A stretch of 64,000 bases of DNA, taken from NCBI RefSeq assembly GCF_024700885.2, contig NZ_CP117016.1. One strand, given 5' to 3'. This DNA comes from Escherichia coli (GTDB taxonomy: Bacteria > Pseudomonadota > Gammaproteobacteria > Enterobacterales > Enterobacteriaceae). Under the pieces are notes generated by a model. That model was not told where the DNA came from, searched no databases, and worked only from the letters and a program-made list of their open reading frames with translations. The position numbers and the translations under genes were made by a program. Positions 1 to 64,000 of the stretch are shown piece by piece. Numbering within the stretch: position 1 is the stretch's first letter; each line of letters begins with the position of its first letter.

Positions 1-146
1 TGGTGAAGGGATAAGACAATTTAAAAGTATCGGATGGGGTCTGTGACATGATTGTGCTCCTGTGTAAGTTCAGGGCAGTATGTCGGGAGAAGCGCGTGAC
101 GGATATTAAAGGAGATTAAGAAGAAGGGGCCGGAGCCCCTGTGATG

Positions 147-395
147 TCAGCAAGTGCGAAACCCCTTGCAGTTACGCAGGAAAGCGATGAGAAGCGTCTT
201 TCCCTCAGATTTGCCGGTGCCGGAGAACCAGTGGTCGGGAGGCTCCCATGCTTCAATCAAATCCGCCAGTTTGCGGGCCTTTGAACGTGTGCAGTCAATC
301 GGGTCATTGGTTTTACGGGTATTAAAAAGGGTTTCCACCCCCCGGAATATCAAGGAGGGTAAACCACGTACCATTTGACATGCCCAGTGCCGCAC
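147..395 (-). CDS. hypothetical phage protein in tail region
   Basis: 82-aa ORF downstream of the tail tube gene in late-operon orientation; no recognisable motif. Confidence 0.3.
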   Translation of the reverse strand: MRHWACQMVRGLPSLIFRGVETLFNTRKTNDPIDCTRSKARKLADLIEAWEPPDHWFSGTGKSEGKTLLIAFLRNCKGFRTC

Positions 396-431
396 ATCGT
401 CTTCCTTTATCCGTCAGTTCAACACTCATCG

Positions 432-953
432 TCAGCCCCCGATATTGATACGGTAGTCAGTCAGTTGATCAACACCGCCGACCCGGAAGATGTTGGCCAG
501 ATAGTCCAGTTGCAGCAGCTCTTCACCATCCAGTACCTGTCTGATATACGTGCAGGTGAAGCTACTGGAGAACTCGGCGTTCTCGTGCTGTTTGAACGTC
601 CCCAGAGGGTTCTTCTTGAACATAATCGTCAGGAAGGTGACCAGCGGGATTTCGTCAATCAGCCCCTGCGAGCTGTAGCGCTGGACGCTGGAACGACACT
701 GCAGTGCCAGCGACCTGTACGGGTTAGCGGCAGACAGCATCGCATCGCGGTAAAAGCTGTTCCATTTGATTTCGCCTTCCAGTTTGTCAAAACCAGCCGG
801 GAGTTCCACCTTACCCACCATCCCCAGCGCCTTGTGTTCCTGCATAATCATGGAGACATCGGGGAGTTTAACTTCCTCAGCCCGTCCCAGCAGGTTAGTA
901 CCATCCAGATAGATGTTGGCATTCGTGATGCGGTTTATCTCAATCTTTGACAT
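432..953 (-). CDS. phage tail tube protein (Mu M-like)
   Basis: 173 aa, immediately downstream of the sheath gene with stop/start abutting; size and position typical of contractile-tail tube protein. Confidence 0.65.
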   Translation of the reverse strand: MSKIEINRITNANIYLDGTNLLGRAEEVKLPDVSMIMQEHKALGMVGKVELPAGFDKLEGEIKWNSFYRDAMLSAANPYRSLALQCRSSVQRYSSQGLIDEIPLVTFLTIMFKKNPLGTFKQHENAEFSSSFTCTYIRQVLDGEELLQLDYLANIFRVGGVDQLTDYRINIGG

Positions 954-2380
954 CAGTTGCCCCCTTTCAGGGTTAACAGGTATTCCGAGGTGATCTCAGT
1001 CTCAAACGTCAGTCGCTCCAGCGGCGGTGGTGGCGTATATTTGTAGCTCAGCAACAGGTGCCCGGCGGCCAGCTCCGTCTCCGGATTGCGGGCCGGATCA
1101 AACCAGCAACGGAAGCCCAGTACCGCACCATCACCAGTCATTTTGCGACCGTAGGCGTTGACCGACTCCGTCAGTGCATCAATCAGCGCCTGAGTAATCG
1201 GCATGTCGATGTACTGCTGGCTGAAATAACGAATGGACTCGTTGATCACATCACCGGTGCGGCGAACGTTCTCAAAGTTACGCATATGGGTGACCGTTGG
1301 CCATGCTGCCGTCCGGTTACCCCACAGACGAAGGCCGCTGCCGTAACTGCTGAATACCGTGGTGATCCCCTGTTCGTTAAGCAGGTTTACCTCACTCTGC
1401 GGGTCATCAATCATCGCGGACAGCTGGCGCTCCACGCCGGTGATCCCCAGAATCTCCTGATTGGAGGATGACCACCAGTAGCCCTTGTCCAGATCGACTC
1501 TGGCACGCAGACCTGCTGCACGCTGGCTGAGCGGCTCCAGACGCTCTGTGTTTGTCACCGGGTCATATACCTTCACATGCGGATAGCACAGACGGACGCG
1601 GTCGGAGCTGGTATTGAAGTTGATGGTGCCTTCCGGGCCACGACCTGCCAGAGCCTGTGCAAAGGTGGTACCGACAGGCGCATCAATGTAGGTTACCGCG
1701 CCCAGCTTCTCTGCCATGGCGATAAGCTCAACTGCGACACTCTTCTGGGTGCAGAACACCGGCGCAATCAGAATTTTGGCGAAATAGCCGTACAGGTTGA
1801 AGCTGTCGTTAAGCAGCTTCATGCCGGTTCGGTTTCCGGCGCTGTTCACCCCGCCGATGATGTCCGCCGCAGTCACCTTCGACGGGTCCGCGTACTCATA
1901 GCTCACCTTCACGCTGCCACCGGCCTCAATAGCCTTGCCCAGGTTCGTGAGCACACCCGCCTGCGCATCAACACGGTAGTCCGTGTTCGCCGTGTGGGTG
2001 GTGCTGCCTTCACTGTTTTTCACCACCACATTAGCGACAACCGGATGCGCCAGTCTGGCCTGCCCTGTCGATTTGTCAAAGGTAACCACCTCATCCTCGA
2101 TCGCCGTTTTATGTTTCGCCGGGTCGAGGACGTTAATGACCAGAACGGTGCCTGCACCATGGTCATAAATCGCATCCAGCGCCTGCGGAATGGTAAAGCC
2201 GGTGAACTGGCTGCCAAATGCCGCTGCGTCTTTCTCAGACAGGCACTGTACCAGCGTATTGACATCCCCCATCGGGGCGGTACCAATCAGGCCAATAACG
2301 GCAGATTTCACCGTTTTAACCGGGCGGGCTCCGTTTTCCACCTCAATGGTTTCGGGACCATGCAGATAGTTAGCTGCCAT
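953..2380 (-). CDS. phage tail sheath protein (Mu L-like)
   Basis: 475 aa, sheath-like size and position upstream of tube gene; family resemblance from memory. Confidence 0.75.
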   Translation of the reverse strand: MAANYLHGPETIEVENGARPVKTVKSAVIGLIGTAPMGDVNTLVQCLSEKDAAAFGSQFTGFTIPQALDAIYDHGAGTVLVINVLDPAKHKTAIEDEVVTFDKSTGQARLAHPVVANVVVKNSEGSTTHTANTDYRVDAQAGVLTNLGKAIEAGGSVKVSYEYADPSKVTAADIIGGVNSAGNRTGMKLLNDSFNLYGYFAKILIAPVFCTQKSVAVELIAMAEKLGAVTYIDAPVGTTFAQALAGRGPEGTINFNTSSDRVRLCYPHVKVYDPVTNTERLEPLSQRAAGLRARVDLDKGYWWSSSNQEILGITGVERQLSAMIDDPQSEVNLLNEQGITTVFSSYGSGLRLWGNRTAAWPTVTHMRNFENVRRTGDVINESIRYFSQQYIDMPITQALIDALTESVNAYGRKMTGDGAVLGFRCWFDPARNPETELAAGHLLLSYKYTPPPPLERLTFETEITSEYLLTLKGGN

Positions 2381-2624
2381 GGGCGTCCTCCGTTTTCACT
2401 TCGCTGTCACTGCTGCTTCTGCGCTTTGGTGACTGCACAGCCGGTGTGACGGCGGGTTTAGTATCTTCTGGTACCGGCGTCAGATGCTTCAGCGCCACCA
2501 GTACCTTCACGTAGTCATGCTCCTCCGGCAGGGAAACCGCCTTCCCCGGCCAGAGCAGGATTTCGGTTCCGTCCGACAGCGTGACGCCGCTGGCCGGGCC
2601 GGAATAGCGGTATGCTTTCATCAC
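2370..2624 (-). CDS. hypothetical small phage protein
   Basis: 84-aa ORF overlapping neighbours by a few nt in the late operon. Confidence 0.4.
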   Translation of the reverse strand: MMKAYRYSGPASGVTLSDGTEILLWPGKAVSLPEEHDYVKVLVALKHLTPVPEDTKPAVTPAVQSPKRRSSSDSEVKTEDAHGS

Positions 2625-3085
2625 TCGCTTTCCTCATAGTTCACTTCGGTTAACAGCGGGCCGGACGGTAAATCGCTGTCTTCGATAAAGATGCTTTCAG
2701 TCGCGAAGTCGAGGGCGTATTGCCACAGCCCCCTGACTTCACCGATAAACACCTCGCGGGTCAGCCAGATACGGCGGCGGCAGCCGGGCGGGGTGTGGCC
2801 ACCGAGAATGCGGCGGACAGCATCCAGGACATTAATCGCCCCTTTTTTACCGTTGAGCTGGCGGAAGACCACCGTGACGCAGAGCTGGATAGTCTGAGAC
2901 TGGATCACCGCACCGGTATCATCCGGCCTGTCAAAGCGCGAACCGGCATAGCTCAGCAGCAACGCGCCAACCGGATGGTTCAGGCGATATTCAGCCGGTT
3001 TCTCCGGGAAGTACTCCACCTGCAGTTGCGGCAGCTTCTCGCGTAACCGGGCCAGTACCGCATCAAGGACGGGCAGAACGTTCAT
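2621..3085 (-). CDS. phage virion protein (Mu gp37-like, head-tail joining region)
   Basis: 154 aa, translationally coupled to flanking late genes. Confidence 0.5.
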   Translation of the reverse strand: MNVLPVLDAVLARLREKLPQLQVEYFPEKPAEYRLNHPVGALLLSYAGSRFDRPDDTGAVIQSQTIQLCVTVVFRQLNGKKGAINVLDAVRRILGGHTPPGCRRRIWLTREVFIGEVRGLWQYALDFATESIFIEDSDLPSGPLLTEVNYEESE

Positions 3086-3531
3086 CAGTATTTCTCCAGT
3101 AAACCGTCACGACCGCCGAAAGTGGCCGGGCGACTGCGTACACGAAACTCGCCAGGCTCAGGCACATCTTTCTGAGTGGACGGCAGCCCCAGCGTGAGCC
3201 TGTTATCACGTAACTCCCTGAGTTGCCGCAGCGCTTCTTTGTGGTCATCCTTCACCGTATCCGGGAGGTCACCTTCCGGGCGGCGGGCGTAGAGCCGGTA
3301 ACGGACCAGCGTGATGGCAATGTCCCGCAGAACAGTCGGTATCTCTGCCAGTGGCAGGATATAGCGTCCGCGCAGATGGGCATCAATCAGCTCGTCGGCA
3401 TAGCGGATACAGCTGTCCACCACACGGGTATTCACTGTTGCAGGCGAGTCGAAGTCCATCTCTTCACTGGTGAGCTCGATAAGCGTCCGCTCCGGCACCT
3501 GCGCAAGCAAATCCTCCAGGGTGCAGTACAT
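3085..3531 (-). CDS. phage head-tail connector-like protein (Mu gp36-like); start trimmed to internal ATG at 3531
   Basis: ATG at 3531 sits 1 nt after the upstream gene's TGA; the longer track ORF would overlap the upstream gene. Confidence 0.5.
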   Translation of the reverse strand: MYCTLEDLLAQVPERTLIELTSEEMDFDSPATVNTRVVDSCIRYADELIDAHLRGRYILPLAEIPTVLRDIAITLVRYRLYARRPEGDLPDTVKDDHKEALRQLRELRDNRLTLGLPSTQKDVPEPGEFRVRSRPATFGGRDGLLEKY

Positions 3532-3532
3532 G

Positions 3533-3871
3533 TCACACCCCGCGCAGGATACGAATGACGTCGCCTTCACCCCCGGCTTCATCAAGTGCAATACCACAGG
3601 ATTTACCGTCGCCGGACTGCGGCACGGCTCTGGCCTGAGCATCTGACTGAACAGCCACACCACGGCTGACAGCGGCCCCGGCCTCGACAGCAATAATGCC
3701 CAGAACGCTCACCGGCGTGCTGTCGCCGGTAACAGCATCCACTTCGGCAACCCCGAGCGCTGCGGCACCGGCTTTACAGGGGGTATTATCTGCCCCGACA
3801 AAACGCTGCTGTGCCAGTGCTGCCCCTGCCGTTACGGTTGTGATCAGAATGACCTGCTGAGTGGTTCCCAT
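3533..3871 (-). CDS. Ala/Gly-rich hypothetical head protein
   Basis: 112-aa ORF between major head gene and gp36-like gene, in operon frame. Confidence 0.4.
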   Translation of the reverse strand: MGTTQQVILITTVTAGAALAQQRFVGADNTPCKAGAAALGVAEVDAVTGDSTPVSVLGIIAVEAGAAVSRGVAVQSDAQARAVPQSGDGKSCGIALDEAGGEGDVIRILRGV

Positions 3872-3880
3872 AACGCCTCC

Positions 3881-4834
3881 TTATTTACTGATACCGGTAA
3901 TGAGATACCCGGCATCGCCACCAACCACGGCGACTTTGTAGATATCGGTATAACGGCAGTACTTCACCTTGCCACCGGCTCCGTCGTATTTGTCGGCAAC
4001 AGGCATCCCCTTACGACGCAGGGTGTAGCCGAAGGACGGCTCGTTCTCGTCCGCGCTGTCCGCCCCCGGCTGCGGTTTGCCGACATAGTGCAGCATCAGA
4101 TTGTCTCCCCAGATATCCGCCGGCACGCTGTTCTTATCCATTGCCGCTTTCATGGACGGCAGGGAGACTGGGGCACCGATGACGATCTCTTCGATCTGAA
4201 AGAGGTCCTGCAGGATTTCTGTGGTGATGCGCTTGCGTTCGTTGGCTCCGATGGCGGCCTGAATCGCCGGGTGGAACTTCAGCAGCGCCATCACGCCGGC
4301 CCCCATGGTCATCAGGTTAGGACGCAGCCCCGTGGCCGTACGGACCGCTTCCATACCGGCTTCAATCACCCCGATGGGGTCCCCCTTACCACCGACCCAG
4401 CGATCACTGGCTGTCAGTTTTTTGACGTGCCCGGTACGGTAGACCTTTTCATCCTGAGCCAGACGGGCAGCGATAAGTTCACGGCGCAGGTTCACGCCAT
4501 TCGTGGCGCGACGGATGGCCTTGCTCTCTTCGTTAAACATGGACTCCGCCTGCTCGCGATAGTCCACCGGCGCAGCCAGATCGTGTTCACCCAGCACCAG
4601 GTCCAGCGTGCCTGTTTTTTCACGAACCAGAACATTGCTGTCCGCCCCGACGGCACGCTCGGTGTCATATTCCACAAAGGCGGTTTTCCCGAAGGTCGGT
4701 ACACGCACGCCTTCCTTGTCCGTCAGCACGACGGGGAAAATACGTTCGCCGATGAATGCGGCATTTTTATAGCCACGGGCGATACTGGTCAGTACCGGAT
4801 CAACGACACGTTTACCTTTTAAGTAATCAGACAT
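3881..4834 (-). CDS. phage major head subunit (Mu T-like)
   Basis: 317 aa directly downstream of the protease/scaffold gene; Mu-type order. Confidence 0.7.
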   Translation of the reverse strand: MSDYLKGKRVVDPVLTSIARGYKNAAFIGERIFPVVLTDKEGVRVPTFGKTAFVEYDTERAVGADSNVLVREKTGTLDLVLGEHDLAAPVDYREQAESMFNEESKAIRRATNGVNLRRELIAARLAQDEKVYRTGHVKKLTASDRWVGGKGDPIGVIEAGMEAVRTATGLRPNLMTMGAGVMALLKFHPAIQAAIGANERKRITTEILQDLFQIEEIVIGAPVSLPSMKAAMDKNSVPADIWGDNLMLHYVGKPQPGADSADENEPSFGYTLRRKGMPVADKYDGAGGKVKYCRYTDIYKVAVVGGDAGYLITGISK

Positions 4835-4848
4835 GCTCTCTCCTTAAA

Positions 4849-5964
4849 TTACAGGCAGCGTGCGACAGCAGCCTCATAGCTGATGCCTTCTTTTTTGGAC
4901 AGGGCCACTGCTTTCTGATGCAGGGCCAGACGCTCAGGATCGGCTTCCGCAAACTCTGCCACATCCACCTTCACCGTGTCGCCGACACGCTCTTTTGTGG
5001 CCTGTTCGGCGAAATTCATCACCGGCTCCCCGTCGGAGAGCAATGAACGAAAGGCGGTGGCCAGCGGTGTGCGGCTTTCCCCCTCAGCAAACTCCACCGG
5101 CTTGTCGCCACCGGCGACGGCATCCAGCAGGGCAACCACCACGGAGGAGGCGCGGGGAGCCAGACGGCCCTCTGCGACCAGTTTTTCTGCAAAGGCCACA
5201 TTGTCCTTATGCAGTTGCTCCTGTCTGACCTGTGCATCACGCGCATCGCGATCAGCAGCCTGCTGCTTCAGGCGGCGGTTCTCCTCCTGAAGGGCTTCAA
5301 TCTCTTCTTTTGTCATCGATGATTCCTCGTTACTTGCGGAAGACGGCACCTGGCCTGTCTCACTGAATTGCGCACCTGCTGCATCCTGCGACGGTGTGTC
5401 GCGGTACGCCTCTTCGCGCAGATTGTTGAGCTGCCATTCCGGCAGGACTTTTTCTGCTTCGTCCAGACTGAAGCGGGCGATCAGAAAATCGCGCAGCTTT
5501 CCCCACAGGGAGGCATTCGTGATGGCCTGCCAGTCGGCGAACTCCACCACACCTTCTTCCTGCTCACTGAAGGACACCTGTTTCAGCCCCTTGACGGAAG
5601 GTGGCTGTGCCCCGAGAAAGCCCACATGGCGCAGGTAGAGCACGCCGGGCTTCGGATTGGACGGTGAATCCGGGAGGTAGAAAGAGGCGGACACTTTTTT
5701 GAATCGTCCGTCGGTGACCATCTCAGCAAACTGCGGGTCCAGCTGGGCAGGCTCTGCCATCAGATCGACGCCGCTGAGCGACAGGGCTTTCACCCAGCCC
5801 CACGCCGGGTCTTCCGTTCTGGGATGACCAATCACGAGTGGTGCTTCATGGACGGACGGGTCATAGGCTTTCACGCAGGCGGCAAGATCGTCTGGCGTGA
5901 ACGGCAGTTTTTTGCCGTGCATATCGGTATGAGTACCGGCTTTAAAAATGTGAATGGCTGACAT
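4849..5964 (-). CDS. phage head maturation protease/scaffold (Mu I-like)
   Basis: 371 aa with acidic, Glu/Ala-rich coiled C-terminal half typical of I/Z scaffold; position upstream of major head gene. Confidence 0.7.
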   Translation of the reverse strand: MSAIHIFKAGTHTDMHGKKLPFTPDDLAACVKAYDPSVHEAPLVIGHPRTEDPAWGWVKALSLSGVDLMAEPAQLDPQFAEMVTDGRFKKVSASFYLPDSPSNPKPGVLYLRHVGFLGAQPPSVKGLKQVSFSEQEEGVVEFADWQAITNASLWGKLRDFLIARFSLDEAEKVLPEWQLNNLREEAYRDTPSQDAAGAQFSETGQVPSSASNEESSMTKEEIEALQEENRRLKQQAADRDARDAQVRQEQLHKDNVAFAEKLVAEGRLAPRASSVVVALLDAVAGGDKPVEFAEGESRTPLATAFRSLLSDGEPVMNFAEQATKERVGDTVKVDVAEFAEADPERLALHQKAVALSKKEGISYEAAVARCL

Positions 5965-6178
5965 TTTGCTGTCCCGCGTTATGTTGTCGGAGACAGTTTG
6001 TGAGAAATGCAGGCCCGGCGATTTTAATCTGCTTTAGAAAACATCAGGGGAGAAGGACAGGGAAAGCAATACGGTGAACCGGAGGCGGTTATAAAACAGA
6101 GGCTGTAAAGCCTTTATAAAGGTAATACAGCCCCTCATTCGCTGGCAATGATAAATCACCCGCCTGAAGAGAGAAAAC

Positions 6179-6637
6179 TCAGCGACGGGCCGCTGATTCA
6201 AGATGGCGGACAATGGTATCGAGGATGGGGATTACCACTTCAGGCTGTAGTTCTCCATCCCCCGTCACCGGCAGGAACGGGCGGGCCGGAAGTTCAACAG
6301 ACTCATTACGCCCCGTTTTACCCCCGAACTGGTGAATGGCACCGTAAACAACGTTGGTCCCCACAACAGCCTGCCGGTCGTCATGGTCGGTTGATACTGA
6401 CCCCATCAGACGCCCGGTATCCTGCAGTGTCTGCCCGTCACGCTCTTCCGCTGCCAGCGAGGGCATCCACCCCGGACGCCCCTCATCAAGAAAGTTAAAC
6501 TGTGTTTCCGCCAGCAGGGTTCCGGCAATTTTGCGCATCGCGGGCTCCAGGTCTGTGGCAGCAAGATCCAGCGCACGGAGGCTCCGGCGCAGGGATTTAT
6601 CGTTAATGGTGATACTGACCAGGTTATCGGAAGCCAT
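6179..6637 (-). CDS. phage virion morphogenesis protein (Mu G-like)
   Basis: 152 aa immediately downstream of the F-like gene. Confidence 0.6.
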   Translation of the reverse strand: MASDNLVSITINDKSLRRSLRALDLAATDLEPAMRKIAGTLLAETQFNFLDEGRPGWMPSLAAEERDGQTLQDTGRLMGSVSTDHDDRQAVVGTNVVYGAIHQFGGKTGRNESVELPARPFLPVTGDGELQPEVVIPILDTIVRHLESAARR

Positions 6638-6639
6638 TG

Positions 6640-7461
6640 TTATCCTCTCAGTTCCTGTTGTGCCAGTGGCTGAAGCGTACCCTGATAGCGGGCCAGGTCG
6701 GGACGGTATGCTGCCCCCGGTGCATAAGACCAGCCGACGTCGGTGATCACCTTCGTGGTGCCGGTATTAAAGGTGGCCACGTTCCGCATTTCGCCGGTTT
6801 TCTCTGAGACCAGTTTCAGTTCCTGGCCCATGGCAGAGCCGGAGCTGATAACCTTCAGGCCACGGGCACGTACATCCGCCGCACTCAGGGCAATCACACT
6901 ACAGCGGCAGCGCCAGCCGTTCGGCGGGTAAAATGCCTGCCAGAACGGGTCATCCCAGCGCAGCACCAGACCATGCAGCGCCAGATGGCTCCTGCGGGTA
7001 TGGCTGTCGTTGATGCCGGTATACATCCAGTACGGCCTGTCGTCGACGTTTTCCATCTGTTCCGCCCAACGACCGGCGCTGTAGAGTACGGACATATTGG
7101 TGCGAAAGATGGTATCGAGCCGCCACGGACTGCCCTGCTGAATGGTGACTGGCTCACCCGTTACCGGGTCAGTCGTGTCACGTGGTCCCCACCATCCCTT
7201 ACGCTTCAGCACCGGCTCCAGCTCCTGCCGGAACCAGCGATCGGTTTTTCCTTCATCGACAGCCTGCTGCAGTGCCCCGCGAATATCTTCCAGGATATCC
7301 AGGCGGGTCACTTTAGCAACGGTAAAGGCGCGGGCATGGGCCTCCTGCCACATTTCTTCCCAGTCCCAGGTAATCTGATACCCTTTGGACTTCAGGTAGT
7401 TGATTGCCCGCTTCGGGGGAAGCGTCATGCAGTACGCCAGTTCAGCCGTTGTCACGCTCAT
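6640..7461 (-). CDS. phage head morphogenesis protein (Mu F-like minor head protein)
   Basis: 273 aa; contains NGWRCRC-type motif typical of Mu F / SPP1 gp7 family; follows portal gene. Confidence 0.7.
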   Translation of the reverse strand: MSVTTAELAYCMTLPPKRAINYLKSKGYQITWDWEEMWQEAHARAFTVAKVTRLDILEDIRGALQQAVDEGKTDRWFRQELEPVLKRKGWWGPRDTTDPVTGEPVTIQQGSPWRLDTIFRTNMSVLYSAGRWAEQMENVDDRPYWMYTGINDSHTRRSHLALHGLVLRWDDPFWQAFYPPNGWRCRCSVIALSAADVRARGLKVISSGSAMGQELKLVSEKTGEMRNVATFNTGTTKVITDVGWSYAPGAAYRPDLARYQGTLQPLAQQELRG

Positions 7462-8938
7462 GCAGACGCCCCCGGATATTTGTCACAAAGAGAATGCGGG
7501 CCAGCCGCTCCTGCAGATCGTCCGTGTTCATCTGAGGGTAGAGCTCCGCCAGTTCGCCCAGCAGCTCAGACGGGTTAACCCCATTTTCGACCCGCCTGAA
7601 CAGAGGTGCCAGGACGGGTTCCAGCGTGCCATTTAACGCGCCTCCGTTCATCAGAATGTCCAGCGCGTCGTCAAGCTGCTGCTGAGCCTGAATATCAGCA
7701 TCAATCGCCTCGGCAAATGACAGCGGCAGCATGTTATTCTGTCGTTCCGACGGTGGTGTCTCGTCAATATCGCCGTCCTGCAGTTGGTACTCACGCTTGA
7801 AGTACTGCGGGGTCAGACGCAGACCCGCCCGGGTGAGTTTTTCGTCGCGGGTGGCACGGGTGTCATCAATGGCCTCCTGTTCCCACATGGCCCAGACCGG
7901 ACACGGCACATCGCCGAAGTTCAGGGTGACCACCGTTCTGATGACCTGATTCACTGCCGCCTGAATGATGTCCGCATCCGCATCGCGGATATCAGCCGTT
8001 ACCTCCAGCCCGGCCTGTGCAGAGGCCTTGTTACTGTTCGCTTCCGTGGTCTGATTCTGACCGAGTAATGCAATGGAGATCTCACTGCGTGACAGTGTGA
8101 TCAGCTCGCGGAATACCTCGCTGCTGTCCGCCTTACCATCCGCGGCTTTGAGTTCGATGCTGCTGTCATCGGGGATGGCGGCCACCGCGTCCTCCACCAT
8201 CTGCTCCATGGAGTCCAGCAGTTTTTCAATCTCTGCATCATTTGCACCCCTCGGGTGCTTACCGATCACCCACGGGGAGCCAAACTTTTCGGCAAAGCGG
8301 AGCCAGAATTTCATCCCGCCTTTCTTGAAGGCGACCGGCCAGAAGCACATGGACAGGTCCGGGAAACCGTAAGGATTGTCATACGAGGCATCCTGTGCCG
8401 GCACCACGAATTTTGACGGTGACAGCAGCTCACCCTCCACACCCGCATCACGCGCCCGGAAGCGCAGGCAGTTGTCCGTATCAAACTGAAACCACTCAGG
8501 CGGTTTGCCGACAATATCCGTCACCGCCCACGACCTGACCGAACGGCCCCACATGATTTCACAGGGCTGATACCCGTAGAGCACGGCATCGCTCATTTCA
8601 CCGATGATGCGGGACAGATCCAGATCGTCGAGCATGTCGCGGATGAAACGGAAGACCCGGGCAGAGGCGTGACCACGCTCCAGTCCACGCTCCAGCGATT
8701 TAAGCGCTGCTTTACGTCTGCGGATACAGCCCCCGACCAGCGGGTCGGTGCGCAGTTCGCGGTAGATACGGATATCCCGTCCCTGAGCCTTGAGAATGGG
8801 ATCAGGATTGGGCAGATACATGCCCAGTCCGTAAAAGTCGATCGCGCGGCTGCGGGAGGCAATCTGCGCGGTCAGTGATTTCTGAGGCTCAGAAAAAGCA
8901 ACAAATTCATCGGGTGAAACCCAGATACCCCTCGCCAT
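7442..8938 (-). CDS. phage portal protein (Mu gp29-like)
   Basis: 498 aa between terminase large subunit and F-like gene. Confidence 0.75.
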   Translation of the reverse strand: MARGIWVSPDEFVAFSEPQKSLTAQIASRSRAIDFYGLGMYLPNPDPILKAQGRDIRIYRELRTDPLVGGCIRRRKAALKSLERGLERGHASARVFRFIRDMLDDLDLSRIIGEMSDAVLYGYQPCEIMWGRSVRSWAVTDIVGKPPEWFQFDTDNCLRFRARDAGVEGELLSPSKFVVPAQDASYDNPYGFPDLSMCFWPVAFKKGGMKFWLRFAEKFGSPWVIGKHPRGANDAEIEKLLDSMEQMVEDAVAAIPDDSSIELKAADGKADSSEVFRELITLSRSEISIALLGQNQTTEANSNKASAQAGLEVTADIRDADADIIQAAVNQVIRTVVTLNFGDVPCPVWAMWEQEAIDDTRATRDEKLTRAGLRLTPQYFKREYQLQDGDIDETPPSERQNNMLPLSFAEAIDADIQAQQQLDDALDILMNGGALNGTLEPVLAPLFRRVENGVNPSELLGELAELYPQMNTDDLQERLARILFVTNIRGRLHERDNG

Positions 8939-10533
8939 CAGAATCCCTCCAGCATACGGGCCGCCTGACGACGACGGCGTGAGCTTGCCTTCACCGGCCC
9001 TTTGTTAATTTCACGGCTGGCGAAATACGCCAGCGCCAGTGCGATGGCTGAATCCCCGTGGCGTTTACCACCGTCAGCCTTTGCTTTTGAGCGTTGCTCC
9101 GGTACGCGGGGGACACCGTTCACCACCTGAACGGCCCGCAGGTCATCCAGTGTGTCTTCATCCTTTGGTAAGTCCACCAGGTTGCCGTCTTCCAGTGCAG
9201 CTTTGACCGGAGGCATATGCTCCCGGTACCAGCCTTCGGTTGGCATCACCTGCTGAACCCGGCCGGAGCCGTAGCGCTGCATGGCGTATTCAGCCAGATA
9301 GGCACCATTACCACGGGCATCAAACGCTGCACCCAGCAGACCGGGCAGGCCATCCATCAGATACCAGGTGATTTGCTCCTGCTGTCTGAACGGCACGTTA
9401 CGCAGCTCCAGTACGAATGGCACGCGTCGTACCAGGTTCTTCTCCTGCAGCAGGGGATAGTCCACCGACAAATCACCGCTACGGCCAAAGTCGCGCCCCA
9501 GGAAAGAGCGGGCATCAGTGGGGAGTGCCTCCAGCAATGGTTTCAGATACTCATCAAGCCAGTCCTGCGTCTCGCGGAAGCGAACCTCATCAGACAGCAG
9601 TTCATAACCTTCCTTGCAGGTCAGACGCAATACCGGCGTATCAGCGGACATGCGGGACTCTATCAGGGCACGGGACAGCCAGGCACCGCCACCGTTGGCC
9701 GGAATACAGTCAAGCTCTTCGGATGCGCCGGCACCGTAGAATTTGTACACCGATGCCATCCAGGCCTGCTCGGATGCCTCCGACCATTCCTTCCCGGTGC
9801 GCAGACAGACGCGCCGGAACAGCCCCTCAGATACGGCTTCCCGGAAAGTGATGCGATGTATGCTGCCTCCCTGACGTCCGGCACGGATATCCCCGATAAG
9901 CGTATTGAACGGATTGTCGTCACCGTCATGGGTGGAGATAACGCGTACCTTTCCCCCCCAGATAAGCATCGCCAGCGCCGCTTTCAGCAGTTCGTCCAGT
10001 TGCTCATGGAACGCCGCTTCGTCGATAACAATAATACCCTGACGGCCACGCAGGTTAGACGGGCGGCTGGAGAGCGCAACAATACGAAAGCCGGAGTCAG
10101 GAAATTTGATGGTGTAAGTCCTGATGTGTTTGTCGTCGTCGTCCTCTTCCCAGAATCCTTCTTCAATTTCACTGGCCGCATAGTTGAATGCCCGTGCCCA
10201 CATCGCACACGCCTGAATGTATTCGACGGTCATGTCCTGGTTATAAGCGATGTAATACACATTCATCCCGCCTGCTGGCGCAGAAGAGGCGGCGGTCAGT
10301 ACGTTATCGGATGCCTCAGCCCATGTAATACCGGTACGACGGCTCTTTTCTATCACCTTAAGCGGAGAGGTGTCTGCCACCCAGCGCTGCTGGTAAGGCA
10401 ACAGAACGGGAGGGGCATCCAGCGCCGAGGTATCAGGCAAAACGGGAGCAAGGTTATTCCTCCCGTCCATGGGACTCATCCCTTCGGGGCCGCCGCCAGC
10501 GGCGTTTAAAATCACTCCGGATGATTTTGTCAT
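8938..10533 (-). CDS. phage terminase large subunit (Mu gp28-like)
   Basis: 531 aa, position and size; N-terminal ATPase-like region. Confidence 0.75.
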   Translation of the reverse strand: MTKSSGVILNAAGGGPEGMSPMDGRNNLAPVLPDTSALDAPPVLLPYQQRWVADTSPLKVIEKSRRTGITWAEASDNVLTAASSAPAGGMNVYYIAYNQDMTVEYIQACAMWARAFNYAASEIEEGFWEEDDDDKHIRTYTIKFPDSGFRIVALSSRPSNLRGRQGIIVIDEAAFHEQLDELLKAALAMLIWGGKVRVISTHDGDDNPFNTLIGDIRAGRQGGSIHRITFREAVSEGLFRRVCLRTGKEWSEASEQAWMASVYKFYGAGASEELDCIPANGGGAWLSRALIESRMSADTPVLRLTCKEGYELLSDEVRFRETQDWLDEYLKPLLEALPTDARSFLGRDFGRSGDLSVDYPLLQEKNLVRRVPFVLELRNVPFRQQEQITWYLMDGLPGLLGAAFDARGNGAYLAEYAMQRYGSGRVQQVMPTEGWYREHMPPVKAALEDGNLVDLPKDEDTLDDLRAVQVVNGVPRVPEQRSKAKADGGKRHGDSAIALALAYFASREINKGPVKASSRRRRQAARMLEGF

Positions 10534-11075
10534 GTGGCAATCCCCAGAATCTCGCGACGAAGCGCCTGTACTGCGTCGCTTGACAGTCCCCCCTTACGGG
10601 CAATTTTCTCGGCGTTGCTGGCTGCCTGCTGCGCTCTGGCCCGTACTTCAGACTGGAACTTTTTGAGGTTGACGGACGCGCGGGACAGCGTAGCCACATT
10701 CTTCGCCACCTTCGACAGCAGGGCCACGCGTTCTTTAGGATCGACTTCGCCTTCTTCCGCCTCCTGCAACTGGACAATACTCTCGAACAGCTCGGTCTGA
10801 ATAAGGGCTATCACAGCCTCCGAACGCGCATCCTGATCGTCTGCTGCGCCTTCGGTCAGCATGCGGGCCGCTTCTGTTGCCGCACGGATAGCACCATAGC
10901 GGCGCTCAATCTTCTGTCCATAGCGATGGATAGCGGATTTGCTGATGACGTACCCCCGCTCACGCAACAGTGACTCCAGCTCGTTATACCCGCTGAAGCC
11001 GGATTCAGTCAGCGCCCGTTCAAGCCAGCGGCGCACGTCTTCCGGCAGCTTTTCTATTGTGCTGCGTCTGGCCAT
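10530..11075 (-). CDS. terminase small-subunit-like protein (Mu gp27-like)
   Basis: 181 aa directly upstream of and overlapping terminase large subunit start. Confidence 0.55.
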   Translation of the reverse strand: MARRSTIEKLPEDVRRWLERALTESGFSGYNELESLLRERGYVISKSAIHRYGQKIERRYGAIRAATEAARMLTEGAADDQDARSEAVIALIQTELFESIVQLQEAEEGEVDPKERVALLSKVAKNVATLSRASVNLKKFQSEVRARAQQAASNAEKIARKGGLSSDAVQALRREILGIAT

Positions 11076-11386
11076 TATTCACTCCAGTACTTTTCCGGGC
11101 GGGCAATACCCGGACCACATTCCACGGTGTATTCCACCAGGTCTACGCCGAGGCGGGTCAGGTCAGCAAACCAGTCGCCAGAAGGTTTTTTCTCCAGCTC
11201 AACCATTTTACGGTCAGCCAGATAATCCAGTTCGCGGCGCAGTTCCAGCGGTGTGGTGTCCGGGTAGATGGCACGGGACACATCCAGCAGCAGCGTCTCG
11301 CTGGCGGTGTAAGGGCGGGTCTTGTTCAGGGCAACCAGCAGACTCCAGCGCAGGGATTCGCGGCGTACCCGGGTAATATCGACCAT
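11075..11386 (-). CDS. hypothetical phage protein (Mu gp26 position)
   Basis: 103-aa ORF with stop/start coupling. Confidence 0.45.
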   Translation of the reverse strand: MVDITRVRRESLRWSLLVALNKTRPYTASETLLLDVSRAIYPDTTPLELRRELDYLADRKMVELEKKPSGDWFADLTRLGVDLVEYTVECGPGIARPEKYWSE

Positions 11387-11712
11387 TATTGACCTCCGGT
11401 ATTGCGGTACTGCTGTACCACTTCCAGTTTGTTATAAAGCGCGTCCAGTTTGGCCTCAATGACTGTCTGGCCACGGATATAATCCTCTCGACGGACATAA
11501 TTCAGCGGTAAATCCGCTTTAAATCGCATAAATTCTTTTTCCAGCTCGCCCCAGTTGGAGGCGGATTGTTGCAGGGCCTGTTCAAGGGAGGCGAATCGTG
11601 CCGCCTGGCGTTCTTCTGTTTTACTGAACAACCATTTGGCGAGCCCTCCCACAAACCCCATGAAGGTGAGCAGAAAACTCACCACCGTCCAGAATTCAAC
11701 CTGCAGTGTCAT
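11386..11712 (-). CDS. hypothetical membrane protein (one N-terminal TM)
   Basis: 108 aa, hydrophobic N-terminus FWTVVSFLLTFMGFVGGLA. Confidence 0.45.
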   Translation of the reverse strand: MTLQVEFWTVVSFLLTFMGFVGGLAKWLFSKTEERQAARFASLEQALQQSASNWGELEKEFMRFKADLPLNYVRREDYIRGQTVIEAKLDALYNKLEVVQQYRNTGGQ

Positions 11713-12359
11713 TTCTGTAATCCTTCCCGTTCATCCAGCAGCGCGTTTATCTGGTTCCGCCAGCGACGACATTGCCATGCGTTGTCGATGATGTTGGCGA
11801 GAACGTCACGCTGGGAGACACCCGAATCGCGTAACCGGGTGTCAGTGGTTTCAGGTTGCCCGGTCGCTGTGCCAGAGCGGGTGCCAGTGGCGGCAACTGA
11901 GTCTGAATGACCGGTGTCGACGGATGCGTTGTCATATCCGAGTGCGGCGTTGTACTGGCGCACGAAACCGCGAGTAAACACGCACTCAATGGGATGACTC
12001 TTACCTTTTTCATCAATCCAGCGCTGTGTGACATCGTTAATTTGCCCCTGTAGTTGTTTGTTCCGGCTCTCCAGTTGAGCAATCTGCTCAAGATAACCGG
12101 CTTCAGCCCGCTGCCCGGCGGCCACCTGCTCCTGATACCGTCTGGCCCAGGCCCGCAGCGCAGCATTCTCAAGCGTTGCCTGCTCCGTTTTGTACGCGTC
12201 AAATGCTGACTGCAACTGACTTAGCGCGGTATCACCGTCACGCTTTGCAGAGTCATGACCACTTCTGTATCCCATGGCATACAGGCCGACCAGAAAGGCA
12301 TTGATAAGAATGGCCAGCAGAATGCCGCGCCACGGCAGCTTTTTAACCAGATGCCACAC
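11709..12359 (-). CDS. i-spanin (Rz-like); GTG start at 12359 preferred, alternative ATG at 12461
   Basis: N-terminal TM (GILLAILINAFLVGLYAMGY) followed by coiled-coil region; directly after endolysin; contains an out-of-frame embedded lipoprotein ORF. Confidence 0.55.
   Translation of the reverse strand: MWHLVKKLPWRGILLAILINAFLVGLYAMGYRSGHDSAKRDGDTALSQLQSAFDAYKTEQATLENAALRAWARRYQEQVAAGQRAEAGYLEQIAQLESRNKQLQGQINDVTQRWIDEKGKSHPIECVFTRGFVRQYNAALGYDNASVDTGHSDSVAATGTRSGTATGQPETTDTRLRDSGVSQRDVLANIIDNAWQCRRWRNQINALLDEREGLQK
11747..12013 (-). CDS. o-spanin (Rz1-like outer-membrane lipoprotein), embedded in the i-spanin gene
   Basis: Alternate frame inside the i-spanin gene: MKKVRVIPLSACLLAVSC with lipobox AVSC, Pro-rich mature part. 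Confidence 0.6.
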   Translation of the reverse strand: MKKVRVIPLSACLLAVSCASTTPHSDMTTHPSTPVIQTQLPPLAPALAQRPGNLKPLTPGYAIRVSPSVTFSPTSSTTHGNVVAGGTR

Positions 12360-13083
12360 AACTGCTGCCTCCCCATGTGAGATATCGCGGTGCCAGTTCG
12401 CGCAGGATGCGCTGCGGATAATGGCGGTTCTCCCGCCAGCTGGCCGCATTGCGTCCGGCATTCACCGTGGCGACATGTCCGAACCAGCGGGTGCTGTCCA
12501 GACCTTTCTGTGATGCAAGCCGCCTGTCCCGTTGTACCCAGCCCAGACCACCGTTATAGCCCGACAGTGTCATGGCCATACGCTCGCAGTCACTGGCGGC
12601 GCTGACACGCTGCCACAGCCAGCGGTCATAGCTGACCAGCGCCCGGATAGCCCATGCCGGATTAAACGGCTCACGACTGCTCAGCATCGGTATCAACTGG
12701 CTTATCCAGTCGGCAGTGGCAGGCATGAACTGCGCCAGTCCCTGAGCGCCAGCCGGCGAGATCGCATCAGGTCGCCAGCCGCTTTCCTGATGCAGTTGCG
12801 CGGCGAAATCGGCCACCGGCGCAGACAGTCCCCATTCAAGCCGGGCATTACGGATCACATCATCGCGATACTGCAGCGCAGCCTGCGGAGGTTGTGCTGC
12901 GCATGCCTGGCTGAAAAAGCCGCCACACCAGAGCAACATTGCGACAAAGAATACCCATGCCATATGAACCAGAAAGGTCCCGGCGCGGACTGACAGGCGT
13001 TCGGTTCTGATGAAGACCCGAAAGGCTTCGAAAGCCAGTTTCAGGGACATGCATACAATCCAGGTGATCTGCGGCCAGTTCAT
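12343..13083 (-). CDS. endolysin, lytic transglycosylase (SLT domain) with N-terminal signal-anchor
   Basis: GLAQFMPATA motif and ES/GW transglycosylase signature; hydrophobic N-terminus; follows holin-like gene. Confidence 0.7.
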   Translation of the reverse strand: MNWPQITWIVCMSLKLAFEAFRVFIRTERLSVRAGTFLVHMAWVFFVAMLLWCGGFFSQACAAQPPQAALQYRDDVIRNARLEWGLSAPVADFAAQLHQESGWRPDAISPAGAQGLAQFMPATADWISQLIPMLSSREPFNPAWAIRALVSYDRWLWQRVSAASDCERMAMTLSGYNGGLGWVQRDRRLASQKGLDSTRWFGHVATVNAGRNAASWRENRHYPQRILRELAPRYLTWGGSSCVASG

Positions 13084-13085
13084 GA

Positions 13086-13436
13086 TTAAAGCCCCATCGC
13101 AACAGCCAGGCAGACCGCTGCAACAATCAGTGCACGGCGGATTAACGCAGCAGAAAACACCAGGTGAAGGCCGGTCTGTACCGGGAAACGCCCTTCAGCC
13201 ATCAGCCTGTCGTCATGTTTCAGGTACTGACCGGGACGGGCTTTGGGGAAGAGCGAACGGTCAAGCCAGTAACCCAGCACTGCTGCCAGCGTGATGAGTG
13301 CCAGCTTGTAGATCACAACAGGCAGCTGCTGTGGTGAGACCAGAGCGATGGTGCCCAGCAACAGCACTGAGGTCAGCAGCCAGCCGCTGAGGCGAGGTTT
13401 TTTAACAAGGGGAATGAATTTTTTCAGTTTTTTCAT
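13086..13436 (-). CDS. holin-like membrane protein (3 predicted TM); start set at ATG 13436
   Basis: AAGGAGA 5 nt upstream of ATG 13436; three hydrophobic segments; first gene of the lysis cassette. Confidence 0.5.
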   Translation of the reverse strand: MKKLKKFIPLVKKPRLSGWLLTSVLLLGTIALVSPQQLPVVIYKLALITLAAVLGYWLDRSLFPKARPGQYLKHDDRLMAEGRFPVQTGLHLVFSAALIRRALIVAAVCLAVAMGL

Positions 13437-13566
13437 GTGTGTCTCCTTATCTGGTGGAGACAGCATCACAAATACAGGGCGCGAAGGATTTTAAAGCGCG
13501 TTAAGAGAGCCGGGGATACGGGATGTGCAGGATAAACGATGAATTATTCACAGAGGAGAATACGAT
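13437..13566. promoter_or_regulatory. divergent intergenic region: putative late (lysis) promoter and promoter of the kinase-like gene
   Basis: 130-bp non-coding gap between divergently oriented genes that both have strong RBS. Confidence 0.4.
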
Positions 13567-14295
13567 ATGACGCAGACACTGAATCCGGTCATCACTGTCA
13601 CCGTGTCCGGTCCTGTGGGCAGCGGTAAAAGTTACGTACTGGCGCGAATAGAGGAAGTGGTGAAACAGGAATTCGGAAACAGCGTCATTGTCGACGCCGC
13701 AGACGTGGACGGTGAGCGCCGTATGAGTGGGGATGATCTGAGCACATGGCAGAAACCACGGGCTGGCACAGTGATCAGGCTGGAGGAATACACGGGACAG
13801 GGCCTGTTGTCATACGGCGAGGAGCGTATCTGTCGGACGAATGAGCTGCTGGATGTTATATGCCCCACGGGCCGGCAACCCTGGATACTGCCCGATGCAC
13901 TGCATGCCACCATTGCGGCACTGATGACAGTTTACGATCAGGAGCTGCTCATGAAGGAGTTACGTAAACTCACTGGTCAGTCAACAGAATGTTGTTCGTC
14001 CCCGAAGTACGGCAAACAGGAACACATCCCGATTAACCAGCCTCCCCGGTTCTTCGACGAATACCTTCTGACACCGGAAAATAAAGCTGAGCATGAAGAG
14101 ATCAAAGCGGCGTTGTTCCGGGAAATCAGGAAGATTGCTGAAATGCAACTGGAGGGCGGGCTGGACAGAGTGATGGCGAGAGGAGAATGGGCATCGCTGT
14201 TTGAAAGAGTTTCCCCGGAATTACTTCCCCTCGCACTGGCTATCGGGATTATGCAGACAGCGGATAAACCTCACTTACGTTCATTAAACACGTAA
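13567..14295 (+). CDS. P-loop kinase-like protein (Walker A GPVGSGKS followed by hhhDAAD, as in small-molecule/nucleotide kinases)
   Basis: GAGGAGA RBS 7 nt upstream; motif VTVSGPVGSGKSYV ... SVIVDAADVD; 242 aa. Confidence 0.6.
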   Translation: MTQTLNPVITVTVSGPVGSGKSYVLARIEEVVKQEFGNSVIVDAADVDGERRMSGDDLSTWQKPRAGTVIRLEEYTGQGLLSYGEERICRTNELLDVICPTGRQPWILPDALHATIAALMTVYDQELLMKELRKLTGQSTECCSSPKYGKQEHIPINQPPRFFDEYLLTPENKAEHEEIKAALFREIRKIAEMQLEGGLDRVMARGEWASLFERVSPELLPLALAIGIMQTADKPHLRSLNT

Positions 14296-14675
14296 CGCAT
14301 AATCCGGGATACGCATTCAGCGATGACTGCATTTTCACCGGTTTTTACTGCATCCAGAAGTGACTCTTTAAATGGTACGGGCCGGGGCTGCAGAAAGGTC
14401 GGCATGGCATTGAGCAGACAGAGCGTTTTTTCCGTGAGGACGACATCAGCCGCTCCCACAGCCAGCAACTGAGAGTAACGAATATAGCTGTTATCCCGAA
14501 GCCATATCAGCGTATCAATAAAACACCGGCACTTTTTCTGGTCGTGATCAACCTGGTCCGGGATATCGAAAAAACCAGAATAAATCAAAACCTGAGGTGC
14601 CGGATGCGTGTTCAGTAATCGGCAGAATATTTTGCCGGTGAGTACATAAAAATCATCATTTAAGGAGTGCATCAT
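14271..14675 (-). CDS. hypothetical 134-aa protein, convergent with and overlapping the 3' end of the kinase-like gene by 25 bp
   Basis: Only long ORF covering 14296-14673; E. coli-like codon usage by eye; no recognisable motif. Confidence 0.45.
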   Translation of the reverse strand: MMHSLNDDFYVLTGKIFCRLLNTHPAPQVLIYSGFFDIPDQVDHDQKKCRCFIDTLIWLRDNSYIRYSQLLAVGAADVVLTEKTLCLLNAMPTFLQPRPVPFKESLLDAVKTGENAVIAECVSRIMRYVFNERK

Positions 14676-14889
14676 GAATCCCCGATTAACGTTAACAGAA
14701 CATCAGCGCCGTGCTGAAGCAGTGAACAATGTTCTGGAAGATATTATCCGGTTATACCGCGGAGAACTGAGTGTCTGTCGTGCCGCTTTTCATTTTCAGG
14801 GAATACAAAAGCAGTTTGATACTTCTGTTTTTGCAGAAGGTATTACTTATGCCCTGGACCGGATAAGGTCAGAAAATCGCCCCGGATAA
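14674..14889 (+). CDS. hypothetical 71-aa protein
   Basis: AAGGAG 6 nt upstream of ATG; start codon overlaps the start codon of the 134-aa ORF on the opposite strand. Confidence 0.5.
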   Translation: MNPRLTLTEHQRRAEAVNNVLEDIIRLYRGELSVCRAAFHFQGIQKQFDTSVFAEGITYALDRIRSENRPG

Positions 14890-15079
14890 TCCCTAAACCA
14901 CATTAACAGAAATCCCGCCATCCCTGCCGCATCATGAAAGAACGACCAGCCCGGCACCCGAAAGCCGGGCTGGTCATCGCCCCACAGGAATGCGCTGTGA
15001 GCCGACCAAGGTTCAGTCAGTCTCGCGAGACCTGACCAGACTGCCATATTTTTTAATAATTGTAAAAGGCTTGCAGATT

Positions 15080-15844
15080 ATGAAAATGCAGACATTACCC
15101 ATCGTGCCGTGGATTGGTGGCAAACGCCGCCTTGCAAAACACATTCTGCCGCTGTTTCCGGCGCATGAATGTTATGTGGAGCCGTTTTGTGGGGCAGCAG
15201 CGCTCTATTTTCTTAAGACACCCGGCAAGATCGAAGTCATCAATGATATCAACGGTGAACTGGTGAATCTGTACCGGGTGGTAAAGCATCACCTGGAAGA
15301 ATTTGTCCGCCAGTTCAAATGGGCGCTGGTCAGCCGTCAGATCTACAAATGGCTGCAGATCACCCCGGAAGAAACACTGACGGATATCCAGCGTGCGGCA
15401 CGGTTCTACTACCTTCAGAAGCAGGCGTTTGGCGGCAAGGTGGCAGAGCACAGCTTCGGTACCTCCACCACATCCCCGCCACGCTTCAACCTGCTACGTA
15501 TTGAAGAAGAACTGTCAGCGGCACACCTGCGGCTTTCCAGAACAGTCATAGAACACATGGACTGGCAACAGTGCATTGAGCGTTATGATCGTCCGCACAC
15601 GCTGTTCTACTGCGACCCACCGTACCTGGGTACGGAAGGCTATGGTGTGGATTTTCCTGAAGGGAACTACTCGCGGCTGGCAGAGCTGGCCCGGTGCATC
15701 AGAGGAAAAATGATAATTTCGGTGAACGACATCCCGCAGATGCGCGAGGTGTTCACTGGACTGAACATACAGACAGTGAATATCAACTACAGTCTGGCGG
15801 GTAAACCCACGCCGCGCCGTGAACTGCTAATCTGCAACTTCTGA
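15080..15844 (+). CDS. DNA N6-adenine methyltransferase, Dam family (orphan)
   Basis: DPPY catalytic motif (FYCDPPYLG) and N-terminal PWIGGKRRL motif typical of Dam-family enzymes; no adjacent restriction endonuclease. Confidence 0.8.
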   Translation: MKMQTLPIVPWIGGKRRLAKHILPLFPAHECYVEPFCGAAALYFLKTPGKIEVINDINGELVNLYRVVKHHLEEFVRQFKWALVSRQIYKWLQITPEETLTDIQRAARFYYLQKQAFGGKVAEHSFGTSTTSPPRFNLLRIEEELSAAHLRLSRTVIEHMDWQQCIERYDRPHTLFYCDPPYLGTEGYGVDFPEGNYSRLAELARCIRGKMIISVNDIPQMREVFTGLNIQTVNINYSLAGKPTPRRELLICNF

Positions 15845-15874
15845 AACAAAACCGGAAAGCACAATGCTTTCCGG
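15844..15874 (-). terminator. putative rho-independent terminator downstream of the repressor gene
   Basis: 9-bp perfect stem CCGGAAAGC/GCTTTCCGG, followed on the minus strand by a T-rich tract. Confidence 0.4.
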
Positions 15875-15960
15875 TAAACCAAACAACTTCCACTATGTCA
15901 CTGGCGATGTTTTCTGAAAGCATCCAGATCAACCACCTGTCCTTTGTGTCCGGGTCAGTA

Positions 15961-16317
15961 TCAGCCTGCGATTTTTCCTGGTTTTGGCTGAGTATAGAAT
16001 CGCCCAATCTCAAGAAATGAGCGTTGTTGGTCTGGTGTCATGTCGTCAAAAGTATCTATTAGTTTTTGTTTTTCTGGGGAAATTTGATTCTGGTTTCTAG
16101 TCATACCATCTGTGCTCATTCCAGTGAGCAACCAATTTACATCAACATTAAACTCTTGATGCATCTTTAACAGAAACTCCCCTCCAGGCATCGCCTTTCC
16201 ATTTTCAATCTGACTGATACCACCATTAGAAATACCTAAACGAGCTGCAAATTCTCTCTGGTTCAACCCTGCTTTCTTCCTCACAGAAATAACGCGCTCT
16301 CCTATATCTTTGCTCAT
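15961..16317 (-). CDS. phage repressor, XRE-family HTH (Mu c analogue)
   Basis: HTH LNQREFAARLGISNGGISQIENGK; divergent from ner-like gene. Confidence 0.7.
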   Translation of the reverse strand: MSKDIGERVISVRKKAGLNQREFAARLGISNGGISQIENGKAMPGGEFLLKMHQEFNVDVNWLLTGMSTDGMTRNQNQISPEKQKLIDTFDDMTPDQQRSFLEIGRFYTQPKPGKIAG

Positions 16318-16340
16318 AAAAGTGAATCTCTATCTTGATA

Positions 16341-16358
16341 TGCTCATAATTATGAGCA
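16341..16358. promoter_or_regulatory. 18-bp perfect palindrome TGCTCATAATTATGAGCA in c/ner intergenic region (candidate operator)
   Basis: Seen directly; lies between divergent repressor and ner-like genes. Confidence 0.5.
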
Positions 16359-16410
16359 ATAATCTAACACATATAAGGCAAACATCATTGCATCAACAAA
16401 GGAGACAACG

Positions 16411-16599
16411 ATGACTGCAGAACAAGTCAAAGCTCTCTTCCGCCAGCGCGGGATCACTTTCACCCGCTGGGCAGAAGAAAACGGCTACAACCGCAATGAG
16501 GTATACCGCGTTCTCAACGGGCAGACCAAAGCCCGTTACGGTAAATCCCATGAAATCGCCGTGAAGTTGGGACTGAAATCAACAGCTCAGGCGGCCTAA
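16411..16599 (+). CDS. ner: Ner-like DNA-binding protein
   Basis: 62 aa, Ner/Nlp-like sequence; AAAGGAGA RBS; first gene of early operon. Confidence 0.7.
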   Translation: MTAEQVKALFRQRGITFTRWAEENGYNRNEVYRVLNGQTKARYGKSHEIAVKLGLKSTAQAA

Positions 16600-16645
16600 A
16601 TATTTTGAGTCTTTGTAAAAGGTTATCACATATCGCAAAAGAGGT

Positions 16646-16960
16646 ATGCAGATGAGTAAGACGAATGTTTCAAGCTCCGGCAGTCGCATCCTCCGGGTAC
16701 TCAAAGCGCTGCGCGGTCATGCCCTGAACGGTATTTCTAACGGTGAACTGGCGACAGCACTGCACGAGTCACCGGCAAACATCAACCGGGCACTCAACAC
16801 CCTCATTGAAGAAGGGCTGGCTCTGAAACTGGAGAACGGACGTTTTGCACCGGGCATCCAGTTACTGCAGATCGCCATGGCCCACAGTAACGAGATGGCA
16901 CGTGCACAGGATCGTATTAACGAAATTAACCAACGTGTCATTTCAGGTAGTCGTTTGTAA
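16646..16960 (+). CDS. winged-helix DNA-binding protein (hypothetical regulator)
   Basis: 104 aa; HTH-like segment ISNGELATALHESPANINRALNTLIEEGLA. Confidence 0.5.
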   Translation: MQMSKTNVSSSGSRILRVLKALRGHALNGISNGELATALHESPANINRALNTLIEEGLALKLENGRFAPGIQLLQIAMAHSNEMARAQDRINEINQRVISGSRL

Positions 16961-16970
16961 GGAGTAATCA

Positions 16971-17891
16971 ATGGGACGTACCAAATCACCGATTAACACT
17001 GAACTGAACGCCGATGTACCGCTGTCGGATGATCTCAACGTCAGCCTGAATGCCATGACACAGCATCGCATGGAGATCATGCAGCAGTTTGGTGATGGAC
17101 TGCCTTATGAACGTGAACGCATCGTTCACGAAGCACGTTTTTATATGGCGCAGAGTGCTGAATCTATGTTGGAAGCGGGTAAGCGGCTGATCATCTTAAA
17201 AGAAAATGAACCGCATGGTGATTTCACAAATATTCTGGAAAACGACCTCGGATTAGCACCACAGGTAGCTCGTCGCATGATGCAGGCCAGCGTGAAATTT
17301 CTCGGCAATGGAGATGAACAGCCAAAACGCTCAGCGCTGAGCGTTTTGGGAAAAACCAAGTTATATGAACTGATGGTTCTGGATGACGAAGAACTCGACG
17401 CATTAGCTGATGGTGGAACCGTCGCCGGTGCAACGCTTGATGATATTGATCGCATGACCAGCCGCGAACTGAAGGCCGCCCTGCGTGAAGCGCGCGAAAC
17501 CAACGCAGCTCAGCAACAGGTGCTTGCCGGAAAGGACGAAAAAATCAACGAACTGGCCACAAAACTGGAGAAGAAATCGCGCCTGCAACCTCCGCCGCCA
17601 GACGAAGAACTGAAAAAATTGCGGGCGGAAGTGACGGCATTAGCGGTTGAGGCCGAATCGGCTATCGCCGTCCGGCTGTCCAGTGTTTTTGAGACCCTGT
17701 GTGAATACTGCACCAAAAACATGATCGATACCCCCAGAGATTTCATGGCCGGTCTGGTCTGCCAGATTGAACGCAGTGTTCATGCATTACGTGAGACGTT
17801 TGACCTTGAGGCCGCTCCATCGGGTAACGATGCCCCCGCCTGGCTGACCGAACCGGAACCTGAAATCAACCGACCGGAGGATATGCAGTAA
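16971..17891 (+). CDS. hypothetical early protein, acidic with coiled-coil region
   Basis: 306-aa ORF, RBS-coupled in early operon. Confidence 0.5.
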   Translation: MGRTKSPINTELNADVPLSDDLNVSLNAMTQHRMEIMQQFGDGLPYERERIVHEARFYMAQSAESMLEAGKRLIILKENEPHGDFTNILENDLGLAPQVARRMMQASVKFLGNGDEQPKRSALSVLGKTKLYELMVLDDEELDALADGGTVAGATLDDIDRMTSRELKAALREARETNAAQQQVLAGKDEKINELATKLEKKSRLQPPPPDEELKKLRAEVTALAVEAESAIAVRLSSVFETLCEYCTKNMIDTPRDFMAGLVCQIERSVHALRETFDLEAAPSGNDAPAWLTEPEPEINRPEDMQ

Positions 17892-18208
17892 TGAATACGA
17901 ATAACACACAAAATACCCTGATGGACAGCCCGGAGGCACTGGGGCACGCACTGTGTAATCTGCTGCCGGAGATGGTGCAGGGTTTCCGCGTGGTGACCCC
18001 TTCCGGTGAAATCTGCGTACCCGCACAGGAGACGCACCCGTTTGTACTGACGATGGAGGTGATGCTGATGCAGCAGATAAGACGTCTGCAGAATCAGTCA
18101 GCATTACGCCCGGTAGTTGCACCGCAACCGGTAAATACCGTGGTGAAAACCTGCGATGGCGAAACACTGTGCGACCTCGCCAGAAAAATTGCCGCCAGAA
18201 TCGGATAA
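17891..18208 (+). CDS. hypothetical early protein
   Basis: 105 aa, ATGA stop/start overlap with upstream gene. Confidence 0.45.
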   Translation: MNTNNTQNTLMDSPEALGHALCNLLPEMVQGFRVVTPSGEICVPAQETHPFVLTMEVMLMQQIRRLQNQSALRPVVAPQPVNTVVKTCDGETLCDLARKIAARIG

Positions 18209-18223
18209 CAGGGAAGACAAGCT

Positions 18224-19993
18224 ATGACCCCGGCACTGACTGAAAAACTGGTTGAAACAGCCCGCGCGGCACGTGACGCGGGGCATGGTAAACGCGGTGC
18301 AATATACGACGCTGCCTGTGCTGAACTTGGCATGTCCCGCGCCACTCTGCTGCGCAGGCTGAAGGAGGTATCTGTGACTGATAAACGCAAAAAACGCGCC
18401 GATGCCGGGCGCAGCGCCCTGACCCGCGACGAAGCCGCGCTGATATCTGCCACACTGCGTGAGGCCACCCGCAAGAACGGTAAGCGTCTCTATTCCATCG
18501 CAGATGCAGTGGAAACCCTGCGGGCTAACGGCTTTATCACCGCAGGCAGAACAGATGAAACCACCAGTGAGTTTTTCCCGTTGTCTGAAGATGCCATCAG
18601 CCGTGCTCTGCGTAACTATGGCCTGCACCCGGAACAACTGGATGCCCCTGCACCACATACCGAAGTGGCCAGTCTGCATCCCAATCATGTCTGGCAGATT
18701 GACGCCTCACTCTGCACGCTTTACTACCTGAGCAATGGACATAAAGGGCTGCAGGTGATGGACAGCGCGAAGTTCTACAAGAACAAGCCCGCTAACCTTG
18801 CCCGTATCGCCAGTGACCGCGTGTGGAGTTACGAGATTACCGACCATGCCAGCGGCTGGATTTACGTTGAGTATGTGACGGGCGCGGAATCAGGTGAGAA
18901 CCTGTGTTCTGTGCTTATCAACGCCATGCAGGAGCGTGGCGGCGCAGACGTGCTGCACGGCGTGCCGAAAATACTCTATCTCGACCCCGGCTCGGCAAAC
19001 ACCGCGGGTATGACGAAAAACATGTGCCGCTCACTGGGCATCGACCTGATAGCGCACAAGCCGCATAACGCCCGCGCCACCGGACAGGTGGAAAAGGCGC
19101 GTGACATTATCGAACGCAAGCTGGAGCCGGGTCTGAAGTTCCGGCCGGTTCACAGTCTGGAAGAACTCAACGCGCTGGCCGCGAAATGGCGCAGCCACTT
19201 TAACGCCACGGCTGTTCACAGCCGCCACGGTAAAACCCGCACGGATATCTGGCTGAAGATTACTGCTGAGCAGCTGAAAAAAGCGCCTTCCGTTGAGGTA
19301 TGTCGTGAACTGGCTGTGGCGGCACCAGAACTCCGCAAAGTCACGCCAAAACTTCGTGTCTCGTTCCGGGGCACTGAATTTGACGTATCAACGGTACCGG
19401 GCGTACTGGTTGGTGAAAAACTGATGATTACCCGTAACCCATGGCGCAGCGATGTGGCACAGGTGGTTCTGACCGGTGAGGACGGCCACGAGACGTTCTT
19501 CCTGGTCGAAGAGGTCAGAAAGAACGAGTTTGGCTTTGCTGAAGGCGCGGCGGTATTTGGCGAAAGTTACAAAGCCCTGCCGGAAACCCCGGCACAGATG
19601 GCGGCAAAAGAAACCGAAGCGCTGGTTACCGGTACAGACAACGCCGCAGATGCAGCCGCCGCACGCAAGGCGAAGGCGCTGCCGTTCGGCGGGCGGCTTG
19701 ACCCGTATAAACATATCGACGACACCACACTTCCGGCCTATATGCCGAAGCGTGGTCAGGCCTCTGACGTACGCGGGCCGCGCACTGAACAACGTCCCAT
19801 GACTCATGTGGAGGCCGCGAAAGCCCTGCGCGATAAGTTCAGCGCCGACGGCCTTACCTGGACGCCGGAACATTACCGCCAGTTAACGGCACAGTACCCG
19901 GACGGCGTACCGGAAGCCGCACTGGATGAAGTCATGGCCACGCTGACCACACCGGCCCGCAGCAGTGTTATCAGCATTGTTAACGGCAACTGA
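18224..19993 (+). CDS. DDE transposase (Mu A analogue, integrase-core type)
   Basis: 589 aa; N-terminal HTH, WQIDAS and LYLDPGSANT DDE-type motifs; followed by ATPase partner. Confidence 0.8.
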   Translation: MTPALTEKLVETARAARDAGHGKRGAIYDAACAELGMSRATLLRRLKEVSVTDKRKKRADAGRSALTRDEAALISATLREATRKNGKRLYSIADAVETLRANGFITAGRTDETTSEFFPLSEDAISRALRNYGLHPEQLDAPAPHTEVASLHPNHVWQIDASLCTLYYLSNGHKGLQVMDSAKFYKNKPANLARIASDRVWSYEITDHASGWIYVEYVTGAESGENLCSVLINAMQERGGADVLHGVPKILYLDPGSANTAGMTKNMCRSLGIDLIAHKPHNARATGQVEKARDIIERKLEPGLKFRPVHSLEELNALAAKWRSHFNATAVHSRHGKTRTDIWLKITAEQLKKAPSVEVCRELAVAAPELRKVTPKLRVSFRGTEFDVSTVPGVLVGEKLMITRNPWRSDVAQVVLTGEDGHETFFLVEEVRKNEFGFAEGAAVFGESYKALPETPAQMAAKETEALVTGTDNAADAAAARKAKALPFGGRLDPYKHIDDTTLPAYMPKRGQASDVRGPRTEQRPMTHVEAAKALRDKFSADGLTWTPEHYRQLTAQYPDGVPEAALDEVMATLTTPARSSVISIVNGN

Positions 19994-20003
19994 GGAGGGA
20001 AAC

Positions 20004-21170
20004 ATGCTGGTACTGAAGCAGCAACTGAAAGAGGCCCGTATTCCACAGGCGGTGGTGGCGAGAGCTGTCGATGTTTCTGAGGCCACGCTGGCCCAGATTG
20101 TGAATCATAACGCGTGGCCCCGCACCAGCCCCGGAGAAGTGCGCCGGCGTCTTGCGTCCTGGCTGGAAAGTCAGGGGATTGATACAACGAAGAGTTTTGA
20201 TGCTGTACAGGGCGCGGCCACGCCCCGTACAGCGGGTACCACAGATAAAACGAGCCTCAGTGAGGAAGAGAATATGTTACTCAAAAAACAGGTGTTATTT
20301 CCAGCAACCAAAAAAGCGTTTGGTCTTTTCCGTGACCCGTTCGCCGACGAAGCCATGCAGGGTTCTGATGATGTGTTCACCACCCCGGATATTCGCTACG
20401 TGCGTGAGGCGTTGTACCAGACAGCCCGTCATGGTGGGTTTATGGCCGTCATCGGTGAGTCCGGTGCGGGTAAATCCACGCTGCGCCGCGACCTGACTGA
20501 ACGTATCAACCGCGAGAATGCGCCGGTAATTGTTATCGAGCCATACATCATCGCTATGGAAGACAACGATGTGAAAGGGAAAACCCTGAAGGCAGCAGCG
20601 ATTGCCGAAGCCATTATCAGTACCATCGCACCACTGGAAAGCATCAGACGCAGTCAGGACGCCCGCTTTCGCCAGTTGCATCGCGTCCTGAAAGACAGCA
20701 GCCAGGCGGGGTTCAGCCACGTTCTGGTGATTGAGGAGGCCCACAGTCTGCCCATTCCGACACTGAAACACCTCAAACGCTTTTTTGAGCTGGAGTCCGG
20801 TTTCAAAAAACTGCTGTCCATCGTGCTGATTGGCCAGCCGGAACTGGCGACAAAACTGTCTGAACGCAATATGGAAGTCCGTGAAGTCGTTCAGCGCTGT
20901 GAGGTGGTCGAACTTCTGCCTCTGGACAATAACCTTGAAGAGTTTCTGACGTTCAAACTGCAACGGGCCGGTAAACAACTGACGGACATTATGGACGCCA
21001 GCGCAGTGGATGCCATACGTGCCCGCCTGAGCAATCCGGGAAGTCATCGTAAAAATATGGTCAGCCTGCTGTATCCGCTGGCCGTCAGTAACCTGGTAAT
21101 AGCCGCCATGAATCTGGCCGCTGAAATCGGGGTTCCACAGGTCAACGCTGACGTTGTCAAAGGGGTTTAA
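20004..21170 (+). CDS. transposition ATPase (MuB-like, Walker A GESGAGKST); start set at ATG 20004
   Basis: GAGGAGG RBS before ATG 20004; N-terminal HTH-like segment plus P-loop. Confidence 0.7.
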   Translation: MLVLKQQLKEARIPQAVVARAVDVSEATLAQIVNHNAWPRTSPGEVRRRLASWLESQGIDTTKSFDAVQGAATPRTAGTTDKTSLSEEENMLLKKQVLFPATKKAFGLFRDPFADEAMQGSDDVFTTPDIRYVREALYQTARHGGFMAVIGESGAGKSTLRRDLTERINRENAPVIVIEPYIIAMEDNDVKGKTLKAAAIAEAIISTIAPLESIRRSQDARFRQLHRVLKDSSQAGFSHVLVIEEAHSLPIPTLKHLKRFFELESGFKKLLSIVLIGQPELATKLSERNMEVREVVQRCEVVELLPLDNNLEEFLTFKLQRAGKQLTDIMDASAVDAIRARLSNPGSHRKNMVSLLYPLAVSNLVIAAMNLAAEIGVPQVNADVVKGV

Positions 21171-21172
21171 TA

Positions 21173-21442
21173 ATGAAATCCACCACAGGTATCAACCAGC
21201 AAATCAGCAAAGTGCAGTCAGCCATTATGGCGCTTAAGGCGACGAACACGGATGTACAAAGCATCACCATCAGGGGTAACAAACCTGTCATCCGCGTTTC
21301 CCGGAGTGCGCATTGCATGCGCATGCTTGAGCAGGGAAAGGCCTGTTATCTGTATACCGGTCATGACCACAGGGGACATTTCCGTCAGGGCGTTTTCGAA
21401 CTGCACGGCTGTCGCGTCGTGTGGCCGGAATCTTTGTGGTAA
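21173..21442 (+). CDS. hypothetical small early protein (kil position)
   Basis: 89 aa immediately after the ATPase gene. Confidence 0.4.
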   Translation: MKSTTGINQQISKVQSAIMALKATNTDVQSITIRGNKPVIRVSRSAHCMRMLEQGKACYLYTGHDHRGHFRQGVFELHGCRVVWPESLW

Positions 21443-21469
21443 TCAGCACAACAGGAGGAGTCATAAAAT

Positions 21470-22000
21470 ATGGCAAAAAGTACAAAAGGGGCAAAACGTA
21501 TCAAAGCCGCAGCAGCACTCTGGGTGCCGGGGACACGCGAAGAGGTCATTGAGGGAATCAGACTGCTTGGTGACGCGCAACGTGAACTGGTCAGGGCTGA
21601 AACAGAAATGAATGACACCATTGGCGACATCACTGCACGTTATGCCCCGCTCACCGAGAGCCTGAAAAAACGCATGGCCGAACTGCAGTCCGGTATCCAG
21701 ACATGGTGTGAGGCGCACCGTGATGAACTGACCGGCAACGGGAAGGTGAAGTTCGCTAACCTCACCACCGGCGAGGTGCAGTGGCGAAACCGTCCGCCGT
21801 CAGTCAGCATTCGCGGGGCGGATAATGTCATTGAACTGCTGAGACGTCTGGGGCTTGAGCGCTTTATTCGTGTAAAAGAGGAAATAAATAAAGACGCTAT
21901 CCTGAATGAAAAAGAGGCCGTGAAAAATATTCCCGGTATTTCCATTAAAAGCGACATTGAGGATTTTTCAATAATTCCTTTTGAGCAGGATGTGCAGTAA
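21470..22000 (+). CDS. gam: Gam-like host-nuclease inhibitor (DNA-end binding)
   Basis: 176 aa; sequence strongly reminiscent of Mu Gam family. Confidence 0.75.
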   Translation: MAKSTKGAKRIKAAAALWVPGTREEVIEGIRLLGDAQRELVRAETEMNDTIGDITARYAPLTESLKKRMAELQSGIQTWCEAHRDELTGNGKVKFANLTTGEVQWRNRPPSVSIRGADNVIELLRRLGLERFIRVKEEINKDAILNEKEAVKNIPGISIKSDIEDFSIIPFEQDVQ

Positions 22001-22097
22001 ACACACCACGTTAATTATTTAATAAAAACATTTTCTTTTTTATTCCGACGTCAGCGCCGCGGGCTTCTGCACGCCGGAAACAGAGGAGAATTAAATC

Positions 22098-22292
22098 ATG
22101 ATATTTAAATGTATTCAGTGCGAGAGGGATATAACAGCCCTGCGTTTTCACAGCGCCATCGCCGTGATGTCCGGTAAATACCACATCCCTGCGGTACGCG
22201 TCACCCTGGTCTGCCCGTACTGCAGCCAGCATTTTTCGGCAGACGTGCCCGTCATGGAATTCTCCCGCCCTGACAGGGAGGACTCGCAATGA
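22098..22292 (+). CDS. small zinc-ribbon protein
   Basis: 64 aa with CIQC ... CPYC. Confidence 0.45.
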   Translation: MIFKCIQCERDITALRFHSAIAVMSGKYHIPAVRVTLVCPYCSQHFSADVPVMEFSRPDREDSQ

Positions 22293-22561
22293 TTACCCCA
22301 CAGGAAGCACGACAGCGCACCCGAACCCTTGTTGAACACTATGTCAACGAGTGTGAATGCCGCGACCTCACCGATGTGAAGCACGTCCTGACGGCGCTAA
22401 TCAGCATGACCGCTCAAGCCATTGTGGCGACCAACGGAAAGGCGGCTGCCCTGCAGGTACTGGTGAACACACTAACCCACACGGCAGCGCATGAGGTGCC
22501 GTACCGGATGGAAACCACTGCAGAAGGCGGCCTGCACATCACCGTCAGCCGGAAGCACTGA
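22289..22561 (+). CDS. hypothetical protein
   Basis: 90 aa, start overlaps upstream stop. Confidence 0.4.
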   Translation: MITPQEARQRTRTLVEHYVNECECRDLTDVKHVLTALISMTAQAIVATNGKAAALQVLVNTLTHTAAHEVPYRMETTAEGGLHITVSRKH

Positions 22562-22570
22562 GGGCGCGGC

Positions 22571-22867
22571 ATGACACGGAACACCATACTCACCCGCACC
22601 GCCCTCTACCGTCTGGCCCTGCAGCGTTTCGGGCCGGACGCACAGGCCCTGAAACTGACAGAAGAGGCCGCTGAACTGGCGGCCAGTGCTGCCCGCAATC
22701 TGAACGGACAGGGCAGCGAAAGCGACCTCGCGGCAGAGCTGGCAGACGTGGAAATCATGACAGAGCAATTGCGCCTTCAGGGGATGGACCGGCTGATTGA
22801 CTTCCACAAACAGAAAAAACTGGAACGTCTGGCTGCACGACTGGGCGTGATTTACACGAACGAGTAA
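22571..22867 (+). CDS. MazG-like nucleotide pyrophosphohydrolase domain protein
   Basis: 98 aa; EEAAEL ... AAELADVEIM matches the EExxE...ExxD all-alpha NTP-PPase pattern. Confidence 0.5.
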   Translation: MTRNTILTRTALYRLALQRFGPDAQALKLTEEAAELAASAARNLNGQGSESDLAAELADVEIMTEQLRLQGMDRLIDFHKQKKLERLAARLGVIYTNE

Positions 22868-22881
22868 CCGGGAGGCATTCA

Positions 22882-23097
22882 ATGGCTGACATACTCAGGG
22901 AAATCACCGCATGGATACTGATTCTTACTGGCCTGGCGACATGCCTCAGTGCGGGGGCAGCCCTGGCTGCCCTGCTGATGCACATAACAACACAGTGGTT
23001 ATGGGAAAAGCTTAAAGCAGCATACAGCCTGAAAGAGCTGTCCGACGCTGTCCGGGCATGGAAACGGCAGAAAAATACCGGAGATACAGAACAATGA
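22882..23097 (+). CDS. small membrane protein
   Basis: 71 aa, one hydrophobic segment. Confidence 0.4.
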   Translation: MADILREITAWILILTGLATCLSAGAALAALLMHITTQWLWEKLKAAYSLKELSDAVRAWKRQKNTGDTEQ

Positions 23098-23777
23098 CAG
23101 ACCAGAATAAACACATTGAGAAACTGAAAAAGTTGCTGGCGCTGGCCGCATCCGGCAACCCGCACGAGGCCGCTCTGGCACTGTGCCGAGCCCGTAAACT
23201 GATGGATGTTCACGGCATCACACATTCCGACATTGCTATGAGTGATATTGATGAAACCATCAGTCACTACTGGCCGACAGGCAGTCTCCGTCCACCGCGC
23301 TACATGCTGGGCCTGATGAACATCATCCGCGAGGTATTTGGTGTTAACTCCATCATTCACCCCGGCACGCATCCGTCTGTGGGGTTCTACGGCAACCGGG
23401 AACGTGCGGCACTGGCTGCATACACCTGGGAAGTGCTGGCCCGTCAGCTGAAAAAGGCGCGTCAGCAGTATATCAGTGCACAGAACAAAAGAATAAAAAC
23501 CGCCACCCGCACCAGCCGTGGAGACCAGTTTGCCGAAGGCTGGGTGCTGGCCGTTATCAGTGAAATACAGTCCTTTGCCCTGACCGATGATGAGCGTGAA
23601 CTGATGCAGCAGTGGCTGGAACATAAATACCCGCAGACGCAAACCACCAGGGCGCGTAAACCGGGAAGAAGCCGCAATGGCGACGCCTCGCGCTATGCGG
23701 GGTTTCGTGAAGGGCAGAACGTCAGACTGCACCGCCCGGTCAGTGGGCAGGAACAACAGAAACTGGAGGCCAGATGA
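23094..23777 (+). CDS. DUF2786-like phage protein; start set at ATG 23094
   Basis: N-terminal IEKLKKLLALAASGNPHEAALA motif. Confidence 0.5.
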   Translation: MTDQNKHIEKLKKLLALAASGNPHEAALALCRARKLMDVHGITHSDIAMSDIDETISHYWPTGSLRPPRYMLGLMNIIREVFGVNSIIHPGTHPSVGFYGNRERAALAAYTWEVLARQLKKARQQYISAQNKRIKTATRTSRGDQFAEGWVLAVISEIQSFALTDDERELMQQWLEHKYPQTQTTRARKPGRSRNGDASRYAGFREGQNVRLHRPVSGQEQQKLEAR

Positions 23778-24004
23778 TTACGCTATCAGGTAAAAGCCGG
23801 AAATTAAAAGCCTGCCGAATATCTGCCAGATACCTTTTTGCCCGCGCCTTTTTTAAGAACGTCAGGCCGGGGATCACAATTGGTGTTATTGCCGGACGCG
23901 AACAGGTTGAAAAATACATGTCAGGTGCATGGTGGAATAACGACCCTGTCATTGCTGCCCGTAATATTCATATCGAATGGGGAGGTATTCAGAATGACTA
24001 CTGA
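23774..24004 (+). CDS. hypothetical small protein
   Basis: 76 aa, overlapping start with upstream stop. Confidence 0.35.
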   Translation: MITLSGKSRKLKACRISARYLFARAFFKNVRPGITIGVIAGREQVEKYMSGAWWNNDPVIAARNIHIEWGGIQNDY

Positions 24005-24200
24005 AACCATTGTCTGTTTTCTTTTCTGGTATATGTACGCAGGATCATGCAGCGCAAGACTTCATCGTTCCCTGGGCTATGGCAGGCACTACGACACCGC
24101 GCATTACATCCTGTACATGACCGCCGTCATGTTGTTCTGGCCAGTCACCCTGCCAGCTGCAACCGACATTGTTGCCGACAGACTGAAAAAAAGGAGATGA
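23994..24200 (+). CDS. small membrane protein (2 TM)
   Basis: GGAGG RBS 8 nt upstream of ATG 23994; hydrophobic segments. Confidence 0.4.
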   Translation: MTTETIVCFLFWYMYAGSCSARLHRSLGYGRHYDTAHYILYMTAVMLFWPVTLPAATDIVADRLKKRR

Positions 24201-24201
24201 T

Positions 24202-24651
24202 ATGCAGAAAAAACGCCTGATACAGCTTATCCATATTGCCCGTAATGAACTGGGTATGGATGAAGACACCTACCGCCAGATGTTACAGGGGCTGACCGGT
24301 AAAGCCTCAACCAAAGGAATGGATACCACACAACTAAACTGCGTGCTGGAATCCATGAAAAAGAAAGGCTTTCGCGTTAAACCAGCCAGAAAAGCCAGCT
24401 CCGGTTTACCGCTGGATAACCATCCGCAGTCCAGGAAAATTCGTGCGCTATGGCTTGAAATGGCTGCTGCCGGCATTGTTCGTGACCGTTCAGAAAATGC
24501 ATTAGCGAGGTGGATCAAGCGGGAAACGGGCATCAGCGCCCTGCGCTGGCTCAGTACTGAACAGGCAAGCAGTGTTATTGAGAAACTGAAGAAGTGGCAG
24601 CGCAGAGCTGCGGGAGTCAAACATGAGCGACCTGAATCAGTTTCGAAGTAA
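24202..24651 (+). CDS. GemA-like (Mu gp16-like) regulatory protein
   Basis: 149 aa immediately upstream of mor, as in Mu. Confidence 0.5.
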   Translation: MQKKRLIQLIHIARNELGMDEDTYRQMLQGLTGKASTKGMDTTQLNCVLESMKKKGFRVKPARKASSGLPLDNHPQSRKIRALWLEMAAAGIVRDRSENALARWIKRETGISALRWLSTEQASSVIEKLKKWQRRAAGVKHERPESVSK

Positions 24652-25012
24652 GGGGCCGGAACTCCTGGTGGAACTGGCACAGCATACCTCTGAGACCGTT
24701 CGCGAGATTATTGATATTGAGCCCGAAGTTGCCGACCAGATTGGTCAGGCCGTCGCGAACCGAATGATGCAGGTCTGGGGCGGGCAAAACGTTTATTTCC
24801 CGATGGGCATGGTATGGAAGGTCAGTCAGCGCGACCGGGAAATCTTCAGGGAGTTTAACGGACGCAACCACCACGAACTGGCCCGCAAATTTGGTGTTTC
24901 GCTTCAGTGGGTCTACAGCGTGGTTAAGCGGGTAAGAAAAGAAGAACTGGATCGGATGCAGGGCAAGCTATTTGCTGATGAACCCGATGCAGATACGGAG
25001 AAAAAAGAGTAA
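24623..25012 (+). CDS. mor: Mor/C-family transcriptional activator
   Basis: 129 aa with C-terminal HTH HHELARKFGVSLQWVYSVVKRV. Confidence 0.7.
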   Translation: MSDLNQFRSKGPELLVELAQHTSETVREIIDIEPEVADQIGQAVANRMMQVWGGQNVYFPMGMVWKVSQRDREIFREFNGRNHHELARKFGVSLQWVYSVVKRVRKEELDRMQGKLFADEPDADTEKKE

Positions 25013-25041
25013 TATCTGCAATCAGGCTGGCGCGAGTTCTG

Positions 25042-25098
<57 letters not shown>

Positions 25099-25099
25099 A

Positions 25100-25174
<75 letters not shown>

Positions 25175-25363
25175 GTGAACTTTCTCGTGGAAAAATACGC
25201 GCTGGTGCGTACCGACCAGCCGGGATTCAGCGCCTGTACCCGCTCTCAGTTAATAAACAGCATCGATATCCTCCGGGCTCGCAGGGCGACCGGCCTGATG
25301 ACCCGCGACAATTACAGAACGGTAAATAACATTACCCTGGGTAAGTATCCGGAGGCGAAATGA
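25175..25363 (+). pseudogene. cbtA: 3' fragment of cbtA/ykfI/ypjF-family toxin gene (truncated by prophage insertion)
   Basis: Translation NFLVEKYALVRTDQPGFSA...ILRARRATGLMTRDNYRTVNNITLGK matches my recollection of the CbtA C-terminal half; GTG start with no RBS and in-frame stop 2 codons upstream. Confidence 0.5.
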
Positions 25364-25554
25364 TGACACTGGAAGCCGACAGCGTTAACGTACAGGCGCT
25401 GGATATGGGGCACATTGTCGTTGACATTGATGGTGTTAATATCACTGAACTGATTAATAAGGCCGCTGAAAACGGTTATTCACTCCGCGTGGTGGATGAC
25501 CGTGACTCTACCGAAACACCGGCAACTTATGCCAGCCCTCACCAGTTGCTGTAA
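25360..25554 (+). CDS. yeeW: YeeW-like small protein (CP4-44-type island)
   Basis: 64 aa, GGAGG RBS, ATGA-coupled to cbtA remnant as in CP4-44-type islands. Confidence 0.5.
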   Translation: MMTLEADSVNVQALDMGHIVVDIDGVNITELINKAAENGYSLRVVDDRDSTETPATYASPHQLL

Positions 25555-25838
25555 GACAATGCAGTGATACAGGGTATAGTGCCATTAACCACAGAAACAG
25601 CACTGTTGTCCTGTATTAAGCAGGCAAGAGAAGATGTCCTTACCCTGCGCCATCTGCAGCTTCTGAACCAGAACCGGTGAATCTCACTCAACAGGCTTCA
25701 TTTCTCCTGACGCCAGCCTGAATACAGCTGGCGTTTTCATTTATAAACAGAAAGGAAAACCGATAATAATGGAATGGACGCCCCGACCATGAAGCAACGG
25801 TAGGATATTACTGATAAACCTTCCAGTGGAGGTGCGTT

Positions 25839-25919
25839 ATGGCCGTTTTAACGATTAGCATTGACCTGACAAAAAATGAATTCCAAATCCACGGTCTGGG
25901 TAGGAACAGAAAAATCTAA
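25839..25919 (+). pseudogene. 26-codon stub with strong RBS, possible transposase 5' fragment (yoeD-like)
   Basis: GGAGG 6 nt upstream of ATG; MAVLTISIDLTKNEFQIHG then stop. Confidence 0.25.
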
Positions 25920-25994
25920 GCTCAGAAAACGGATTAAAGTAAGCGTCAACGGAGCACCGTATTGACGCTTATTTATTGGTGAGAACTACGTTCC

Positions 25995-26351
25995 ATGGCA
26001 GGAGTTCGTCAACACGGTTGGAGGGCCATTCCGGCAGTATGCTCAGAATATGGCGCAGATACGCTTCCGGATCGATACCGTTCAGACGGCAGGTGCCTGC
26101 TTTTCTGGCAACAAGCAGGAATCTCAGCGCTGAAGCAGGAATTAGAGGTAAAAACGCCCTACCGGGCCATGAATCACCCGGTCATTGGAGTAGTAACCAA
26201 AGCAGATTTAGCCAGCATGGAACAAATATCTTTGGTGAAAAGTTGGTTACGGGAAGCTGGAGCGCACAACGTGTTAGTAACCAGTGCAGTTAATAACAAT
26301 GGAGTTACAGAACTTTTTGCCTTGCTGCATACAGAAGAAGGTTGTTGTTAA
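25995..26351 (+). pseudogene. yoeF: EutP/PduV-family GTPase fragment (yoeF-like)
   Basis: C-terminal half carries the VVTKADL G4-like motif; N-terminal P-loop absent. Confidence 0.45.
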
Positions 26352-26410
26352 TTTCGATTGGTTCTCGGATGAGAATGATGACGGTGATACACAGATAAGA
26401 ATCAATGAGC

Positions 26411-26437
26411 AATGAGGGTTGCCGGGCAACCCTCATT
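26411..26437 (-). terminator. hairpin downstream of yeeX (putative terminator)
   Basis: Long inverted repeat AATGAGGGTTG..CAACCCTCATT just past the yeeX stop. Confidence 0.35.
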
Positions 26438-26451
26438 GAATAAAACGGGAA

Positions 26452-26781
26452 TTACTTCGCTTCGCCGTTTTTCATTTCGCCCATAGCTTTCAGCTTTTTG
26501 GAGATATCGCGGCGTTCTTTGGAGAGCTCGGCATTTTTGATGATGTAATCGTCAACGCGATCTTCATAGTCACCTTTCATGCTGGCGATGATGCCCTGGA
26601 TTGCTTCAACGCTCATCCCCGGCTTGATGTAATCGCTCAGGTTGTCCAGCAGCAGGACGCGCTTCTGGTTGTCACGGATCTTTTTCTCAACGTCCTGAAT
26701 TTCACGTTGCAGTTTGTTCTTACGACGGAACAGACGAACAAATTCCAGTACGTCCTGGAATGAAGGCTTGGTAGTTTCCAT
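26452..26781 (-). CDS. yeeX: DUF496 protein YeeX
   Basis: [29 protein letters not shown]..., recognised E. coli protein; start trimmed to ATG 26781. Confidence 0.85.
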
Positions 26782-26952
26782 TTTTATACCCCTGATAATG
26801 TGAGAGTCGGATTCGTTTAAGCAACCGCTATTCGTTAGGGCCAACATTACTCATAGCTGCCGCAGATGACAATGCTTTTATCCCTTTTCACTATCATACC
26901 CTTTATCCTTGCTGAATCGAAGCAGCAGCAAGATGATTCTGAAGTTCAGGAA

Positions 26953-28011
26953 TTATTTGCGCAAGGCCCGGCAAATCAGATTCGATAGCAACTCAAGCTG
27001 ATGCGCCGTTTCCATGTTCAGCCACACATAACCATAGATTGGTGTTTCCACAACCTTCAGGTCATGGTGGTTATTGAGCAACTGACGCAGCTCTTCCACA
27101 GCATCGTTCAATTTTTCCGTATTGGCAAAAACCGGCTGCGGATTACCTTCGTACAGCGCATGAACAAGGCTCAGCAGTATTTGCTGCATCATGTGCTGGG
27201 TATCACGAAGTTTTTGCGCGTTCAATAACACGAAATGGCTGGGGCGCGTGGCCCAGTATGCATTGATTTGCAACTCCAGCATACAAACCAGATTGCGGTT
27301 AATGGTCTGGATACCTTCATATATCGATTTTGGAATACGGGTTTCTTTGCTGGCGGGCGCAATCAGTCCACGCATTTTCACGGCATCGGTCAGGAGTTTT
27401 TGTAGATGGCTTTCCAGACGTGGGCGTTCGAGTAAGTTCGGTGAGAATGCAGATTGATAGACCCGATTATACTCGGTCAGACTTTTCGCCAGTTGAATGC
27501 GCCAGTGGATGAACGCCCGTTGTGGCCAGATACCGGTAAACAACATTGCCAGTAAAGAGCCGAGGATCACATCGCCGCTTCGCCATAACGCCGTATCAAT
27601 TTCACCTGTCGGGGAACCCACAACAATTGCCAGCGTCACCCCAATCAATAAACCTTGATACGGTTTCTTGCCCAGCGCCAGCCAACCGCAAAGGAACATG
27701 GCCGCCGCGCACCAGACTAACATCAGCGGTAACGAGATTAACTCCAGTTGCAGAGCGATAAGACCTAAAATCGAACCCAACACCGTACCGCCAATACGCT
27801 CAAAGGCGCGAGGGACAACGTTACCCCAGAACGAGATTGGCCCCATAATCACCACCATGGTGACCAGCGGCCAGGTGCTTTCCGGGATAGTAAACAGGCG
27901 GATAATGAGAAAAGTGAGCAGGAATGCCAGCGCGACCCGAGTACCATGCACAATGCGGTAATGGCGGTATACCCGGATTTCAAACGGGCTTAATGACTTA
28001 TCGGCACGCAC
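26953..28011 (-). CDS. yeeA: inner membrane protein YeeA
   Basis: 352 aa, multi-TM N-terminal half, recognised E. coli order next to sbmC. Confidence 0.8.
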   Translation of the reverse strand: MRADKSLSPFEIRVYRHYRIVHGTRVALAFLLTFLIIRLFTIPESTWPLVTMVVIMGPISFWGNVVPRAFERIGGTVLGSILGLIALQLELISLPLMLVWCAAAMFLCGWLALGKKPYQGLLIGVTLAIVVGSPTGEIDTALWRSGDVILGSLLAMLFTGIWPQRAFIHWRIQLAKSLTEYNRVYQSAFSPNLLERPRLESHLQKLLTDAVKMRGLIAPASKETRIPKSIYEGIQTINRNLVCMLELQINAYWATRPSHFVLLNAQKLRDTQHMMQQILLSLVHALYEGNPQPVFANTEKLNDAVEELRQLLNNHHDLKVVETPIYGYVWLNMETAHQLELLSNLICRALRK

Positions 28012-28208
28012 GCAGAAACTCCGTAATGAGATTAAAAGCGCTCATAACTCATCTGTCGGCCAGAAGGCGCGCCTCTGAATTATCCGACGGACAAACCGGG
28101 AACAGTGTAATTTCCCGGCAGGAGCGAAAAAATTGAAAGGCGCATCTTACTCTTTTCGCTTTCAAAAAAAAGAGTGGTCATCGCGTTAACACACCGCCCT
28201 GAGATGAA

Positions 28209-28682
28209 TTAGTGATGTTTTGGCTGCACCGCAACATACATTTCGATATCCCAGTACCCATCTTCCGCGCCATTGTTCAAATAAACCTCGAAGCAGGGCT
28301 TTGGTAACATTTCATAAGCACTGTCCTGCAAGAGACTATTAAAGAACTGATACCAGGGTTTAGCAAAATCATCACCGACTACACGAGCTACCGCCACCGC
28401 ATACTGACCACCTGTAATTTCTGTCAGAATGACGCCCTCACTGTTTTCGGGAAGCGTAAAGTAACCCGGCACCGTCACGACGGTGTCGCAGCGTAATTTT
28501 TCGGCGGGTGTTTCATCTGGATTGTCGTAATAGACAGCAACCCACTCCTTCGGCACAATATTTTTGCTATCTACCCACATCATCAACTGCTCAAAGCCTT
28601 TCTTTACCGTCTGTTCCCACGGGCCAACGAGATGGAAACCTGCAACGGTACGTTTCTCTTCCTGCTTAATCTCGTAGTTCAT
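28209..28682 (-). CDS. sbmC: DNA gyrase inhibitor SbmC (GyrI)
   Basis: 157 aa, recognised sequence [24 protein letters not shown]. Confidence 0.85.
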
Positions 28683-28800
28683 GACGCCTCCATTGATACT
28701 GTTTTTATATACAGTATAGTTGCAAAATTAAAACCACAAGGAATGAGTGTTGATTATGCGAGCAGACTCGCACTCCTGCCAGTCTGCTGCAAAAGAAAGG

Positions 28801-29973
28801 TCAGGCCTTATGGTGGAAATAATCACTCAGGCGAGAAAACATGCTGCCTTCCCCGACAGATTCCAGGGTAACCAGCGGCCAGTGCGCCACCTGTTTATCA
28901 CGGTCGTAAAGTTCAATTTCCCCTACCCGCTGATGGGCGCTAATTGGCGCGGTGAGTTCTTTACCATCAAGGGTATATTTGGCTTTGATATGTGGAATTT
29001 CGGCTTTCGGTAGCACCATCCAGAACTCTTGTTCCGTTCCCAGGTCGATATTTTCTTTATCGCCATACCAGATGCGTTCCGTTCCGACCTTTTTCCCACG
29101 GTGCAAAATTTGCACCGTAGTAAAGTTTTGTTGCCCCCAACGCAGTAATTTTCTTGCCTCTTCCTCACGACCTTTTGCACTGTCAGCCCCCATTACCACT
29201 GCAATGAGACGACGCTGCCCATCTACAGCCGAAGCAATGAGATTAAACCCGGCACCAGAAGTATGACCCGTTTTCAGGCCGTCAACATTCATGGTTTTAT
29301 CCCACAACAACCCGTTACGGTTTTGCTGGGTGATACCGTTCCAGGTGAGACTTTTCTCACTGTACATATGATAAAACTCGGGCTCGCCGTGGATGATAGC
29401 ACGAGAAAGCACAACTAAATCATAAGCCGAGCTATGCTGGCCAGGTGCATCCAGACCATGCACTGTTTCAAAATGCGTATCCTTGAGATGCAGCTTCTCG
29501 GCATAGTTGTTCATCATTTCAACAAACTGCCGTTGCCCACCGGCAATATAGTCAGCCAGAGCAACACAAGCGTCATTTCCGGAATCCACAATTAAACCAC
29601 GGCTTAAATCACGTACCGATACGCGATCGCCCTCTTTCAAAAACATCAGTGAAGAACCGACAAACACCGGATTATCTTTCGCCCACGCATCGCGCCCCAC
29701 GGTGACAATATCGTCTGGCGTAATGCGATGACTATCGATAGCGCGATCCACGACATAACCCGTCATCAGCTTTGTCAGGCTGGCGGGATTGCGCTGTTGA
29801 TGCTCATTACCCGCGGTGAGGATCTGACCGGTGGTGTAATCCATCAATACCCAGGACCCGGCATGAATCTCTGGAGGCTGAGGTGAAAAAGGAATGTTTT
29901 CCGCCGCAAAACCAGACGATAAGTTAAAAACGAACAAAGAAGCAGCAATAATAAGACGGCGTTTCAACAGCAA
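28801..29973 (-). CDS. dacD: D-alanyl-D-alanine carboxypeptidase DacD (PBP6b)
   Basis: Signal peptide, SxxK motif (ASLTKLM), 390 aa. Confidence 0.85.
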   Translation of the reverse strand: MLLKRRLIIAASLFVFNLSSGFAAENIPFSPQPPEIHAGSWVLMDYTTGQILTAGNEHQQRNPASLTKLMTGYVVDRAIDSHRITPDDIVTVGRDAWAKDNPVFVGSSLMFLKEGDRVSVRDLSRGLIVDSGNDACVALADYIAGGQRQFVEMMNNYAEKLHLKDTHFETVHGLDAPGQHSSAYDLVVLSRAIIHGEPEFYHMYSEKSLTWNGITQQNRNGLLWDKTMNVDGLKTGHTSGAGFNLIASAVDGQRRLIAVVMGADSAKGREEEARKLLRWGQQNFTTVQILHRGKKVGTERIWYGDKENIDLGTEQEFWMVLPKAEIPHIKAKYTLDGKELTAPISAHQRVGEIELYDRDKQVAHWPLVTLESVGEGSMFSRLSDYFHHKA

Positions 29974-30175
29974 ACCCTCAGGAGTTTCAAATAGCTGTTC
30001 TTTTTACGGAAATACTTATGAACTGGCTGGAATAAAGTGCAAGAAAATGTGACTACCCTCTCATTTTTATCTGACATGATCTGTTGCCACTCGCTGCCAA
30101 ATTGTGGCGCTAAAGCTGATTAGCACGGTGATATTTGATACTCTGGCAGACAGCAGAAATAACGGATTTAACCTA

Positions 30176-31603
30176 ATGATGAATGACGGTAAGCAACAAT
30201 CTACCTTTTTGTTTCACGATTACGAAACCTTTGGCACGCACCCCGCGTTAGATCGCCCTGCACAGTTCGCAGCCATTCGCACCGATAGCGAATTCAATGT
30301 CATCGGCGAACCCGAAGTCTTTTACTGCAAGCCCGCTGATGACTATTTACCCCAGCCTGGAGCAGTATTAATTACCGGTATTACCCCGCAGGAAGCACGG
30401 TCGAAAGGAGAAAACGAAGCCGCGTTTGCCGCCCGTATTCACTCGCTTTTTACCGTACCGAAGACCTGTATTCTGGGCTACAACAATGTGCGTTTCGACG
30501 ACGAAGTCACACGCAACGTTTTTTATCGTAATTTCTACGATCCTTACGCCTGGAGCTGGCAGCATGATAACTCGCGCTGGGATTTACTGGATGTTATGCG
30601 TGCCTGTTATGCCCTGCGCCCGGAAGGAATAAACTGGCCTGAAAATGATGACGGTCTACCGAGCTTTCGCCTTGAGCATTTAACCAAAGCGAATGGTATT
30701 GAACATAGCAACGCCCACGATGCGATGGCTGATGTGTACGCCACTATTGCGATGGCAAAGCTGGTAAAAACGCGTCAGCCACGCCTGTTTGATTATCTCT
30801 TTACCCATCGTAATAAACACAAACTGATGGCGTTGATTGATGTTCCGCAGATGAAACCCCTGGTGCACGTTTCCGGAATGTTTGGGGCATGGCGCGGCAA
30901 CACCAGCTGGGTGGCACCGCTGGCGTGGCATCCTGAAAATCGCAATGCCGTAATTATGGTGGATTTGGCAGGAGACATTTCGCCATTACTGGAACTGGAT
31001 AGCGACACATTGCGCGAGCGTTTATATACCGCAAAAACCGATCTTGGCGATAACGCCGCCGTTCCGGTTAAGCTGGTGCACATCAATAAATGTCCGGTGC
31101 TGGCCCAGGCGAATACGCTACGCCCGGAAGATGCCGACCGACTGGGAATTAATCGTCAGCATTGCCTCGATAACCTGAAAATTCTGCGTGAAAATCCGCA
31201 AGTGCGCGAAAAAGTGGTGGCGATATTCGCGGAAGCCGAACCGTTTACGCCTTCAGATAACGTGGATGCACAGCTTTATAACGGCTTTTTCAGTGACGCC
31301 GATCGTGCAGCAATGAAAATTGTGCTGGAAACCGAGCCGCGTAATTTACCGGCACTGGATATCACTTTTGTCGATAAACGGATTGAAAAGCTGTTGTTCA
31401 ATTATCGGGCGCGCAACTTCCCGGGGACGCTGGATTATGCCGAGCAGCAACGCTGGCTGGAGCACCGCCGCCAGGTATTCACACCCGAGTTTTTACAAGG
31501 CTATGCAGAAGAGATTCAGATGCTGGCGCAGCAGTATGCCGACGATAAAGAAAAAGTGGCGCTGTTAAAAGCGCTTTGGCAGTACGCGGAAGAGATTGTC
31601 TAG
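30176..31603 (+). CDS. sbcB: exodeoxyribonuclease I
   Basis: MMNDGKQQSTFLFHDYETFG N-terminus recognised; start trimmed from the track ORF. Confidence 0.9.
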   Translation: MMNDGKQQSTFLFHDYETFGTHPALDRPAQFAAIRTDSEFNVIGEPEVFYCKPADDYLPQPGAVLITGITPQEARSKGENEAAFAARIHSLFTVPKTCILGYNNVRFDDEVTRNVFYRNFYDPYAWSWQHDNSRWDLLDVMRACYALRPEGINWPENDDGLPSFRLEHLTKANGIEHSNAHDAMADVYATIAMAKLVKTRQPRLFDYLFTHRNKHKLMALIDVPQMKPLVHVSGMFGAWRGNTSWVAPLAWHPENRNAVIMVDLAGDISPLLELDSDTLRERLYTAKTDLGDNAAVPVKLVHINKCPVLAQANTLRPEDADRLGINRQHCLDNLKILRENPQVREKVVAIFAEAEPFTPSDNVDAQLYNGFFSDADRAAMKIVLETEPRNLPALDITFVDKRIEKLLFNYRARNFPGTLDYAEQQRWLEHRRQVFTPEFLQGYAEEIQMLAQQYADDKEKVALLKALWQYAEEIV

Positions 31604-31610
31604 TTTGAAG

Positions 31611-31634
31611 CCTCCGCCGCTGATACGGCGGAGG
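31611..31634. terminator. hairpin between convergent sbcB and yeeD
   Basis: 9-bp stem CCTCCGCCG/CGGCGGAGG. Confidence 0.35.
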
Positions 31635-31645
31635 ACAATGTTGGG

Positions 31646-31873
31646 TCAGGCTTTTTGAACGGTGATGCTCCACGCAGCATCGCCAATCTGCTGATAATCG
31701 GTGATGGCATGTCCTTCTTCTGCCGCCCATTGTGGGATTGCTTCTGTTGCCTGGGTGCAATCAAACTCAATTACCAACTCATCGCCGCTGGTCATTTCTG
31801 CCAGTGCTGCTTTTGCTTCTATGAGTGGAAACGGACAGACCTGCGTCACCACATCCAGCTTTTTAATCGCCAT
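31646..31873 (-). CDS. yeeD: TusA-like sulfur carrier protein YeeD
   Basis: 75 aa with CPFP motif. Confidence 0.85.
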   Translation of the reverse strand: MAIKKLDVVTQVCPFPLIEAKAALAEMTSGDELVIEFDCTQATEAIPQWAAEEGHAITDYQQIGDAAWSITVQKA

Positions 31874-31886
31874 CTTTACACCTTAC

Positions 31887-32945
31887 TTAATTTGCCGCAG
31901 CAGTCGCCAGTCGCGCCTTACGCTGCGGTCGAACATACACAAGCCAGGACGCAGTCCAGACACCGAGAATCATAAATACAAGGCCAACCCAGCCCTGCCA
32001 GGTCATCATTGCAGTCATAACCAGTCCATTACCGATAGAGCAACCACCTGCAATACTGGCACCGAAGCCCATCAGTACACCACCTAACCCGCTACGTAAT
32101 GTTGTTTGTGCATCAGCTGCGCGAACGCGGAACTCACGGCTCCCTTTGGCTGCAATAAATGACCCCACGAAGATCCCTAACACCAGGAAAACGCCCCAGT
32201 TAATGTATTTCACGTCACCCGCGACCAGAAATTGCAGAATATTGGCCGTTGGGGAAGTGATTCCTAACCCAAACATGCGTCCGGTTGCTTCACTCAGGGG
32301 CCAGGCTAAAAGCGCAATCAAACCGATGAGTACAGCAGTGACAAAGGGATGCCAGCGTTTTTCAAACAGAATATGAGCGATCCCGGTTCGGCGCGGCGGT
32401 AAGGTCGCGACTTTGAGTTTTGGCTTCTTCAACTCTTTCATCACCACCCAGAGCGTTATCACCAGCAAAACGGTAACCAACGGCCACACAGACAAATTAA
32501 AAGTCTCAGCAATAGAGTTATGTTCAGTACTGTAGTGCTGCAAGGTTTGATTTAAACCACTGGCATGTGGAGAACGCATCACCGCACTCATCACCATATA
32601 AGTGAAAAGCGCGATCCAACTGCCGATCAATCCCTCCCCCGCGCGATACCAGGTCCCGGTGGCACATCCACCCGCCAGAACAATTCCCAGCCCGAAGATA
32701 TACCCACCTATAACAGTACCAAGCCACGGGAACGCCCCGGCTTCGTAAGTCAGTAGGCCCGCCTGAATTAACGCAAAAACACCCACGCTTTGTACCGAAA
32801 TTGCAATCAGCAGGGCATAAAACATGCGATTATTTTTCGCGATATACATATCGCGAAAACCACCAGTCAGGCAAAAACGCCCACGCTGCATGACAAATCC
32901 CAGCAGAGCACCACAAATTAGCCCGCTTAATATCATTGAAAACAT
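31887..32945 (-). CDS. yeeE: YeeE/YedE-family membrane transporter (thiosulfate uptake)
   Basis: 352 aa polytopic membrane protein next to yeeD. Confidence 0.85.
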   Translation of the reverse strand: MFSMILSGLICGALLGFVMQRGRFCLTGGFRDMYIAKNNRMFYALLIAISVQSVGVFALIQAGLLTYEAGAFPWLGTVIGGYIFGLGIVLAGGCATGTWYRAGEGLIGSWIALFTYMVMSAVMRSPHASGLNQTLQHYSTEHNSIAETFNLSVWPLVTVLLVITLWVVMKELKKPKLKVATLPPRRTGIAHILFEKRWHPFVTAVLIGLIALLAWPLSEATGRMFGLGITSPTANILQFLVAGDVKYINWGVFLVLGIFVGSFIAAKGSREFRVRAADAQTTLRSGLGGVLMGFGASIAGGCSIGNGLVMTAMMTWQGWVGLVFMILGVWTASWLVYVRPQRKARLATAAAN

Positions 32946-33123
32946 AAATTAATTAACCAGATGAATGTTAATAGGGAAATTATTCATGACTGGTGGAATG
33001 CAGACCAATAACCAAATTCTCTAAATTAGAACAAATGGTTATTAATGAGGATGTCGATAAAAAAGAATAAAAAAACCGGAGCCCAATATTCATTCGACTC
33101 CGGTTTATTATTACAAAAGATGA

Positions 33124-34488
33124 TTACGCTACGTCTTCGTACTGCGGAACCGGATTACGGAAACTCTTGGTGACGCAAGCCAGGTAAATCAGACCGATAG
33201 CCGCCCAGATCAGACCCAGAACCATTGAGCTTTCTTCCAGGTTAACCCACAGCGCACCAACGGTCAGCGCACCACACATCGGCAGGAACAGATACTGGAA
33301 GTGATCTTTCAGCGTCTTGTTACGCTTCTCACGGATCCAGAACTGCGAGATGACCGACAGGTTAACGAAGGTGAACGCCACCAACGCACCAAAGTTGATC
33401 AGCGCTGTAGCCATTACCAGGTCGAAGTTGATTGCCAGCAAGGCAATCGCGCCAACCAGGATGATGTTCATCGCCGGAGTACGCCATTTCGGGTGTACAT
33501 AACCGAAGAAGCTTTTCGGGAATACGCCGTCACGCCCCATTACGTACATCAGACGCGCAACGCCTGCATGCGCCGCCATACCGGACGCCAGTACGGTAAT
33601 GGTGGAGAAGATCAGCGCACCAACCTGGAATGCTTTACCTGCAACATACAGCATGATTTCAGGCTGTGACGCATCCGGATCTTTAAAGCGAGAGATATCC
33701 GGGAAGTACAGCTGCAGGAAGTAAGTTGCAAAGATGAAGATCATGCCGCCAATCAGCGCGGTCAGGAAAATCGCACGCGGGATCACGCGCTCTGCATCTT
33801 TGGTTTCTTCCGACAGGTTGCTGATGCCGTCAAAGCCGGTAAAGGAGAAGCACAGGATTGTCGCCCCGGTAATCATCGGGATAACATGCGCATCGCCAGA
33901 CCAGAATGGACGAGTGCTCGCCAGCGTACCAGCGCCTTCACCTTCAAATACGCCATAAACAACCATGCCCAGAATCACCGCGATCAGCACTACCTGCAAC
34001 ACGACGATTACAGTGTTGAAGTTCGCTACGGATTTCAGACTACGCAGGTTAAAGGCGGTCATAAAGGCCACCAGCGCCACCACAAACATCCACGATGGGA
34101 TGGAAGGCACCAGAGCTTCAAAATAAATTTTCGCCAGCAGAATGTTGATCATCGGCGCGAACAGATAGTCGAGCAGAGAAGACCAACCCACCATAAAGCC
34201 GACAGTCGGGCTAATGGATTTCTGGGCGTAAGTGTATGCAGAGCCAGCAGAAGGATAGCGGCGAACCAGCTTCCCGTAGCTCAGAGCCGTAAACAGGATC
34301 GCAATCAATGCGAACGCATAGGCTGTCGGCACATGACCATCCGTGAGGCCTGAAACGATACCAAAAGTATCAAACAGCGTCATCGGCTGCATATAGGCAA
34401 GACCCATCATTACAACCGGAACTAACGTAAGCGTTTTACGCAATTCCACGCGAGAGGTGTTTGGAGTAACGTTATGCGACATGGTCAT
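33124..34488 (-). CDS. plaP: putrescine importer PlaP (YeeF), APC family
   Basis: 454 aa, 12-TM amino acid/polyamine permease. Confidence 0.85.
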
Positions 34489-34748
34489 TCTCCTTTACGG
34501 TGATAACCGTCGCGTAAGCAAAAAATTGCCCCATTTTTTTGGATTCCTCAGCGACAACAACTGTCGATTTTTAGTAAATATCTATCCGGTACGAAGCCCG
34601 GCCTCTTGGTATGAATGATTGGTTTGAAGCAAAAAATAACCGACGCTGATGAAACGTCGGTTTTTAGTCATTTTTTGACAGCGGCGCATTGTGCCTAAAT
34701 GGGGGGGAAATGACAAGAGAATGAGAGGCTTGTCATAATAATTTTTCT

Positions 34749-35678
34749 TTAAATGGCTGATTTTCCGTCATCAGATTTTGCATAAACACCGGCGATCGCA
34801 CTATTTGCTAAAATTTCATCCCGCCACCAGCCGCTGGCAAGCCCTGCGGTCTGTTCATTCCAGCCAATCCAGACGGGTTCAAAGAGAGTTTGGGCGACCA
34901 CTTTCTTCTCGATTAACGCGCCACTATCGAGAAACCGTTGCGCCAGATAACGGGGTAAATAGCCGCAGCCGAGGCCGCTAATTTGCAGCTCCAGCTTGGT
35001 TTTAAAATCGAAAACGGTAATGGCTTCTTGTTCGTCGAGAAGTTGTGAGGCCGTAGAAGCGCCTGCCTGCGCAGTATCCCCCACCACAATCGCCCGATAT
35101 CGCTTAATAATACGACGGTTTAACGGCTCTTCTTCCAGAGCTAACGGATGATGAGGCGCGACCGCAAAGACTTGTTCCAGATCGCCCAACCGTGAAAAAC
35201 CAAACTCACTGGAAGATGGTGGCTCATGCATCGCGCCAACAATAATATCCGCTCGCCCCTGAGTCAGGGCATCCCAGGAACCACCGAGTACGCCATTGAT
35301 AAACTTCAGGCGCGTCACGCTATGATGTTGATAAAAAGCTTCAATCAGTGGCGCAAGCAGAGAAAAAGGAAACGTGTCGTCCACGCCAATCACCAGCTCG
35401 TTTTCCCAGCCTTCATGCAGTTTGATCGCCTGCTTTTCCAGTTCTCGCACGGTATGCAGAACTTCCCGCCCTTTCTCTAATAACATTTTTCCGGTACGGG
35501 TGAATTTAGCGCGGTGACCGCTACGATCAAGCAATTGAATATTAAGGTCGCTTTCCAGCTTGTGAACGGTGTAACTCAGAGCGGACGGCGTCTTATAGAG
35601 TTTGGCCGACGCCGCCGCAAAACTGCCTTCTTTTTCTAAGGCATCGAGGATCATCAACACATCCAGCAGTGGTTTCAT
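34749..35678 (-). CDS. yeeY: LysR-family transcriptional regulator YeeY
   Basis: N-terminal HTH, LysR substrate domain; start trimmed to MKPLLDVL. Confidence 0.8.
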   Translation of the reverse strand: MKPLLDVLMILDALEKEGSFAAASAKLYKTPSALSYTVHKLESDLNIQLLDRSGHRAKFTRTGKMLLEKGREVLHTVRELEKQAIKLHEGWENELVIGVDDTFPFSLLAPLIEAFYQHHSVTRLKFINGVLGGSWDALTQGRADIIVGAMHEPPSSSEFGFSRLGDLEQVFAVAPHHPLALEEEPLNRRIIKRYRAIVVGDTAQAGASTASQLLDEQEAITVFDFKTKLELQISGLGCGYLPRYLAQRFLDSGALIEKKVVAQTLFEPVWIGWNEQTAGLASGWWRDEILANSAIAGVYAKSDDGKSAI

Positions 35679-35723
35679 ACACGCCCCCTTGCAGTGCATG
35701 CGGCGTCCTGCTGGCGTGATCGT

Positions 35724-36548
35724 TTACTCCAGCGGCATTACCAGCGGATCGGGATACTGGTATTCAAATCCCAGTTCATTACAAATCCGACTGCCATCAA
35801 TAATCTTACCTTTGCCGCTGTCCAGACTATTTCTGAACTGCGGAGGCTCCAGCCCCAGTAAACGGGCCATCTGCGGATAGAAAACATTACGCGCAGGGTG
35901 AGCTGGCGCGCATATATTATAGATGTGTCCGCCTTTAGGTGCCTGTAACAACAGAGTGATAGCGCCAATAACATCTTCTAAATGGACTAAATTAACACCA
36001 TGTTCACCATCAGGCGCGGTTTTTCCGGCAAAGAAGCGTCCGGGATGACGTCCCGGTCCGACCAGCCCCGCAAGACGCAGAATATCGACCGAAGTACCGG
36101 GTAAATTGTGCAGCCAGTCTTCGAGTTCTTCTAATACTCGTCCACTGTTGGTTACCGGATTACGCGGGGTAGTTTCTTTCACCGTGCCTTGCGCGTCGCC
36201 ATAGACAGATGTTGAGCTGGTAAAAATAATGCGGGGAATACGATGGGCCAGCGCGCTATCCACTAACTCTTGTACCGCTTGTAAATAGAACTCATCGCCG
36301 GGGCCGCTACGACGTGCCGGAAGCGTAATGACCAGCGCATCGACATCCATCAGGGCATCCAGATCGTCAGAATCGCAAACTAACTCAGGCTCCATGCGAA
36401 GCAGATAGCTATCAATGCCACTCATTCGGGCCGCTTCGACACCATCTTGTGTGGTTTTACTCCCGGTGACTTGCCAGCCTCGCGCTGAAAGTGACATCGC
36501 CAGCGGCATGCCTAACCACCCTAACCCGACAATTGCGACCTTTTTCAT
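35724..36548 (-). CDS. yeeZ: NAD-dependent epimerase/dehydratase-family protein YeeZ
   Basis: MKKVAIVGLGWLGMPLA Rossmann N-terminus, 274 aa. Confidence 0.8.
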   Translation of the reverse strand: MKKVAIVGLGWLGMPLAMSLSARGWQVTGSKTTQDGVEAARMSGIDSYLLRMEPELVCDSDDLDALMDVDALVITLPARRSGPGDEFYLQAVQELVDSALAHRIPRIIFTSSTSVYGDAQGTVKETTPRNPVTNSGRVLEELEDWLHNLPGTSVDILRLAGLVGPGRHPGRFFAGKTAPDGEHGVNLVHLEDVIGAITLLLQAPKGGHIYNICAPAHPARNVFYPQMARLLGLEPPQFRNSLDSGKGKIIDGSRICNELGFEYQYPDPLVMPLE

Positions 36549-36630
36549 CCGTTATCTCCTGATACACCTTAGATCTATAAGGCTACGCTAGCGTATCAAA
36601 ACTGACAATTCATTCTATGAATGAATCTGT

Positions 36631-36885
36631 TCAATAATGATAACGACATGCTGCAATGAGCAGTGAATCGTCGGTAACCGCGTATACCAGACGGTGCTCC
36701 TCTGTAATGCGTCGGGACCAGAAACCTGACAAATTATGTTTCAGGGGTTCTGGCTTCCCCTTACCTTCAAATGGCGTTCTGCGGGTATCTTTGATAAGTT
36801 CATTGATCTTTTTAACAATTCGCTTATCTGTTTCCTGCCAGTACAGATAATCGTCCCATGATTCCTCAGACCAGATTAGTTTCAC
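36631..36885 (-). CDS. yoeB: toxin YoeB (ribosome-dependent mRNA interferase)
   Basis: 84 aa, recognised sequence; overlaps yefM stop. Confidence 0.85.
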
Positions 36886-37133
36886 TCAATGATGTCCTTT
36901 TCCGTTCCTTTGCCTGATTTCAGGCTATCGATTGAGTCCATCAATCTCCGGGCGTTAGCGGGGGAGCGCAGTAGATAAGCCGTCTCTTCCAGCGAGTTGT
37001 ATTCTTCGAGTGACATCAGAACACAAGCCTCTCCATTCTGACGAGTAATAAGGATCGGGGCATGATCTTCAACGGCTTTCATCATTGTTGCCGACAAATT
37101 CTGACGCGCTTCGCTGTAGCTAATTGTACGCAT
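36882..37133 (-). CDS. yefM: antitoxin YefM
   Basis: [36 protein letters not shown] recognised; start trimmed. Confidence 0.85.
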
Positions 37134-37146
37134 GTCAATCTCCTCT

Positions 37147-37164
37147 TTTGTACAGTTCATTGTA
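37147..37164. promoter_or_regulatory. yefM-yoeB operator (TGTACA repeats)
   Basis: TGTACAgttcatTGTACA immediately upstream of yefM. Confidence 0.6.
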
Positions 37165-37415
37165 CAATGATGAGCGTTAATTAACTATTTATTAATTAGT
37201 TTGTAGATCAAGGTATTGTCAGTGAGACGAAAATCCAGGCTTCGCTATTTTTGGTGCCATCAGCTTAGAGGACAGTCCTCTTAGCCCCCTCCTTTCCCCG
37301 CTCATTCATTAAACAAATCCATTGCCATAAAATATATAAAAAAGCCCTTGCTTTCTAACGTGAAAGTGGTTTAGGTTAAAAGACATCAGTTGAATAAACA
37401 TTCACAGAGACTTTT

Positions 37416-37466
37416 ATGACACGCGTTCAATTTAAACACCACCATCATCACCATCATCCTGACTAG
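37416..37466 (+). CDS. hisL: his operon leader peptide
   Basis: MTRVQFKHHHHHHHPD with seven consecutive His codons. Confidence 0.85.
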   Translation: MTRVQFKHHHHHHHPD

Positions 37467-37528
37467 TCTTTCAGGCGATGTGTGCTGGAAGACATTCAGA
37501 TCTTCCAGTGGTGCATGAACGCATGAGA

Positions 37529-37565
37529 AAGCCCCCGGAAGATCACCTTCCGGGGGCTTTTTTAT
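37529..37565 (+). terminator. his attenuator terminator
   Basis: GCCCCCGGAAG..CTTCCGGGGGC stem followed by TTTTTTT. Confidence 0.8.
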
Positions 37566-37611
37566 TGCGCGGTTGATAACGGTTCAGACAGGTTTAAAGA
37601 GGAATAAGAAA

Positions 37612-38511
37612 ATGACAGACAACACTCGTTTACGCATAGCTATGCAGAAATCCGGCCGTTTAAGTGATGACTCACGCGAATTGCTGGCGCGCTGTGGCAT
37701 TAAAATCAATCTTCACACCCAGCGCCTGATCGCGATGGCAGAAAACATGCCGATTGATATTCTGCGCGTGCGTGACGACGACATTCCCGGTCTGGTAATG
37801 GATGGCGTGGTAGACCTTGGGATTATCGGCGAAAACGTGCTGGAAGAAGAGCTGCTTAACCGCCGCGCCCAGGGTGAAGATCCACGCTACTTTACCCTGC
37901 GTCGTCTGGATTTCGGCGGCTGCCGTCTTTCGCTGGCAACGCCAGTTGATGAAGCCTGGGACGGCCCGCTCTCCTTAAACGGTAAACGTATCGCCACCTC
38001 TTATCCTCACCTGCTCAAGCGTTATCTCGACCAGAAAGGCATCTCTTTTAAATCCTGCTTACTGAACGGTTCTGTTGAAGTCGCCCCGCGTGCCGGACTG
38101 GCGGATGCGATTTGCGATCTGGTTTCCACCGGTGCCACGCTGGAAGCTAACGGCCTGCGCGAAGTCGAAGTTATCTACCGCTCGAAAGCCTGCCTGATCC
38201 AGCGCGATGGCGAAATGGAAGAATCCAAACAGCAACTGATCGACAAACTGCTGACCCGTATTCAGGGTGTGATCCAGGCGCGCGAATCAAAATACATCAT
38301 GATGCACGCACCGACCGAACGTCTGGATGAAGTCATCGCCCTGCTGCCAGGTGCCGAACGCCCAACTATTCTACCGCTGGCGGGTGATCAACAGCGCGTA
38401 GCGATGCACATGGTCAGTAGCGAAACCCTGTTCTGGGAAACCATGGAAAAACTGAAAGCGCTGGGTGCCAGTTCAATCCTGGTCCTGCCGATTGAGAAGA
38501 TGATGGAGTGA
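37612..38511 (+). CDS. hisG: ATP phosphoribosyltransferase
   Basis: [17 protein letters not shown] recognised; start trimmed. Confidence 0.9.
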
Positions 38512-38516
38512 TCGCC

Positions 38517-40887
<2,371 letters not shown>

Positions 40888-40888
<1 letters not shown>

Positions 40889-41954
40889 TGAGTCAGAAGT
40901 ATCTTTTTATCGATCGCGATGGAACCCTGATTAGCGAACCGCCGAGTGATTTTCAGGTGGACCGTTTTGACAAACTCGCCTTTGAACCGGGCGTGATCCC
41001 GGAGCTACTGAAGCTGCAAAAAGCGGGCTACAAGCTGGTGATGATCACTAATCAGGATGGTCTGGGAACACAAAGTTTCCCGCAGGCGGATTTTGATGGC
41101 CCGCACAACCTGATGATGCAGATCTTCACCTCGCAAGGCGTGCAGTTTGATGAAGTGCTGATTTGTCCGCACCTGCCCGCCGATGAGTGCGACTGCCGTA
41201 AGCCGAAAGTAAAACTGGTAGAGCGTTATCTGGCTGAGCAAGCGATGGACCGTGCCAACAGTTATGTGATTGGCGATCGCGCGACCGACATTCAACTGGC
41301 GGAAAACATGGGCATTAATGGTTTACGCTATGACCGCGAAACCCTGAACTGGCCAATGATTGGCGAGCAGCTCACTAAACGAGACCGTTACGCCCATGTG
41401 GTGCGCAACACCAAAGAGACGCAAATTGACGTCCAGGTGTGGCTGGATCGCGAAGGTGGCAGCAAGATTAACACCGGCGTTGGCTTCTTTGATCACATGC
41501 TGGATCAGATCGCCACCCACGGCGGTTTCCGGATGGAAATCAACGTCAAAGGCGACCTCTATATCGACGATCACCACACCGTCGAAGATACCGGCCTGGC
41601 GCTGGGCGAAGCGTTAAAAATTGCTCTTGGCGACAAACGCGGTATTTGCCGCTTTGGTTTTGTGCTGCCGATGGACGAATGCCTTGCCCGCTGCGCACTG
41701 GATATCTCTGGTCGCCCGCACCTGGAATATAAAGCTGAATTTACCTACCAGCGCGTGGGCGATCTCAGCACTGAAATGATCGAGCACTTCTTCCGTTCGC
41801 TCTCTTACACCATGGGCGTGACGTTGCACCTGAAAACCAAAGGTAAAAACGATCATCACCGTGTAGAGAGCCTGTTCAAAGCTTTTGGTCGCACCCTGCG
41901 CCAGGCCATCCGCGTGGAAGGCGATACCCTGCCCTCGTCGAAAGGAGTGCTGTA

Positions 41955-41955
<1 letters not shown>
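40888..41955 (+). CDS. hisB: bifunctional imidazoleglycerol-phosphate dehydratase / histidinol-phosphatase
   Basis: [18 protein letters not shown]-type N-terminus. Confidence 0.9.
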
Positions 41956-44033
<2,078 letters not shown>

Positions 44034-44040
<7 letters not shown>

Positions 44041-44645
44041 CAGAACAACTACGTCGCGAACTGGACTGGGAAAAAACCGACGGACTTATGCCGGTGATTG
44101 TGCAACACGCGGTATCTGGCGAAGTGTTAATGCTGGGCTATATGAACCCGGAAGCTCTGGACAAAACCATCGAAAGCGGCAAAGTCACCTTCTTCTCGCG
44201 CACTAAACAGCGACTGTGGACCAAAGGCGAAACGTCGGGCAATTTCCTCAACGTAGTAAATATTGCGCCGGACTGCGACAACGACACGTTACTGGTGCTG
44301 GCGAATCCCATCGGCCCGACCTGCCACAAAGGCACCAGCAGTTGCTTCGGCGACACCGCTCACCAGTGGCTGTTCCTGTATCAACTGGAACAACTGCTCG
44401 CCGAGCGCAAATCTGCCGATCCGGAAACCTCCTACACCGCCAAACTGTATGCCAGCGGCACCAAACGCATTGCGCAGAAAGTGGGTGAAGAAGGCGTGGA
44501 AACCGCGCTGGCCGCGACGGTCAATGACCGCTTCGAATTAACCAACGAAGCCTCTGATTTGATGTATCACCTGCTGGTGCTGTTACAGGATCAGGATCTG
44601 GATTTAACGACGGTAATTGAGAACCTGCGTAAACGACATCAGTGA
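44034..44645 (+). CDS. hisI: bifunctional phosphoribosyl-AMP cyclohydrolase / phosphoribosyl-ATP pyrophosphatase
   Basis: 203 aa, last gene of his operon. Confidence 0.9.
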
Positions 44646-44686
44646 GTTGCGGGGTAAGCGGATGCGATATTGTTGTCGCATCCGGC

Positions 44687-44729
44687 AAAAAAAACGGGCA
44701 AGGTGTCACCACCCTGCCCTTTTTCTTTA
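44687..44729. terminator. bidirectional terminator between hisI and wzzB
   Basis: GC-rich hairpin flanked by an A-run on the left and a T-run on the right. Confidence 0.55.
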
Positions 44730-44741
44730 AAACTGCAAAGA

Positions 44742-45722
44742 TTACTTCGCGTTGTAATTACGCAGAGCGTTACGCCCCAACACAATCCCCGCGCCAACCA
44801 TGCCGCCCAGCAGCACTGCCAGAATCAAGGTAATTGCCTTTTTCGGACTATCGCGACGAATAGGTAACGTCGGTTTCATCACATAACGGTAAGCATGAAT
44901 ATCAAGATCATCAACCTTTAAGCTTTCGATATCCAGCAGGTTTTGACGAGTCTGATAGTAGTTTGGCGAGAACACCAACGGACGGGTCGCCTCGTGCTTA
45001 ATCATCGACTCCAGCGCTTCGCTCCCCAAAAGGAACAACGTATCTTGTGTGATATCTTCGCCAGTCTGTTGAATCTGCGGTTTTGTCACCTGCGCCTGAT
45101 TCGCATACTGCAACGCTTCCTGAATCTGACGGATACGCAGATCTTTCTGCTCCTGCGCGACTACTTCCTGCGTTCTTAAAGAGTCCTGCAAGTTTTTCCG
45201 TCCCAGAGCAATGTTGTCTTTGAGATCCTTTTCTAGCTCTTGATTCACTTTATCGTCAACTTGCTGAATGTATTGGGCCAACTTCATTTGTGCGCCCTCT
45301 GCAGTTTGCCCAACATAAGAAACAGTCAATGGTAATTGCTGGTTCTTAACAGAAGGTTCGATGGTAAGTTTTTCTCGTTCTTCCTGATTATCCAGCGTTT
45401 CTGCTAATGCAGAGAAGGCAGAACTGAAGCGACCAATTAACGTCTCCTGCAAATCCGATACTTTCGGTGCAGCCTGACCATAGATAACATTCATGGCATT
45501 GTTATAGCCAGCAATTTGCCCCACGTCGGGCTGAGTGATAATTGCTGTTGACGTCCATTTCTCCTTCGCTACTGCCAAATATCCAATAGCCAGGGCAATA
45601 GCCACAATGACGGAAATGATGATTGTCATCTTGCCACGCCACAACTGCACTAGTAAATCAATCAAATCAATCTGTTCCGGGTCATGGTTTTGCCCAGAAA
45701 CATTATTATTTTCTACTCTCAT
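44742..45722 (-). CDS. wzzB: O-antigen chain length determinant (Wzz/Cld)
   Basis: MRVENNNVSGQNHDPEQIDLIDLL recognised; TM helices at both ends. Confidence 0.85.
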   Translation of the reverse strand: MRVENNNVSGQNHDPEQIDLIDLLVQLWRGKMTIIISVIVAIALAIGYLAVAKEKWTSTAIITQPDVGQIAGYNNAMNVIYGQAAPKVSDLQETLIGRFSSAFSALAETLDNQEEREKLTIEPSVKNQQLPLTVSYVGQTAEGAQMKLAQYIQQVDDKVNQELEKDLKDNIALGRKNLQDSLRTQEVVAQEQKDLRIRQIQEALQYANQAQVTKPQIQQTGEDITQDTLFLLGSEALESMIKHEATRPLVFSPNYYQTRQNLLDIESLKVDDLDIHAYRYVMKPTLPIRRDSPKKAITLILAVLLGGMVGAGIVLGRNALRNYNAK

Positions 45723-45867
45723 CATTACCCTAACTGACGGAAATTTCCAAGTCCGCATAGTTTAGCGATAATCCTCGTGAATGCTATAGGATAAGTGATA
45801 AAAATAATGAATTGTTGTGTAAGTAACAAAAGACAATCAGGGCGTAAATAGCCCTGATAACAAGATG

Positions 45868-47043
<1,176 letters not shown>

Positions 47044-47282
47044 TCAGAATTAACTTAACTGTGAATCATGATGTTTTTAGCATCCTGATAAGAGCTAAAA
47101 GTTTTAACGCTACGTTGTTCGATGGTCAACGCAACGAAAAACAATTCAGATTTTCTTTATAAGAATAGCTGATATTTATTAAGTTAATATTAAGCAGTGA
47201 AATTTAGTCTATAAGATATTTGGCAAAAAAAAGCCCGGTGCAATATACGCCGGGCCTCAATTTTATTGTTGGTTAAATCAGA

Positions 47283-48689
47283 TTAATCCAGCCATTCGGT
47301 ATGGAACACACCTTCTTTATCAATACGCTTATAAGTATGCGCACCAAAATAGTCACGCTGTGCCTGGATCAGGTTCGCAGGCAGAACAGCAGCACGGTAG
47401 CTGTCGTAATAGGCAACCGCTGCGGAGAAGGTCGGAACCGGAATACCGTTCTGTACTGCATAAGCAACGACATCACGCAGCGCCTGCTGGTAGTCATCGG
47501 CAATTTGCTTGAAGTACGGAGCCAGCAGCAGGTTAGCGATCTGCGGATTTTCGGCATAAGCATCGGTGATTTTCTGCAGGAACTGCGCACGGATGATGCA
47601 GCCAGCACGGAAAATCTTCGCGATTTCGCCGTAGTTCAGATCCCAGTTGTACTCTTCAGACGCAGCACGCAGCTGAGAGAAGCCCTGGGCGTAAGAAACG
47701 ATTTTGCCCAGATACAGCGCACGACGAACTTTTTCGATGAACTCAGCCTTGTCGCCTGCTGGCTGTGCTTGCGGACCAGAGAGAACTTTAGATGCGGCAA
47801 CACGCTGATCTTTCAGAGAAGAGATATAACGTGCAAACACAGACTCGGTAATCAGCGACAGCGGTTCGCCGAGATCCAGCGCGCTCTGGCTGGTCCATTT
47901 ACCGGTACCTTTGTTAGCCGCTTCATCCAGGATCACATCAACCAGGTAGTTACCGTCTTCATCTTTTTTGGTGAAGATATCTTTGGTGATGTCGATCAGG
48001 TAACTGCTCAGTTCACCGTTATTCCACTCGGTAAAGGTCTGCGCCAGTTCTTCGTTGGTGAGGTTCAGGCCACCTTTAAGCAGAGAATAGGCTTCAGCAA
48101 TCAGTTGCATATCACCGTATTCGATACCGTTGTGAACCATCTTCACATAATGGCCTGCGCCATCGGCACCAATATAGGTAACGCATGGCTCCCCGTCTTC
48201 AGCTACTGCGGCGATTTTGGTCAGGATTGGTGCAACCAGTTCATAGGCTTCTTTCTGCCCACCAGGCATAATAGAAGGACCTTTCAGCGCGCCTTCTTCA
48301 CCACCGGAGACACCGGTACCAATGAAGTTAAAGCCTTCGGCAGAAAGTTCACGGTTACGACGAATGGTGTCCTGGAAGAAGGTATTGCCACCATCAATGA
48401 TGATGTCACCTTTATCGAGATATGGTTTGAGGGAATCAATAGCAGCATCCGTGCCTGCACCTGCTTTCACCATTAACAGGATGCGACGAGGCGTTTCCAG
48501 AGATTCAACAAACTCTTTCACCGTATAGTAAGGAACCAGTTTCTTGCCTGGATTTTCGGCAATCACTTCTTCCGTCTTTTCACGGGAACGGTTGAAAATA
48601 GAGACGGTATAACCACGGCTTTCGATGTTGAGCGCAAGGTTGCGCCCCATCACTGCCATACCGACTACGCCGATCTGTTGCTTTGACAT
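47283..48689 (-). CDS. gnd: 6-phosphogluconate dehydrogenase (decarboxylating)
   Basis: [21 protein letters not shown], 468 aa. Confidence 0.9.
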
Positions 48690-48806
48690 TGTTTACTCCT
48701 GTCAGGGGGTGGTCACCGCGCAAGATATGCGCAGCTTGAAATATGGTATGGATGTTAACTCAGGTTTAGCTTGGGTAGATAGCAGAAGATGTACTTTAGA
48801 CAAGCA

Positions 48807-49205
48807 TCACACGAACGATTTTGCAAAAGAAGGGTCAAATGGCCCCTCCTTAACTTCCACCATAAGAGCACGCGGAGATAGGCATTCGACACTGTGTATA
48901 TCGCCCGGAGAAAACTCCACAATGCTCATTCCAGTATTATCTCCTGCTATAAATTGCTTTATAACCTCACCATTTCTACCATACAAACAAACCTGAAGTT
49001 GCCCCTCCATAACAATGAACATTTCCCACTGATGAGGAAGTTCGTGATAATGCGGTTCAACATAGCTGCCCTTTACTAATGCAATAAGTAAACGCTGTAC
49101 CTTTTCTTGATGCGAGCCGTGCATCATAAGGTGGGAACGTAAACGTTCCGATTGCCCGGCTTGATCATATAATTCGTCGAGTTGGTCATTATCAATTAAT
49201 CGCAT
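48807..49205 (-). CDS. wbuC: WbuC-like cupin protein of L-FucNAc O-antigen clusters
   Basis: 132 aa, last gene before gnd, overlapping the upstream GT stop. Confidence 0.5.
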   Translation of the reverse strand: MRLIDNDQLDELYDQAGQSERLRSHLMMHGSHQEKVQRLLIALVKGSYVEPHYHELPHQWEMFIVMEGQLQVCLYGRNGEVIKQFIAGDNTGMSIVEFSPGDIHSVECLSPRALMVEVKEGPFDPSFAKSFV

Positions 49206-50406
49206 TGCATGCCTCCAACCTCATTTCTATCGTCTGTGCCGCAGACTCAACGGAGAATTGTTCTTTCAACAATATATTCGCCCCCGAACCAAGTTGCCGG
49301 CGCACATCAATATCATGCAACATTAATAGCGCAGATTGACATAATTTATCGTCCTCACCATTGACATGGATTAATCCCGCATTATTTTGATTGACAATGT
49401 CGAGCAAATCATTTCCGGCATTTACGCTACCTAAAATAGGTAGCGACTGAACCATATAGCCTAATAACTTACCAGGAAAATTATGGGAAGAGTGTCTAGC
49501 GGAAAGAGAAAACAAGCCGATATCCATTTCCGACAAAATGAACTTAAATTCATCTTGGTTAACCGAGGGCAAATAGGTGAAATTCGTCAATGCCCACTCA
49601 GATGCTAATGAATTAATTAATTCAACTTCATCCCCCTGGCCAATAAATAGGAAATGAGCTTGAGGATATGCTGCCATGTTTCTCACAAGTCGCATCAAGT
49701 TTGTCATGTCCTGTGCATGACCTATGTTTCCACCATAGAAGAAAATGGTTTTATCCTCTAGGCCAAGTCGCTTACGTAGTGGTATATAATCCTTGGGTAT
49801 GATCGTTGGTGTTAGGGATGCCCAATTACGCAAAACTTCGCACGGATAGCCTTTATTATCTTTCCGAAAAACATCAAGATTCTTATCAGACATAAGTCCA
49901 ATACGATTTGCCTGACGATAAGATATTTTTTCAAAAAGACGAAAGTAGCGTTCTATTGGGGAACCAGCATTAAGCATTCCTGCATCAATTACCCATTGTG
50001 GAAACATATCTCTTAAAATAAGATAAGCAGGACATTGGCAACGAGCTTTAATTTTTTTAACTAAAGGCCCCCAGAATATGGAAGGTGAATAATAAATCAC
50101 CCCCTCAAAGGTCTCTTTTTTTACCCATTTTTTGATGGCTTTCCACGCCCGATAGGACAAAAGCGTTTCATTGACCGCTCGCTGAATTTTACTTACATCC
50201 TTGAGCGGCCCGCTTTTAAAACGCCATGTTTTTACCCCCTGAAAGGTATCAAAAGAAATCTCTTCTTGCATGCCCGTACCAGGAGTAATTACCGTAACAT
50301 CGTGCCCACGCTGGATAAATTCTTGAGCAAGTTCATGAAACATTTTTGCACCAACACGAGTACTGTTGGGCAGGTAATCATCTATGATTAAAGCAAGTTT
50401 CATCAA
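49192..50406 (-). CDS. wbuB: glycosyltransferase family 4 (putative L-FucNAc transferase WbuB-like)
   Basis: 404 aa directly after fnlC. Confidence 0.65.
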   Translation of the reverse strand: MMKLALIIDDYLPNSTRVGAKMFHELAQEFIQRGHDVTVITPGTGMQEEISFDTFQGVKTWRFKSGPLKDVSKIQRAVNETLLSYRAWKAIKKWVKKETFEGVIYYSPSIFWGPLVKKIKARCQCPAYLILRDMFPQWVIDAGMLNAGSPIERYFRLFEKISYRQANRIGLMSDKNLDVFRKDNKGYPCEVLRNWASLTPTIIPKDYIPLRKRLGLEDKTIFFYGGNIGHAQDMTNLMRLVRNMAAYPQAHFLFIGQGDEVELINSLASEWALTNFTYLPSVNQDEFKFILSEMDIGLFSLSARHSSHNFPGKLLGYMVQSLPILGSVNAGNDLLDIVNQNNAGLIHVNGEDDKLCQSALLMLHDIDVRRQLGSGANILLKEQFSVESAAQTIEMRLEACNAIN

Positions 50407-51533
50407 TATTCTTTCCAGACGACTCTCTTAACATAATCTGTGTAAGAGTGAACAATTCTGACAACTTTATCCGACACATTTGGCATGCTGTAATCACTAA
50501 CCTGACGTAAAAGACGGACTTCACCTCGCGGTTGTGTTGCCAGAATATCCAGCGCTTGTAATACGCGTTCACACTCTAACCCCACCATCATGACGGATGC
50601 TTCCTCAAAGCCTTCCGGACGCTCATGCGCTTCCCGGATGTTTACCGCTGGGAAATTCATGATGGATGACTCTTCAGTGATAGTACCGCTATCTGAAAGC
50701 ACAGCTCGTGAGTTCTTCTGCAAGTGGTTATAATCATGGAAACCCAATGGTTTCAGTAGATTTATATTTGAATGAAATTCAATTCCTTGCTCACGGATTC
50801 GGTTACGTGTCCTTGGGTGTGTGGAGACAATAACTGGAAGATTATATTTTTCAGCAACAGTATTTAGAATGTTCGCAAGCTTTACGAGCTGTTTTGGAGA
50901 ATCAACATTCTCTTCACGATGCGCACTTACTACAAAAAACTCACCAGACTGTAGATTCAAACGCGATAGCACATCTGAACCATCAATTTGGGGCATATAA
51001 TATGAAAGAACCTCAAACATAGGGCTACCAGTTTTTATGATCCGATCAGCTGGGATACCTTCAGCCAAGAGATATTCACGAGCAATATCACTGTAGGTCA
51101 TATTGATATCAGCCGTATGGTCAACAATACGTCTGTTGGTTTCTTCAGGCACGCGTTGATCGAAACAACGGTTACCTGCTTCCATATGAAATATAGGCAC
51201 TTTACGGCGTTTGGCCGGAATGGCAGAAATACATGAATTCGTATCGCCCAATACCAGTATTGCTTCAGGTTTTTCGATTTCTAATACTTCATCTACCTTA
51301 ATAATAACCTGACCAATGGTTTCCGCCGCATTTTTACCCGCTGCATTTAAAAAATAATCAGGTTTTCGAACACCCAAGTCATTGAAGAACACTTCATTTA
51401 ATTCGTAATCATAATTTTGACCAGTATGGACAATAATATGCTCGCAGTATTCATCAAACTTAGCAAGAACCCTCGACAAACGGATAATCTCAGGACGGGT
51501 TCCAACAACAGACATAACTTTTAATTTTTTCAT
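50403..51533 (-). CDS. fnlC: UDP-N-acetylglucosamine 2-epimerase (FnlC)
   Basis: 376 aa non-hydrolysing 2-epimerase signature. Confidence 0.8.
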   Translation of the reverse strand: MKKLKVMSVVGTRPEIIRLSRVLAKFDEYCEHIIVHTGQNYDYELNEVFFNDLGVRKPDYFLNAAGKNAAETIGQVIIKVDEVLEIEKPEAILVLGDTNSCISAIPAKRRKVPIFHMEAGNRCFDQRVPEETNRRIVDHTADINMTYSDIAREYLLAEGIPADRIIKTGSPMFEVLSYYMPQIDGSDVLSRLNLQSGEFFVVSAHREENVDSPKQLVKLANILNTVAEKYNLPVIVSTHPRTRNRIREQGIEFHSNINLLKPLGFHDYNHLQKNSRAVLSDSGTITEESSIMNFPAVNIREAHERPEGFEEASVMMVGLECERVLQALDILATQPRGEVRLLRQVSDYSMPNVSDKVVRIVHSYTDYVKRVVWKEY

Positions 51534-52636
51534 TATAGAGGTCTCGCAATAGTATCGGGCTCATCACGGTTGAAAATTTCATTTGCCCAGAGCATGACTA
51601 TTAATTCATCAGTTCCAATATTTGTAATGTCATGTGTCCAACCAGGAACTGTTTCAACAATCTTAAACTCACCCGATGAAACTTTCAGTTCATATCGCTC
51701 ACCGGTAATCACATGTTCAAATTTAAAGCATGCCTGACCTCGAATGACCAAAAACTTCTCATTTTTACTGTGATGGTAATGTCCGCCACGCGTAATACCA
51801 GGGTGAGCAGTAAAAAATGAAAACTGCCCCGCTGAAGGCGTTTTCAACATCTCACAAAAGACTCCGCGGGCATCCCCATAAAAAGGTACCTTGTACGCAA
51901 ACTTCTCTGCTGGTAAATAACTCAGCCATGTAGAATACAATGCACGGGTAAATCCCGCCCCGACAGCCTCTGTGATCAGGGTGGAACGGCTATTTTTGAA
52001 GCTATAAATTAATTCTGCAACTTCACCAACTGTTGTTGAATAAATTGGTGCAACAACTTTATATCCACTTTCAACCGTCCCAGAGAGAAGAGCTATAGCA
52101 TCAGTACAAACATCATCAATATAGACCAGATTGACTGGCGCTGCTGCATCATTGATAGTAATCTCAATATCATTGGAAATATTGTAGCAAAAAGTTGCTA
52201 TAAAAGAATTATAGTTTGGCTTACACCATTTACCAAAAACGTTTGGATATCTGAAAATATAATACGAAGAACCACTAGCAGCAGCATATTTTTCGACATA
52301 GCTTTCAGCTACAGCTTTGCTAACCCCATAAGCATTATTAAGTTCAGCTTGTATCGAAGAACTTAGCATAATTGGTGTATTCTTACCAATAGAAAGGAGA
52401 TACTCAACTATATGCTTTGTTAAATCACTGTTTCCAGAAATAAACTCATCATCAGTCTTAGGTCTATTGATACCAGCTAAGTGATAAATAAAATCGGCAT
52501 CCTGTAAGCCTTGTTCAAGATCTTGCTTCGTTGATTCTCGATCAATTCTAATAAGATCTTTATAACCAAGTTCCTCAAGCCTCAAACATAAATTACGACC
52601 AATAAAACCATTTGCACCAGTAACTAATATTTTCAT
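51533..52636 (-). CDS. fnlB: FnlB-like reductase/epimerase (Cap5F-like)
   Basis: MKILVTGANGFIG Rossmann start; track ORF trimmed. Confidence 0.75.
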   Translation of the reverse strand: MKILVTGANGFIGRNLCLRLEELGYKDLIRIDRESTKQDLEQGLQDADFIYHLAGINRPKTDDEFISGNSDLTKHIVEYLLSIGKNTPIMLSSSIQAELNNAYGVSKAVAESYVEKYAAASGSSYYIFRYPNVFGKWCKPNYNSFIATFCYNISNDIEITINDAAAPVNLVYIDDVCTDAIALLSGTVESGYKVVAPIYSTTVGEVAELIYSFKNSRSTLITEAVGAGFTRALYSTWLSYLPAEKFAYKVPFYGDARGVFCEMLKTPSAGQFSFFTAHPGITRGGHYHHSKNEKFLVIRGQACFKFEHVITGERYELKVSSGEFKIVETVPGWTHDITNIGTDELIVMLWANEIFNRDEPDTIARPL

Positions 52637-52637
52637 A

Positions 52638-53672
52638 TCATGAATCCAGATTATATTTTTCACCAGCACGAATTGCTCGAATAAAGGCTAATTTTAGCAA
52701 GAGCTCTTTCATGCCTTCAACATCTAACCGTTGAGTATTATGAGAGTTATAATCTTCTATTTCAGATATTCGGCTATCACCTTGCTCAACATATTTGCCA
52801 TAATTAAGGTCACGAAGATCTGGCGGGACACGGTAATAATCGCCCATATCTATAGCAGCGATCATTTCCTCACGACTAAGTAGAGCTTCATATAATTTCT
52901 CGCCATGACGCGTTCCAATGACATTTACCGGATGGTCAGGAACATTTAGTAATTCCTTTAAAGCAATAGCTAATGTGTCAATAGTTGCTGCAGGTGCTTT
53001 TTGCACAAAGATATCACCATTATTACCATGTTCAAACGCATAAAGAACTAAATCTACCGCATCCTCAAGAGTCATCATAAAGCGGGTCATATTAGGATCA
53101 GTTATTGTGAGTGGCTTGCCCGCTCTAATAAGATCAACAAATAATGGAATAACTGAACCGCGAGATGCCATAACATTCCCATAACGGGTACCACATATTA
53201 CTGTTTTATTGCGATCAACATTACGGGATTTCGCGACCATGACCTTTTCCATCATAGCTTTTGAAATACCCATTGCGTTAATCGGGTATACAGCTTTATC
53301 AGTACTTAGGCATACAACCCTCTTCACTTCATTCGCTATAGCTGCTTCAAGAACATTTTCCGTACCAAGGATATTAGTTTTAACGGCTTCCATAGGATGA
53401 AATTCACATGATGGAACTTGCTTAAGTGCCGCTGCATGATATATAAAATCAACACCGCGAGTCGCATTCAAAATACTACGGTAATCTCTGACATCACCAA
53501 TATAGAACTTTAATTTTTGATTATTGTATTTTTTCCGCATATCATCTTGTTTTTTTTCATCACGACTAAATATACGGATTTCTGCAATATCTGTATCAAG
53601 AAATCTATTTAATACAGCATTCCCGAAAGAGCCAGTACCACCAGTAATTAACAGTGTTTTAGATGAAAACAT
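52638..53672 (-). CDS. fnlA: UDP-GlcNAc 4,6-dehydratase/5-epimerase (FnlA/CapE-like)
   Basis: TGGTGSFG motif, 344 aa. Confidence 0.85.
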   Translation of the reverse strand: MFSSKTLLITGGTGSFGNAVLNRFLDTDIAEIRIFSRDEKKQDDMRKKYNNQKLKFYIGDVRDYRSILNATRGVDFIYHAAALKQVPSCEFHPMEAVKTNILGTENVLEAAIANEVKRVVCLSTDKAVYPINAMGISKAMMEKVMVAKSRNVDRNKTVICGTRYGNVMASRGSVIPLFVDLIRAGKPLTITDPNMTRFMMTLEDAVDLVLYAFEHGNNGDIFVQKAPAATIDTLAIALKELLNVPDHPVNVIGTRHGEKLYEALLSREEMIAAIDMGDYYRVPPDLRDLNYGKYVEQGDSRISEIEDYNSHNTQRLDVEGMKELLLKLAFIRAIRAGEKYNLDS

Positions 53673-53713
53673 AATAACCGAACCTCAAATCATTGACAAA
53701 TATACTCTGGAAG

Positions 53714-54892
53714 CTATTTACTTACTTGACCTAACTTATTAGTAATTGAACTCTGTCCACTAAGTGTTACTCTATTCAAAAACATATATATAAAAGATAG
53801 AAAGAAATAGCCGTTAGATCCTAAAACTAAACCTTTGGTATTGAAAATTATCCCAATTAACATCCATATAATTGCTTGATATGTCATTCCAAATGTCGCA
53901 ATAGAAATAGTAAAGATTAAAAATAAAAAGAGTGTAATAAATGTTAACCCACCGTAATTAAACAGTATAACCCAGCCCATATCCGAACTTTGTTTAATAT
54001 CGGGGATTGATGAAGATATGTTTTGCTGTAATCCAAATATAATATTAAAAAAATCTAAATTACCTACAACAAACACATGTTGCTGTAATAAGATATCCAG
54101 AGTTCTTGTGCCATCTCCAGAAACGAACTCATCATAAAATCGAGGAAAGAACACTGCTCCTAAGCTATAAACTAAAACTCCCAAAATCAATACTGTTGCA
54201 ATTTTTATATTAATATTAAGTCTAGAGCAACCGATACCAATAATGGCTGCAATCACAGCCATGTTAGAATTTACGATTTGAGTCAGACAAATTAAAGTAA
54301 TTAAAGCATAACGCCTTTTCATCATAAAAAATGACATATAGATCATCAAAAATGGTGTCATGAAATTTATTTCACCCGACAACCCAAATCCTCTTACTTT
54401 AGCATTTTGTTCCCAAAGATTAACAGAGTCAGACATACCAAAGAAAGTATATAACAATCTTTTTAACTCTGGACTTATATACATACCAAAAAAAATAACT
54501 ATTTGAACCCAGAGAGAATACACTAATATTCGCTCCATTAATTTCAAGTCACCCTTTATGAATCTATTTACTAAATAATACGCAGGAACAAATGAAAATA
54601 AAAACAACATAAATAATCTAACGGTAAAATAACTTTGAAAAGAATGGCTTTTTTGAAACAAATCGAAAACCAAACAAAATAAAAAAATAATTATGAATAT
54701 AGATAACAGCAACAAATTTTTACGATCTATAGATACCAATCCATTGCCCATAGTAATCATAAAATTACGCACTAAATACATAATACCAAAAAATGCAGGA
54801 ATAAATGCCAAATATAAGAAAGGTATTATCAGCGACAATCTAAAAAAAACAACAAAAAATAATAAAAAAGCCATCAATGCATTATACTTCAT
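53714..54892 (-). CDS. wzy: O-antigen polymerase (Wzy-like)
   Basis: 392 aa polytopic membrane protein, very AT-rich gene. Confidence 0.55.
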   Translation of the reverse strand: MKYNALMAFLLFFVVFFRLSLIIPFLYLAFIPAFFGIMYLVRNFMITMGNGLVSIDRKNLLLLSIFIIIFLFCLVFDLFQKSHSFQSYFTVRLFMLFLFSFVPAYYLVNRFIKGDLKLMERILVYSLWVQIVIFFGMYISPELKRLLYTFFGMSDSVNLWEQNAKVRGFGLSGEINFMTPFLMIYMSFFMMKRRYALITLICLTQIVNSNMAVIAAIIGIGCSRLNINIKIATVLILGVLVYSLGAVFFPRFYDEFVSGDGTRTLDILLQQHVFVVGNLDFFNIIFGLQQNISSSIPDIKQSSDMGWVILFNYGGLTFITLFLFLIFTISIATFGMTYQAIIWMLIGIIFNTKGLVLGSNGYFFLSFIYMFLNRVTLSGQSSITNKLGQVSK

Positions 54893-54941
54893 TGTTTTTT
54901 ACCTTCCATACAAATGTCTTAATAAATGAAGATAGCATCAT

Positions 54942-55928
54942 CTATATATACCAGTTCTTAAGCAAATCATCTGTTTTTGAGGTGCCACGCTCTCCAATAC
55001 CATGTATATATGCCGAAATCAACACATATCTGTAAAGAATTGGGAAATAGAGTTTTTTATTTGCATCTGTTTTTTTTAAAAATTGTATTATTTTTTTAAA
55101 AATAAATTTATTGAAAAATATTGATTGGCATATTTTACTAAACGTTTTGTGTTTACTAAATATTTTCTCAACTAGGAATAATTTTTTATTAGTAGAAAAC
55201 ATTTCAGGCCTTACTTTGCTTAATACATTCATACCATCACGTGCTGTAGCACGAATTTTTTTTGTATATCCTTCTATATCGCCACTGTATTCGTGATGTA
55301 ATATTTTAAAATCAGCAAAAATAATTTTGAAGTCATTTTTTTCAAGTTGCCACCCAAACTCATGATCTTCACAACCATAACCAATAAAATTTTCATTATA
55401 TGAAACTATACCTGATGAAAATGCCTTTCTATCAAGAACACAATTCATTGCGACAAAAGTCCAGGCATTCATAGAGATATCAGGACTATCACTAAACTTA
55501 GGGTGTAAAGAGTTCCTGTAGCGATAGTAATTGCTGGTCTCAATGAGTTCATTTTCGAATCTAACTTCCCCACATAAAACGCTTTTACTATTCATTTTTT
55601 TTAAATAGTTCAGCAACGATGATATATATCCACTTGCGGGTATACAATCATCATCAAGAAATATTAAATAATCCCCATGGGCTAGGGATGCTCCGAAATT
55701 GCGCTTAGCGGAGAGTATATTTTTAGTATGTTGATGGATAATATTAATATTTTTCTTTTTATGAATATTATCAGCAACTACATCATCAATTTCTTTACCA
55801 CTATGACTATCGGAAACAATTACTTCTAGGTGTAGACTATTGTCTTTAGCCTGAGAATCGAGCTCAGAGAGAATCAATTCTAATTGAACTGGGCGTTTCC
55901 AAACAGATATTATTACCGAGATATTCAT
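54942..55928 (-). CDS. glycosyltransferase family 2
   Basis: 328 aa, LIFLDDDCIP DxD region. Confidence 0.7.
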   Translation of the reverse strand: MNISVIISVWKRPVQLELILSELDSQAKDNSLHLEVIVSDSHSGKEIDDVVADNIHKKKNINIIHQHTKNILSAKRNFGASLAHGDYLIFLDDDCIPASGYISSLLNYLKKMNSKSVLCGEVRFENELIETSNYYRYRNSLHPKFSDSPDISMNAWTFVAMNCVLDRKAFSSGIVSYNENFIGYGCEDHEFGWQLEKNDFKIIFADFKILHHEYSGDIEGYTKKIRATARDGMNVLSKVRPEMFSTNKKLFLVEKIFSKHKTFSKICQSIFFNKFIFKKIIQFLKKTDANKKLYFPILYRYVLISAYIHGIGERGTSKTDDLLKNWYI

Positions 55929-57169
55929 AATTTATGAGGCCTACATACGGTTTTATTTACTTTAATGAATTGTTTAAGCATTCCCATGCCAACGAAAATT
56001 TCAGCTACAATAAGACTCACAATCGCACCCGTTGCTCCATAATATTTACATGCTGGATAAACTATGCTTAAACAAGTAATAGTTCCTAGGAAAATAGATT
56101 TGAAATACTGTTTTTGCATCCCATTAGGTACTAATACAAGTAACCCGACAACTGTATTAAAACCTATGAATATAGGAAGCAATGTCATTAATTGCATTGC
56201 ACCTGCAATTACTTCACCTTTCATGCCGAATATTAATAATGATAATTGGTTGGCAAAAAGTAAAAATGGTATTGCTAAAGCCATGTAAAAAACAAGCAAG
56301 TATTTAAGAATCATTCTAGATTTTAAGTTTGCAATATATGGATTCTCTCTTTGCAAAATGTTAATTCTTGGATAAAAAGCTTGGACTAATGGTGATGCAA
56401 GTCCAGCCAAACCTTGTTTGATCATGTTAGCTGAGTTAAAGATGCCTACATCAAACTTTCCAGATACGCCACCCAATACAAGAGGGGTCAACATTGTGTA
56501 TGCACTAGTCGCAAGTGTTGAACAAAAAAAATGAAATCCATTTTTTAAAATTACTTGAATTTTCTTTATCGGTGGCCTACATAAAAAAATCTCCTTGATA
56601 ATAAGTAAGTAGGCAACGCCACAGAATGAATACAAAATATATGGCATGCTCAATAATAAGGCACTGATGTACATCGGCGTTGCGGGTTTTATAATTAGAT
56701 AAACTGCAACGACTGCTATGCCTCGTGAAAATAGTGACAGCACAGCCATCACACTCATCATTTCCTTACCTTGCAAAAACCAATTTGGATTGAAAACACC
56801 TGCAATTACGGACAGAAAACCAACACATAACAAAGACTTAACGTCGTTAAAAACATAAAAAAAACAGAGTATTATGAGTATTATAGCTGCAATTAGCATT
56901 AATATAAAACGAGCAAGCACCACACCGCAAAAAAATTCAGAATGGTATTTTTTATCGTTATTTAGTGCTATTTCTCTTGTCCCACTATATCCAAAACCAT
57001 ATTCAACAACCATTAACAACACTTGTATAGTTATCAATGAAAAACTCAGATCACCAAAATTCGATACACCAATGACTCTAACAAGATAAGGAAAAATTAA
57101 TAATGGCAGTAGGTAATTGGCACCCTGACTTATTGCAAGGTAAAGAACATTTAGTTTAGTTTTGCTCAA
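55925..57169 (-). CDS. wzx: O-antigen flippase (Wzx)
   Basis: 414 aa, 12-TM polysaccharide exporter; first gene of the cluster. Confidence 0.75.
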   Translation of the reverse strand: MSKTKLNVLYLAISQGANYLLPLLIFPYLVRVIGVSNFGDLSFSLITIQVLLMVVEYGFGYSGTREIALNNDKKYHSEFFCGVVLARFILMLIAAIILIILCFFYVFNDVKSLLCVGFLSVIAGVFNPNWFLQGKEMMSVMAVLSLFSRGIAVVAVYLIIKPATPMYISALLLSMPYILYSFCGVAYLLIIKEIFLCRPPIKKIQVILKNGFHFFCSTLATSAYTMLTPLVLGGVSGKFDVGIFNSANMIKQGLAGLASPLVQAFYPRINILQRENPYIANLKSRMILKYLLVFYMALAIPFLLFANQLSLLIFGMKGEVIAGAMQLMTLLPIFIGFNTVVGLLVLVPNGMQKQYFKSIFLGTITCLSIVYPACKYYGATGAIVSLIVAEIFVGMGMLKQFIKVNKTVCRPHKL

Positions 57170-57237
57170 TGAAGTGCCCCATATACAACAGATATCATTC
57201 GAGTAACTTATTCACATGAATCAATAAGTTGTTTATT

Positions 57238-58335
57238 CAGGGCAAGATTACGAAAGCCCGCTCCCCGCAAGAACTGACGCCAGATAGTTTCTGTCCATGG
57301 CTGCTTTTCGCATCTTACGTCTTAACCCTGCCTTGAATACCTTATCATTCGTCAAAATATTAATAGCAATGTGCCGTATCCCTGAAAATAAATCTGCTGC
57401 ATTTCCTCTTCTTATTTTGCAGTCGTCTTCATTCATTACCACGTCCAGACGCCAGTGCAGCTTATTCTCCACGTGCCAGTGGTTTCGGATTGCTGTGGCG
57501 AACTTCTCTGCGGTTAAATCAGCAGAACTGATATAATATCTGACCGTCATTTCTGGCTCTTTCTTTTGTTCTGCTATTATTGACCGAAAGGAGACTGCCA
57601 CGCATAATTTCTTCAGACCTTTCCATTCAAACGTGAAATCAAAAAGTTCATCAGGGACATCGCAAACAATATGAAGACGGATTTCGTCTCTGCCGTGACT
57701 CTTTTCACTCATTGCGTAACTGTCATGCTCTGGATTATTTAATTCTTTCAGTGGAAATTTTTCCTCAAAGGCTTTATTAAGCCGCCCCTGATTTCCTTTT
57801 ACAGCGAATAAATAATCACCGCCCTGTTTTTGTATCTTCTCTGCAATATCTTTCTGGCAACCCATCGCATCAGTTGTGATGATTTTTCCTTTAATATCCA
57901 GCATGTTAAGAAGTTCAGGGATAGCTGTAATTTCATTGGATTTCTCATCCGTCCTGATCTGTCCGATGACCAGACTGTGCATTGTTGAGAACGCACTAAT
58001 GACATGAATCGCTCCCTTGCGGCGACTCTTGTCATAAGAATGCCGGAGTGTTTTTCCATCAATTGCGATGAAGTCTTTATCATCTGAAGAATGGCAGTCA
58101 CGCATCCAGTTAATAAAGCACTCGTGAAATTTTGCAGGACTGATACAGGATACAACTCTGGCAATGGTATCGTGAACAGGAATACCATTTTCAAAATCAC
58201 CATATTGCTTCAAAAAATCGAGATGTGTTTCCCCAAAATCCTCTATATCTTCCCAGCCTTCTGCACCCGAAATAACGGCACAAATAGTCAACAGTAGAAT
58301 ATCCGACAATTTATGTTCCACTTTCCAGGCTTGTC
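57238..58335 (-). mobile_element. ISAs1-family (H-repeat-like) element, outer copy body, interrupted at 58335 by a nested copy
   Basis: Begins with CAGGGCAAGATTACG terminus; 1097-bp periodicity with the next copy; the missing 5' part reappears at 59626-59829. Confidence 0.75.
57248..58321 (-). pseudogene. ISAs1-family transposase lacking its first ~20 codons (split by nested IS)
   Basis: About 95% identical by eye to the intact downstream copy; N-terminal codons found at 59626-59685. Confidence 0.7.
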
Positions 58336-59625
58336 AGGGAAAGATTACGAAAGCCCGCACCCCGCAAGGACTGACGCCAGATAGTTTCTGTCCATGGCTG
58401 CTTTTCGCATCTTACGTCTTAACCCTGCCTTGAATACCTTATCATTCGTCAAAATATTAATAGCGATGTGCCGTATCCCTGAAAATAATTCTGCTGCATT
58501 TCCTCTTCTTATTTTGCAGTCGTCTTCATTCATTACCACGTCCAGACGCCAGTGCAGCTTATTCTCCACGTGCCAGTGATTTCGGATCGCTGTGGCGAAC
58601 TTTTCTGCGGTTAAATCAGCAGAACTGATATAATATCTGACCGTCATTTCTAGCTCTTTCTTTTGTTCTGCTATTATGGACCGAAAGGAGACTGCCACGC
58701 ATAATTTCTTCAGTCCTTTCCATTCAAACGTGAAACCAATAAGTTCATCAGGGACATCGCAAACAATATGAAGACGGATTTCTTCTCTGCCGTGATTTTT
58801 TTCACTAATTGCGTAACTGTCATGCTCTGGATTATTTAATTCTTTCAGTGGAAATTTTTCCTCAAAGGCTTTATTAAGCCGCCCCTGATTTCCTTTTACA
58901 GTGAATAAATAATCACCGCCCTGTTTTTGTATCTTCTCTGCAATATCTTTCTGGCAACCCATCGCATCAGTTGTGATGATTTTTCCTTTAATATCCAGCA
59001 TGTTAAGAAGTTCAGGGATAGCTGTAATGTCATTGGATTTCTCATCCGTCCTGATCTGTCCGTTGACCAGACTGTGCATTGTTGAGAACGCACTAATGAC
59101 ATGAATCGCTCCCCTGCGGCGACTCTTGTCATAAGAATGCCGGAGTGTTTTTCCATCAATTGCGATGACGTCTTTATCATCTGAAGTATGGCAATCTCGC
59201 ATCCAGTTAATAAAGCACTCGTGAAATTTTGCAGGACTGATACAGGATACAACTCTGGCGATGGTATCGTGAACAGGAATACCATTTTCAATATCACCGT
59301 ATTGTTTTAAAAAATCGAGATGTGTTTCCCCAAAATCCTCTATATCTTCCCAACCTTCTGCACCAGAAATAACGGCACAAATAGTCAACAGTAGAATATC
59401 CGATAATTTATGTTCCACTTTCCAGGCTTGTCTGTAATCGGGGATAATAGAAATATGTTCCATCAATTTTTTAAGTTCCATTTTGTTCTCCTTAATTATG
59501 TAAGGAGTATTTGATCATGTATAAGCAATAAAAAACAGCTTTATGTAATGAGGAATATCTCAATTTTTAAACATAAAATGCGAATTGTTTAGTACAAAAA
59601 AGCAGCATTACGTGATCTTTCCCTG
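58336..59625 (-). mobile_element. ISAs1-family element, complete nested copy (1290 bp)
   Basis: Terminal inverted repeats CAGGGAAAGA / TCTTTCCCTG; flanked by the direct repeat CCAGGCTTGT. Confidence 0.8.
58345..59481 (-). CDS. ISAs1-family transposase (H-repeat-associated protein), intact
   Basis: 378 aa, [26 protein letters not shown]... Confidence 0.85.
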
Positions 59626-59829
59626 CCAGGCTTGTCTGTAATCGGGAATAACAGAAATATGTTCCATCAATTTTTTAAGTTCCATTTTGTTCTCCTTATT
59701 TAAGCAAGGAGTATTTGATCATATATAAGCTGTGAAAAACAGTTTTAGGTAATGAGGGATATCTCAATTTTTGAACATAAAATGCGAATTATTTAGTACA
59801 AAAAGTGTACTTCTGATAATCTTTCCCTG
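59626..59829 (-). mobile_element. 5' end of the outer ISAs1-family copy (first ~20 codons, leader, terminal IR)
   Basis: Starts with the 10-bp duplication CCAGGCTTGT and ends with IR TCTTTCCCTG at 59820-59829. Confidence 0.75.
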
Positions 59830-59837
59830 CCCCTAGA

Positions 59838-59876
59838 CACGCTACCGCCCCTGGCTTTACAGCTACCAGAGCACTG
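59838..59876 (-). promoter_or_regulatory. JUMPstart element with ops (GGCGGTAGCGTG) for RfaH-dependent antitermination
   Basis: Reverse complement reads CAGTGCTCTGGTAGCTGTAAAGCCAGGGGCGGTAGCGTG. Confidence 0.85.
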
Positions 59877-60134
59877 CATGCATGCCTACGATGTAGCGAG
59901 CGTTACCCACTCGCGCTAAACCCGAAAAATTCAAACGCTAATTGTCTTACCAATCCGCTCTGGAAACAAGGAAAATCCTGGAAAACTTTGACTAAAATCC
60001 TATTGCTAACTCGTTGTTATTCTGATTGTTTATATAAAACAACGGCAGGAAAATTCGCAGCAAATTACTTTCGCCACGAATCTTCACTGCCGTTATAATT
60101 TTCTTATCAACCGTTACATTCGGTCAGATTTTCA

Positions 60135-61028
60135 TTATTCGCTTAACAGCTTCTCAATCCCTTTACGGAACTTCGCCCCTTCTTTCAGGTTGCGTAGTCC
60201 ATACTTCACAAATGCCTGCATATACCCCATTTTTTTACCGCAGTCGTAGCTGTCACCTGTCATCAGCATGGCATCAACGGACTGTTTTTTCGCCAGTTCA
60301 GCGATGGCATCAGTCAGCTGAATACGCCCCCATGCACCAGGCTGAGTGCGTTCAAGTTCCGGCCAAATATCTGCAGAAAGCACATAGCGACCAACGGCCA
60401 TGATGTCTGAGTCCAGCGTCTGCGGCTGATCCGGTTTTTCGATGAATTCAACAATGCGGCTGACTTTACCTTCACGGTCCAGTGGTTCTTTGGTCTGGAT
60501 GACCGAGTATTCAGAGAGGTCACCCGGCATACGTTTTGCCAGCACCTGGCTACGGCCCGTTTCATTGAAACGCGCAATCATGGCAGCAAGGTTGTAGCGC
60601 AGCGGGTCGGCACTGGCGTCGTCGATCACAACGTCCGGCAGTACCACGACAAATGGATTGTCACCAATGGCGGGTCGTGCACACAAAATGGAGTGGCCTA
60701 AACCTAAAGGTTCGCCCTGACGCACGTTCATAATGGTCACGCCCGGCGGACAGATGGACTGCACTTCCGCCAGTAGTTGACGCTTCACGCGCTGTTCAAG
60801 GAGAGATTCTAATTCATAAGAGGTGTCGAAGTGGTTTTCGACCGCGTTCTTGGACGCGTGAGTTACCAGGAGGATTTCTTTGATCCCTGCAGCCACAATC
60901 TCGTCAACGATGTACTGAATCATTGGCTTGTCGACGATCGGTAGCATCTCTTTGGGAATCGCCTTAGTGGCAGGCAACATATGCATCCCAAGACCCGCTA
61001 CAGGAATAACTGCTTTTAAATTCGTCAT
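60135..61028 (-). CDS. galF: UTP-glucose-1-phosphate uridylyltransferase regulatory subunit GalF
   Basis: [32 protein letters not shown]; start trimmed. Confidence 0.85.
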
Positions 61029-61202
61029 TATTTCATCCACCTGTAAAATGGTTGCTGAATTATAGCTTGTTCGATTTTTTTCGCCAGCATCAATTACCCT
61101 GAATTGATTACTGAATTACTTGTGATGTTACGCCGCTTCGTTGTGGATTGCAGTAGCATTGTTCCTAAGTATGGCTCCATTTTTCCAGGAATGGTCGCAA
61201 AT

Positions 61203-62597
61203 CTACTCCCTCCGTTCTGGCAATCTAAAGTTAATCTTCTCCACATTAACAATATGGTGATTAATCCTGTCGATATCGACGGAGATTTGTCCTTTTTCAT
61301 TCACCGCATGAACATTTGCAAGAGACAGCAGTGTTTCTTTTTTCGCCATAAACACGCCGCGAACGTCTTTGCGCATGTCAAAGTTCATGCTCAATGCGGG
61401 TCCAACTGAGGATTCCTGCATCACATTGATATTTCGCATAAAAAGATGTTGCGGTTTGTTGTGTAACTCCAGCGACGCACGCTTCATCTCAATGTTAGTC
61501 AGCGCCACAAAGGAGACAGCATTCCCGGCGGAGATTTGGATGCCGCGCAATTTATAAGCAAGATGAGTATTATCCAGTTGAATATCATTCACTCGGAAAT
61601 TCTGCGGTATCGAGAGATATTTGCCTTTAATTACCCCATAGCCGATTAACATCCCGGCACTATTAATCATTTCAATATTATCAATCACAAAGTTGTCACA
61701 ACCATAAATAGCAACTGTGGCGTTATCAATACCTGCTTTCTTACTGAAATCCGGCGTGATATTACGAGCTTTGATATTACGGATAACAAAATGTTTACCA
61801 TTTTCAACATGGATCAGTTGCCGACAATCTGATCCCGTGATATTCGCAACGACAAAGTTTTTCACTGCCTGGTTTTCCGGATAATTATTATCGTAAGTAC
61901 TTCCTGCCAGTCCTATGCCAATACCCCAGTTGATTTTGCCGTTAGTACAGTTGATGCGCTCGATGACATGGTCGGATATCAAAATGTCGCGATCATTGAT
62001 TGCTACATTCCATTCAATGGCGTCGCCCTGTAAGTCGCTGAACTTACAATTGGTGATGTTGGCACCGATAATCTGGTTATGAAATCCCTGGCGTAAAATG
62101 GCGTAATTAGCGTGGCTGACGGTCAGGTTATCGATGGTCAAGTTGCGCATGACGCGTTTATTTTTGCCGCCGATATAAATCTGCGTTACCGGGCCAAAAC
62201 CGCTCATCGCCAACCCTTTGATGATGCAGTCAGAACCGCGCACATCCAGGGTGATGTTATGCATACGGCCGCCCTTCTCCCCTGTCACCTGGCTGCCGTC
62301 TTGTAAGACAAAACGCCCTCTGCCGTTGCCGCGCAGGCTTCCAAGGATGTGCAACGTTTTGCCAGGAGGAATGAAGATGCCGGTGTTGATATTTTCACAA
62401 ACGAATCCGGCAGGCACGACGACCGTTTGCCCTTCGCTGAAGGCTTGTTTAAATGAGGCGATCCAGTCGTGTGGGTTGTAGTCGTTAATGTTAACGATTT
62501 GTCGGGCGGGAAGTGCACGGGCGAAAGGGGTATGGAGGAAGGCAAGCGCCGAGCTTGCCGTCAGGAAGGTGCGTCGGGAGAGTTTTTTAAATGGCAT
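61203..62597 (-). CDS. wcaM: colanic acid biosynthesis protein WcaM
   Basis: 464 aa, recognised N-terminus [20 protein letters not shown]. Confidence 0.85.
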
Positions 62598-62607
62598 ACG
62601 TTCTCCT

Positions 62608-63828
62608 CTATAAAGCCTGCAGCAAGCTGGCGAGTTCTCGATTGATCACCTGCTGGTTAAAATCGTGTTCGACTTTTTCGCGCGCACGTTTGACAACCGT
62701 AGTAAGTTCGTCGGTGTCCAGTTGGCTAAACGCCGCCAGTCGTTGCGCCAGTGCACAGGCATCGTTCTCAGGCACCAGCCAACCGGATTTATCGGCCTCC
62801 ACCAGTTCCGGTATTCCGCTGTGCAGAGTAGAAACAACCGGAATGCCAACCGCCATCGCTTCCATTAGCGCCACCGGAATACCTTCCATATCGCCATCCG
62901 CACCTGTAACCGATGGCAACAGGAAGACATCCGCGTCATCGAGCATCGCTTTCACTTCATGGCTCGGTTTAAAGCCCGGCATCTCTATCACATCTTCCAG
63001 TTGATATTGTTCGATGAGGGTGCGCAGGCGTCGTTCCCACGGGCCAATGCCGAGGATGCGATAGCGAAATGCCACGCCCTGCTCTTTCAACTGGCGGCAG
63101 GCTTCAATCGCCACATGCAGGCCTTTTTTCTCGGTTAAGCGTGCGACGGAGATGATTTCCAGCGGCGTTGCGGGCGCTTTCACCGGACGCGGGCTAAAAC
63201 GCGTCATGTCCACGCCCATGCGCGATACGGCGATTTTTTCCCTCGGGCAGCCCATTTTTTGCAGCCTTCCGGCCCACAGATTGCTTATTGGTAACATCAG
63301 GTCGCCACGGCGAAACAGTTGTTGATATTCGGGAGTGTAGTGGTTGAGCACTTCCCGACTGGAGATATCAATACCGTGGAAGATAGTGGCAATTTTGCCG
63401 CGAATGACACCCAGTTCGCGTAGTTTTGCCGCGGTTACCCCAGCAGGGCCAAAATGAGCGATAAACACATCGGCATGAAACGGTGTTGCGACCTGGCCGC
63501 AAATGGCAGACAAAATCAGGTTCCGCGACTCAGCACCATAGCGTTTGAGGTTAAGCGCCTGCCAGGTATTTTTACGATGAATACCGCGCAACGTCTGGCT
63601 GGCGCGGTGGCGCAGTTTCGCCACTTTGCCTTGTGGCTCGTCCTGTAACCAGCGGGTTCTGGCGGCAAGGTTATATTTTGTCCATGCCGCGTGGGTGTTT
63701 TGTGTGTCGCCTTTTTGCAGCGCGACAATCTCCACCTCAAAGCCCATATCAATAAACGCGGTAATTTGATTGAGGACGAAGGTTTCCGACGACAGTGGAA
63801 ATTTCAGTAAAAAGAAGCCGACCTTCAT
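62608..63828 (-). CDS. wcaL: colanic acid glycosyltransferase WcaL
   Basis: 406 aa GT4-family, position upstream of wcaM. Confidence 0.85.
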
Positions 63829-64000
63829 TTCGCCTCCCCGATGCGTTCAAGCACAGATTTCACCATCTGCATTCCCGTCTGACGTTCGCGACTGACGGCT
63901 TCGTTAAGTCGCGTGTTCAGTGCCGGAAGCTGGCCTAAGGTATCCGCAACCATCGCTTGCAGGCTGCCGTCTAATAAATGACGGATATCAATTGCCATCT
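63825..64000 (-). CDS. wcaK: colanic acid biosynthesis protein WcaK, 3' end only (truncated by window edge)
   Basis: In-frame C-terminus ...LERIGEAK with TGA overlapping the wcaL ATG. Confidence 0.65.
   Translation of the reverse strand, partial: MAIDIRHLLDGSLQAMVADTLGQLPALNTRLNEAVSRERQTGMQMVKSVLERIGEAK

Follow-up and report, generated by a model that had tools for sequence, protein, structure and literature searches.

We found that the 214-bp gap between the G-like and I-like late genes of a Mu-like prophage in Escherichia coli is laid out like the central G-I control region of phage Mu, and we propose it as the BcepMu-family counterpart of that region, that is, as a new example of a known layout. 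Read in the direction of late transcription, the gap would hold a central element bound by gyrase or otherwise architectural, a late promoter of the kind activated by Mor, and an inverted repeat that may cover the ribosome-binding site of the I-like gene. The sequences themselves show anatomy, conservation, spacing, periodicity and genome position, whereas gyrase binding, termination, Mor dependence, the transcription start and the effect on translation are inferred from them. We judge this three-function reading, taken as a whole, to be somewhat more probable than its failure. Throughout, "the window" denotes the whole 64,000-nucleotide stretch of E. coli DNA that was analysed (contig NZ_CP117016.1), and positions without further qualification refer to it (Table 1).

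The late genes of the prophage lie on the minus strand, and the gap (5965-6178) runs from the TGA stop codon of the G-like gene (6181-6179) to the ATG of the I-like gene at 5964. The counterpart of the G-like gene in Escherichia phage PhiKM is annotated "Mup31, G", and the counterpart of the I-like gene is BcepMu gp32, annotated "Mu I equivalent". Other neighbouring late genes overlap or are spaced by 2-14 nt, leaving this as the sole sizeable gap in the head module, so that the preliminary description of a 214-bp gap among otherwise tightly packed late genes agrees with both reading frames and with the spacings. The same 214-bp gap occurs, with 99.3% identity, in PhiKM, and among 5426 complete E. 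coli genomes 638 (12%) have prophages that contain this gap. Elsewhere the prophage encodes a DDE transposase, an ExeA-family protein in the position of MuB, Gam, GemA and Mor, and in E. coli EcPF7 (NZ_CP054232.1) it is inserted between otsB (end 574,840) and araH (start 612,133). Scanning 5500-6700 against Rfam at a permissive threshold returned three chance-level eukaryotic or archaeal matches and no family.

Table 1. Features of the G-I gap, its bordering genes and related elements elsewhere in the window
Feature	Position	Strand	Description
G-like virion morphogenesis gene	6179..6637	-	152 aa; Pfam PF05069 Phage_tail_S, E 4.9e-23; upstream border of the gap
I-like head protease/scaffold gene	4849..5964	-	371 aa; PHROG 976 head maturation protease, E 7e-163; downstream border of the gap
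Conserved block TTCAGGCGGGTGATTTATCATTGCC	6143..6168	-	11-36 nt after the G stop; conserved among enteric relatives (alignment A1, anchored rows)
Helically phased A/T-rich stretch around the core	6016..6191 (approximate limits)		Period 10-10.5 bp
Nested palindrome	6098..6135	-	Sense RNA AGGGGCUGUA-UUA-CCUUUAUAAAGG-CUU-UACAGCCUCU
Family-wide core CCTTTATAAAGGCTTTA	6106..6122		TTTA/TAAA centre between 6117 and 6116
U-rich run UCUGUUUUAUA after the hairpin	6090..6100	-	Match of terminator-like scan
Mor-type activator element TCTAAAGCAGATTAAA, 16 bp	6023..6038	-	Predicted centre near -42.5
-10 hexamer CAAACT	5995..6000	-	Predicted start near 5988/5987
Inverted repeat CTGTCTCC (5996-5989) + GGGACAG (5975-5969)	5969..5996	-	-10.7 kcal/mol, z -3.3
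Putative sister late promoter, holin	13462..13494	-	TTAAAATC, 19 nt, GATGCT; 0 mismatches
Putative sister late promoter, tail-chaperone genes	77..109	-	TTAATATC, 19 nt, CATACT
Mor-family transcription activator	24623..25012	+	Pfam PF08765, E 1.3e-43; presumed trans-acting factor for the late promoters

Within the gap, a nested palindrome had been pointed out before, and we recovered all of its parts on the plus strand: GGCTGTA at 6101-6107, CCTTTATAAAGG at 6111-6122 and TACAGCC at 6126-6132, returned by a repeat finder as overlapping 22-nt arms (6098-6119 and 6114-6135) that are 82% complementary. Folding of the sense RNA (6135-6098) gave -19.9 kcal/mol (z -4.15). Dinucleotide shuffles gave -9.3 +/- 2.6, and none of 200 was equally stable, which places the structure beyond chance. 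As judged from alignment with relatives, this palindrome is a lineage-specific extension of an invariant core, TTTATAAA. Among 62 relatives with an upstream G homologue, which cover many genera in three proteobacterial groups, TTTATAAA stands 48-92 nt after the G stop in 41 and at 301 nt in a 42nd, and it is kept even where the identity of G is only 28-40%. The longer CCTTTATAAAGGCTTTA core is identical in the Burkholderia phages BcepMu and phiE255, the flanks of the core are also conserved (GC-TTTATAAA-GC across very diverged relatives), and the core is single-copy both in the prophage and in BcepMu. Six relatives have genes inserted downstream, and in these the core stays with the G gene, apart from the promoter. 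At the other end of the range, among 10 distinct close E. coli variants, the segment 6137-6088 is without polymorphism.

This conservation takes the form of a contiguous nucleotide block and is not codon-like, a pattern that bears on the suggestion that the gap encodes a small protein or contains an RNase processing site. The annotated gap of phage KP12 does carry a 41-aa hypothetical CDS, and inspection of the window revealed a 34-codon frame that begins with ATG at 6137 and passes through the palindrome. In the KP12 clade, though, CTG stands in place of that ATG, while a 1-nt deletion (AAAGG-TTTAC) shifts the frame in the clade at 73% identity, and BcepMu has a stop codon in the same frame just upstream of the core. 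We rejected the small-ORF reading on this loss of the start codon and breakage of the frame in relatives; with no Rfam family matched and the RNA hairpin unconserved, a coding or processing role for the gap appears extremely improbable.

Considered as RNA, the hairpin at 6135-6098 is a stable, GC-containing stem-loop followed by UCUGUUUUAU, which is the arrangement of a Rho-independent terminator, and a scan for terminator-like signals returned a stem at 6113-6100 with the tail CTGTTTTATA. Hairpin and U-run have the form expected of such a signal, and in this E. coli lineage they probably act as an intrinsic terminator for part of the upstream lysis/head late transcript. One may go further and ask whether the palindrome is just such a terminator and nothing else, as in the Mu G-I gap. 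Similar hairpins with U-runs are present in the gaps of BcepMu (a 13-bp stem, then UUUGGUU) and of Mu (a hairpin, then UUUUAUCUU), and in 1994 Zha, Zhao and Howe reportedly placed the end of the Mu lys transcript between G and I. The structure is not kept in relatives, however: by a crude criterion, a hairpin across the core together with a T-rich tail is present in just 2 of 24 representatives. Photorhabdus and several Pseudomonas versions form no hairpin across the core, the clade at 73% identity has its palindrome arms replaced, with the 5' arm lost and a different GC hairpin upstream, and U-runs are unconserved, the one in the KP12 clade being poor. The conserved part is the loop or core sequence, not the stem, and phased flanks extending over >100 bp are left unexplained by a plain terminator. 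Because the RNA hairpin is unconserved across relatives, these comparisons argue against a conserved function at the RNA level, and we regard the terminator-only explanation as distinctly unlikely. Another terminator-like hairpin, overlapping the G stop (6196-6179), was rejected as a chance structure, with a stem of 5-7 bp that lies in coding sequence and is unconserved in Photorhabdus.

Evaluating the flanks of the core revealed a helical phasing of A/T-rich DNA. When 24 non-redundant relatives were anchored on TTTA/TAAA, their A/T profile had a single spectral peak at 10-10.5 bp (power 0.44 versus <=0.12 elsewhere), and its phase was the same in Enterobacterales, Pseudomonas and Betaproteobacteria, between which flank identity is only 27-28%. 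Relative to the core anchor, coherence of phase extends from about -75 to +45 and resumes at +70 to +100. The gap of the E. coli prophage ranks in the top 0.6% of prophage 100-bp windows for 10-bp periodicity (z 3.8), and the same measure gives z 3.3 (top 1%) for the region of the Mu strong gyrase site. In a locus-by-locus test against a null that is mostly coding DNA, no other part of the ~4-kb locus was more strongly periodic at 10-11 bp than the region just after G in 20 of 62 loci, and in 45% of loci this region falls at <=5th percentile; BcepMu taken alone is not periodic (62nd percentile). Relatives of the FluMu-like and Mu-like kind that lack TTTATAAA have phased arrays of TTTAAAC(G/C)G in the corresponding position. 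Two-fold symmetry of the flanking A/T about the core was also looked for, and the correlation (r 0.12) gives no support for the core as a dyad centre.

The position of this phased element corresponds to that of the strong gyrase site of Mu. In published work, Mu and FluMu have their gyrase site between G and I, and its central position proves necessary (PMC2628397, PMC3820752, PMC10052514), and the authors of the KS10 study sought such a site in KS10 and found none (PMC2628397). The annotated Mu cut (17879/17880) falls in the G-I gap, 20 nt after the G stop and at 0.487 of the genome. The present element likewise lies between G and I of a transposable Mu-like phage, and its palindrome centre (~592,994) is at 0.49 of the otsB-araH interval, by which the prophage ends are known to about +/-150 bp; the BcepMu core, at 18,746 of 36,748, is at 0.51. 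It also has an extended, phased and bendable arm, a feature that is not specific to gyrase. We suggest that the DNA from the G stop to ~6090, phased and A/T-rich around TTTATAAA, may be the central architectural site of the prophage, most likely one wrapped by gyrase and equivalent to the Mu strong gyrase site. Such a site would stand at the apex of a supercoiled loop and help the two ends of the prophage to meet for replicative transposition, and the same sequence, once transcribed, would supply the hairpin and U-run that probably end part of the upstream lysis/head transcript. More broadly, and only tentatively, since we hold this to be somewhat short of an even prospect, TTTATAAA with its phased flanks may constitute a sequence-defined central site of the BcepMu-like transposable phages of Enterobacterales, Pseudomonas, Pasteurellaceae and Betaproteobacteria, whether as another kind of strong gyrase site, with a recognisable core and a sequence unrelated to that of the Mu site, or as the target of some conserved architectural factor.

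To our knowledge, strong gyrase sites outside the close relatives of Mu are not recognisable from sequence, and what makes the Mu site special is still debated. Local alignment of the Mu G-I gap with the 24 representative gaps gave z <=2.5 in inconsistent registers and no significant similarity. By eye, GCGGGTGATTT-AT, within the conserved block next to the G stop (6143-6168), resembles the reverse complement of Mu 17875-17889; GGCGGGTGATTTAT likewise matches the cut-site core of Mu (nuB variant) strikingly, but Smith-Waterman comparison with shuffles gave no significance (z 0.8 to 2.5, inconsistent registers), and the match is retained solely as a remark on position. The published 133-bp gyrase consensus, scored on Mu, BcepMu and the window by exact and by strong/weak matches, did not single out the gap, a result that is uninformative because the scoring fails its positive control, ranking Mu's own site only ~210th. 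The short core preference GNAN/GNNC/NTNC (-4G/+8C, -2A/+6T, +1G/+4C) is satisfied at 2 to 4 of 6 positions in the gap and is uninformative as well, given that 4 of 6 is reached at ~4% of all positions and that the Mu cut does no better. Comparing the ensemble A/T profile with the gyrase consensus at all offsets yielded a peak neither at the core nor at the block upstream of it, and the best offset, -99, was not significant.

Gyrase has a degenerate sequence preference, and an 8-bp core kept without change is commoner at the sites of sequence-specific proteins. This counts against the gyrase reading and leads to a different explanation, in which the palindrome and its phased flanks are a platform for another sequence-specific protein, perhaps phage-encoded or a nucleoid protein of the host, acting without gyrase to organise the prophage or tune late transcription. 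The palindromic form of the core and its conserved G/C flanks are more typical of sites for dimeric DNA-binding proteins, the gap has no similarity to the Mu gyrase site, BcepMu encodes an HU-like protein, and a 10-bp phasing fits other wrapping or bending proteins equally well. Against this explanation, no candidate protein emerged, by inspection the core appears to fit no consensus for IHF, Fis, CRP or DnaA, and the E. coli prophage has no annotated HU gene. It is also opposed by the occurrence of the core once per genome, at the midpoint and in the position homologous to the Mu gyrase site. We regard a platform for such another protein as rather doubtful and continue to favour a gyrase-wrapping site at the centre of the prophage.

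Farther down the gap, 65-100 bp past the palindrome, lies the element that we identify as the late promoter of the I-like gene. Mor and C are known to bind 16-bp imperfect dyads centred at -43.5 (PMC4390567, PMC2582627), and promoters dependent on them are defined by the presence of a -10 hexamer and the absence of a -35 hexamer (PMC2582627). In the gap, CAAACT provides the -10 hexamer and the -35 position holds AATCGC (6023-6018), which is no -35 hexamer. A 16-bp element, the second conserved island in alignment A1, is centred at -42.5 from a predicted start that is good to ~1 bp; its holin copy, TTAA-N6-TTAA, has the same dyad geometry as the element at 6038-6023. The element shares 11 of 16 bases with the Mu Pm-region sequence AGTAAAGCCGGTTAAT and the BcepMu copy shares 13 of 16, with the Mu Mor half-sites assigned from the sequence and the published description, not from the printed figure.

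The same element heads other late operons. In the window, the pattern TTAAnATC-N19-(-10) recurs at the I, holin and tail-operon starts, where all three promoters have their -10 hexamer at a fixed 19 nt from TTAAAATC, and the tail-chaperone promoter is preceded by a terminator hairpin at ~140-125. Spacing is also fixed in 22 diverged relatives, which have a hexamer of the form [C/G]A..[A/C]T at the same column with A2 and T6 invariant. BcepMu possesses exact motif copies upstream of its holin and I genes and weaker inverted copies in two tail-gene gaps, and its sites (11486, 18813, 24530 and 30772) all fall in late intergenic gaps. A cognate activator is encoded in the same phage, the Mor homologue being 30% identical to Mu Mor (E 2e-15) and 37% identical to Mu C (E 5e-15) by BLASTP. 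On this anatomy we conclude that the gap carries a Mor-type late promoter, for which Mor dependence would be expected. A Mor dimer on 6038-6023 (about -42.5) would recruit sigma-70 RNA polymerase to the -10 at 6000-5995, and transcription of I and the downstream head genes would start near 5988.

The preliminary description had anticipated a Mor/C-dependent promoter in the gap upstream of I, as in Mu, and the anatomy found is indeed that of Mu, but it had looked to the palindrome for this promoter, and there the two part ways. Some resemblance does exist between the palindrome and a promoter or auxiliary Mor-binding site: the core consists of TAAAG/CTTTA units, as does the Mor-type element (TAAAG-N5-TAAAAG), and in most relatives its matrix score exceeds the 99.9th percentile of background. 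On the promoter-element matrix, though, the palindrome reaches -5 to +13 bits versus 17-35 for true sites, or ~20 bits below them. No -10 follows it at a conserved distance, inserted genes part it from the promoter in six relatives, and a complete promoter is already present downstream, so that a role for the palindrome itself as promoter or Mor site seems to us highly improbable. A further argument, from a constant core beside a changing Mor site, was set aside as weak, since in Pectobacterium the promoter element departs only moderately from the Mor-type motif.

The putative promoter also overlaps an inverted repeat whose 5' arm lies upstream of the predicted +1 and whose 3' arm lies over the ribosome-binding region of the I-like gene, ending 4 nt before its ATG. 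This arrangement, with lineage-specific stems and with the start predicted in each case, was seen in 14 of 15 sequences tested (z -1.4 to -5.6, 13 of them at <=-2.5), and the holin promoter of the window has an equivalent repeat at 13462-13456 and 13446-13440. Some covariation between the arms was seen, formally weak on a MAFFT alignment. Because the 5' arm lies before +1, the repeat would fold only in RNA reading through from upstream, in which it could occlude the ribosome-binding site of I, while promoter-initiated RNA would stay open. The current start being a predicted one, a start upstream of 5996 would undo this logic.

If the central-site reading holds, the central site of transposable phages would become predictable from sequence, and the order of the G-I gap would be a fixed site, a slot for insertion of accessory genes and a late promoter. 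If, moreover, the TTTATAAA element is the functional equivalent of the Mu site, ~40 diverged natural variants would be at hand for dissecting its requirements, and the element would serve as a simple centre marker for BcepMu-like prophages, a group found in 12% of complete E. coli genomes. Should gyrase not bind, the region would be an ordinary terminator-plus-promoter junction and the finding routine. The promoter result, for its part, offers a usable consensus for candidate Mor-dependent late promoters in this phage family and a predicted start for the head operon, and the placing of a promoter in a hairpin suggests how translation of the holin and head protease may stay tied to authentic late promoters.

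Set beside the G-I region of Mu, with its strong gyrase site, lys-transcript terminator and late promoter PI, the gap has the same gene context between G and I homologues and a similar genome position (0.49 here, 0.487 in Mu). The order is also shared, with a site after the G stop, a hairpin with U-run and an apparently activator-dependent promoter without -35, and the phased A/T tracts are comparable to those of the Mu right arm by the same periodicity measure. The two differ in that the invariant TTTATAAA palindrome is found here, whereas Mu has TTTTTTAAAA, TTTTTAAA and TATTTAA tracts, and in that they share no significant sequence similarity. BcepMu-type phages further have one Mor/C homologue versus two in Mu, and the BcepMu transposase is annotated as Tn552/IS1604-type, unlike that of Mu. 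Comparison with Pm and the late promoters of Mu likewise revealed a -10 without a -35, a 16-bp element over the -35 position with its centre near -42.5, a Mor-family protein encoded in the prophage, and a motif repeated at each late operon start; unlike in Mu, the -10 consensus here is [C/G]A..[A/C]T and a single activator apparently serves all late promoters.

For the repeat over the ribosome-binding site, a parallel exists in the T4 genes e (lysozyme), soc and I-TevI, which have a late promoter inside a hairpin that sequesters the ribosome-binding site. There as here, the 5' arm precedes the late start and the 3' arm covers the ribosome-binding site, an arrangement in which only read-through RNA would be silenced. 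T4 is an unrelated phage with a different promoter type, however, and in the prophage the upstream and internal promoters are presumably both late, with function inferred from sequence only. Another parallel lies in the anti-CRISPR/accessory locus of Casadabanvirus (Pseudomonas Mu-like siphophages). The gap in the window is without an inserted gene and the post-G sequence of phage Ab30 is a different inverted repeat, yet the likeness is that genes are inserted between G and I downstream of a post-G element, with accessory genes in the G-I gap of six relatives here and of Ab30, for which a gyrase site immediately following the G homologue was proposed by its authors (PMC5977238).

The first 25 kb of the window are a transposable prophage, BcepMu-like (Bcepmuvirus), whose late genes lie on the minus strand; there, genes for a Mu F-like protein, a Mu-type portal and a terminase precede the homologues of Mu G and I. 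Of 5426 complete E. coli genomes, 638 contain this prophage, and Escherichia phage PhiKM is 99.3% identical over the gap region. As the preliminary description had claimed, the G-I gap (5965-6178) is exactly 214 bp long among otherwise packed late genes, whose neighbours overlap or lie 2-14 nt apart, and its nested palindrome (6135-6098) is real, being found both in the sequence and by a repeat finder. As sense RNA the palindrome folds at -19.9 kcal/mol (z -4.15), a value equalled by 0 of 200 shuffles. Gaps of ~200-215 bp also occur in the enteric phage KP12 and the Burkholderia phages BcepMu and phiE255, and alignment of enteric against Burkholderia gaps revealed two conserved islands, namely TTTATAAAGGCTTTA (6120-6106, the heart of the palindrome) and TAAAGCnGATTAAAA (6036-6022). 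A comparison of 10 distinct close E. coli variants shows polymorphism at 14 gap positions, none of them in 6137-6088 and only one in the promoter-to-ATG stretch. The gap region matches no Rfam family, and a small ORF within it was ruled out by a lost start codon and broken frame in relatives.

Features of the late region bearing on the G-I gap, with positions in the window
Feature	Position	Strand	Basis
Mu G homologue	6637-6179	minus	PF05069, E 4.9e-23; borders gap upstream
Mu I-type head protease/scaffold	5964-4849	minus	PHROG 976, E 7e-163; borders gap downstream
G-I gap promoter	-10 CAAACT 6000-5995	minus	TTAAAATC-N19-hexamer, no mismatch
Holin promoter	-10 GATGCT 13467-13462	minus	TTAAAATC-N19-hexamer, no mismatch
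Holin-promoter inverted repeat	TGTCTCC 13462-13456 and GGAGACA 13446-13440	minus	same geometry as I repeat
Tail-chaperone promoter	upstream of tail-chaperone genes, right after terminator; -10 CATACT		one-mismatch copy TTAATATC

The gap with its palindrome had been put forward as a possible Mor/C-dependent promoter upstream of I; a promoter of Mor-type anatomy does lie there, but not at the palindrome. In BcepMu the 15-mer of the second island has exactly two copies with 0 mismatches, one 55 bp before the holin gene and the other upstream of gp32 (I), and weaker inverted copies stand in the tube/gp41 and gp48/gp49 gaps, such that all four fall in late intergenic gaps. Across the 64 kb, TTAAAATC followed at N19 by a -10-like hexamer occurs with 0 mismatches at only the two sites tabulated, and 22 diverged relatives keep the same element-to-hexamer spacing with a hexamer of the form [C/G]A..[A/C]T, in which A2 and T6 are invariant. 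The G-I gap promoter has no -35, and its 16-bp element (6038-6023) is centred at ~-42.5 given a predicted start near 5988/5987. The Mor and C sites of Mu are described as imperfect dyads of 16 bp, centred at -43.5, and the promoters that hold them have a -10 and lack a -35; PI is one of the four late promoters listed for Mu (PMC4390567, PMC2582627). The sequence AGTAAAGCCGGTTAAT, directly downstream of Mu mor, agrees with the BcepMu element at 13/16 positions and the window element at 11/16, and the prophage encodes one Mor-family protein (24623-25012; PF08765, E 1.3e-43) with 30% identity to Mor and 37% to C. Taken together, the motif copies, the spacing in relatives, the likeness to the Mu site and the Mor-family gene support a Mor/C-type promoter upstream of I.

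Other parts of the prophage gave further observations. A clean intrinsic terminator, GGGGCTCCGGCCCC followed by TTCTTCTT (-12.8 kcal/mol), lies in the tube/tail-chaperone gap (48-150, minus). The tail-chaperone late promoter comes immediately after this terminator, and its activator element partly overlaps the terminator T-run; BcepMu 24510-24600 has the same terminator-then-late-promoter order. Directly upstream of the holin promoter, on the opposite strand, a gene for a 242-aa protein of unknown function (13567-14295, plus; PHROG 3787, no Pfam) overlaps the end of a 134-aa function-unknown gene (14271-14675, minus), and neither has a BcepMu-annotated function. At the tail-fibre end of the same prophage in the E. 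coli genome EcPF7 (575,010-577,248, outside the window; L181 7011-9249), a recombinase-family gene lies beside oppositely oriented tail-fibre and assembly genes, an arrangement that looks like a host-range switch of the invertible Mu Gin/G-segment type.

Between the -10 and the ATG of I lies an inverted repeat (CTGTCTCC 5996-5989 and GGGACAG 5975-5969; -10.7 kcal/mol, z -3.3). The predicted +1 lies downstream of its 5' arm, and its 3' arm stops 4 nt short of the AUG. Of 15 sequences tested, 14 share this geometry, the window's holin promoter among them, with differing stems that mutually compensate; formal covariation was weak, on an automatic alignment. At Mor-type promoters generally (window I and holin, and relatives) the 5' arm begins within the -10 or directly behind it, upstream of the predicted +1, and 0-4 nt separate the end of the 3' arm from the AUG; the relatives showing such a promoter-overlapping repeat are loci L188, L195, L196, L200, L203, L215, L219, L228, L242 and L245. 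This layout suggests that the repeat could occlude the RBS in read-through RNA alone. In six betaproteobacterial relatives (L201, L204, L212, L214, L221 and L257, ~1480-1510 in each) the I ATG stands 6-7 nt past the -10, as in GATCATGGCGGCATG, and here the sequence suggests that I mRNA made from the late promoter is leaderless. Both designs would confine I translation to promoter-initiated RNA, a restriction resembling the known case of the T4 genes e, soc and I-TevI.

The palindrome proved to be a different kind of element, scoring -5 to +13 bits on a leave-one-out promoter-element matrix versus 17-35 bits at true sites, with no -10 at a conserved distance after it among relatives' aligned gaps and with its core in single copy per prophage. 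An I-protein alignment, used to scan a single genome from each species, yielded 80 loci, 62 with a G homologue upstream, and TTTATAAA lies 48-92 nt after the G stop in 41 of those 62, plus L214 at 301 nt (42 in total). Hosts include Pantoea, Mixta, Photorhabdus, Xenorhabdus, Pectobacterium, Dickeya, Serratia, many Pseudomonas, Burkholderia, Chromobacterium, Acidovorax, an Alcaligenaceae strain, Deefgea and Glaesserella, and the motif is kept even with G identity down to 28-40%. The common core is approximately (G)TAAAG-CTTTATAAAG-GCTTTAC, that is, TAAAG and CTTTA units in alternation, and the outer arms of the window palindrome are not common to relatives. A 73%-identity clade has lost the palindrome 5' arm and has a different GC hairpin upstream, Pseudomonas versions retain the left arm alone, Photorhabdus has no hairpin spanning the core, and in six relatives genes are inserted between core and promoter while the core remains beside G. 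What is conserved is sequence, not RNA structure, and the element is separable from the promoter. In Candidatus Pantoea persica (L246) two overlapping core copies (CCCTTTATAAAGCTTTATAAACC) occur ~63-85 nt past the G stop.

Those six gaps (L174, reverse-strand 3014-3637; L204, L214, L220, L221 and L228) measure 550-1366 bp, and their accessory genes always sit downstream of the TTTATAAA element and upstream of the late promoter; one encodes an HNH endonuclease (PF01844, E 1e-7) and the others encode otherwise unknown proteins of 96-376 aa without a Pfam match. The G-I gap is an insertion slot for accessory genes, and the anti-CRISPR locus of Pseudomonas Mu-like siphophages occupies the same slot.

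Flanking the core, A/T tracts are helically phased. In a bent-DNA test on 24 non-redundant gaps (<60% anchored identity), anchored at the core centre between TTTA and TAAA, the A/T profile showed a single sharp peak at 10-10.5 bp (power 0.44, versus <=0.12 at other periods from 5 to 20 bp), coherent in phase from ~-75 to +45 and again from +70 to +100. Enterobacterales, Pseudomonas and Betaproteobacteria each show this peak separately and in identical phase, with flanks that are 27-28% identical between groups, as in random sequence. The post-G stretch ranks first for 10-11 bp periodicity within its ~4-kb locus in 20 of 62 loci and falls at or below the 5th percentile in 45%, the comparison DNA being mostly coding. 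Taken singly, the window gap reaches z 3.8 (top 0.6% of the prophage), much as the Mu site does with z 3.3 (top 1%); BcepMu taken singly is not periodic. In relatives without TTTATAAA (L260, L253, L262 and L202) the equivalent stretch after G has tandem units of the TTTAAAC(G/C)G type with a spacing of 10-11 bp, four copies in Avibacterium (L260), and these arrays resemble tracts in the right arm of the Mu gyrase site (17890-17935), where Mu has TTTTAAAACGCG, TTTTTAAACCGG and TATTTAACGG at the corresponding place.

In the Mu record a 'gyrase cut site' is marked at 17879/17880, within the G-I gap, 20 nt past the G stop and 0.487 of the way along the genome; the palindrome centre lies at 0.49 of the ~37.3-kb interval between otsB and araH that holds the prophage in EcPF7, and the BcepMu core at 0.51 of its genome. 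The site marked in Mu is its strong gyrase site, which in its central position is required for fast replicative transposition and a prophage held as a looped domain, its essential part being a right arm with phased bending signals (PMC10052514, PMC3820752, PMC6379681), and a gyrase site between G and I has been described in Mu and FluMu (KS10 paper, PMC2628397). In Pseudomonas phage Ab30 (LN610590; L263 2239-2350) a 37-bp transposition-free segment (18736-18772), proposed by its authors as a gyrase site (PMC5977238), directly follows the stop of a G homologue (PF05069, E 4e-26). An inverted repeat there, GGCACATTGTGCC...GGCACAATGTGCC, starts ~20 nt later and shares no more than the final ~13 bp with the segment; this repeat could be an operator and not a gyrase site.

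The palindrome is part of a helically phased DNA element that occurs family-wide in a central position, and the best explanation for this element is an equivalent of the gyrase site at the centre of Mu. Whether the core element is itself a gyrase site we put at roughly an even chance, because the Mu gap has no significant primary-sequence similarity to relatives' gaps, the flanks lack two-fold symmetry about the core, BcepMu is not individually periodic, and an invariant 8-bp core is unusual for gyrase. The main rival is that a different architectural protein acts at the core element. Scoring against gyrase consensus patterns failed on Mu, its positive control, and carries no information on this gap, and a match of GGCGGGTGATTTAT (6163-6150) to the Mu cut-site core does not exceed chance.

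In this E. coli lineage the palindrome also looks like a terminator, its hairpin being followed by UCUGUUUUAU, and in BcepMu and Mu a hairpin plus U-run also folds at the corresponding place; the Mu lys transcript ends between G and I. Because the hairpin/U-run structure is not conserved in relatives, we regard termination as a probable secondary, lineage-level use of the palindrome sequence. Another terminator-like hairpin, TCAGCGGCCCGTCGCTGA then GTTTTCTCTC (6179-6196, minus), over the G stop, is probably chance, with a short stem in coding sequence that is not kept in Photorhabdus. All element types of the gap are already known from Mu, and a specialist might find something new only in how sharply the core is conserved and how widely it occurs across hosts.

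Follow-up and report, generated by a model that had tools for sequence, protein, structure and literature searches.

A putative embedded spanin pair in the lysis cassette of a BcepMu-like prophage of Escherichia coli

Described spanin pairs and their relation to the locus

Phages of Gram-negative hosts have supplied textbook examples of embedded Rz/Rz1-type spanins ever since lambda. In about 70% of embedded pairs, the o-spanin gene extends from about 0.4–0.5 to 0.9–1 of the length (L) of the i-spanin gene, and at least one periplasmic cysteine is present in 507 of the 528 pairs of a spanin survey, which lists BcepMu and phiE255 as an embedded two-component spanin family and B3, JBD25, JBD18 and JBD67 as an embedded group (PMC6139136). 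Phage Mu has the spanins gp23 and gp23.1, together with the releasin gp25 (PMC9239132).

We analysed a stretch of 64,000 nucleotides of Escherichia coli DNA (contig NZ_CP117016.1; hereafter, the window), a BcepMu-like transposable prophage that carries two nested genes on the minus strand. Very probably, this locus is an embedded-type two-component spanin of the late lysis cassette. The arrangement is well known and ordinary and, with the BcepMu homologue already annotated as Rz1, holds little biological novelty.

On sequence similarity, the pair can be assigned to the BcepMu/B3-type Rz–Rz1 family (PHROG 1403 for the i-spanin). The i-spanin is 32% identical to gp23 of BcepMu (genus Bcepmuvirus, a Burkholderia phage; E = 1 × 10−10), with similarity limited to the C-terminal ~118 residues, and 33% identical over 92% of its length to ORF27 (Rz) of the Pseudomonas phage B3 (tblastn, E = 7 × 10−8). 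The o-spanin is 37% identical over 62 amino acids to BcepMu gp24 (E = 6 × 10−6), which is moderate evidence, as this is a single-pair E value for a compositionally biased protein. The record of gp24 describes it as ‘Rz1, out of frame, embedded proline-rich protein’, and it shares with the window o-spanin the embedded +1 architecture, an N-terminal extension before the signal peptide, a proline-rich mature part and an RP...P.Y motif; gp23 shares the CVFT.GF motif that is conserved in the i-spanin. B3 has a correspondingly placed, unannotated lipoprotein open reading frame (ORF) whose lipobox AAGC is followed by ATSTPP, although by our own reading this ORF ends 7 nt past the i-spanin stop. The lipobox cysteine of the window o-spanin aligns with those of gp24 and of the B3 ORF, whereas the periplasmic cysteines of these two proteins (PMVCP and PVCPP) have no counterpart in it. 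Conversely, gp23 lacks a cysteine at the position aligned to C197 of the window i-spanin. The gene order (holin, SLT endolysin, Rz/Rz1, gp25, gp26, TerS and TerL) matches that of BcepMu, in which the holin is also of the PF13272 type, and that of B3, which differs in having a further small gene, ORF26, between its endolysin and Rz genes.

The lambda Pfam models PF03245 (Phage_lysis) and PF06085 (Rz1) gave no match for either protein at E values up to 0.1, and the pair is analogous to lambda Rz/Rz1 without being a member of that sequence family. Both systems share functional class and embedded +1 architecture, a type II i-spanin with two periplasmic cysteines and, possibly, a helix–linker–helix periplasmic domain (suggested in the window by a low-confidence model), and a small, proline-rich outer-membrane lipoprotein (predicted in the window). 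The mature o-spanin is 40 amino acids long in lambda and 71 in the window, and the periplasmic C29 of lambda Rz1 has no equivalent in the window protein. The late region of Mu is similar in that its endolysin and spanin pair are accompanied by gp26, gp27 (TerS) and a small membrane protein that has a transmembrane segment at its N terminus, and the Mu o-spanin gene was likewise absent from the original annotation. However, the Mu spanin genes overlap and are not embedded, and Mu has a SAR lysozyme and no holin, in contrast to the holin and SLT enzyme of the window.

The lysis cassette and the start of the i-spanin gene

The spanin genes sit in a lysis cassette directly downstream of genes for a holin (PF13272) and an SLT enzyme (PF01464), with stop and start codons that overlap or abut. 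The holin (13086..13436, minus strand; 116 amino acids from the PGAP start) matches Holin_2-3 (PF13272, E = 1.5 × 10−41) and PHROG 1528 (E = 3 × 10−54, aligned from residue 12 of the 127-amino-acid ORF) and has three hydrophobic segments by hydropathy; its stop codon lies 2 nt ahead of the endolysin ATG. The endolysin (12343..13083, minus strand) is a lytic transglycosylase of 246 amino acids that matches PF01464 (E = 1.8 × 10−14) and PHROG 669 (E = 9 × 10−69), has a catalytic-type E-S motif at HQES and is 56% identical to BcepMu gp22. Its N-terminal ~65 amino acids contain two hydrophobic segments by hydropathy and, after them, an A-x-A motif (A-C-A|AQPP) that is conserved in homologues. The B3 endolysin also has two such segments, whereas that of BcepMu has a single short signal-like N terminus. 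The initial annotation described an SLT endolysin with a signal-anchor-like N terminus, a fair label as far as the enzyme class and the hydrophobic N terminus go; the two segments and the A-x-A motif depart from it, and the region exceeds known Gly/Ala-rich SAR domains in hydrophobicity.

On the other side of the spanin genes, the ATG of a membrane protein of 108 amino acids (11386..11712, minus strand) overlaps the i-spanin stop (ATGA). This protein has an N-terminal transmembrane segment, is 53% identical to BcepMu gp25 (E = 3 × 10−35), falls into PHROG 462 and probably belongs to the lysis cassette. We rejected the ‘lipoprotein’ label of PHROG 462 for it because it contains no cysteine at all. 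We also rejected its identification as a Mu gp25/DUF2730 releasin, as BLASTP produced no alignment and Pfam no match; its homology is to BcepMu gp25 only.

The outer gene of the nested pair (11709..12359, minus strand) encodes 216 amino acids from a GTG start, with the same coordinates in PGAP (WP_000264665.1), and its sequence supports its identification as an Rz-like i-spanin; its match to PHROG 1403 has an E value of 4 × 10−92. Searches of Pfam and NCBIfam gave no significant match, and Pfam matches below threshold (OmpH and others, E above 0.01) were disregarded. The basic N terminus (K6, K7 and R11) leads into a single hydrophobic, transmembrane segment at residues ~12–30 (hydropathy, maximum KD19 of 2.15), from which the positive-inside rule predicts an N-in/C-out topology. 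The protein has two cysteines, Cys126 and Cys197, of which the former is invariant and also present in BcepMu and B3; in spanin pairs, periplasmic cysteines allow intermolecular disulfide bonds. An AlphaFold2 model computed from a 27-sequence alignment has helices at residues 10–118 and 183–215 that flank a disordered stretch at 140–173; confidence is low (mean pLDDT of 52.7), and the model may suggest a coiled-coil organization.

The start of this gene had been called ambiguous between GTG 12359 and ATG 12461, but homologous loci settle it in favour of the GTG. A Shine–Dalgarno sequence, GGGGAGG (12368..12374, minus strand), read from the sequence in the 3′-terminal part of the endolysin gene, stands 8 nt before GTG 12359, and every homologous locus keeps it in the form GGGGAGG, GGGGGGG or GGGGAGA. 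In the window and in close relatives, no stop codon interrupts the frame downstream of ATG 12461, and translation from there would yield a protein of 250 amino acids (12461..11709, minus strand) whose gene runs 119 nt into that of the endolysin (stop at 12343). Such a protein is extremely improbable, as in eleven homologous sequences a stop codon in the same frame separates the position of ATG 12461 from the GTG. Moreover, the alignment of the long ORF to the PHROG 1403 profile begins only at residue 36, the full-coverage homologues among the matches listed are 215–217 amino acids long, and the 34 extra residues would form a long, Arg-rich, non-conserved tail ahead of the transmembrane segment. 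The endolysin overlap of about 120 nt that had been proposed is thus correct arithmetic for an unsupported form; starting at GTG 12359, the overlap is 17 nt.

The embedded lipoprotein reading frame and its conservation

The inner gene (11747..12034, minus strand) encodes 95 amino acids from ATG 12034 or 88 from ATG 12013. The reading MKKVRVIPLSACLLAVSC..., which begins at ATG 12013, is present in the alternate frame: the i-spanin gene is 651 nt long and has this ATG at offset 346, which places the ATG in the +1 frame, and the stop codon (11749–11747) falls 38 nt ahead of the i-spanin stop, so that the inner gene is fully embedded, as the initial annotation had it. Its position (0.53 L to 0.94 L), together with the two periplasmic cysteines of the i-spanin, fits the published spanin statistics. 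Both start codons are equally conserved and have weak Shine–Dalgarno sequences: GGGG lies 10 nt upstream of ATG 12034, and GGA 3 nt upstream of ATG 12013. ATG 12034, seven codons upstream of the other, corresponds in alignment to the start annotated for BcepMu gp24 and is more probably the start; the mature protein is identical whichever is used.

A signal peptide with the lipobox LLAVS|C precedes Cys18 (codon 11962–11960), the predicted acylated residue and the only cysteine from there to the C terminus. The lipobox that had been noted, AVSC, carries an alanine at −3, outside the strict [LVI] consensus; the protein nevertheless satisfies a lipoprotein rule in the style of PROSITE PS51257, with Cys18 as the lipobox cysteine. 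The B3 ORF has AAGC at the same place, and a lipobox of the form AWAC has been validated (PMC6139136). Cys12 (LSAC) was rejected as the lipobox cysteine, as too short a hydrophobic stretch precedes it and the lipobox cysteine of homologues aligns with Cys18. The predicted mature protein of 71 amino acids contains 11 proline, 12 threonine and 8 serine residues, which bears out its description as proline-rich, and it begins with an invariant C-A-S-T-T, with Ala-Ser at +2/+3 and no Asp at +2. Searches of Pfam, NCBIfam and PHROG returned no usable match for the o-spanin; a Pfam match to SEEK1 (E = 0.013) was rejected as compositional noise.

An ORF of this kind might be a by-product of the i-spanin sequence, lipoprotein-like by accident and not a gene. 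We therefore recoded the i-spanin gene synonymously 5,000 times. An ORF of at least 88 codons, regardless of any signal, arose in 956 recodings (19%), so ORF length alone is not significant. It is the lipoprotein signal that makes chance unlikely: embedded ORFs of at least 40 amino acids with such a signal appeared in 23 recodings (0.5%), and one of at least 88 amino acids in a single recoding. The accidental reading is also favoured by the missing family model and by the rarity with which gene callers report the ORF, as a search of 5.8 billion protein clusters recovered only 7 partial, differently delimited ORFs. However, the inner ORF is open and of constant length in all 41 distinct homologous genes (i-spanin identity of 70–100%), with an invariant start and lipobox (LMKK.R.IPL.ACLLA.SCASTT) and the lipobox form LLA[VA]SC throughout. 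The overlap has accumulated at least 134 substitution events, with a probability of about 0.013 that no stop would arise by chance, and the remaining alternate frame contains 4–8 stops per sequence. Further evidence against an accident comes from BcepMu gp24 and the B3 ORF, homologues at the same position in i-spanin genes that are only ~32–33% identical.

Diversity at third positions of the i-spanin frame falls threefold, from 0.297 upstream of the overlap to 0.099 inside it, which again speaks against a by-product, and mean nucleotide identity to the window sequence rises from 0.85 to 0.91. Across the overlap, both proteins are ~86–87% identical to the window sequence. The o-spanin motif PPL.P.L..RP..L.PL..GYA is conserved across enterobacterial homologues, and a looser form (RP, P.Y) is common to the o-spanins of BcepMu and B3. 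These patterns indicate that both reading frames are under constraint and support a reading of the inner ORF as a lipoprotein gene that is conserved and has a homologue in BcepMu gp24 (Rz1); we regard an accidental ORF as highly improbable.

Could the pair be an intact but silent remnant of a defective prophage, without present function? The prophage occurs in 637 of 5,426 complete E. coli genomes, as well as in many other Enterobacterales, and its fixation at >99% identity across many E. coli genomes would suit a remnant, as would the two tail-region genes that PGAP flags as frameshifted or containing an internal stop in one identical genome. These flags may, however, stem from programmed frameshifting. 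Purifying selection on both frames across Enterobacterales argues against a remnant, as does PhiKM, which was deposited as a phage genome and is 99.9% identical to the window prophage, with the cassette likewise at 99.9%. We consider a silent remnant very unlikely.

A proposed lysis pathway and the annotation of the locus

In the pathway that we propose, the i-spanin would be translated from GTG 12359 and inserted as a type II inner-membrane protein, with its helical domain reaching into the periplasm. Translation of the o-spanin would begin within the i-spanin gene, in the +1 frame, at ATG 12034 or 12013; the protein would then be exported by Sec, acylated at the lipobox cysteine and cleaved by signal peptidase II. 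In E. coli, the absence of Asp at +2 is an outer-membrane signal for Lol sorting, and we infer from the mature N terminus that the o-spanin would be delivered to the outer membrane. If the pair behaves like lambda Rz/Rz1, the two proteins would bind to each other across the periplasm through their C-terminal parts. After removal of the peptidoglycan by the holin and SLT endolysin, the complex would fuse or disrupt the outer membrane and release the phage. Lipidation, sorting, complex formation and the role in lysis are all predictions drawn from sequence features and analogy.

A doubtful extension of this pathway is that the endolysin is tethered by an N-terminal two-helix membrane hairpin ending at the A-x-A motif, and that the gp25-like protein, coupled translationally to the i-spanin, acts as a non-DUF2730 ‘releasin’ analogue that controls release alongside the holin. 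Were such a tether to exist, it would differ both from a classical SAR domain and from a simple signal peptide.

The practical value of the locus lies in annotation. In genome annotations, the nested gene is almost never recorded; public records consistently miss this o-spanin, and it is not annotated in the RefSeq, PhiKM and KP12 records inspected. The analysis also fixes the i-spanin start and provides a clean case of constraint on both frames, which could serve as a benchmark for overlapping-gene finders. The i-spanin is mostly labelled ‘hypothetical’ or ‘putative lipoprotein’. We rejected the second label, used for PhiKM and KP12, because the protein has no cysteine before residue 126; in some genomes, PGAP names the identical protein ‘lysis system spanin subunit’.

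Architecture of the lysis cassette

The lysis genes belong to a tightly packed block of window ORFs, all on the minus strand, that runs from 13436 to 8938. A holin gene (13436..13086; Pfam PF13272, E = 1.5e-41; PHROG 1528) and an SLT-domain endolysin gene (13083..12343; PF01464, E = 1.8e-14; PHROG 669) are followed by the ORF flagged in the initial annotation (12461..11709), genes for a 108-aa membrane protein (11712..11386) and a 103-aa protein (11386..11075), a Mu gp27-type small terminase (11075..10530; PF11985, E = 1.3e-56) and the large terminase (10533..8938). The initial annotation had placed an alternate-frame lipoprotein ORF wholly inside the i-spanin gene, and the arrangement is as it described. 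The inner ORF (MKKVRVIPLSACLLAVSC...) can be read from ATG 12013 to a stop at 11749-11747. This ATG lies at offset 346 of the 651-nt i-spanin gene (12359..11709), that is, in the +1 frame, and because the ORF ends 38 nt before the outer stop it is fully embedded. It spans 0.53-0.94 of the length of the outer gene, a placement that fits the one reported for about 70% of embedded pairs (PMC6139136).

The first ~65 codons of the endolysin (12889-13083, minus strand) encode two hydrophobic segments with a short basic loop between them. Most homologues have this two-segment N-terminus and phage B3 shares the layout, whereas BcepMu gp22 has a single short signal-like segment; the A-x-A-A-Q-P-P motif after the hydrophobic segments is conserved in all endolysin homologues. 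The second segment (FLVHMAWVFFVAMLLWCGGFF) is far more hydrophobic than typical Gly/Ala-rich SAR domains, so after export the enzyme may be cleaved, stay anchored in the membrane or be set free.

The gene for the 108-aa protein (11386-11712, minus strand) comes next, its ATG sharing bases with the i-spanin stop codon (ATGA). The protein has an N-terminal transmembrane segment and 53% identity to BcepMu gp25, and its gene occupies the position held in Mu by the releasin gp25 (PMC9239132), but similarity to Mu gp25 or DUF2730 was not detectable. The label 'lipoprotein' of PHROG 462 was ruled out, as the protein contains no Cys.

Constraint on both frames and choice of start codons

The length of the inner ORF is not persuasive by itself. 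When the i-spanin gene was recoded synonymously according to local codon usage (5,000 trials), an embedded ATG-initiated ORF of at least 88 aa arose in 956 recodings. A PROSITE-PS51257-style lipoprotein rule was passed by an embedded ORF of at least 40 aa in 23 of the 5,000, and by one of at least 88 aa in a single trial. Comparison among homologues is more telling. Scanning viral contigs yielded 57 related loci that, with three annotated records and the window, gave 41 distinct i-spanin genes (70-100% protein identity). The +1 ORF is open and of equal length in all 41, the string LMKK.R.IPL.ACLLA.SCASTT is invariant among them, and PPL.P.L..RP..L.PL..GYA is also kept further along. At least 134 substitution events in the overlap have created no stop (P ~0.013 under random substitution), and each sequence has 4-8 stops in the third frame. 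Nucleotide diversity at i-spanin codon positions 1, 2 and 3 has the usual profile of a single gene upstream of the overlap (0.161, 0.112 and 0.297), but within it the values are 0.112, 0.045 and 0.099. Relative to the window sequence, mean nucleotide identity is 0.85 upstream and increases to 0.91 in the overlap, where both proteins are ~86-87% identical to those of the window. From the retained open frame, the codon-position diversity and these identities, we conclude that both frames are under purifying selection. That the inner ORF arose by chance, as the frequency of long ORFs among the recodings might suggest, is thus very improbable given its conservation.

The start of the i-spanin gene, which had been left ambiguous between GTG 12359 and ATG 12461, is settled by sequence comparison in favour of the predicted GTG. 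In eleven distinct homologous upstream sequences, an in-frame stop (…I*HG…) interrupts the stretch that separates the counterpart of ATG 12461 from the GTG, and both the GTG and a GGGGAGG 8 nt upstream of it are conserved throughout the homologues. The PHROG 1403 alignment begins at residue 36 of the long ORF, PGAP calls a protein of 216 aa, and the full-coverage database homologues among the matches listed are all 215-217 aa. The overlap with the endolysin gene is therefore 17 nt rather than 119. A longer protein from ATG 12461 has only a slight chance of being the true product in view of the in-frame stops.

Two candidate starts for the o-spanin, ATG 12034 (MSHSAGLMKK…) and ATG 12013 (MKK…), are kept in every locus because the same DNA also encodes the invariant i-spanin motif VTQRWIDEK. 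ATG 12034 seems slightly more likely; its purine run (GGGG, 10 nt upstream) is the better placed of the two, and in the alignment it coincides with the start annotated for BcepMu gp24. Cleavage by signal peptidase II would leave the same product from either.

Kinship, anatomy and annotation of the spanin pair

The i-spanin matches PHROG 1403 ('Rz-like spanin'; E = 4e-92) and, in phage records, is ~33% identical over more than 90% of its length to the Rz-like spanins of Pseudomonas phage B3 and relatives. The gene order is that of BcepMu: holin gp21, SLT endolysin gp22, gp23/gp24, gp25, gp26, TerS gp27 and TerL gp28. In the BcepMu record gp23 is Rz (32% identity to the window i-spanin over 118 residues, E = 1e-10) and gp24 is 'Rz1, out of frame, embedded proline-rich protein' (37% identity to the inner ORF over 62 residues, E = 6e-6). 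At the equivalent position in B3 lies a lipoprotein ORF that lacks annotation, its lipobox AAGC followed by ATSTPP. The lipobox Cys residues of all three phages fall in one alignment column, and the three share an RP...P.Y core. Neither window protein matched the lambda Rz or Rz1 Pfam models. By analogy, the pair would work like lambda Rz/Rz1 while its sequence lineage is that of BcepMu and B3. Embedded two-component spanins have been described, with families that include BcepMu and phiE255, and B3, JBD25, JBD18 and JBD67 (PMC6139136); the window pair is another member of this kind and lineage.

The i-spanin contains a single strongly hydrophobic stretch (residues ~12-30) with K6, K7 and R11 before it, which fits a type II inner-membrane protein. 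In its AlphaFold2 model, of low confidence (mean pLDDT 52.7), a long helix reaches residue 118, residues 140-173 are disordered and residues 183-215 form a C-terminal helix; the resemblance to the helix-linker-helix plan of Rz is only a hint. The mature o-spanin (71 residues, including 11 Pro, 12 Thr and 8 Ser) begins C-A-S, and because there is no Asp at +2, sorting to the outer membrane is expected. The two periplasmic Cys of the pair, C126 and C197, are both in the i-spanin, and C126 is invariant, BcepMu and B3 included. In contrast to the BcepMu and B3 o-spanins, that of the window has no periplasmic Cys. The pair nevertheless conforms to the pattern of at least one such Cys, reported for 507 of 528 spanin pairs (PMC6139136).

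The gene layout, the constraint on both frames, the signal with its lipobox, the topology features, the homology and the gene context are shown by the sequences, whereas the steps of lysis are inferred from work on lambda and Mu; the reading as a whole is highly probable. In this scheme the o-spanin would be acylated and Lol-sorted to the outer membrane, and its C-terminal part would pair with the C-terminal helix of the i-spanin. After removal of the peptidoglycan mesh by the holin and SLT endolysin, the complex would fuse or disrupt the outer membrane.

What merits recording about this spanin pair is an annotation gap. The o-spanin gene (11747-12034 and the homologous loci, L001-L060) is annotated in none of the five annotated records of this family that were inspected (three RefSeq E. 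coli genomes, PhiKM and KP12), and only seven partial ORFs among 5.8 billion protein clusters match its product. The i-spanin is usually a 'hypothetical protein'; in PhiKM and KP12 it is mislabelled 'putative lipoprotein', having no Cys before residue 126.

Prophage distribution and chromosomal setting

The 2.2-kb cassette is 99.9% identical to that of Escherichia phage PhiKM (classified in Bcepmuvirus) and ~88% identical to deposits of Klebsiella phage KP12 and Escherichia phage Phi06_2974 B. Of 5,426 complete E. coli genomes, 637 carry it, 471 of them with at least 99% identity. The spanin pair might be an inert remnant of a dead prophage, but the near-identical cassette in PhiKM, deposited as a phage genome, makes this a marginal prospect. 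One genome, 100% identical over the 2.2-kb query, is annotated with a Mu-like transposable prophage (DDE transposase, Gam, Mor, a gp16 family protein and Mu-type head genes). PGAP flags two minus-strand genes of the tail region there (window ~147-429 and upstream of position 1, after conversion of the record's coordinates) as 'frameshifted' and 'internal stop', which could reflect a programmed tail-chaperone frameshift rather than decay.

One prophage end, at ~25170 (window ~25170-25363), falls within the CP4-44 toxin gene cbtA (yeeV), of which just the C-terminal half (62 codons) is left, with yeeW next; PGAP marks the gene 'incomplete; missing N-terminus' in the identical genome. The remainder of the window is E. 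coli chromosome and includes the his operon with its leader, the O-antigen region and a JUMPstart element; a tRNA gene was found nowhere in the window. Rfam matches outside the prophage, STnc240 sRNA (34629-34703), the his operon leader (37442-37565) and JUMPstart (59838-59876, upstream of the O-antigen cluster), all belong to the ordinary content of an E. coli chromosome.

Follow-up and report, generated by a model that had tools for sequence, protein, structure and literature searches.

The 2.4 kb between the holin and immunity repressor genes of a BcepMu-like Escherichia coli prophage hold four real genes in a variable accessory region, and these genes form three separate units, not one new defence system. 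We analysed them in a stretch of 64,000 nucleotides of one E. coli contig (the window). Our preferred reading, to which we give a probability of about 0.5, is that the interval is a composite accessory region of independently inherited units; it extends to proposals on the timing of expression, the targets of the products and a toggle between two of the genes. The region then splits into three units that can be tested separately: a known but silent methylase, a mosaic Walker-A protein typical of the lineage, and a winged-helix pair that moves on its own. A defence or anti-defence function of the genes is possible.

The four open reading frames of the initial annotation, made from the letters of the sequence, are all present, and the same four coding sequences stand in the RefSeq annotation of identical prophages. 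The flanking holin-like and repressor genes that it had named are likewise supported by PHROG matches (Table 1).

Table 1. Features of the holin-to-repressor interval and its flanks (positions in the window)
Feature	Position	Strand	Evidence or remark
Holin, first gene of the leftward lysis/late operon, left flank	13086..13469 (RefSeq start 13436)	-	phrog_1528 holin, E 3e-54; RefSeq 'putative holin'
Conserved divergent control region, holin / 242-aa gene	13442..13566	.	Alignment of 9 loci from E. coli and Serratia
242-aa protein	13567..14295	+	phrog_3787, full-length match, family of unknown function
75-aa N-terminal Walker-A mini-domain of the 242-aa protein	13567-13794	+	Followed by mosaic helical modules
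Winged-helix protein, 133/134 aa, convergent with the 242-aa gene	14271..14672 (ORF to 14675)	-	phrog_2266, full-length match, family of unknown function
71-aa protein, divergent from the winged-helix gene	14674..14889	+	phrog_4490, full-length match, family of unknown function
12-bp GC-rich hairpin, T-rich tail on the minus strand (probable terminator)	14946..14975	-	Read from the sequence
Orphan D12-class N6-adenine DNA methyltransferase, 254 aa	15080..15844	+	TIGR00571, PADLOC MTase_II, DPPY
Strong intrinsic terminator, methylase / repressor gene gap	15851..15875	-	11-bp stem, then TTTGTTT
HTH (cI/Xre-type) immunity repressor, right flank	15961..16317	-	phrog_8 / phrog_4 transcriptional repressor matches

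The prophage and its control regions

The prophage that had been described as Mu-like can be placed more exactly as BcepMu-like by its identity with two known elements: it shares 99.9% identity with PhiKM, an Escherichia phage assigned to Bcepmuvirus, and it is the same prophage as Phi2 of EC958, with identical proteins. Its gene order agrees with that of BcepMu (NC_005882). The transposase, Mor and DUF3486/gp27 are annotated, and the prophage has the DDE transposase, Mor/GemA and Mu gp27/gp29-type head genes of the genus, as well as early and late operons diverging from a central immunity region. Of 5,426 complete E. coli genomes, 634 contain the stretch; EcPF7 is window-identical (100.0% identity over the queried stretch). 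The complete four-gene block is present in 492 of the 634 and, where unbroken, is near-identical across hundreds of genomes.

The intergenic region between the holin and the 242-aa gene contains an inverted repeat (TCTCC-N9-GGAGA, 13442-13460) and a near-palindrome (TTTAAAGCGCGTTAAG, 13490-13505), and long invariant blocks run through the nine-locus alignment from E. coli to Serratia. We infer that it is a late-activator or promoter site shared by the two directions of transcription. At homologous loci, PF13272 Holin_2-3 occupies the holin position and HTH_3 / Phage_CI_repr the repressor position. The hairpin at 14946..14975 is probably a terminator that would protect the winged-helix pair from leftward transcription; an equivalent hairpin and T-tract lie at the same place in Serratia L011 and in L069, so that three BcepMu-type loci have it. 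A search for SOS control found no LexA box in the module, and no structured RNA was matched in Rfam between 12500 and 17000 at E <= 1.

Independent occurrence of the parts

At least six different gene contents fill the holin-to-repressor interval among relatives, and such hypervariability makes the label of cargo, given to this interval from the start, a fair one. The Walker-A-domain gene is followed directly by Dam in L007 and L009 and occurs without Dam in L019, Dam stands alone in L020, and a DUF2441 gene occupies the slot in L021, KP12 and L079. L069 has the pair without Dam, and L075 has kept the 71-aa gene and Dam with the winged-helix gene deleted. Natural alleles of the 242-aa gene are truncated or internally deleted in L073 (182 aa) and L074 (212 aa), and these alleles, together with the deletion in L075, show that these genes are dispensable for prophage carriage. 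In Serratia prophages the order is similar (242-aa C-terminal module, winged-helix gene, small gene, Dam). The 242-aa C-terminal module and the winged-helix gene stand together in four loci (the window, L011, L069 and L071). A strict tie between them was rejected on L078, in which a similar-looking C-terminus is followed by an unrelated 157-aa gene.

The genes had also been said to have no place in the phage plan, which does not hold for two of them: the Walker-A-domain gene and the methylase recur at fixed positions in enterobacterial BcepMu-like prophages, the former adjoining the holin and carrying mosaic C-termini.

These distributions bear directly on the proposal that a P-loop kinase, two uncharacterised proteins and a methylase work together as a single nucleotide-directed system of defence, anti-defence or DNA modification, which draws on their adjacency in a variable region, on the full block in 492 of the 634 carriers and on the similar gene order in Serratia prophages. 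We consider it very improbable, since every part has been found without the others in relatives and the winged-helix pair is also found in P2-like phages, with neither a methylase nor a Walker-A protein. The three uncharacterised proteins also have no PADLOC match, kinase membership of the 242-aa protein fails, and the methylase transcript is low in lysogens, as described below. The single module of the initial annotation thus gives way to independently occurring parts.

A Walker-A mini-domain with mosaic helical modules

The 242-aa protein does contain the two motifs that had been noticed in it, GPVGSGKS (residues 15-22) and an hhhDAAD motif (VIVDAAD), and its GxxxxGK[ST] Walker A follows a beta-strand, as in the kinases. 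Its likeness to shikimate/gluconate/APS-type kinases was not upheld, because the match is confined to the Walker A strand-loop-helix, which fits many unrelated P-loop families equally well. The best Pfam matches of the whole protein are generic P-loop families at E >= 0.011, with no kinase-specific profile matching over the core; the isolated Walker-A domain reaches E of about 1e-3, and all matches span only about 30-45 residues. Profile matches in the PDB are scattered over ABC, PilT, UreG, EF-Tu and kinases, none of them reaching beyond the Walker A region, NCBIfam gave no match, and PADLOC-DB v2.0.0 gave only P-loop noise (E about 3e-3). The protein shows no conserved Walker B or acid after strand 2, and it has neither the full alpha/beta core of five strands nor the substrate-binding domain of a kinase.

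Conservation points the same way. Among 1.84 billion representatives, only residues 1-75 match beyond close relatives, and AF2 pLDDT exceeds 90 only at about residues 11-70. The conserved residues of the domain are G15, G18, G20, K21, S22 (N in some), E50, W61 and P64; G15, G20 and K21 are invariant in 17 diverse N-domain sequences (alignment A7) and near-invariant in a 34-sequence alignment (A3), while GKN replaces GK[ST] in three homologues. D43, the acidic residue of the hhhDAAD motif, is variable across the family. Conservation and confident folding are limited to about 75 residues. The protein is not kinase-like, and a kinase identity was rejected for want of a LID or substrate domain, a conserved Walker B and a fold match. 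A search for structural relatives outside its own family returned none. Between E. coli variants, pN/pS of the gene is 0.2-0.5.

The methylase is M.EcoMIV

Profile, motif and the absence of a nuclease neighbour all agree with the orphan Dam-type methylase proposed earlier. The protein scores 116.6 bits against TIGR00571 dam (cut-off 114.85), matches PADLOC MTase_II at E 6e-112 and phrog_56, and has 'CDPPY' in its translation as well as the PF02086/TIGR00571 signature; its longest ORF begins at 14990. Against the E. coli Dam equivalog it scores 67 vs 441 bits, far under threshold. On sequence, it is the enzyme already named M.EcoMIV of EC958 prophage Phi2, with accession WP_000783854.1 common to EcPF7 and EC958 Phi2. 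We call it an orphan because no nuclease gene adjoins it: among its neighbours we found neither a nuclease-like ORF nor a PADLOC REase match that would make up a restriction-modification system, and in relatives it stands alone or next to unrelated genes. A Mu-prophage origin of another methylase, M.EcoGIX, was rejected, as M.EcoGIX is plasmid-borne. For M.EcoMIV no recognition motif was assigned in EC958, and its transcript is low in the EC958 lysogen (PMC4659465), which for this gene goes against the expectation of cargo expressed in lysogens.

A divergent pair with abutting start codons

The start of the 134-aa gene is most likely the second ATG, at 14672, which is favoured by the alignment of homologues and by a GGGGA 6 nt upstream, and this choice would leave the divergent start codons of the pair one base apart (CAT-c-ATG). 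At the other end, the gene shares 25 bp with the 3' end of the 242-aa gene. The strong RBS that had been ascribed to the 71-aa gene is there, as AAGGAG 6 nt before the ATG. With the start codons abutting, the pair has no intergenic operator region, and each gene must contain the expression signals of its partner. Scans for sigma-70 promoters found none that was consistent for either gene.

The 134-aa protein has the helix / beta-hairpin-wing topology of a winged-helix fold, with structural matches to winged-helix domains. Its family is mostly acidic (pI 4.4-5.4; window member 6.8), which, together with the lack of an intergenic operator, would argue against DNA binding. The earlier failure to assign the 134- and 71-aa proteins to a family stands: like the 242-aa protein, they are without a family match in Pfam, NCBIfam and PADLOC. 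No enzymatic or effector domain was found in either, and PADLOC-DB v2.0.0 gave no significant match for the two proteins or their relatives. The pair also does not resemble a type II toxin-antitoxin system, the genes being divergent and without a toxin or antitoxin family match in Pfam, NCBIfam or PADLOC. The 'DUF2513' label that the 134-aa protein's Serratia homologue carries was not reproduced, the family having no Pfam match even at E <= 0.1. Literature searches under the protein accessions and PHROG ids found no papers.

Could the three uncharacterised ORFs be decaying or non-functional prophage remnants without a current role, the 71-aa ORF perhaps not even translated? The shortened 242-aa alleles of L073 and L074 and the winged-helix deletion of L075 would fit, as would the 134-aa gene left uncalled by the PhiKM depositors and the pN/pS of the 71-aa ORF, which spans 0.3-1.5 between E. 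coli variants, with upper values of 0.6-1.5, and points to weak constraint, although few substitutions lie behind these values. We nevertheless regard decay as improbable. The unbroken block is near-identical in hundreds of genomes, and pN/pS stays below 0.5 for the 242-aa gene and the 134-aa gene (0.07-0.3 for the latter). E. coli and Serratia winged-helix proteins are 53% identical, and the 71-aa protein is 31% identical (E 3e-11) to a 73-aa protein at the same position in the Serratia prophages, with lengths, RBS and start-codon geometry kept. The small ORF, moreover, is uninterrupted in over 25 P2-like loci that have diverged from one another.

The pair in P2-like phages

In these more than 25 P2-like loci, a winged-helix gene and a small divergent partner with a CATG start overlap adjoin cos in the gpA-gpQ hotspot, a site that houses many validated defence systems (PMC9122126; preprint 10.64898/2026.02.27.708500). 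The winged-helix proteins of BcepMu-type and P2-type cassettes are about 30% identical. Homology between the small partners was not supported (hhalign E 0.41), so that the pair is conserved in architecture but not demonstrably in both proteins. The flanking orientation is alike in both phage families: upstream genes share the direction of the small gene and read toward the winged-helix 3' end. Among P2-like phages the pair makes a stable edge element close to cos, beside which recognisable defence-type genes are swapped in: an AbiP2-like reverse transcriptase and a DUF262 protein, both by our own reading of the sequences, and a Fic protein annotated as such in its record.

The location suggests that the pair may be a new lysogen-expressed anti-phage system, acting by superinfection exclusion or abortive infection, with the other genes as unrelated neighbours. 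Its sites are a hotspot of validated defence systems and, in BcepMu-like prophages, a hypervariable interval; it has passed between phage families that are unrelated, and the winged-helix gene shares its strand with the repressor. We think this unlikely, however, as both proteins are without an enzymatic or effector domain and without a PADLOC match, the P2-like pair is a stable edge with defence-type genes swapped beside it, and some prophages have lost the winged-helix gene.

The same architecture could equally reflect a winged-helix regulator with a variable small effector, like acr loci with Aca, in which the regulator would control a fast-evolving counter-defence or host-modulating protein or the adjacent cargo. 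The fold is suggestive, the winged-helix protein is retained across cassette types whose small partners are not detectably homologous, the small gene outlives deletion of the winged-helix gene, variable cargo always adjoins the pair, and one depositor annotated a homologue as 'putative transcriptional regulator'. This reading is doubtful for other reasons: the mostly low pI (6.8 in the window) is unusual for a DNA-binding regulator, the abutting start codons leave no operator region between the genes, and the genes are divergent whereas acr-aca operons are co-transcribed.

A model for the composite region

In the composite reading that we prefer, the first part comprises the rightward genes that begin beside the late (holin) control region, namely the 242-aa gene and, farther on, M.EcoMIV. 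Both would be expressed in lytic growth and not in the lysogen. The methylase may modify phage DNA before packaging and thereby allow escape from restriction in the next host. The 242-aa protein would be a small phosphate-binding Walker-A domain with exchangeable helical modules, and could bind targets of the host or of competitors in modular fashion, as a factor of host take-over or counter-defence. The second part would be a self-contained cassette of two genes, the winged-helix gene and its small helical partner, placed between the 242-aa gene and the methylase. Its geometry suggests an antisense-coupled toggle, in which the winged-helix protein would be made while the flanking operon is silent, as in a lysogen, and lytic read-through would silence its gene and yield the small partner, which may antagonise the winged-helix protein.

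A more far-reaching version is offered tentatively. The cassette may be a new kind of phage accessory system across P2-like and BcepMu-like phages, either a lysogen-expressed exclusion or defence factor whose antidote is turned on by antisense read-through at the lytic switch, or a regulator paired with a counter-defence protein. The Walker-A mini-domain proteins, whose C-terminal modules are shuffled, might in their own right be a modular family for counter-defence or host take-over.

Significance and comparison with known systems

About 12% of complete E. coli genomes carry the EC958 Phi2 / PhiKM prophage, the pandemic ST131 clone among them, and its unannotated genes are therefore among the commonest 'hypothetical' phage genes of clinical E. 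coli. Within the region, the pair most deserves testing. It also borders the P2 defence hotspot in thousands of genomes of Salmonella, Klebsiella and E. coli, its abutting-start architecture is unusual, and it is a cheap candidate for defence and counter-defence screens and for the study of antisense-coupled gene pairs. Should such work lead nowhere, the region is ordinary prophage accessory DNA.

With P-loop kinases (shikimate, gluconate, APS, cytidylate), the 242-aa protein shares an N-terminal beta-strand, GxxGxGK[ST] and a helix, and its weak profile matches include cytidylate kinase and gluconokinase, but the likeness ends after about 40 residues and the remainder is mosaic helices. Among orphan phage Dam-type (D12 class) methyltransferases, the window enzyme is M.EcoMIV itself and differs in nothing from it.

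The pair recalls acr loci with Aca in combining a conserved HTH/winged-helix-type protein with a small, fast-diverging partner in phage accessory regions. It differs in that its genes are divergent and not co-transcribed, its winged-helix protein is acidic, and neither protein is similar to established Aca or Acr families. The face-to-face promoter switches of P2 and 186 (Pe-Pc with C/Cox, pR-pL with CI/Apl) offer another parallel, as divergent genes whose transcripts overlap at their 5' ends, as those of the pair presumably do, allow mutual interference. Here, though, the start codons abut without an operator-bearing intergenic region, and the proteins are unrelated to C/Cox or CI/Apl.

Finally, the interval as a whole resembles the hotspots of temperate phages, such as P2 old/tin between gpA and gpQ and moron or defence islands, in having conserved core flanks and swapped content, and the P2-type hotspot itself carries a winged-helix pair. 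It departs from them in that its three uncharacterised genes match no described defence family, that the Walker-A-domain gene and Dam recur at fixed positions in the BcepMu-like lineage, and that in P2-like phages the pair acts as a stable edge element and not as a swapped cassette.

The prophage and its methylase

The 3.4 kb around the four genes are 99.9% identical to Escherichia phage PhiKM (Bcepmuvirus) and were found in 634 of 5,426 complete E. coli genomes, many of them ST131; 492 of the 634 carry at least 80% of the stretch. The window prophage encodes proteins identical to their counterparts in strain EC958, where the prophage takes in the tail-fibre inversion sites published for Phi2, and together these data identify it as Phi2. 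Its layout is that of BcepMu and not of Mu, with a central immunity region, a leftward late operon and a rightward early operon. GemA-like and Mor-like genes mark its right end at ~25.1 kb. The flanking host genes are not those beside Phi2 in EC958 (ycaL-cmk-rpsA), which fits a transposable phage inserted at another chromosomal site.

All four reading frames of the initial annotation were recovered, and RefSeq records of identical prophages hold the same four CDS. The proposed flanks, a holin (phrog_1528) and an Xre/cI-type HTH repressor, were recognised, as were the GPVGSGKS and VIVDAAD motifs and the strong ribosome-binding site of the 71-aa gene (an AAGGAG box 6 nt upstream of the ATG). The supposed orphan Dam-type methylase passes the Dam-subfamily threshold, has a DPPY motif and lacks a nuclease partner. 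It is already known as M.EcoMIV (EC958_1101; Forde et al., 2015, PMC4659465), a D12-class orphan enzyme carried by Phi2, transcribed significantly below dam in mid-log LB cultures and with a methylation motif that could not be assigned (PMC4659465). This low transcript in lysogens speaks against the suggested lysogen expression, for the methylase at least.

Features of the window and of related loci (slot, second cargo slot behind the repressor; interval, holin-repressor interval)
Locus	Feature	Coordinates	Strand	Content
Window	Holin/242-aa intergenic region	13442-13566		130 bp
Window	Walker-A-domain gene	13567..14295	+	242 aa
Window	Winged-helix gene	14271..14675	-	134 aa; start probably second ATG, 14672
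Window	Small divergent gene	14674..14889	+	71 aa
Window	Methylase gene	15080..15844	+	M.EcoMIV
Window	GemA-like, Mor-like genes and right flank	24202-25012, ~25100 onward
L073	Walker-A-domain allele	1069-1617		182 aa; half the domain deleted internally
L074	Walker-A-domain allele	1005-1643		212 aa; premature stop
L007, L009	Interval			Walker-A-domain gene, then methylase directly; extra leftward genes behind repressor
L019	Interval			158-aa Walker-A-domain protein, two unrelated leftward genes; no methylase
L020	Interval			Only methylase, with 401-aa protein and nucleoid-associated protein
L021, KP12, L079	Interval			DUF2441 protein
L069	Interval			Winged-helix/small-gene pair; no methylase
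L075	Interval			As window, winged-helix gene cleanly deleted
L007	Slot	7738-8820		135 + 216 aa
L019	Slot	6082-7740		193 + 328 aa
L020	Slot	4445-6660		401 aa + nucleoid-associated protein
L021	Slot	4240-6843		DUF2441 + 203 + 328 aa

A hypervariable interval

The idea of cargo is borne out: between holin and repressor lies a hypervariable interval, its contents differing between relatives. The same differences speak against the rival of one four-gene system, contiguous as the genes are in the window, since they show that inheritance does not keep the four together. As an accessory hotspot of a prophage, the region is typical. Related prophages also carry 2-3 extra same-strand genes, probably lysogen-expressed, in a second slot after the repressor that is empty in the window; the L007 pair from this slot had no match in PADLOC.

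The Walker-A protein

Searched exhaustively with phmmer, 1.84 billion representatives yielded 60 proteins related to the 242-aa protein; those outside its close relatives align over residues 1-75 only. They share a strand, GxxGxGK[S/N], a helix and then E50, W61 and P64, followed by short helical modules in varying combinations. The supposed Walker B lacks conservation at its acidic residue, and Pfam and PDB profile searches matched many unrelated P-loop families through the Walker A segment only, so the proposed kinase assignment falls. We conclude that this is no kinase but a modular Walker-A-domain protein typical of the lineage. PhiKM alone carries the gene in a set of 50,697 sequenced phages, and remoter homologues of the N-domain come from phage contigs of 90-140 kb. 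Three large metagenomic phage-like contigs (L022, L024, L025; 48-141 kb) hold distant mini-domain homologues beside DUF7941 clusters, so the domain is not confined to Mu-like prophages.

Natural deletion and stop alleles, the former in a cluster of dozens of members, imply that the protein is dispensable for prophage maintenance. Such alleles count towards decaying DNA as a rival reading.

In BcepMu-like prophages the gene is always divergent from the holin, across a 130-bp conserved region with a near-palindrome. This region, near base-for-base conserved from E. coli to Serratia, contains TTTAAAGCGC(G/T)TTAA and, adjoining the holin start, the repeat TCTCC-N9-GGAGA; it may serve transcription in both directions as a common late-activator site. 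The Walker-A protein and the methylase would be lytic-phase functions of a rightward unit, the methylase shielding phage DNA from restriction and the Walker-A protein acting as a modular binder of targets from host or competitors.

The winged-helix pair

The 134-aa protein folds as a winged helix. With the probable start of its gene, the divergent start codons lie 1 base apart (CAT-c-ATG); the 3' ends of the 134-aa and 242-aa genes overlap by 25 bp. A profile search found 85 homologues across Enterobacterales, and most of the winged-helix family is acidic. In P2-like phages (Midge, FSL SP-004, ST147-VIM1phi7.1 and 42 IMG/VR contigs) the winged-helix homologue always accompanies a divergent 63-64-aa ORF, start codons overlapping in CATG. 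The geometry recurs in Serratia and other BcepMu-like prophages, where the small partner and the 71-aa protein share 31% identity. Homology between P2-type and BcepMu-type small partners was not detectable; a rival account makes the pair a regulator and a counter-defence protein that varies. In both families co-directional upstream genes are followed by the convergent winged-helix gene and then the small gene, and in three BcepMu-type loci a predicted hairpin and T-tract would shield the pair from leftward transcripts. Because the signals of each gene lie inside the other, the two would be coupled by antisense transcription, the winged-helix protein being made while flanking transcription is off and its partner by read-through during lytic growth.

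Comparison with known systems

The initial observation is confirmed and its interpretation partly supported. The 134-aa and 71-aa proteins indeed belong to no named family: they and the 242-aa family match only PHROGs of 'unknown function', with no hit in PADLOC, Pfam or NCBIfam, and a literature search found no mention of the three. A new defence or counter-defence function for the pair or for the modular Walker-A proteins is unlikely, at roughly one chance in four. The rival of a new defence system draws on P2-like phages, where the pair adjoins cos within the gpA-gpQ interval, a demonstrated defence hotspot (PMC9122126). Defence-type genes sit there between pair and gpA, namely an AbiP2-like reverse transcriptase and a DUF262 protein (our sequence reading) and a Fic protein (record annotation), and the pair stands alone in ~1/3 of loci. 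Several unannotated cassettes on the downstream side of the winged-helix gene in P2-like viral contigs L027-L068, lying between the pair and gpA (for example 363+206 aa, 379+161 aa, 145 aa), look like further uncharacterised hotspot cargo. The sole feature that a specialist might not expect is the abutting-start winged-helix cassette common to the two phage families.

What the first reader, a model, noticed from the sequence alone, without database searches (positions are those of the whole stretch)
14271..14889. Head-on overlapping start codons and convergent 3' overlap in the cargo module
The ATG of the 71-aa ORF (14674-14676, plus strand) overlaps the ATG ATG of the 134-aa ORF (14675..14670, minus strand), so the two genes initiate on opposite strands at the same nucleotides. 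The 134-aa ORF also overlaps the kinase-like gene 3' end by 25 bp, convergently. This geometry forces antisense transcription and ribosome interference, and could work as a mutually exclusive expression switch between lysogenic and lytic states.
Basis: seen in the sequence. Interest (0 to 1): 0.5.

Follow-up and report, generated by a model that had tools for sequence, protein, structure and literature searches.

The report
Conserved back-to-back interlocked phage gene pair
Two small prophage genes start on opposite strands at the same four bases (CATG), and this arrangement is kept in many distantly related temperate phages, so the two messages must be antisense to each other's ribosome-binding sites; what the pair does is still unknown.

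Summary
The plus-strand ATG (14674-14676, 71-aa gene Z) and the minus-strand ATG (14675-14673, 134-aa gene Y) share two bases inside the palindrome CATG. Y overlaps the 3' end of the 242-aa P-loop gene X by 25 bp. NCBI's PGAP pipeline annotates all three genes this way.

The window is a BcepMu-like transposable prophage, found in about 9% of complete E. coli genomes, including ST131.

Both genes are real:
- Y belongs to a diverse family (phrog_2266) with a predicted winged-helix fold.
- In the P2-like lineage, dN/dS is 0.09 for Y and 0.19 for Z.

The CATG start-to-start geometry, with each Shine-Dalgarno site inside the partner's first codons, recurs in 10 of 14 Y lineages examined. These include Serratia, Salmonella-type Mu-like prophages, 44 P2-like loci and a locus whose Z type is annotated in Pseudomonas genomes. 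The background rate is about 1.5%.

In most contexts Y is the only reverse-oriented gene in an array that includes Z. The C-terminal domain of X is itself Z-like.

The most likely mechanism is antisense-coupled reciprocal expression. This is inferred: no promoter could be assigned. "Ribosome interference" is not supported. A role as the phage's lysis-lysogeny switch is unlikely, because natural Y deletions exist.

The parts
14271..14675 (-). Gene Y, 134 aa. Predicted winged-helix protein of family phrog_2266. The second possible start is at 14672.
14674..14889 (+). Gene Z, 71 aa. Small three-helix-bundle protein (phrog_4490) of the wider 'ZA' family.
   Evidence: ORF and PGAP CDS. phrog_4490. 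AlphaFold2 pLDDT 91, three helices. Homologues in Serratia, Salmonella-type and Pseudomonas-annotated loci.
14661..14685 (.). Interlocked translation-initiation segment. It holds the Shine-Dalgarno site of Z (AAGGAG, 14662-14667, inside Y codons 3-5), the palindrome CATG (14673-14676) that carries both start codons, and the Shine-Dalgarno site of Y (GGGGA, complement of 14679-14683, inside Z codons 2-4).
   Evidence: Sequence. Anti-SD duplex energies of -8.7 kcal/mol for Z and -5.7 for Y. Both strands are less structured than shuffled sequence here. The same layout is found in 10 lineages.
13567..14295 (+). Gene X, 242 aa. N-terminal Walker-A (P-loop) domain (residues 1-74) and a C-terminal Z-like domain (about residues 178-231). 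It converges on Y.
   Evidence: phrog_3787. Only weak P-loop hits. The N-domain is 54% identical to the L013 neighbour. The C-domain is homologous to the Serratia 89-aa gene and to the Z family (hhalign probability 90%, E 1.5e-6; PHROG cross-hits).
14271..14295 (.). 25-bp convergent 3' overlap of X and Y. No terminator-like site was found between the two genes.
   Evidence: The overlap is 37 bp in Serratia and 4 bp in L013.
14620..14637 (.). 18-bp near-perfect palindrome CGGCAGAATATTTTGCCG inside Y codons 13-19, 37-54 nt upstream of the Z start. Candidate operator or promoter element.
   Evidence: Near-identical sequence at the same place in Serratia (L003 5034-5055), keeping the rare codons ATA and CGA. 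The natural deletion in L026/L027 ends just to its left, at 14621.
14940..14975 (-). G+C-rich hairpin between Z and the Dam gene. On the minus strand it is followed by a T-rich tail, so it is a likely minus-strand terminator that shields the Y-Z pair from leftward transcription.
   Evidence: Fold z-score -3.5. Sequence. A comparable hairpin with a T-run lies at the same place in Serratia.
15080..15844 (+). DNA adenine methylase gene, downstream of Z on the same strand.
   Evidence: phrog_56. PGAP annotation. Same order in Serratia.

Best explanation

**Shown by the sequence.** The two translation-initiation regions are interlocked on opposite strands: each Shine-Dalgarno site lies in the partner's first codons, and both start codons lie in one CATG.

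**What follows logically.** There is no intergenic DNA. A Y mRNA must therefore start inside or beyond Z, and a Z mRNA must start inside or beyond Y. The two RNAs are perfectly complementary across both ribosome-binding sites.

**Context.** In most cases, including this window (X -> <- Y | Z -> Dam ->), Y is the only reverse-oriented gene in a co-directional array that contains Z. Transcription of the surrounding operon therefore makes Z sense RNA and full-length Y antisense RNA.

**Inferred function.** Z-like domains, including the one fused to the P-loop domain of X, are functional partners or antagonists of Y. The biological output is not known. Lysogenic conversion, exclusion or defence is plausible, given the accessory hotspots where the cassette sits.
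For: **Geometry and annotation:**

**Both genes are real.**
- The Y family is diverse, and the N-terminus aligns to the start.
- In 34 and 32 distinct P2-type sequences, dN/dS is 0.09 for Y and 0.19 for Z.
- Structure models are confident.

**Geometry is conserved.**
- CATG plus both ORFs are found in Serratia, L013, all 44 P2-type loci, and L011, L071, L073, L074, L075 and L070.
- The background rate is about 1.5%.
- A Shine-Dalgarno site for Z lies inside Y codons 3-6 in all Z-bearing loci, though it is weak in L075. It is absent from loci without Z.
- The initiation regions are unstructured on both strands.

**Topology.** Y is the lone reverse gene in 9 of 12 contexts.

**No terminator-like site** on the plus strand between X and Z. 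The natural Y deletion fuses X, Z and Dam into one uninterrupted array.

**Embedded nucleotide-level constraint in Y.** Synonymous diversity is depressed at codons 41-50 of P2-type Y (permutation P 0.0004). A palindrome using rare codons is conserved between E. coli and Serratia.

**Z-like domain in X:**

**Lower G+C** in Y and Z (0.46, 0.44) than in their neighbours (0.53), as expected of an acquired cassette.
Against: - No promoter for Y, Z or X scores above shuffled background, and candidates are not positionally conserved between lineages. Transcript ends are therefore unknown.
- Conservation of the geometry could be a frozen arrangement rather than selected regulation. Each ribosome-binding site is inside the partner's coding sequence, so indels are forbidden anyway.
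- In the E. coli lineage Y looks weakly constrained (pN/pS 0.68 on few substitutions). It is lost in some prophages while Z persists, so Z does not depend on Y.
- Four Y lineages have no Z.
- No physical Y-Z interaction was tested.
- DNA binding by Y rests on fold similarity alone.
Confidence: 0.5

Rival explanations
1. Compaction without regulation. The two genes are simply packed as tightly as possible in a size-limited phage genome and are expressed independently, for instance at different times from distant promoters. The arrangement persists only because each ribosome-binding site lies in the partner's coding sequence, so any insertion or deletion is lethal to one gene.
For: Phage genomes are dense, and the same region also has a convergent overlap of variable length. 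No dedicated promoters or operators could be shown. Y family members function without Z in four lineages. Z persists without Y.
Against: Divergent overlaps are otherwise extremely rare: 2 of 663 overlapping pairs in E. coli and about 1.5% in the held loci. The same phase is found with two Z families that show no detectable homology. The recurrent 'lone reverse gene' topology and the depressed synonymous variation inside Y point to more than packing. Whatever the reason it is kept, complementarity of the two mRNAs across both ribosome-binding sites is unavoidable.
Confidence: 0.25
2. In this E. coli prophage Y is a decaying or silent gene. The plus strand is one operon, X - (long untranslated spacer) - Z - Dam, so the head-on start overlap has no present function here.
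For: Y carries a nonsense codon in L023 and a 318-bp deletion in L026/L027, while X, Z and Dam stay intact. Among E. coli-type variants pN/pS for Y is 0.68. No terminator-like site lies between X and Z on the plus strand. The phage PhiKM record does not annotate Y.
Against: 491 of 498 E. coli genomes with the segment cover at least 80% of it. In 9 of the 12 E. coli-type viral loci with a usable match, Y is full length. It keeps all family-invariant residues, a Shine-Dalgarno site and an unstructured initiation region. The pN/pS estimate rests on five sequences and few changes. The 53%-identical Serratia orthologue keeps the same layout.
Confidence: 0.15
3. The cassette is a toxin-antitoxin-like or abortive-infection or defence module. 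Y is the DNA-binding regulator or antitoxin. Z-like domains (Z itself, and X with its P-loop domain) are the effectors. The antisense coupling keeps the effector off until infection or induction. This is compatible with the best explanation and concerns the biological output.
For: The pair sits in known accessory or defence hotspots of P2-like phages, next to variable cargo such as Fic, a nucleotidyltransferase with an HTH partner, and a 572-aa ORF whose N-terminus looked DUF262-like by eye and was not searched. It also sits in a P4-like element directly upstream of a HipA-like kinase gene. A Z-like domain is fused to a P-loop domain in X.
Confidence: 0.1

Closest known systems
Excludon-type loci (Listeria; long mRNA leaders antisense to a divergent neighbour)
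   Same: Divergently oriented protein-coding genes whose mRNAs overlap in antisense at their 5' parts. One message can act both as mRNA and as antisense repressor of the other.
   Different: Here the overlap is forced by zero intergenic distance and covers both ribosome-binding sites symmetrically. The unit is a compact two-gene mobile cassette of about 620 bp in phages. Transcript maps are lacking, so the long-leader feature is inferred and not shown.
Face-to-face promoter switches of P2/186-type phages (186 pR/pL, P2 Pe/Pc), from general knowledge
   Same: Divergent genes served by convergent promoters, giving transcriptional interference and a choice between two expression states.
   Different: Those switches have an intergenic control region with mapped promoters and operators. 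They encode the immunity repressor and Cox/Apl and decide lysis versus lysogeny. Y-Z has no intergenic region and is accessory and dispensable. It occurs alongside the phage's own immunity region.
IS10 RNA-IN/RNA-OUT and type I toxin-antitoxin loci such as symE/SymR (cis-antisense over a start codon), from general knowledge
   Same: A transcript made from the opposite strand pairs with the 5' end of an mRNA, including its Shine-Dalgarno site and start codon.
Phage morons (reverse-oriented accessory genes inside operons of temperate phages), from general knowledge
   Same: Lower G+C than the neighbours, variable position, reverse orientation of Y relative to the surrounding operon, and presence or absence among close relatives.
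   Different: A typical moron is one gene with its own promoter and terminator. Here a reverse gene is locked head-to-head to a forward gene at the level of the start codons.

Membership tests
Pfam DUF2513 (name given to the Serratia homologue by UniRef) | Significant match to the Pfam profile | tested here: not met
   No Pfam hit for Y even at E<=10. None of 28 family members matched DUF2513.
PHROG phrog_2266 (unknown function) | Full-length match to the family profile | tested here: met
   Y E 2.6e-44 over profile positions 1-142 of 144. Ten relatives E 1e-25 to 3e-61.
Winged-helix nucleic-acid-binding proteins | Winged-helix fold (three helices followed by a beta-hairpin wing) | tested here: met
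   [not shown]
Winged-helix nucleic-acid-binding proteins | Demonstrated DNA or RNA binding | not testable with these tools
   Needs a gel-shift or footprinting assay. Winged-helix domains can also mediate protein contacts, as the cullin and cohesin hits show.
Excludon / antisense-coupled divergent genes | Divergent protein-coding genes | tested here: met
Excludon / antisense-coupled divergent genes | Mapped transcripts that overlap the neighbour in antisense | not testable with these tools
   An overlap of at least about 25 nt follows from the positions of the two Shine-Dalgarno sites. Transcript ends are unknown, and promoter scans were at background.
Excludon / antisense-coupled divergent genes | Anticorrelated expression of the two genes | not testable with these tools
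   No expression data were available. Literature searches found nothing on these proteins.
Type II toxin-antitoxin system | Two co-transcribed adjacent genes, one with a known toxin fold or family | tested here: not met
   The genes are divergent. No Pfam, NCBIfam or PADLOC toxin or antitoxin match. The Z fold search was uninformative.
Type I toxin-antitoxin system | Small hydrophobic toxin peptide plus a non-coding antisense RNA | tested here: not met
   [not shown]
Known anti-phage defence systems (PADLOC-DB 2.0) | Match to a system component model | tested here: not met
   No hit for Y or Z. X has only weak P-loop matches (E 0.003-0.05).
Phage lysis-lysogeny switch (immunity region) | Located at the immunity region and required for prophage maintenance | tested here: not met
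   A separate repressor and Ner-like pair lies at 15961-16599. The cassette sits at unrelated positions in other phages. Y is deleted in natural prophages.

The most novel reading that the evidence does not exclude
Probability: 0.25. Interest if true: 0.75.

Novelty: new variant of a known kind. Interest (0 to 1): 0.55.

Why it matters
Divergent gene overlaps are almost absent from bacterial genomes. Here one is conserved down to the nucleotide phase across Mu-like prophages, P2-like prophages and a P4-like element.

If the antisense coupling is functional, it would be a minimal natural design for mutually exclusive expression of two proteins without any intergenic control DNA. That is useful both as a regulatory principle and as a synthetic-biology part.

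The analysis also flags a conserved winged-helix and Z-domain partnership in phage accessory hotspots that no database names. The prophage is present in about 9% of complete E. coli genomes, including the ST131 clone.

It shows as well that gene callers often miss or mis-strand the small partner gene: it was uncalled in five of the loci examined and probably called on the wrong strand in a sixth.

Tried and rejected
- **Pfam, NCBIfam and PADLOC** searches for X, Y and Z gave nothing beyond weak P-loop hits for X. The UniRef label 'DUF2513' was not reproduced.
- **PDB sequence search** with the Y profile found only spurious designed helical proteins.
- **The T7 gp5.5/5.7 similarity** noted by the annotators of phage Midge was not reproduced in that search. 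No T7 protein appeared at E<=1.
- **Two promoter scans** and a cross-lineage scan produced no hits above shuffled expectation and no positionally conserved promoter. The P2-type candidates are leads only: TAGTCA-16-TAAATT inside Y, and TTGATA-18-CATTCT just past the Z stop.
- **Rfam** found nothing in 13000-16500.
- **Tum antirepressor of phage 186.** I considered Y as a candidate because of its position near DinI-like genes in P2-like phages. tblastn of both Y types against 50,697 phage records hit only 11 records, and none was 186 or P2.
- **Common origin of P2-type Z and this window's Z.** Three profile-profile comparisons were not significant.
- **dN/dS for the E. coli-type genes** is unreliable because there are too few substitutions.
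- **An alignment-based locus search** failed because the Y family is too diverse.
- **Literature searches** for DUF2513, overlapping start codons, the protein accessions and ST131 transcript maps found nothing relevant.
- **Dam-site-dependent switch.** I considered and dropped this idea. There is no GATC within 14547-15200.

Full report
**Context.** The window carries a BcepMu-like (Bcepmuvirus) transposable prophage of E. coli.
- The 3-kb region around the finding is 100% identical to many E. coli chromosomes and 99.9% identical to phage PhiKM.
- The 681-bp core is present in 498 of 5,426 complete E. coli genomes, including ST131 strains such as JJ1886.
- The gene order is:
  - lysis and structural genes leftward (holin up to 13469)
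  - X, 13567-14295 (+)
  - Y, 14271-14675 (-)
  - Z, 14674-14889 (+)
  - Dam methylase, 15080-15844 (+)
  - repressor, 15961-16317 (-)
  - early genes and the transposase, rightward

**The observation.** It is correct at the stated coordinates.
- The sequence TAAGGAGTGCATCATGAATC (14661-14680) contains the palindrome CATG at 14673-14676.
- The plus-strand ATG of Z and the minus-strand ATG of Y are both inside it and share two bases.
- X and Y overlap convergently by 25 bp. PGAP annotates all three genes with exactly these limits.
- Neither start can reasonably be moved. Y has no other start codon before the invariant Phe9 of its family.
- Z has a strong Shine-Dalgarno site (AAGGAG) 6 nt upstream of its ATG.
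- One qualification applies. Y begins ATG-ATG, and its Shine-Dalgarno site (GGGGA) is better spaced for the second ATG. The true distance between starts in E. coli and Serratia may therefore be +1 rather than -2. This changes nothing about the interlock.

**Both genes are real.**
- Y matches phrog_2266 over its full length. It has a diverse set of 125-155-aa relatives at 28-53% identity that align from the very N-terminus.
- Z (phrog_4490) is a confidently modelled three-helix bundle (pLDDT 91) without informative structural neighbours.
- In the best-sampled lineage (P2-like phages; 34 and 32 distinct sequences) both genes are under purifying selection, with dN/dS 0.09 for Y and 0.19 for Z.
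- Among E. coli-type variants there are too few changes for a reliable estimate.

**The geometry is conserved.**
- The Serratia orthologues (53% identity for Y) read GGAGGTCATCATGTC at the junction, with the same two ORFs.
- A Salmonella-type BcepMu-like prophage (Y 36% identical) has called genes at 2293-2502 (-) and 2501-2944 (+).
- Three P2-like phage genomes (Midge, ST147-VIM1phi7.1, FSL SP-004) annotate a 63-64-aa gene and a 143-aa Y homologue with the same 2-nt overlap.
- All 41 related IMG/VR loci keep CATG and both ORFs.
- Five further diverged loci (L011, L071, L073, L074, L075) have an uncalled 66-88-aa ORF starting in CATG at the Y start.
- So does L070, once its Y start is placed at the family-consistent ATG.
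- Four lineages have Y without Z.
- Z-type proteins like that of L073 are annotated in Pseudomonas genomes.
- In every Z-bearing locus a Shine-Dalgarno match for Z lies in Y codons 3-6, weakest in L075. Loci without Z have none.
- A conserved nucleotide motif (ATCGGGGAT) upstream of Y in E. coli and L071 is read in different Z frames. It therefore acts as the ribosome-binding site of Y, not as coding sequence.
- The chance rate of this geometry among other long ORFs in the held loci is about 1.5%. In a reference E. coli genome only 2 of 663 overlapping pairs are divergent (PMC4161906).

**What the geometry implies.**
- Both Shine-Dalgarno sites and both starts lie within 14661-14685. Each mRNA must therefore contain the complement of the other's ribosome-binding site, and each promoter must lie within or beyond the partner gene.
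- Both initiation regions are less structured than shuffled controls, as expected for active start sites.
- Ribosomes on the two mRNAs cannot interfere directly. Interference can only come from polymerase collision or RNA pairing.
- I could not locate promoters. Two scans gave hits at or below shuffled expectation, and cross-lineage candidates were inconsistent.
- Two hints of embedded elements exist:
  - In P2-type Y, synonymous diversity is significantly depressed at codons 41-50 (permutation P 0.0004), next to a recurrent promoter-like match.
  - In E. coli and Serratia, an 18-bp palindrome (14620-14637) is conserved with rare codons 37-54 nt upstream of Z.

**Topology.**
- In 9 of 12 contexts Y is the single reverse-oriented gene in a co-directional array that continues with Z. 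Examples:
  - X -> <- Y | Z -> Dam in this window and in Serratia.
  - Replication gene A and cargo -> <- Y | Z in P2-like phages.
  - Holin -> <- Y | Z -> endolysin in L070.
- No terminator-like site separates X from Z on the plus strand.
- Natural variants with a clean 318-bp deletion of Y (window 14304-14621) join X, Z and Dam into one array.
- This fits a model in which operon transcription yields Z and antisense-Y, while Y is made from its own promoter when the operon is silent.
- Y and Z have lower G+C than their neighbours, as expected of an acquired cassette.

**An unexpected link.**
- The C-terminal domain of X is a Z-like domain. The Z-family profile aligns to X residues 178-231 with hhalign probability 90% and E 1.5e-6.
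- The Z proteins of L070, L071 and L073 cross-hit the C-terminus of phrog_3787.
- The Serratia gene in the place of X is just this domain, at 89 aa. The Salmonella-type X shares the P-loop N-domain and the Z-like tail.
- Y is thus flanked on both sides by Z-like coding sequence on the other strand. This argues that Z-like domains and Y work together.
- P2-type Z (phrog_2454) is not detectably related to this family.

**Function.**
- The function is unknown. No Pfam, NCBIfam, PADLOC or Rfam match exists, and no literature was found.
- The cassette sits in accessory hotspots next to variable cargo. Neighbours include Fic, a nucleotidyltransferase with an HTH partner, a 572-aa ORF whose N-terminus looked DUF262-like by eye and was not searched, and a HipA-like kinase.
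- It is not the phage's immunity switch. A separate repressor region exists, and Y is dispensable in nature.

**Verdict.**
It remains inferred.
- 'Ribosome interference' and a lysis-lysogeny role are not supported.
- The arrangement is best filed as a new, compact variant of antisense-coupled divergent genes (excludon-like, with face-to-face promoter logic), involving two uncharacterised protein families.

Noticed in passing
[not shown]
   Followed up: partly
window 13567-14295 (X), residues about 178-231: The C-terminal domain of the P-loop protein X is homologous to the small Z proteins. The Serratia gene at this position is only that domain. X is a mosaic of a P-loop N-domain, shared with a Salmonella-type prophage, and a Z-like tail.
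   Followed up: yes
window 14925-15086, minus strand: The best promoter-like match in the region (TTTTCA-16-TACAAT, 15086..15059, minus strand) points leftward into a strong hairpin with a T-rich tail (14975..14940). Together they could make a roughly 120-nt RNA antisense to the leader of the Dam methylase gene. Nothing in Rfam matches.
   Followed up: partly
window 14620-14637 and L003 5034-5055: The 18-bp palindrome CGGCAGAATATTTTGCCG inside Y is almost identical in Serratia, although the genes are only 53% identical in protein. It uses the rare codons ATA and CGA. A second perfect palindrome, TTAACGTTAA, lies at 14686-14695 inside Z.
   Followed up: partly
L011, L071, L073, L074, L075, L070: The small Z partner was not called by the gene finders in five loci. 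In L070 a 77-aa gene was probably called on the wrong strand, and the Y start was set at an upstream GTG instead of the CATG ATG. The family is under-annotated.
   Followed up: partly
L075 2001-4109: In a P4-like element (AlpA and Ogr/Delta genes nearby) the Y homologue is followed on the same strand by a weak HipA_2-like kinase gene and a 286-aa gene. This resembles a regulator-kinase toxin operon.
   Followed up: no
L076 (E. coli JJ1886, NC_022648.1 1027862-1031025): In the ST131 reference strain JJ1886, an IS66-family element lies immediately upstream of a shortened X gene (636 bp instead of 729 bp). The 5' end of X and its upstream region are therefore disrupted there.
   Followed up: no
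window 13083: The lytic transglycosylase gene (12343-13083, minus) also starts in a CATG that opens a 70-aa ORF on the other strand, inside the holin gene. This looks like a chance example and served as part of the background estimate.
   Followed up: partly
L028-L068, about 190-225 nt upstream of the Y start (just past the Z stop): A highly conserved non-coding block (ATAAACGAGAGATAACATATTGATATAGATCC...), with an invariant TTGATA, lies between the Z stop and the cos-proximal end of P2-like genomes. Its role (Y promoter, terminator or packaging-related) is open.
   Followed up: no

Follow-up and report, generated by a model that had tools for sequence, protein, structure and literature searches.

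In phage Mu, expression of the DNA-modification gene mom is controlled via an mRNA hairpin bound by Com, and the mom promoter region contains an overlapping leftward RNA polymerase site (momP2). Other Mu-like prophages carry, in the place of Mom and behind Com, the Dam-related enzymes Hia5, Hin1523 and Nma1821, which are non-specific m6A methyltransferases, silent in lysogens and thought to counter restriction (Drozdz et al. 2012, PMC3299994). The methylase ORF48 of phage B3 lies outside the 1000 closest relatives of Hia5, and its activity had not been demonstrated in that work (PMC3299994). In the E. coli ST131 strain EC958, the gene EC958_1101 of prophage Phi2 (M.EcoMIV) was reported as an orphan 'Dam homolog' of the D12 class (Forde et al. 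2015, PMC4659465). Its transcription in LB was far, and significantly, below that of dam in the EC958 lysogen, and it was given no recognition motif, the m6A motifs of the strain being GATC and three others credited to other enzymes (PMC4659465).

We analysed a 64,000-nucleotide stretch of E. coli DNA (hereafter, the window) containing part of a prophage that encodes this same methylase. The gene is thus already known, both from its PGAP annotation and from its REBASE name, and by itself it is ordinary. Its upstream control region, conserved in ~90% of related phages, appears to have remained undescribed so far (Table 1).

Table 1 Features of the methylase locus, in window coordinates
Feature	Position	Strand	Details
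Conserved control element	14924..15064		Full match to covariance model R1, 94.5 bits, E 3e-29
Candidate small RNA	14930..15031	-	~105 nt, GUUCUUUCAUG; ends deduced from the positions of -10 box and U-rich tail
Closing helix P1	14940..15014	-	14940-14943 pairs with 15011-15014; encloses H1 and H2 in a three-way junction
Helix H1	14944..14975	-	12-bp stem GACCAGCCCGGC/GCCGGGCTGGTC; likely terminator stem of the RNA
Helix H2	14983..14999	-	CACAG-N7-CTGTG; stem near-invariant, 7-nt loop hypervariable across the family
Perfect palindrome	15020..15031		GTCTCGCGAGAC; occurs once in the window; 15016-15036 if one bulge is allowed
Sigma-70-like match	15032..15060	+	CTGACC-17-AATAAT upstream of the methylase; overlaps the opposite promoter
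Putative small-RNA promoter	15038..15066	-	-35 TTTACA (15066-15061), 17-bp spacer, -10 CAGTCT (15043-15038)
Methyltransferase gene	15080..15844	+	ATG start, 254 aa, WP_000783854.1 (REBASE M.EcoMIV)
DPPY motif	15614-15625	+	Residues 179-182, within the methylase ORF
Hairpin between methylase and repressor	15851..15875	-	T-run on the minus strand only
Prophage repressor-like HTH gene	15961..16317	-	Convergent with the methylase

An intact Dam-family methylase in a variable prophage slot

The window protein and M.EcoMIV of EC958 Phi2 share the accession WP_000783854.1 and are identical. A previous sequence-only reading of this DNA had taken the gene for an orphan adenine methyltransferase of the Dam family inside a prophage, convergent with the repressor gene, citing a DPPY motif, a Dam-like N-terminus and the lack of a cognate restriction enzyme nearby; the domain matches, the motifs and the ORF map agree with it on all these points. 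The protein matched the MethyltransfD12 domain (PF02086, Pfam, 6.9e-29), the NCBIfam 'Dam family' model TIGR00571 (116.6 bits for a cutoff of 114.85), phrog_56 (1.5e-100) and the PADLOC MTase_II model PDLC03253 (371 bits). It begins with the N-terminal motif WIGGKRRL, carries the motif I segment EPFCGAA at residues 34-40, and displays the alpha-class order of motif I, recognition domain and motif IV (DPPY). G13, K15, D56 and D179-Y182 were invariant in 50 family members, and the AlphaFold2 model (pLDDT 90.3) superposed on E. coli Dam and DpnM with TM values of 0.80 and 0.78, respectively. As far as sequence and predicted structure can tell, an intact, active-looking alpha-class Dam-family (D12) N6-adenine DNA methyltransferase is confirmed. 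The PhiKM record, identical to the window prophage, uses a start at 14990 that yields a 284-aa ORF; we rejected it, because homologues have 254–256 aa and the extension is frame-broken in a Klebsiella relative, which leaves the longer start without support.

The prophage is a BcepMu-like, transposable element found in 634 of 5426 complete E. coli genomes (~12%), with the ST131 pandemic clone among its carriers. The methylase occupies a variable region between the repressor and the lysis genes, a slot filled in BcepMu by the unrelated genes gp18-20. The 116-bp gap that separates it from the repressor contains a hairpin which, because its T-run is found only on the minus strand, is the predicted terminator of the repressor gene. 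Three neighbouring ORFs matched phrog_3787, phrog_2266 and phrog_4490 (function unknown) and had no nuclease, defence-system or significant PADLOC match; membership in a type II restriction-modification system found no backing in them, a cognate restriction endonuclease being absent next to the methylase. The Klebsiella prophage KP12 also has the methylase and has different neighbour ORFs, its homology running from just left of the upstream element to the methylase stop codon. Judged by these boundaries, the methylase is a self-contained accessory cassette within the BcepMu-like prophage, and the neighbouring ORFs, because they differ in this related prophage, are independent cargo. The suggestion that the methylase forms a circuit with the adjacent unknown genes found no support in this comparison. 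Neither the methylase control region nor the early operator contains any GATC. We found no late-promoter motif common to the methylase and the lysis or head operons. A search for a repressor operator close to the methylase was likewise negative, as the 18-bp early operator occurs once in the window. The Mor protein of the prophage is encoded at 24623-25012.

A methylase family in the place of Mom

The window methylase is 64% identical, over its full length, to B3 ORF48 (E 3e-124), and by homology its family is that of B3 ORF48 and phi1026b gp26. This family counts 674 members at E<=1e-30 in a library made of 50%-identity cluster representatives, and it is common in phages of Burkholderia and Pseudomonas. 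A Com-like gene lies directly upstream of the methylase in 15 of 79 related phage loci, many of the related loci being located at the end of their viral contig. Judging by gene order, it is this family that stands behind a Com homologue in B3 and in these 15 loci, where Mu has Mom. In the window, the methylase lacks a Com gene and lies away from the prophage ends; a motif scan detected no Com-like ORF in window positions 1-25200, the prophage part inside the window, and neither mom nor com is annotated in the PhiKM record. The earlier proposal that a phage-borne Dam might control a mom-like system is accordingly not borne out, and the link with Mu is a different one: the methylase family itself replaces Mom behind Com and has its own conserved control region.

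Two closer identities were considered and rejected. Membership in the Hia5 family was assessed with SuMu gp53, a Com-linked methylase of a Haemophilus phage that we infer to be a suitable stand-in for that family, and BLASTP against this proxy gave only E = 0.023, restricted to the DPPY region. M.EcoGII was discarded because it is a beta-class enzyme according to the literature, whereas the window enzyme is alpha-class.

The family context also bears on whether the methylase might be a lysogenic-conversion factor, expressed from the prophage to reprogram host gene expression epigenetically. In this slot, morons frequently come with a promoter and a terminator of their own, hairpins are found on both sides of the methylase gene, and the prophage is widespread in pathogenic lineages. 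However, in EC958 the gene was transcribed significantly less than dam and the lysogen methylome had no additional motif (PMC4659465), and the association of the family with Com and with late operons points to expression in the lytic phase, so that we find such a role very improbable.

Target specificity

With E. coli Dam, T4 Dam and DpnM, the window protein has in common the fold and the catalytic motifs, at 23–26% identity. Calling it 'Dam', as the sequence-only reading did, is right insofar as the Dam-family cutoff is passed and overstated beyond that: the protein fails the NCBIfam Dam equivalog NF008152 (67 bits for a cutoff of 441), and the residues with which Dam reads GATC do not appear to be clearly kept. 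In the HMMER alignment, K9, L122, R124 and P134 of E. coli Dam correspond to P, K, A and S in the window protein; MAFFT instead places a family-conserved K/R (residue 120) opposite R124. The DNA-reading hairpin is F-G-G-[KR]...[ST]-F-G in the family versus Y-N-G-L-C-R...P-F-G-R-Y in GATC enzymes, and the K9 position is occupied by P, G or S. This comparison places the window enzyme outside the orthologues of host Dam. Plain GATC is probably not what it recognizes, and its specificity may be relaxed. The literature on the Campylobacter CJIE1 Dam, VHML, VP882 and Shewanella and Pseudomonas prophages was uninformative on target specificity.

Alternatively, the methylase could be a GATC-specific Dam isoschizomer that tops up host Dam during rapid phage replication and leaves the methylome unchanged, for instance to keep MutH from nicking under-methylated DNA or to serve a methylation-dependent step of transposition or packaging. 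Passing the Dam-family cutoff is in line with this, as are GATC enzymes being the best structural matches, the conserved K/R that can be aligned with Dam R124, and the under-representation of GATC in the prophage early region (12 observed for ~30 expected). The lack of an extra motif in EC958 fits too, where a GATC activity of M.EcoMIV would be masked by host Dam. Nevertheless, the low identity to GATC enzymes, the equivalents of Dam K9, L122 and P134 not being kept, the large shortfall against the equivalog cutoff and the abundance of the family in Burkholderia and Pseudomonas phages all argue against it. Moreover, Com in the relatives, an opposite-strand RNA and silence in the lysogen would be needless for a harmless, redundant activity. 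We therefore hold an isoschizomer to be unlikely, while giving it real weight.

A conserved element upstream of the methylase

Directly upstream of the methylase, an element of ~140 bp is matched by covariance model R1 in 71 of the 79 testable IMG/VR loci (~90%), as well as in phi1026b, phiHAP-1, Acba_3, KP12 and B3 (50 bits in the latter); it is absent from Mu, BcepMu and SuMu. Matches were always upstream and in constant orientation, with the first gene of the module invariably following the element directly, and they ranged over Mu-like, lambdoid, P2-like and telomere phages of several proteobacterial orders.

The helices of the element co-vary. In a structure-blind MAFFT alignment, 89.8% of helix cells were paired versus 24–38% when partners were slid, and double-change cells numbered 104 versus 33 in shuffles, the observed value being reached in 0 of 500 shuffles. 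Helix H2 shows 100% pairing by construction, because the sequences of the alignment used (A5) were selected for the H2 pattern, but P1 and H1 are independent of that choice, and P1 exhibits both-sided changes in 5 of 6 pairs. The halves of the adjoining palindrome also co-vary across the family; RNAalifold missed it on the raw alignment, where two subgroups were one column out of register, and we therefore analysed the palindrome sequence by sequence.

These compensatory changes span loci whose methylases are only 60–65% identical, in unrelated phage types. This is difficult to reconcile with an inactive relic whose upstream conservation would merely reflect recent common descent, as are the intact catalytic motifs, the high-confidence predicted structure and the number of cluster representatives in the family. 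The absence of any recorded activity is what speaks for a relic, which we find scarcely credible.

A candidate small RNA on the opposite strand

Several signals indicate on which strand the element acts. On the plus strand, A.C mismatches outnumber G.U pairs in the helices by 70:12, and by 27:7 in the structure-blind alignment, and folding stability favoured the minus strand in 27 of 33 cases. A minus-strand -10 box (TAnnnT) has A-11 and T-7 in 71 of 71 element copies and T-12 in 64 of them, with a weakly conserved -35; enterobacterial copies have a weaker box than the other family members, CAGTCT or CAGGCT. The wobble-pair asymmetry, the -10 box and the U-rich tail point to what seems to be a structured opposite-strand RNA of ~105 nt, and the combination of a hypervariable loop with an invariant stem suggests antisense recognition that is specific to each phage. 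Single-sequence folding of the minus strand of the window copy did not recover helix H2. The plus-strand sigma-70-like match, which close relatives do not conserve, is doubtful.

No Rfam family matched the element at threshold. In the best relatives, the plasmid counter-transcript RNA ctRNA_pGA1 (RF00236) came close to its gathering threshold of 45 bits, with 44.4, 42.7, 42.3 and 33.5 bits, all on the minus strand; in the window copy it had no match at E<=10.

A different possibility is that the element belongs to the methylase or com mRNA and forms a structured 5' leader there, acting on the methylase strand through riboswitch-like or protein-bound translational control, with no independent opposite-strand RNA. 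This would agree with its constant position 5' of the first gene of the module and has an established precedent in the Com-bound hairpin of the mom mRNA. The same helices are also possible on the plus strand (z = -5.1), and the palindrome extensions in Burkholderia copies would use plus-strand G.U pairs. However, the excess of A.C over G.U runs against a plus-strand structure, only a minus-strand reading gives a meaning to the invariant TAnnnT and the U-rich tail, and the Rfam near-matches are on that strand as well. Furthermore, pairing of the junction with the ribosome-binding site was no better than in mismatched controls: anti-Shine-Dalgarno pairing in the plus-strand leader averaged -5.8 kcal/mol when matched versus -5.4 when mismatched, leaving this mechanism without support. 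On balance, we regard a plus-strand leader as improbable. Trans pairing between the small RNA and the translation initiation region was likewise no better than in controls, a comparison for which the method is poorly suited.

A proposed silenced anti-restriction cassette

Building on the observed identity, family, fold and context of the gene, on the conservation and covariation of the element and on its strand signals, we infer a mechanism comprising the expression timing, the target sequence and the roles of the RNA and the palindrome. In this reading, to which we assign a probability of roughly 55%, the locus would be a tightly silenced, Mom-like anti-restriction methylase cassette with an upstream opposite-strand RNA as its silencer; anti-restriction is the most plausible role for the methylase. 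The lysogen would not express the enzyme, which would be synthesized in lytic growth alone and would then methylate replicating phage DNA so that the progeny resist restriction in the next host, making it a functional analogue of Mom. Silencing would reside in the ~140-bp upstream region, which would encode the ~105-nt RNA in a plasmid counter-transcript design, with recognition and terminator hairpins, from a putative promoter abutting the co-varying palindrome. The small RNA would pair with methylase transcripts reading through from upstream or, alternatively, its promoter might compete with rightward transcription. Extended to the whole B3 ORF48/M.EcoMIV family, the proposal is only tentative: these enzymes might be relaxed-specificity, host-toxic Mom analogues that move between unrelated phages together with a silencing opposite-strand small RNA and a palindromic switch, Com being an optional third layer.

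If this is true, a large phage methylase family stands in for Mom, and broad-specificity m6A enzymes comparable to Hia5, by now valuable reagents for chromatin mapping, may therefore be among its members. A previously unrecognised control module, composed of an opposite-strand RNA and a palindrome, would also explain prophage methylases that go unseen in lysogen methylomes, and the cassette would in effect be a 'methylase plus counter-transcript' resembling a type I toxin-antitoxin system.

Comparison with known systems

The published description of M.EcoMIV is silent on the upstream element, on the relation to B3 and Com, and on the BcepMu-type nature of Phi2 (PMC4659465). The closest arrangement is that of ORF47 (a Com homologue) and ORF48 in B3, also a transposable phage and also with the upstream element. 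In B3, the Com gene overlaps the methylase start and the module is located inside the tail operon, whereas the window copy lacks Com and sits between the repressor and lysis genes. The likeness to com-mom of Mu is one of analogy: both would be DNA-modification genes of transposable phages, lethal if mis-expressed and tightly controlled. However, Mom is not a methyltransferase but a protein of acyltransferase fold whose product is N6-carbamoylmethyl (acetamido) adenine, the element is absent from Mu, and the window prophage has no GATC cluster. With plasmid counter-transcript RNAs and the divergent or antisense antitoxin RNAs of type I toxin-antitoxin systems (e.g., SymR), the candidate RNA has in common its small size, its opposite-strand position immediately 5' of the gene under control, and its layout, in which a recognition hairpin (7-nt loop) precedes a GC-rich terminator hairpin and a U-tail. 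It differs from these RNAs in its extra closing helix, three-way junction and adjoining palindrome, and in that the gene under its putative control is a DNA methyltransferase instead of a replication initiator or a small toxin.

A catalogued orphan methylase in a variable cargo slot

The methylase gene itself is real, of a known kind and already catalogued. Its protein (WP_000783854.1, RefSeq product name 'DNA adenine methylase') also occurs in the E. coli ST131 strain EC958 (1031787-1032551), within the sole Mu-like prophage of that genome, which is identified as Phi2 by its invertible tail-fibre segment (1005540-1007607). The D12-class orphan methylase of Phi2 was described as M.EcoMIV (EC958_1101) by Forde et al. 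2015 (PMC4659465). According to that study, none of the homologues >65% identical to it has a known recognition site, its transcription in LB is significantly lower than that of dam, and no EC958 methylome motif was assignable to it. What deserves further work is the control module, conserved and moving together with the methylase, which is covered by no Rfam family and of which we met no description in the accessible literature.

The Dam-like features pointed out in the sequence-only reading were borne out. Besides DPPY (residues 179-182), the N-terminal WIGGKRRL and the motif I segment EPFCGAA, the protein matched Pfam MethyltransfD12 (6.9e-29), narrowly passed the NCBIfam Dam-family model TIGR00571 (116.6 bits, cutoff 114.85) and was assigned to phrog_56 (1.5e-100). 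Its AlphaFold2 model (input of 50 homologues, pLDDT 90.3) has a predicted fold that superposes with E. coli Dam (TM 0.80) and also with DpnM, McbE1 and T4 Dam. The PhiKM phage record (L001 29908-30762) annotates a 284-aa protein starting at window position 14990, the 30 added codons overlapping the upstream element and being unconserved. We rejected this frame since homologues have 254-256 aa and a frame break interrupts the added part in the Klebsiella relative.

The main rival reading for the enzyme, a plain GATC isoschizomer, has to be weighed against an identity to GATC enzymes of only 23-26% and against the HMMER alignment, which puts P, K and A opposite Dam K9, L122 and R124; MAFFT can instead pair the K/R of the family with Dam R124, where HMMER places A. 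The DNA-reading segment of 95 family members reads F-G-G-[KR]...[ST]-F-G. Orthology with host Dam was rejected (67 bits, equivalog cutoff 441 bits). The family counts 674 members at E<=1e-30 in a library of 50%-identity cluster representatives. Identity to the methylase is 64% over the full length for ORF48 of phage B3, ~65% for phi1026b gp26, 62% for the phiHAP-1 methylase and 58% for an Acinetobacter phage methylase. Membership in Hia5/Hin1523 was also rejected: the Com-linked methylase of the Haemophilus phage SuMu, used as proxy, matched near DPPY only (E = 0.023), and Drozdz et al. (PMC3299994) noted that the closest relatives of Hia5 do not include B3 ORF48. Eight giant family proteins of 1000-2500 aa (P0123, P0138, P0141, P0149, P0175, P0186, P0235, P0267), with 2-4 methylase-domain copies each, look like multi-methylase fusions.

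Escherichia phage PhiKM (genus Bcepmuvirus) matched the region 13000-17000 at 100% identity, and 634 of the 5426 complete E. coli genomes searched contain this region. Gene order follows the BcepMu layout, with late genes leftward and early genes (including Ner-like, B-like ATPase and Gam genes) rightward. The right prophage end lies at ~25174 (…TCAAGTCTAATCA; ~15860 in the EC958 locus L004 and ~26170 in the TUM1857 locus L002), and the host genes found there differ between the window, EC958 (ycaL) and TUM1857 (araH), which is consistent with transpositional insertion. As had been claimed, the methylase and the repressor gene are convergent, the latter being on the minus strand, and no cognate restriction enzyme is nearby: the three ORFs to the left matched only function-unknown PHROGs and gave no significant match in a defence-system search, so that the 'orphan' status holds. 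The second and third of these ORFs are divergent and their starts overlap by 2 bp, leaving no room for an intergenic promoter. BcepMu itself carries the unrelated genes gp18-20 between repressor and holin, and in a BcepMu-like phage of Klebsiella that slot holds the methylase but with neighbours other than the ORFs of 13567-14889; the methylase therefore occupies a variable cargo slot. The 18-bp palindrome of the early promoter, presumably the immunity operator, occurs once in the window. The prophage (window 1-25100) is poor in GATC, with 12 sites observed and ~30 expected in the early region and 37 observed and 50-70 expected in the late region, adjoining host DNA being near expectation. The host context (37573-44645 and 49000-60000) comprises a his operon of E. 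coli type, then gnd/ugd and a low-GC O-antigen cluster (29-42%), unrelated to the methylase.

Features of the methylase region and prophage (window positions)
Feature	Position	Strand	Remarks
Holin	13086-13469		leftward late gene; then transglycosylase, spanin, terminase and onward
Cargo ORF	13567-14295	+	P-loop GPVGSGKS; phrog_3787
Cargo ORF	14271-14675	-	PHROG match, function unknown
Cargo ORF	14674-14889	+	PHROG match, function unknown
Conserved element	14924-15064		94.5 bits
Putative small RNA end	about 14930	-	
Helix H2	14983-14999		
Palindrome GTCTCGCGAGAC	15020-15031		once in window; at putative 5' end of small RNA
Putative small RNA start	about 15031	-	
Sigma-70-like promoter match	15032-15060	+	back-to-back overlap with small RNA unit
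Putative -10 CAGTCT	15043-15038	-	small RNA
Putative -35 TTTACA	15066-15061	-	small RNA
Methylase ORF	15080-15844	+	ATG start, 254 aa
Hairpin	15851-15875		between methylase and repressor; T-run on minus strand only
Repressor-like HTH gene	15961-16317	-	convergent with methylase
Perfect palindrome TGCTCATAATTATGAGCA, 18 bp	16341-16358 (region 16335-16363)		in early promoter TTGATA-17-AATAAT, between repressor and Ner-like gene
Transposase	18224-19993		rightward early gene
Mor	24623-25012		rightward early gene

A conserved structured element upstream of the methylase

Over the 150 bp 5' of the start codon, the E. coli phage shares ~88% identity with the Klebsiella one; a 12-bp hairpin there shows compensatory changes, and the homology starts just to its left. 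The order of features is seen again in phi1026b and phiHAP-1: H1 (a long hairpin), H2 (a hairpin of 5 bp, CACNG-N7-CNGTG), GCCAAGG and a 12-bp palindrome. We collected 80 IMG/VR loci and aligned 33 non-redundant copies with MAFFT; the alignment supported a three-way junction of helices P1, H1 and H2. Paired cells reached 89.8%, versus 24-38% with slid partners, and both-side-change cells 104, versus 33 in shuffles (observed value reached in 0/500); only P1 and H1 provide independent covariation evidence because the copies were selected by H2. The covariance model derived from it matched the window (94.5 bits) and 71 of the 79 IMG/VR loci that could be tested, the other 8 lacking the element even in a search with filters off, as well as EC958, TUM1857, KP12, phi1026b, phiHAP-1, Acba_3 and B3, and had no match in BcepMu, SuMu or Mu. 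All matches have the same orientation, 5' of whichever gene opens the module, be it com or the methylase. In B3, two tiny annotated ORFs, ORF45 and ORF46 (L092 1597-1822), overlie the element (model match 1717-1856) and are probably not genes. In the window and throughout the related loci, H2 combines a near-invariant stem (CAC-N-G / C-N-GTG) with a 7-nt loop that changes from nearly every phage to the next, a pattern expected of an antisense-RNA kissing-loop specificity determinant.

The main alternative reading sees the element as an mRNA leader on the plus strand. Five lines of evidence point to a candidate small RNA on the strand opposite the methylase. A.C mismatches on the methylase strand, which are G.U wobbles on the opposite one, outnumbered G.U pairs 70:12 in the helices of the model-fitted alignment and 27:7 in a structure-blind one, and 27 of the 33 copies folded more stably as the reverse complement. 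The right flank is variable except for three near-invariant positions, the complements of T-12 (64/71), A-11 and T-7 (both 71/71) of a -10 box, the hexamers being TAGGCT, TAGAAT, TAGACT or TAAACT, and CAGGCT or CAGTCT in enterobacterial copies. The 12 nt past the closing helix contain on average 5.7 T (2.5 in controls). Finally, Burkholderia-type copies gave sub-threshold opposite-strand matches to Rfam ctRNA_pGA1 (44.4, 42.7 and 42.3 bits; gathering score 45) and phiHAP-1 a weak one to SymR; the window copy had no match in the Rfam search. The plus-strand sigma-70-like promoter is unconserved even in close relatives, and methylase transcription more probably enters from upstream, in which case the small RNA would be a true counter-transcript of the leader.

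The palindrome had 17 distinct sequences in the 33 copies (e.g., CCTACCGGTAGG, GCCTACGTAGGC, CCTCCCGGGAGG, CCTTCCGGAAGG, GTCATCGATGAC) and was unbroken in 26 of the copies; in B3 it reads GCTCACGTGAGC. A symmetry that continues across the midpoint fits a DNA operator bound by a dimer; of proteins, only the methylase and host factors are present throughout the module. Against an operator, variants from Burkholderia carry 2 extra bp at the centre, a difference more in keeping with a hairpin.

A proposed silencing mechanism and the comparison with Mu

Methylase expression is low in the lysogen (PMC4659465), where the opposite-strand small RNA and the palindrome would hold the gene silent. In the likeliest mechanism the enzyme would be made in lytic growth only and would methylate phage DNA so as to evade restriction. 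Its target would probably differ from plain GATC and could be relaxed; a relaxed target would harm an mrr+ host, and EC958 carries mrr. In some phages, Com could add a further control layer.

A Com-like ORF (50-70 aa, signature IRCxxC...IKCPRC) lies directly 5' of the methylase, overlapping its start, in 15 of 79 IMG/VR loci. These zinc-finger ORFs (L021, L026-L028, L036, L054, L055, L057, L071, L073-L075, L088-L090) have matches in two Com families, phrog_6417 and phrog_13819, and sit between element and methylase. Phage B3 likewise has ORF47 com (L092 1864-2049) and then the ORF48 methylase, in its case within the tail operon. A segment conserved near the 3' ends of the Com-like ORFs, GA[AG]GGCC[AG]CGAGC[CT]TCC, could be a Com-binding hairpin.

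That a phage Dam controls a mom-like circuit, as the sequence-only reading had suggested from Mu, is not supported, because a search of the prophage portion inside the window yielded no Com-like ORF, the PhiKM record annotates neither mom nor com, and GATC is absent from the methylase control region and the early operator. The comparison with Mu is apt in another respect. In many viral contigs (L020, L022-L024, L026, L028, L029, L043, L048, L049, L058, L059 and others) the methylase gene ends a few to ~100 bp from the contig end, which matches the position of mom in Mu. From the Com-like ORFs upstream, the B3 arrangement and this contig-end position, it follows that the methylase family stands where Mom stands in Mu.
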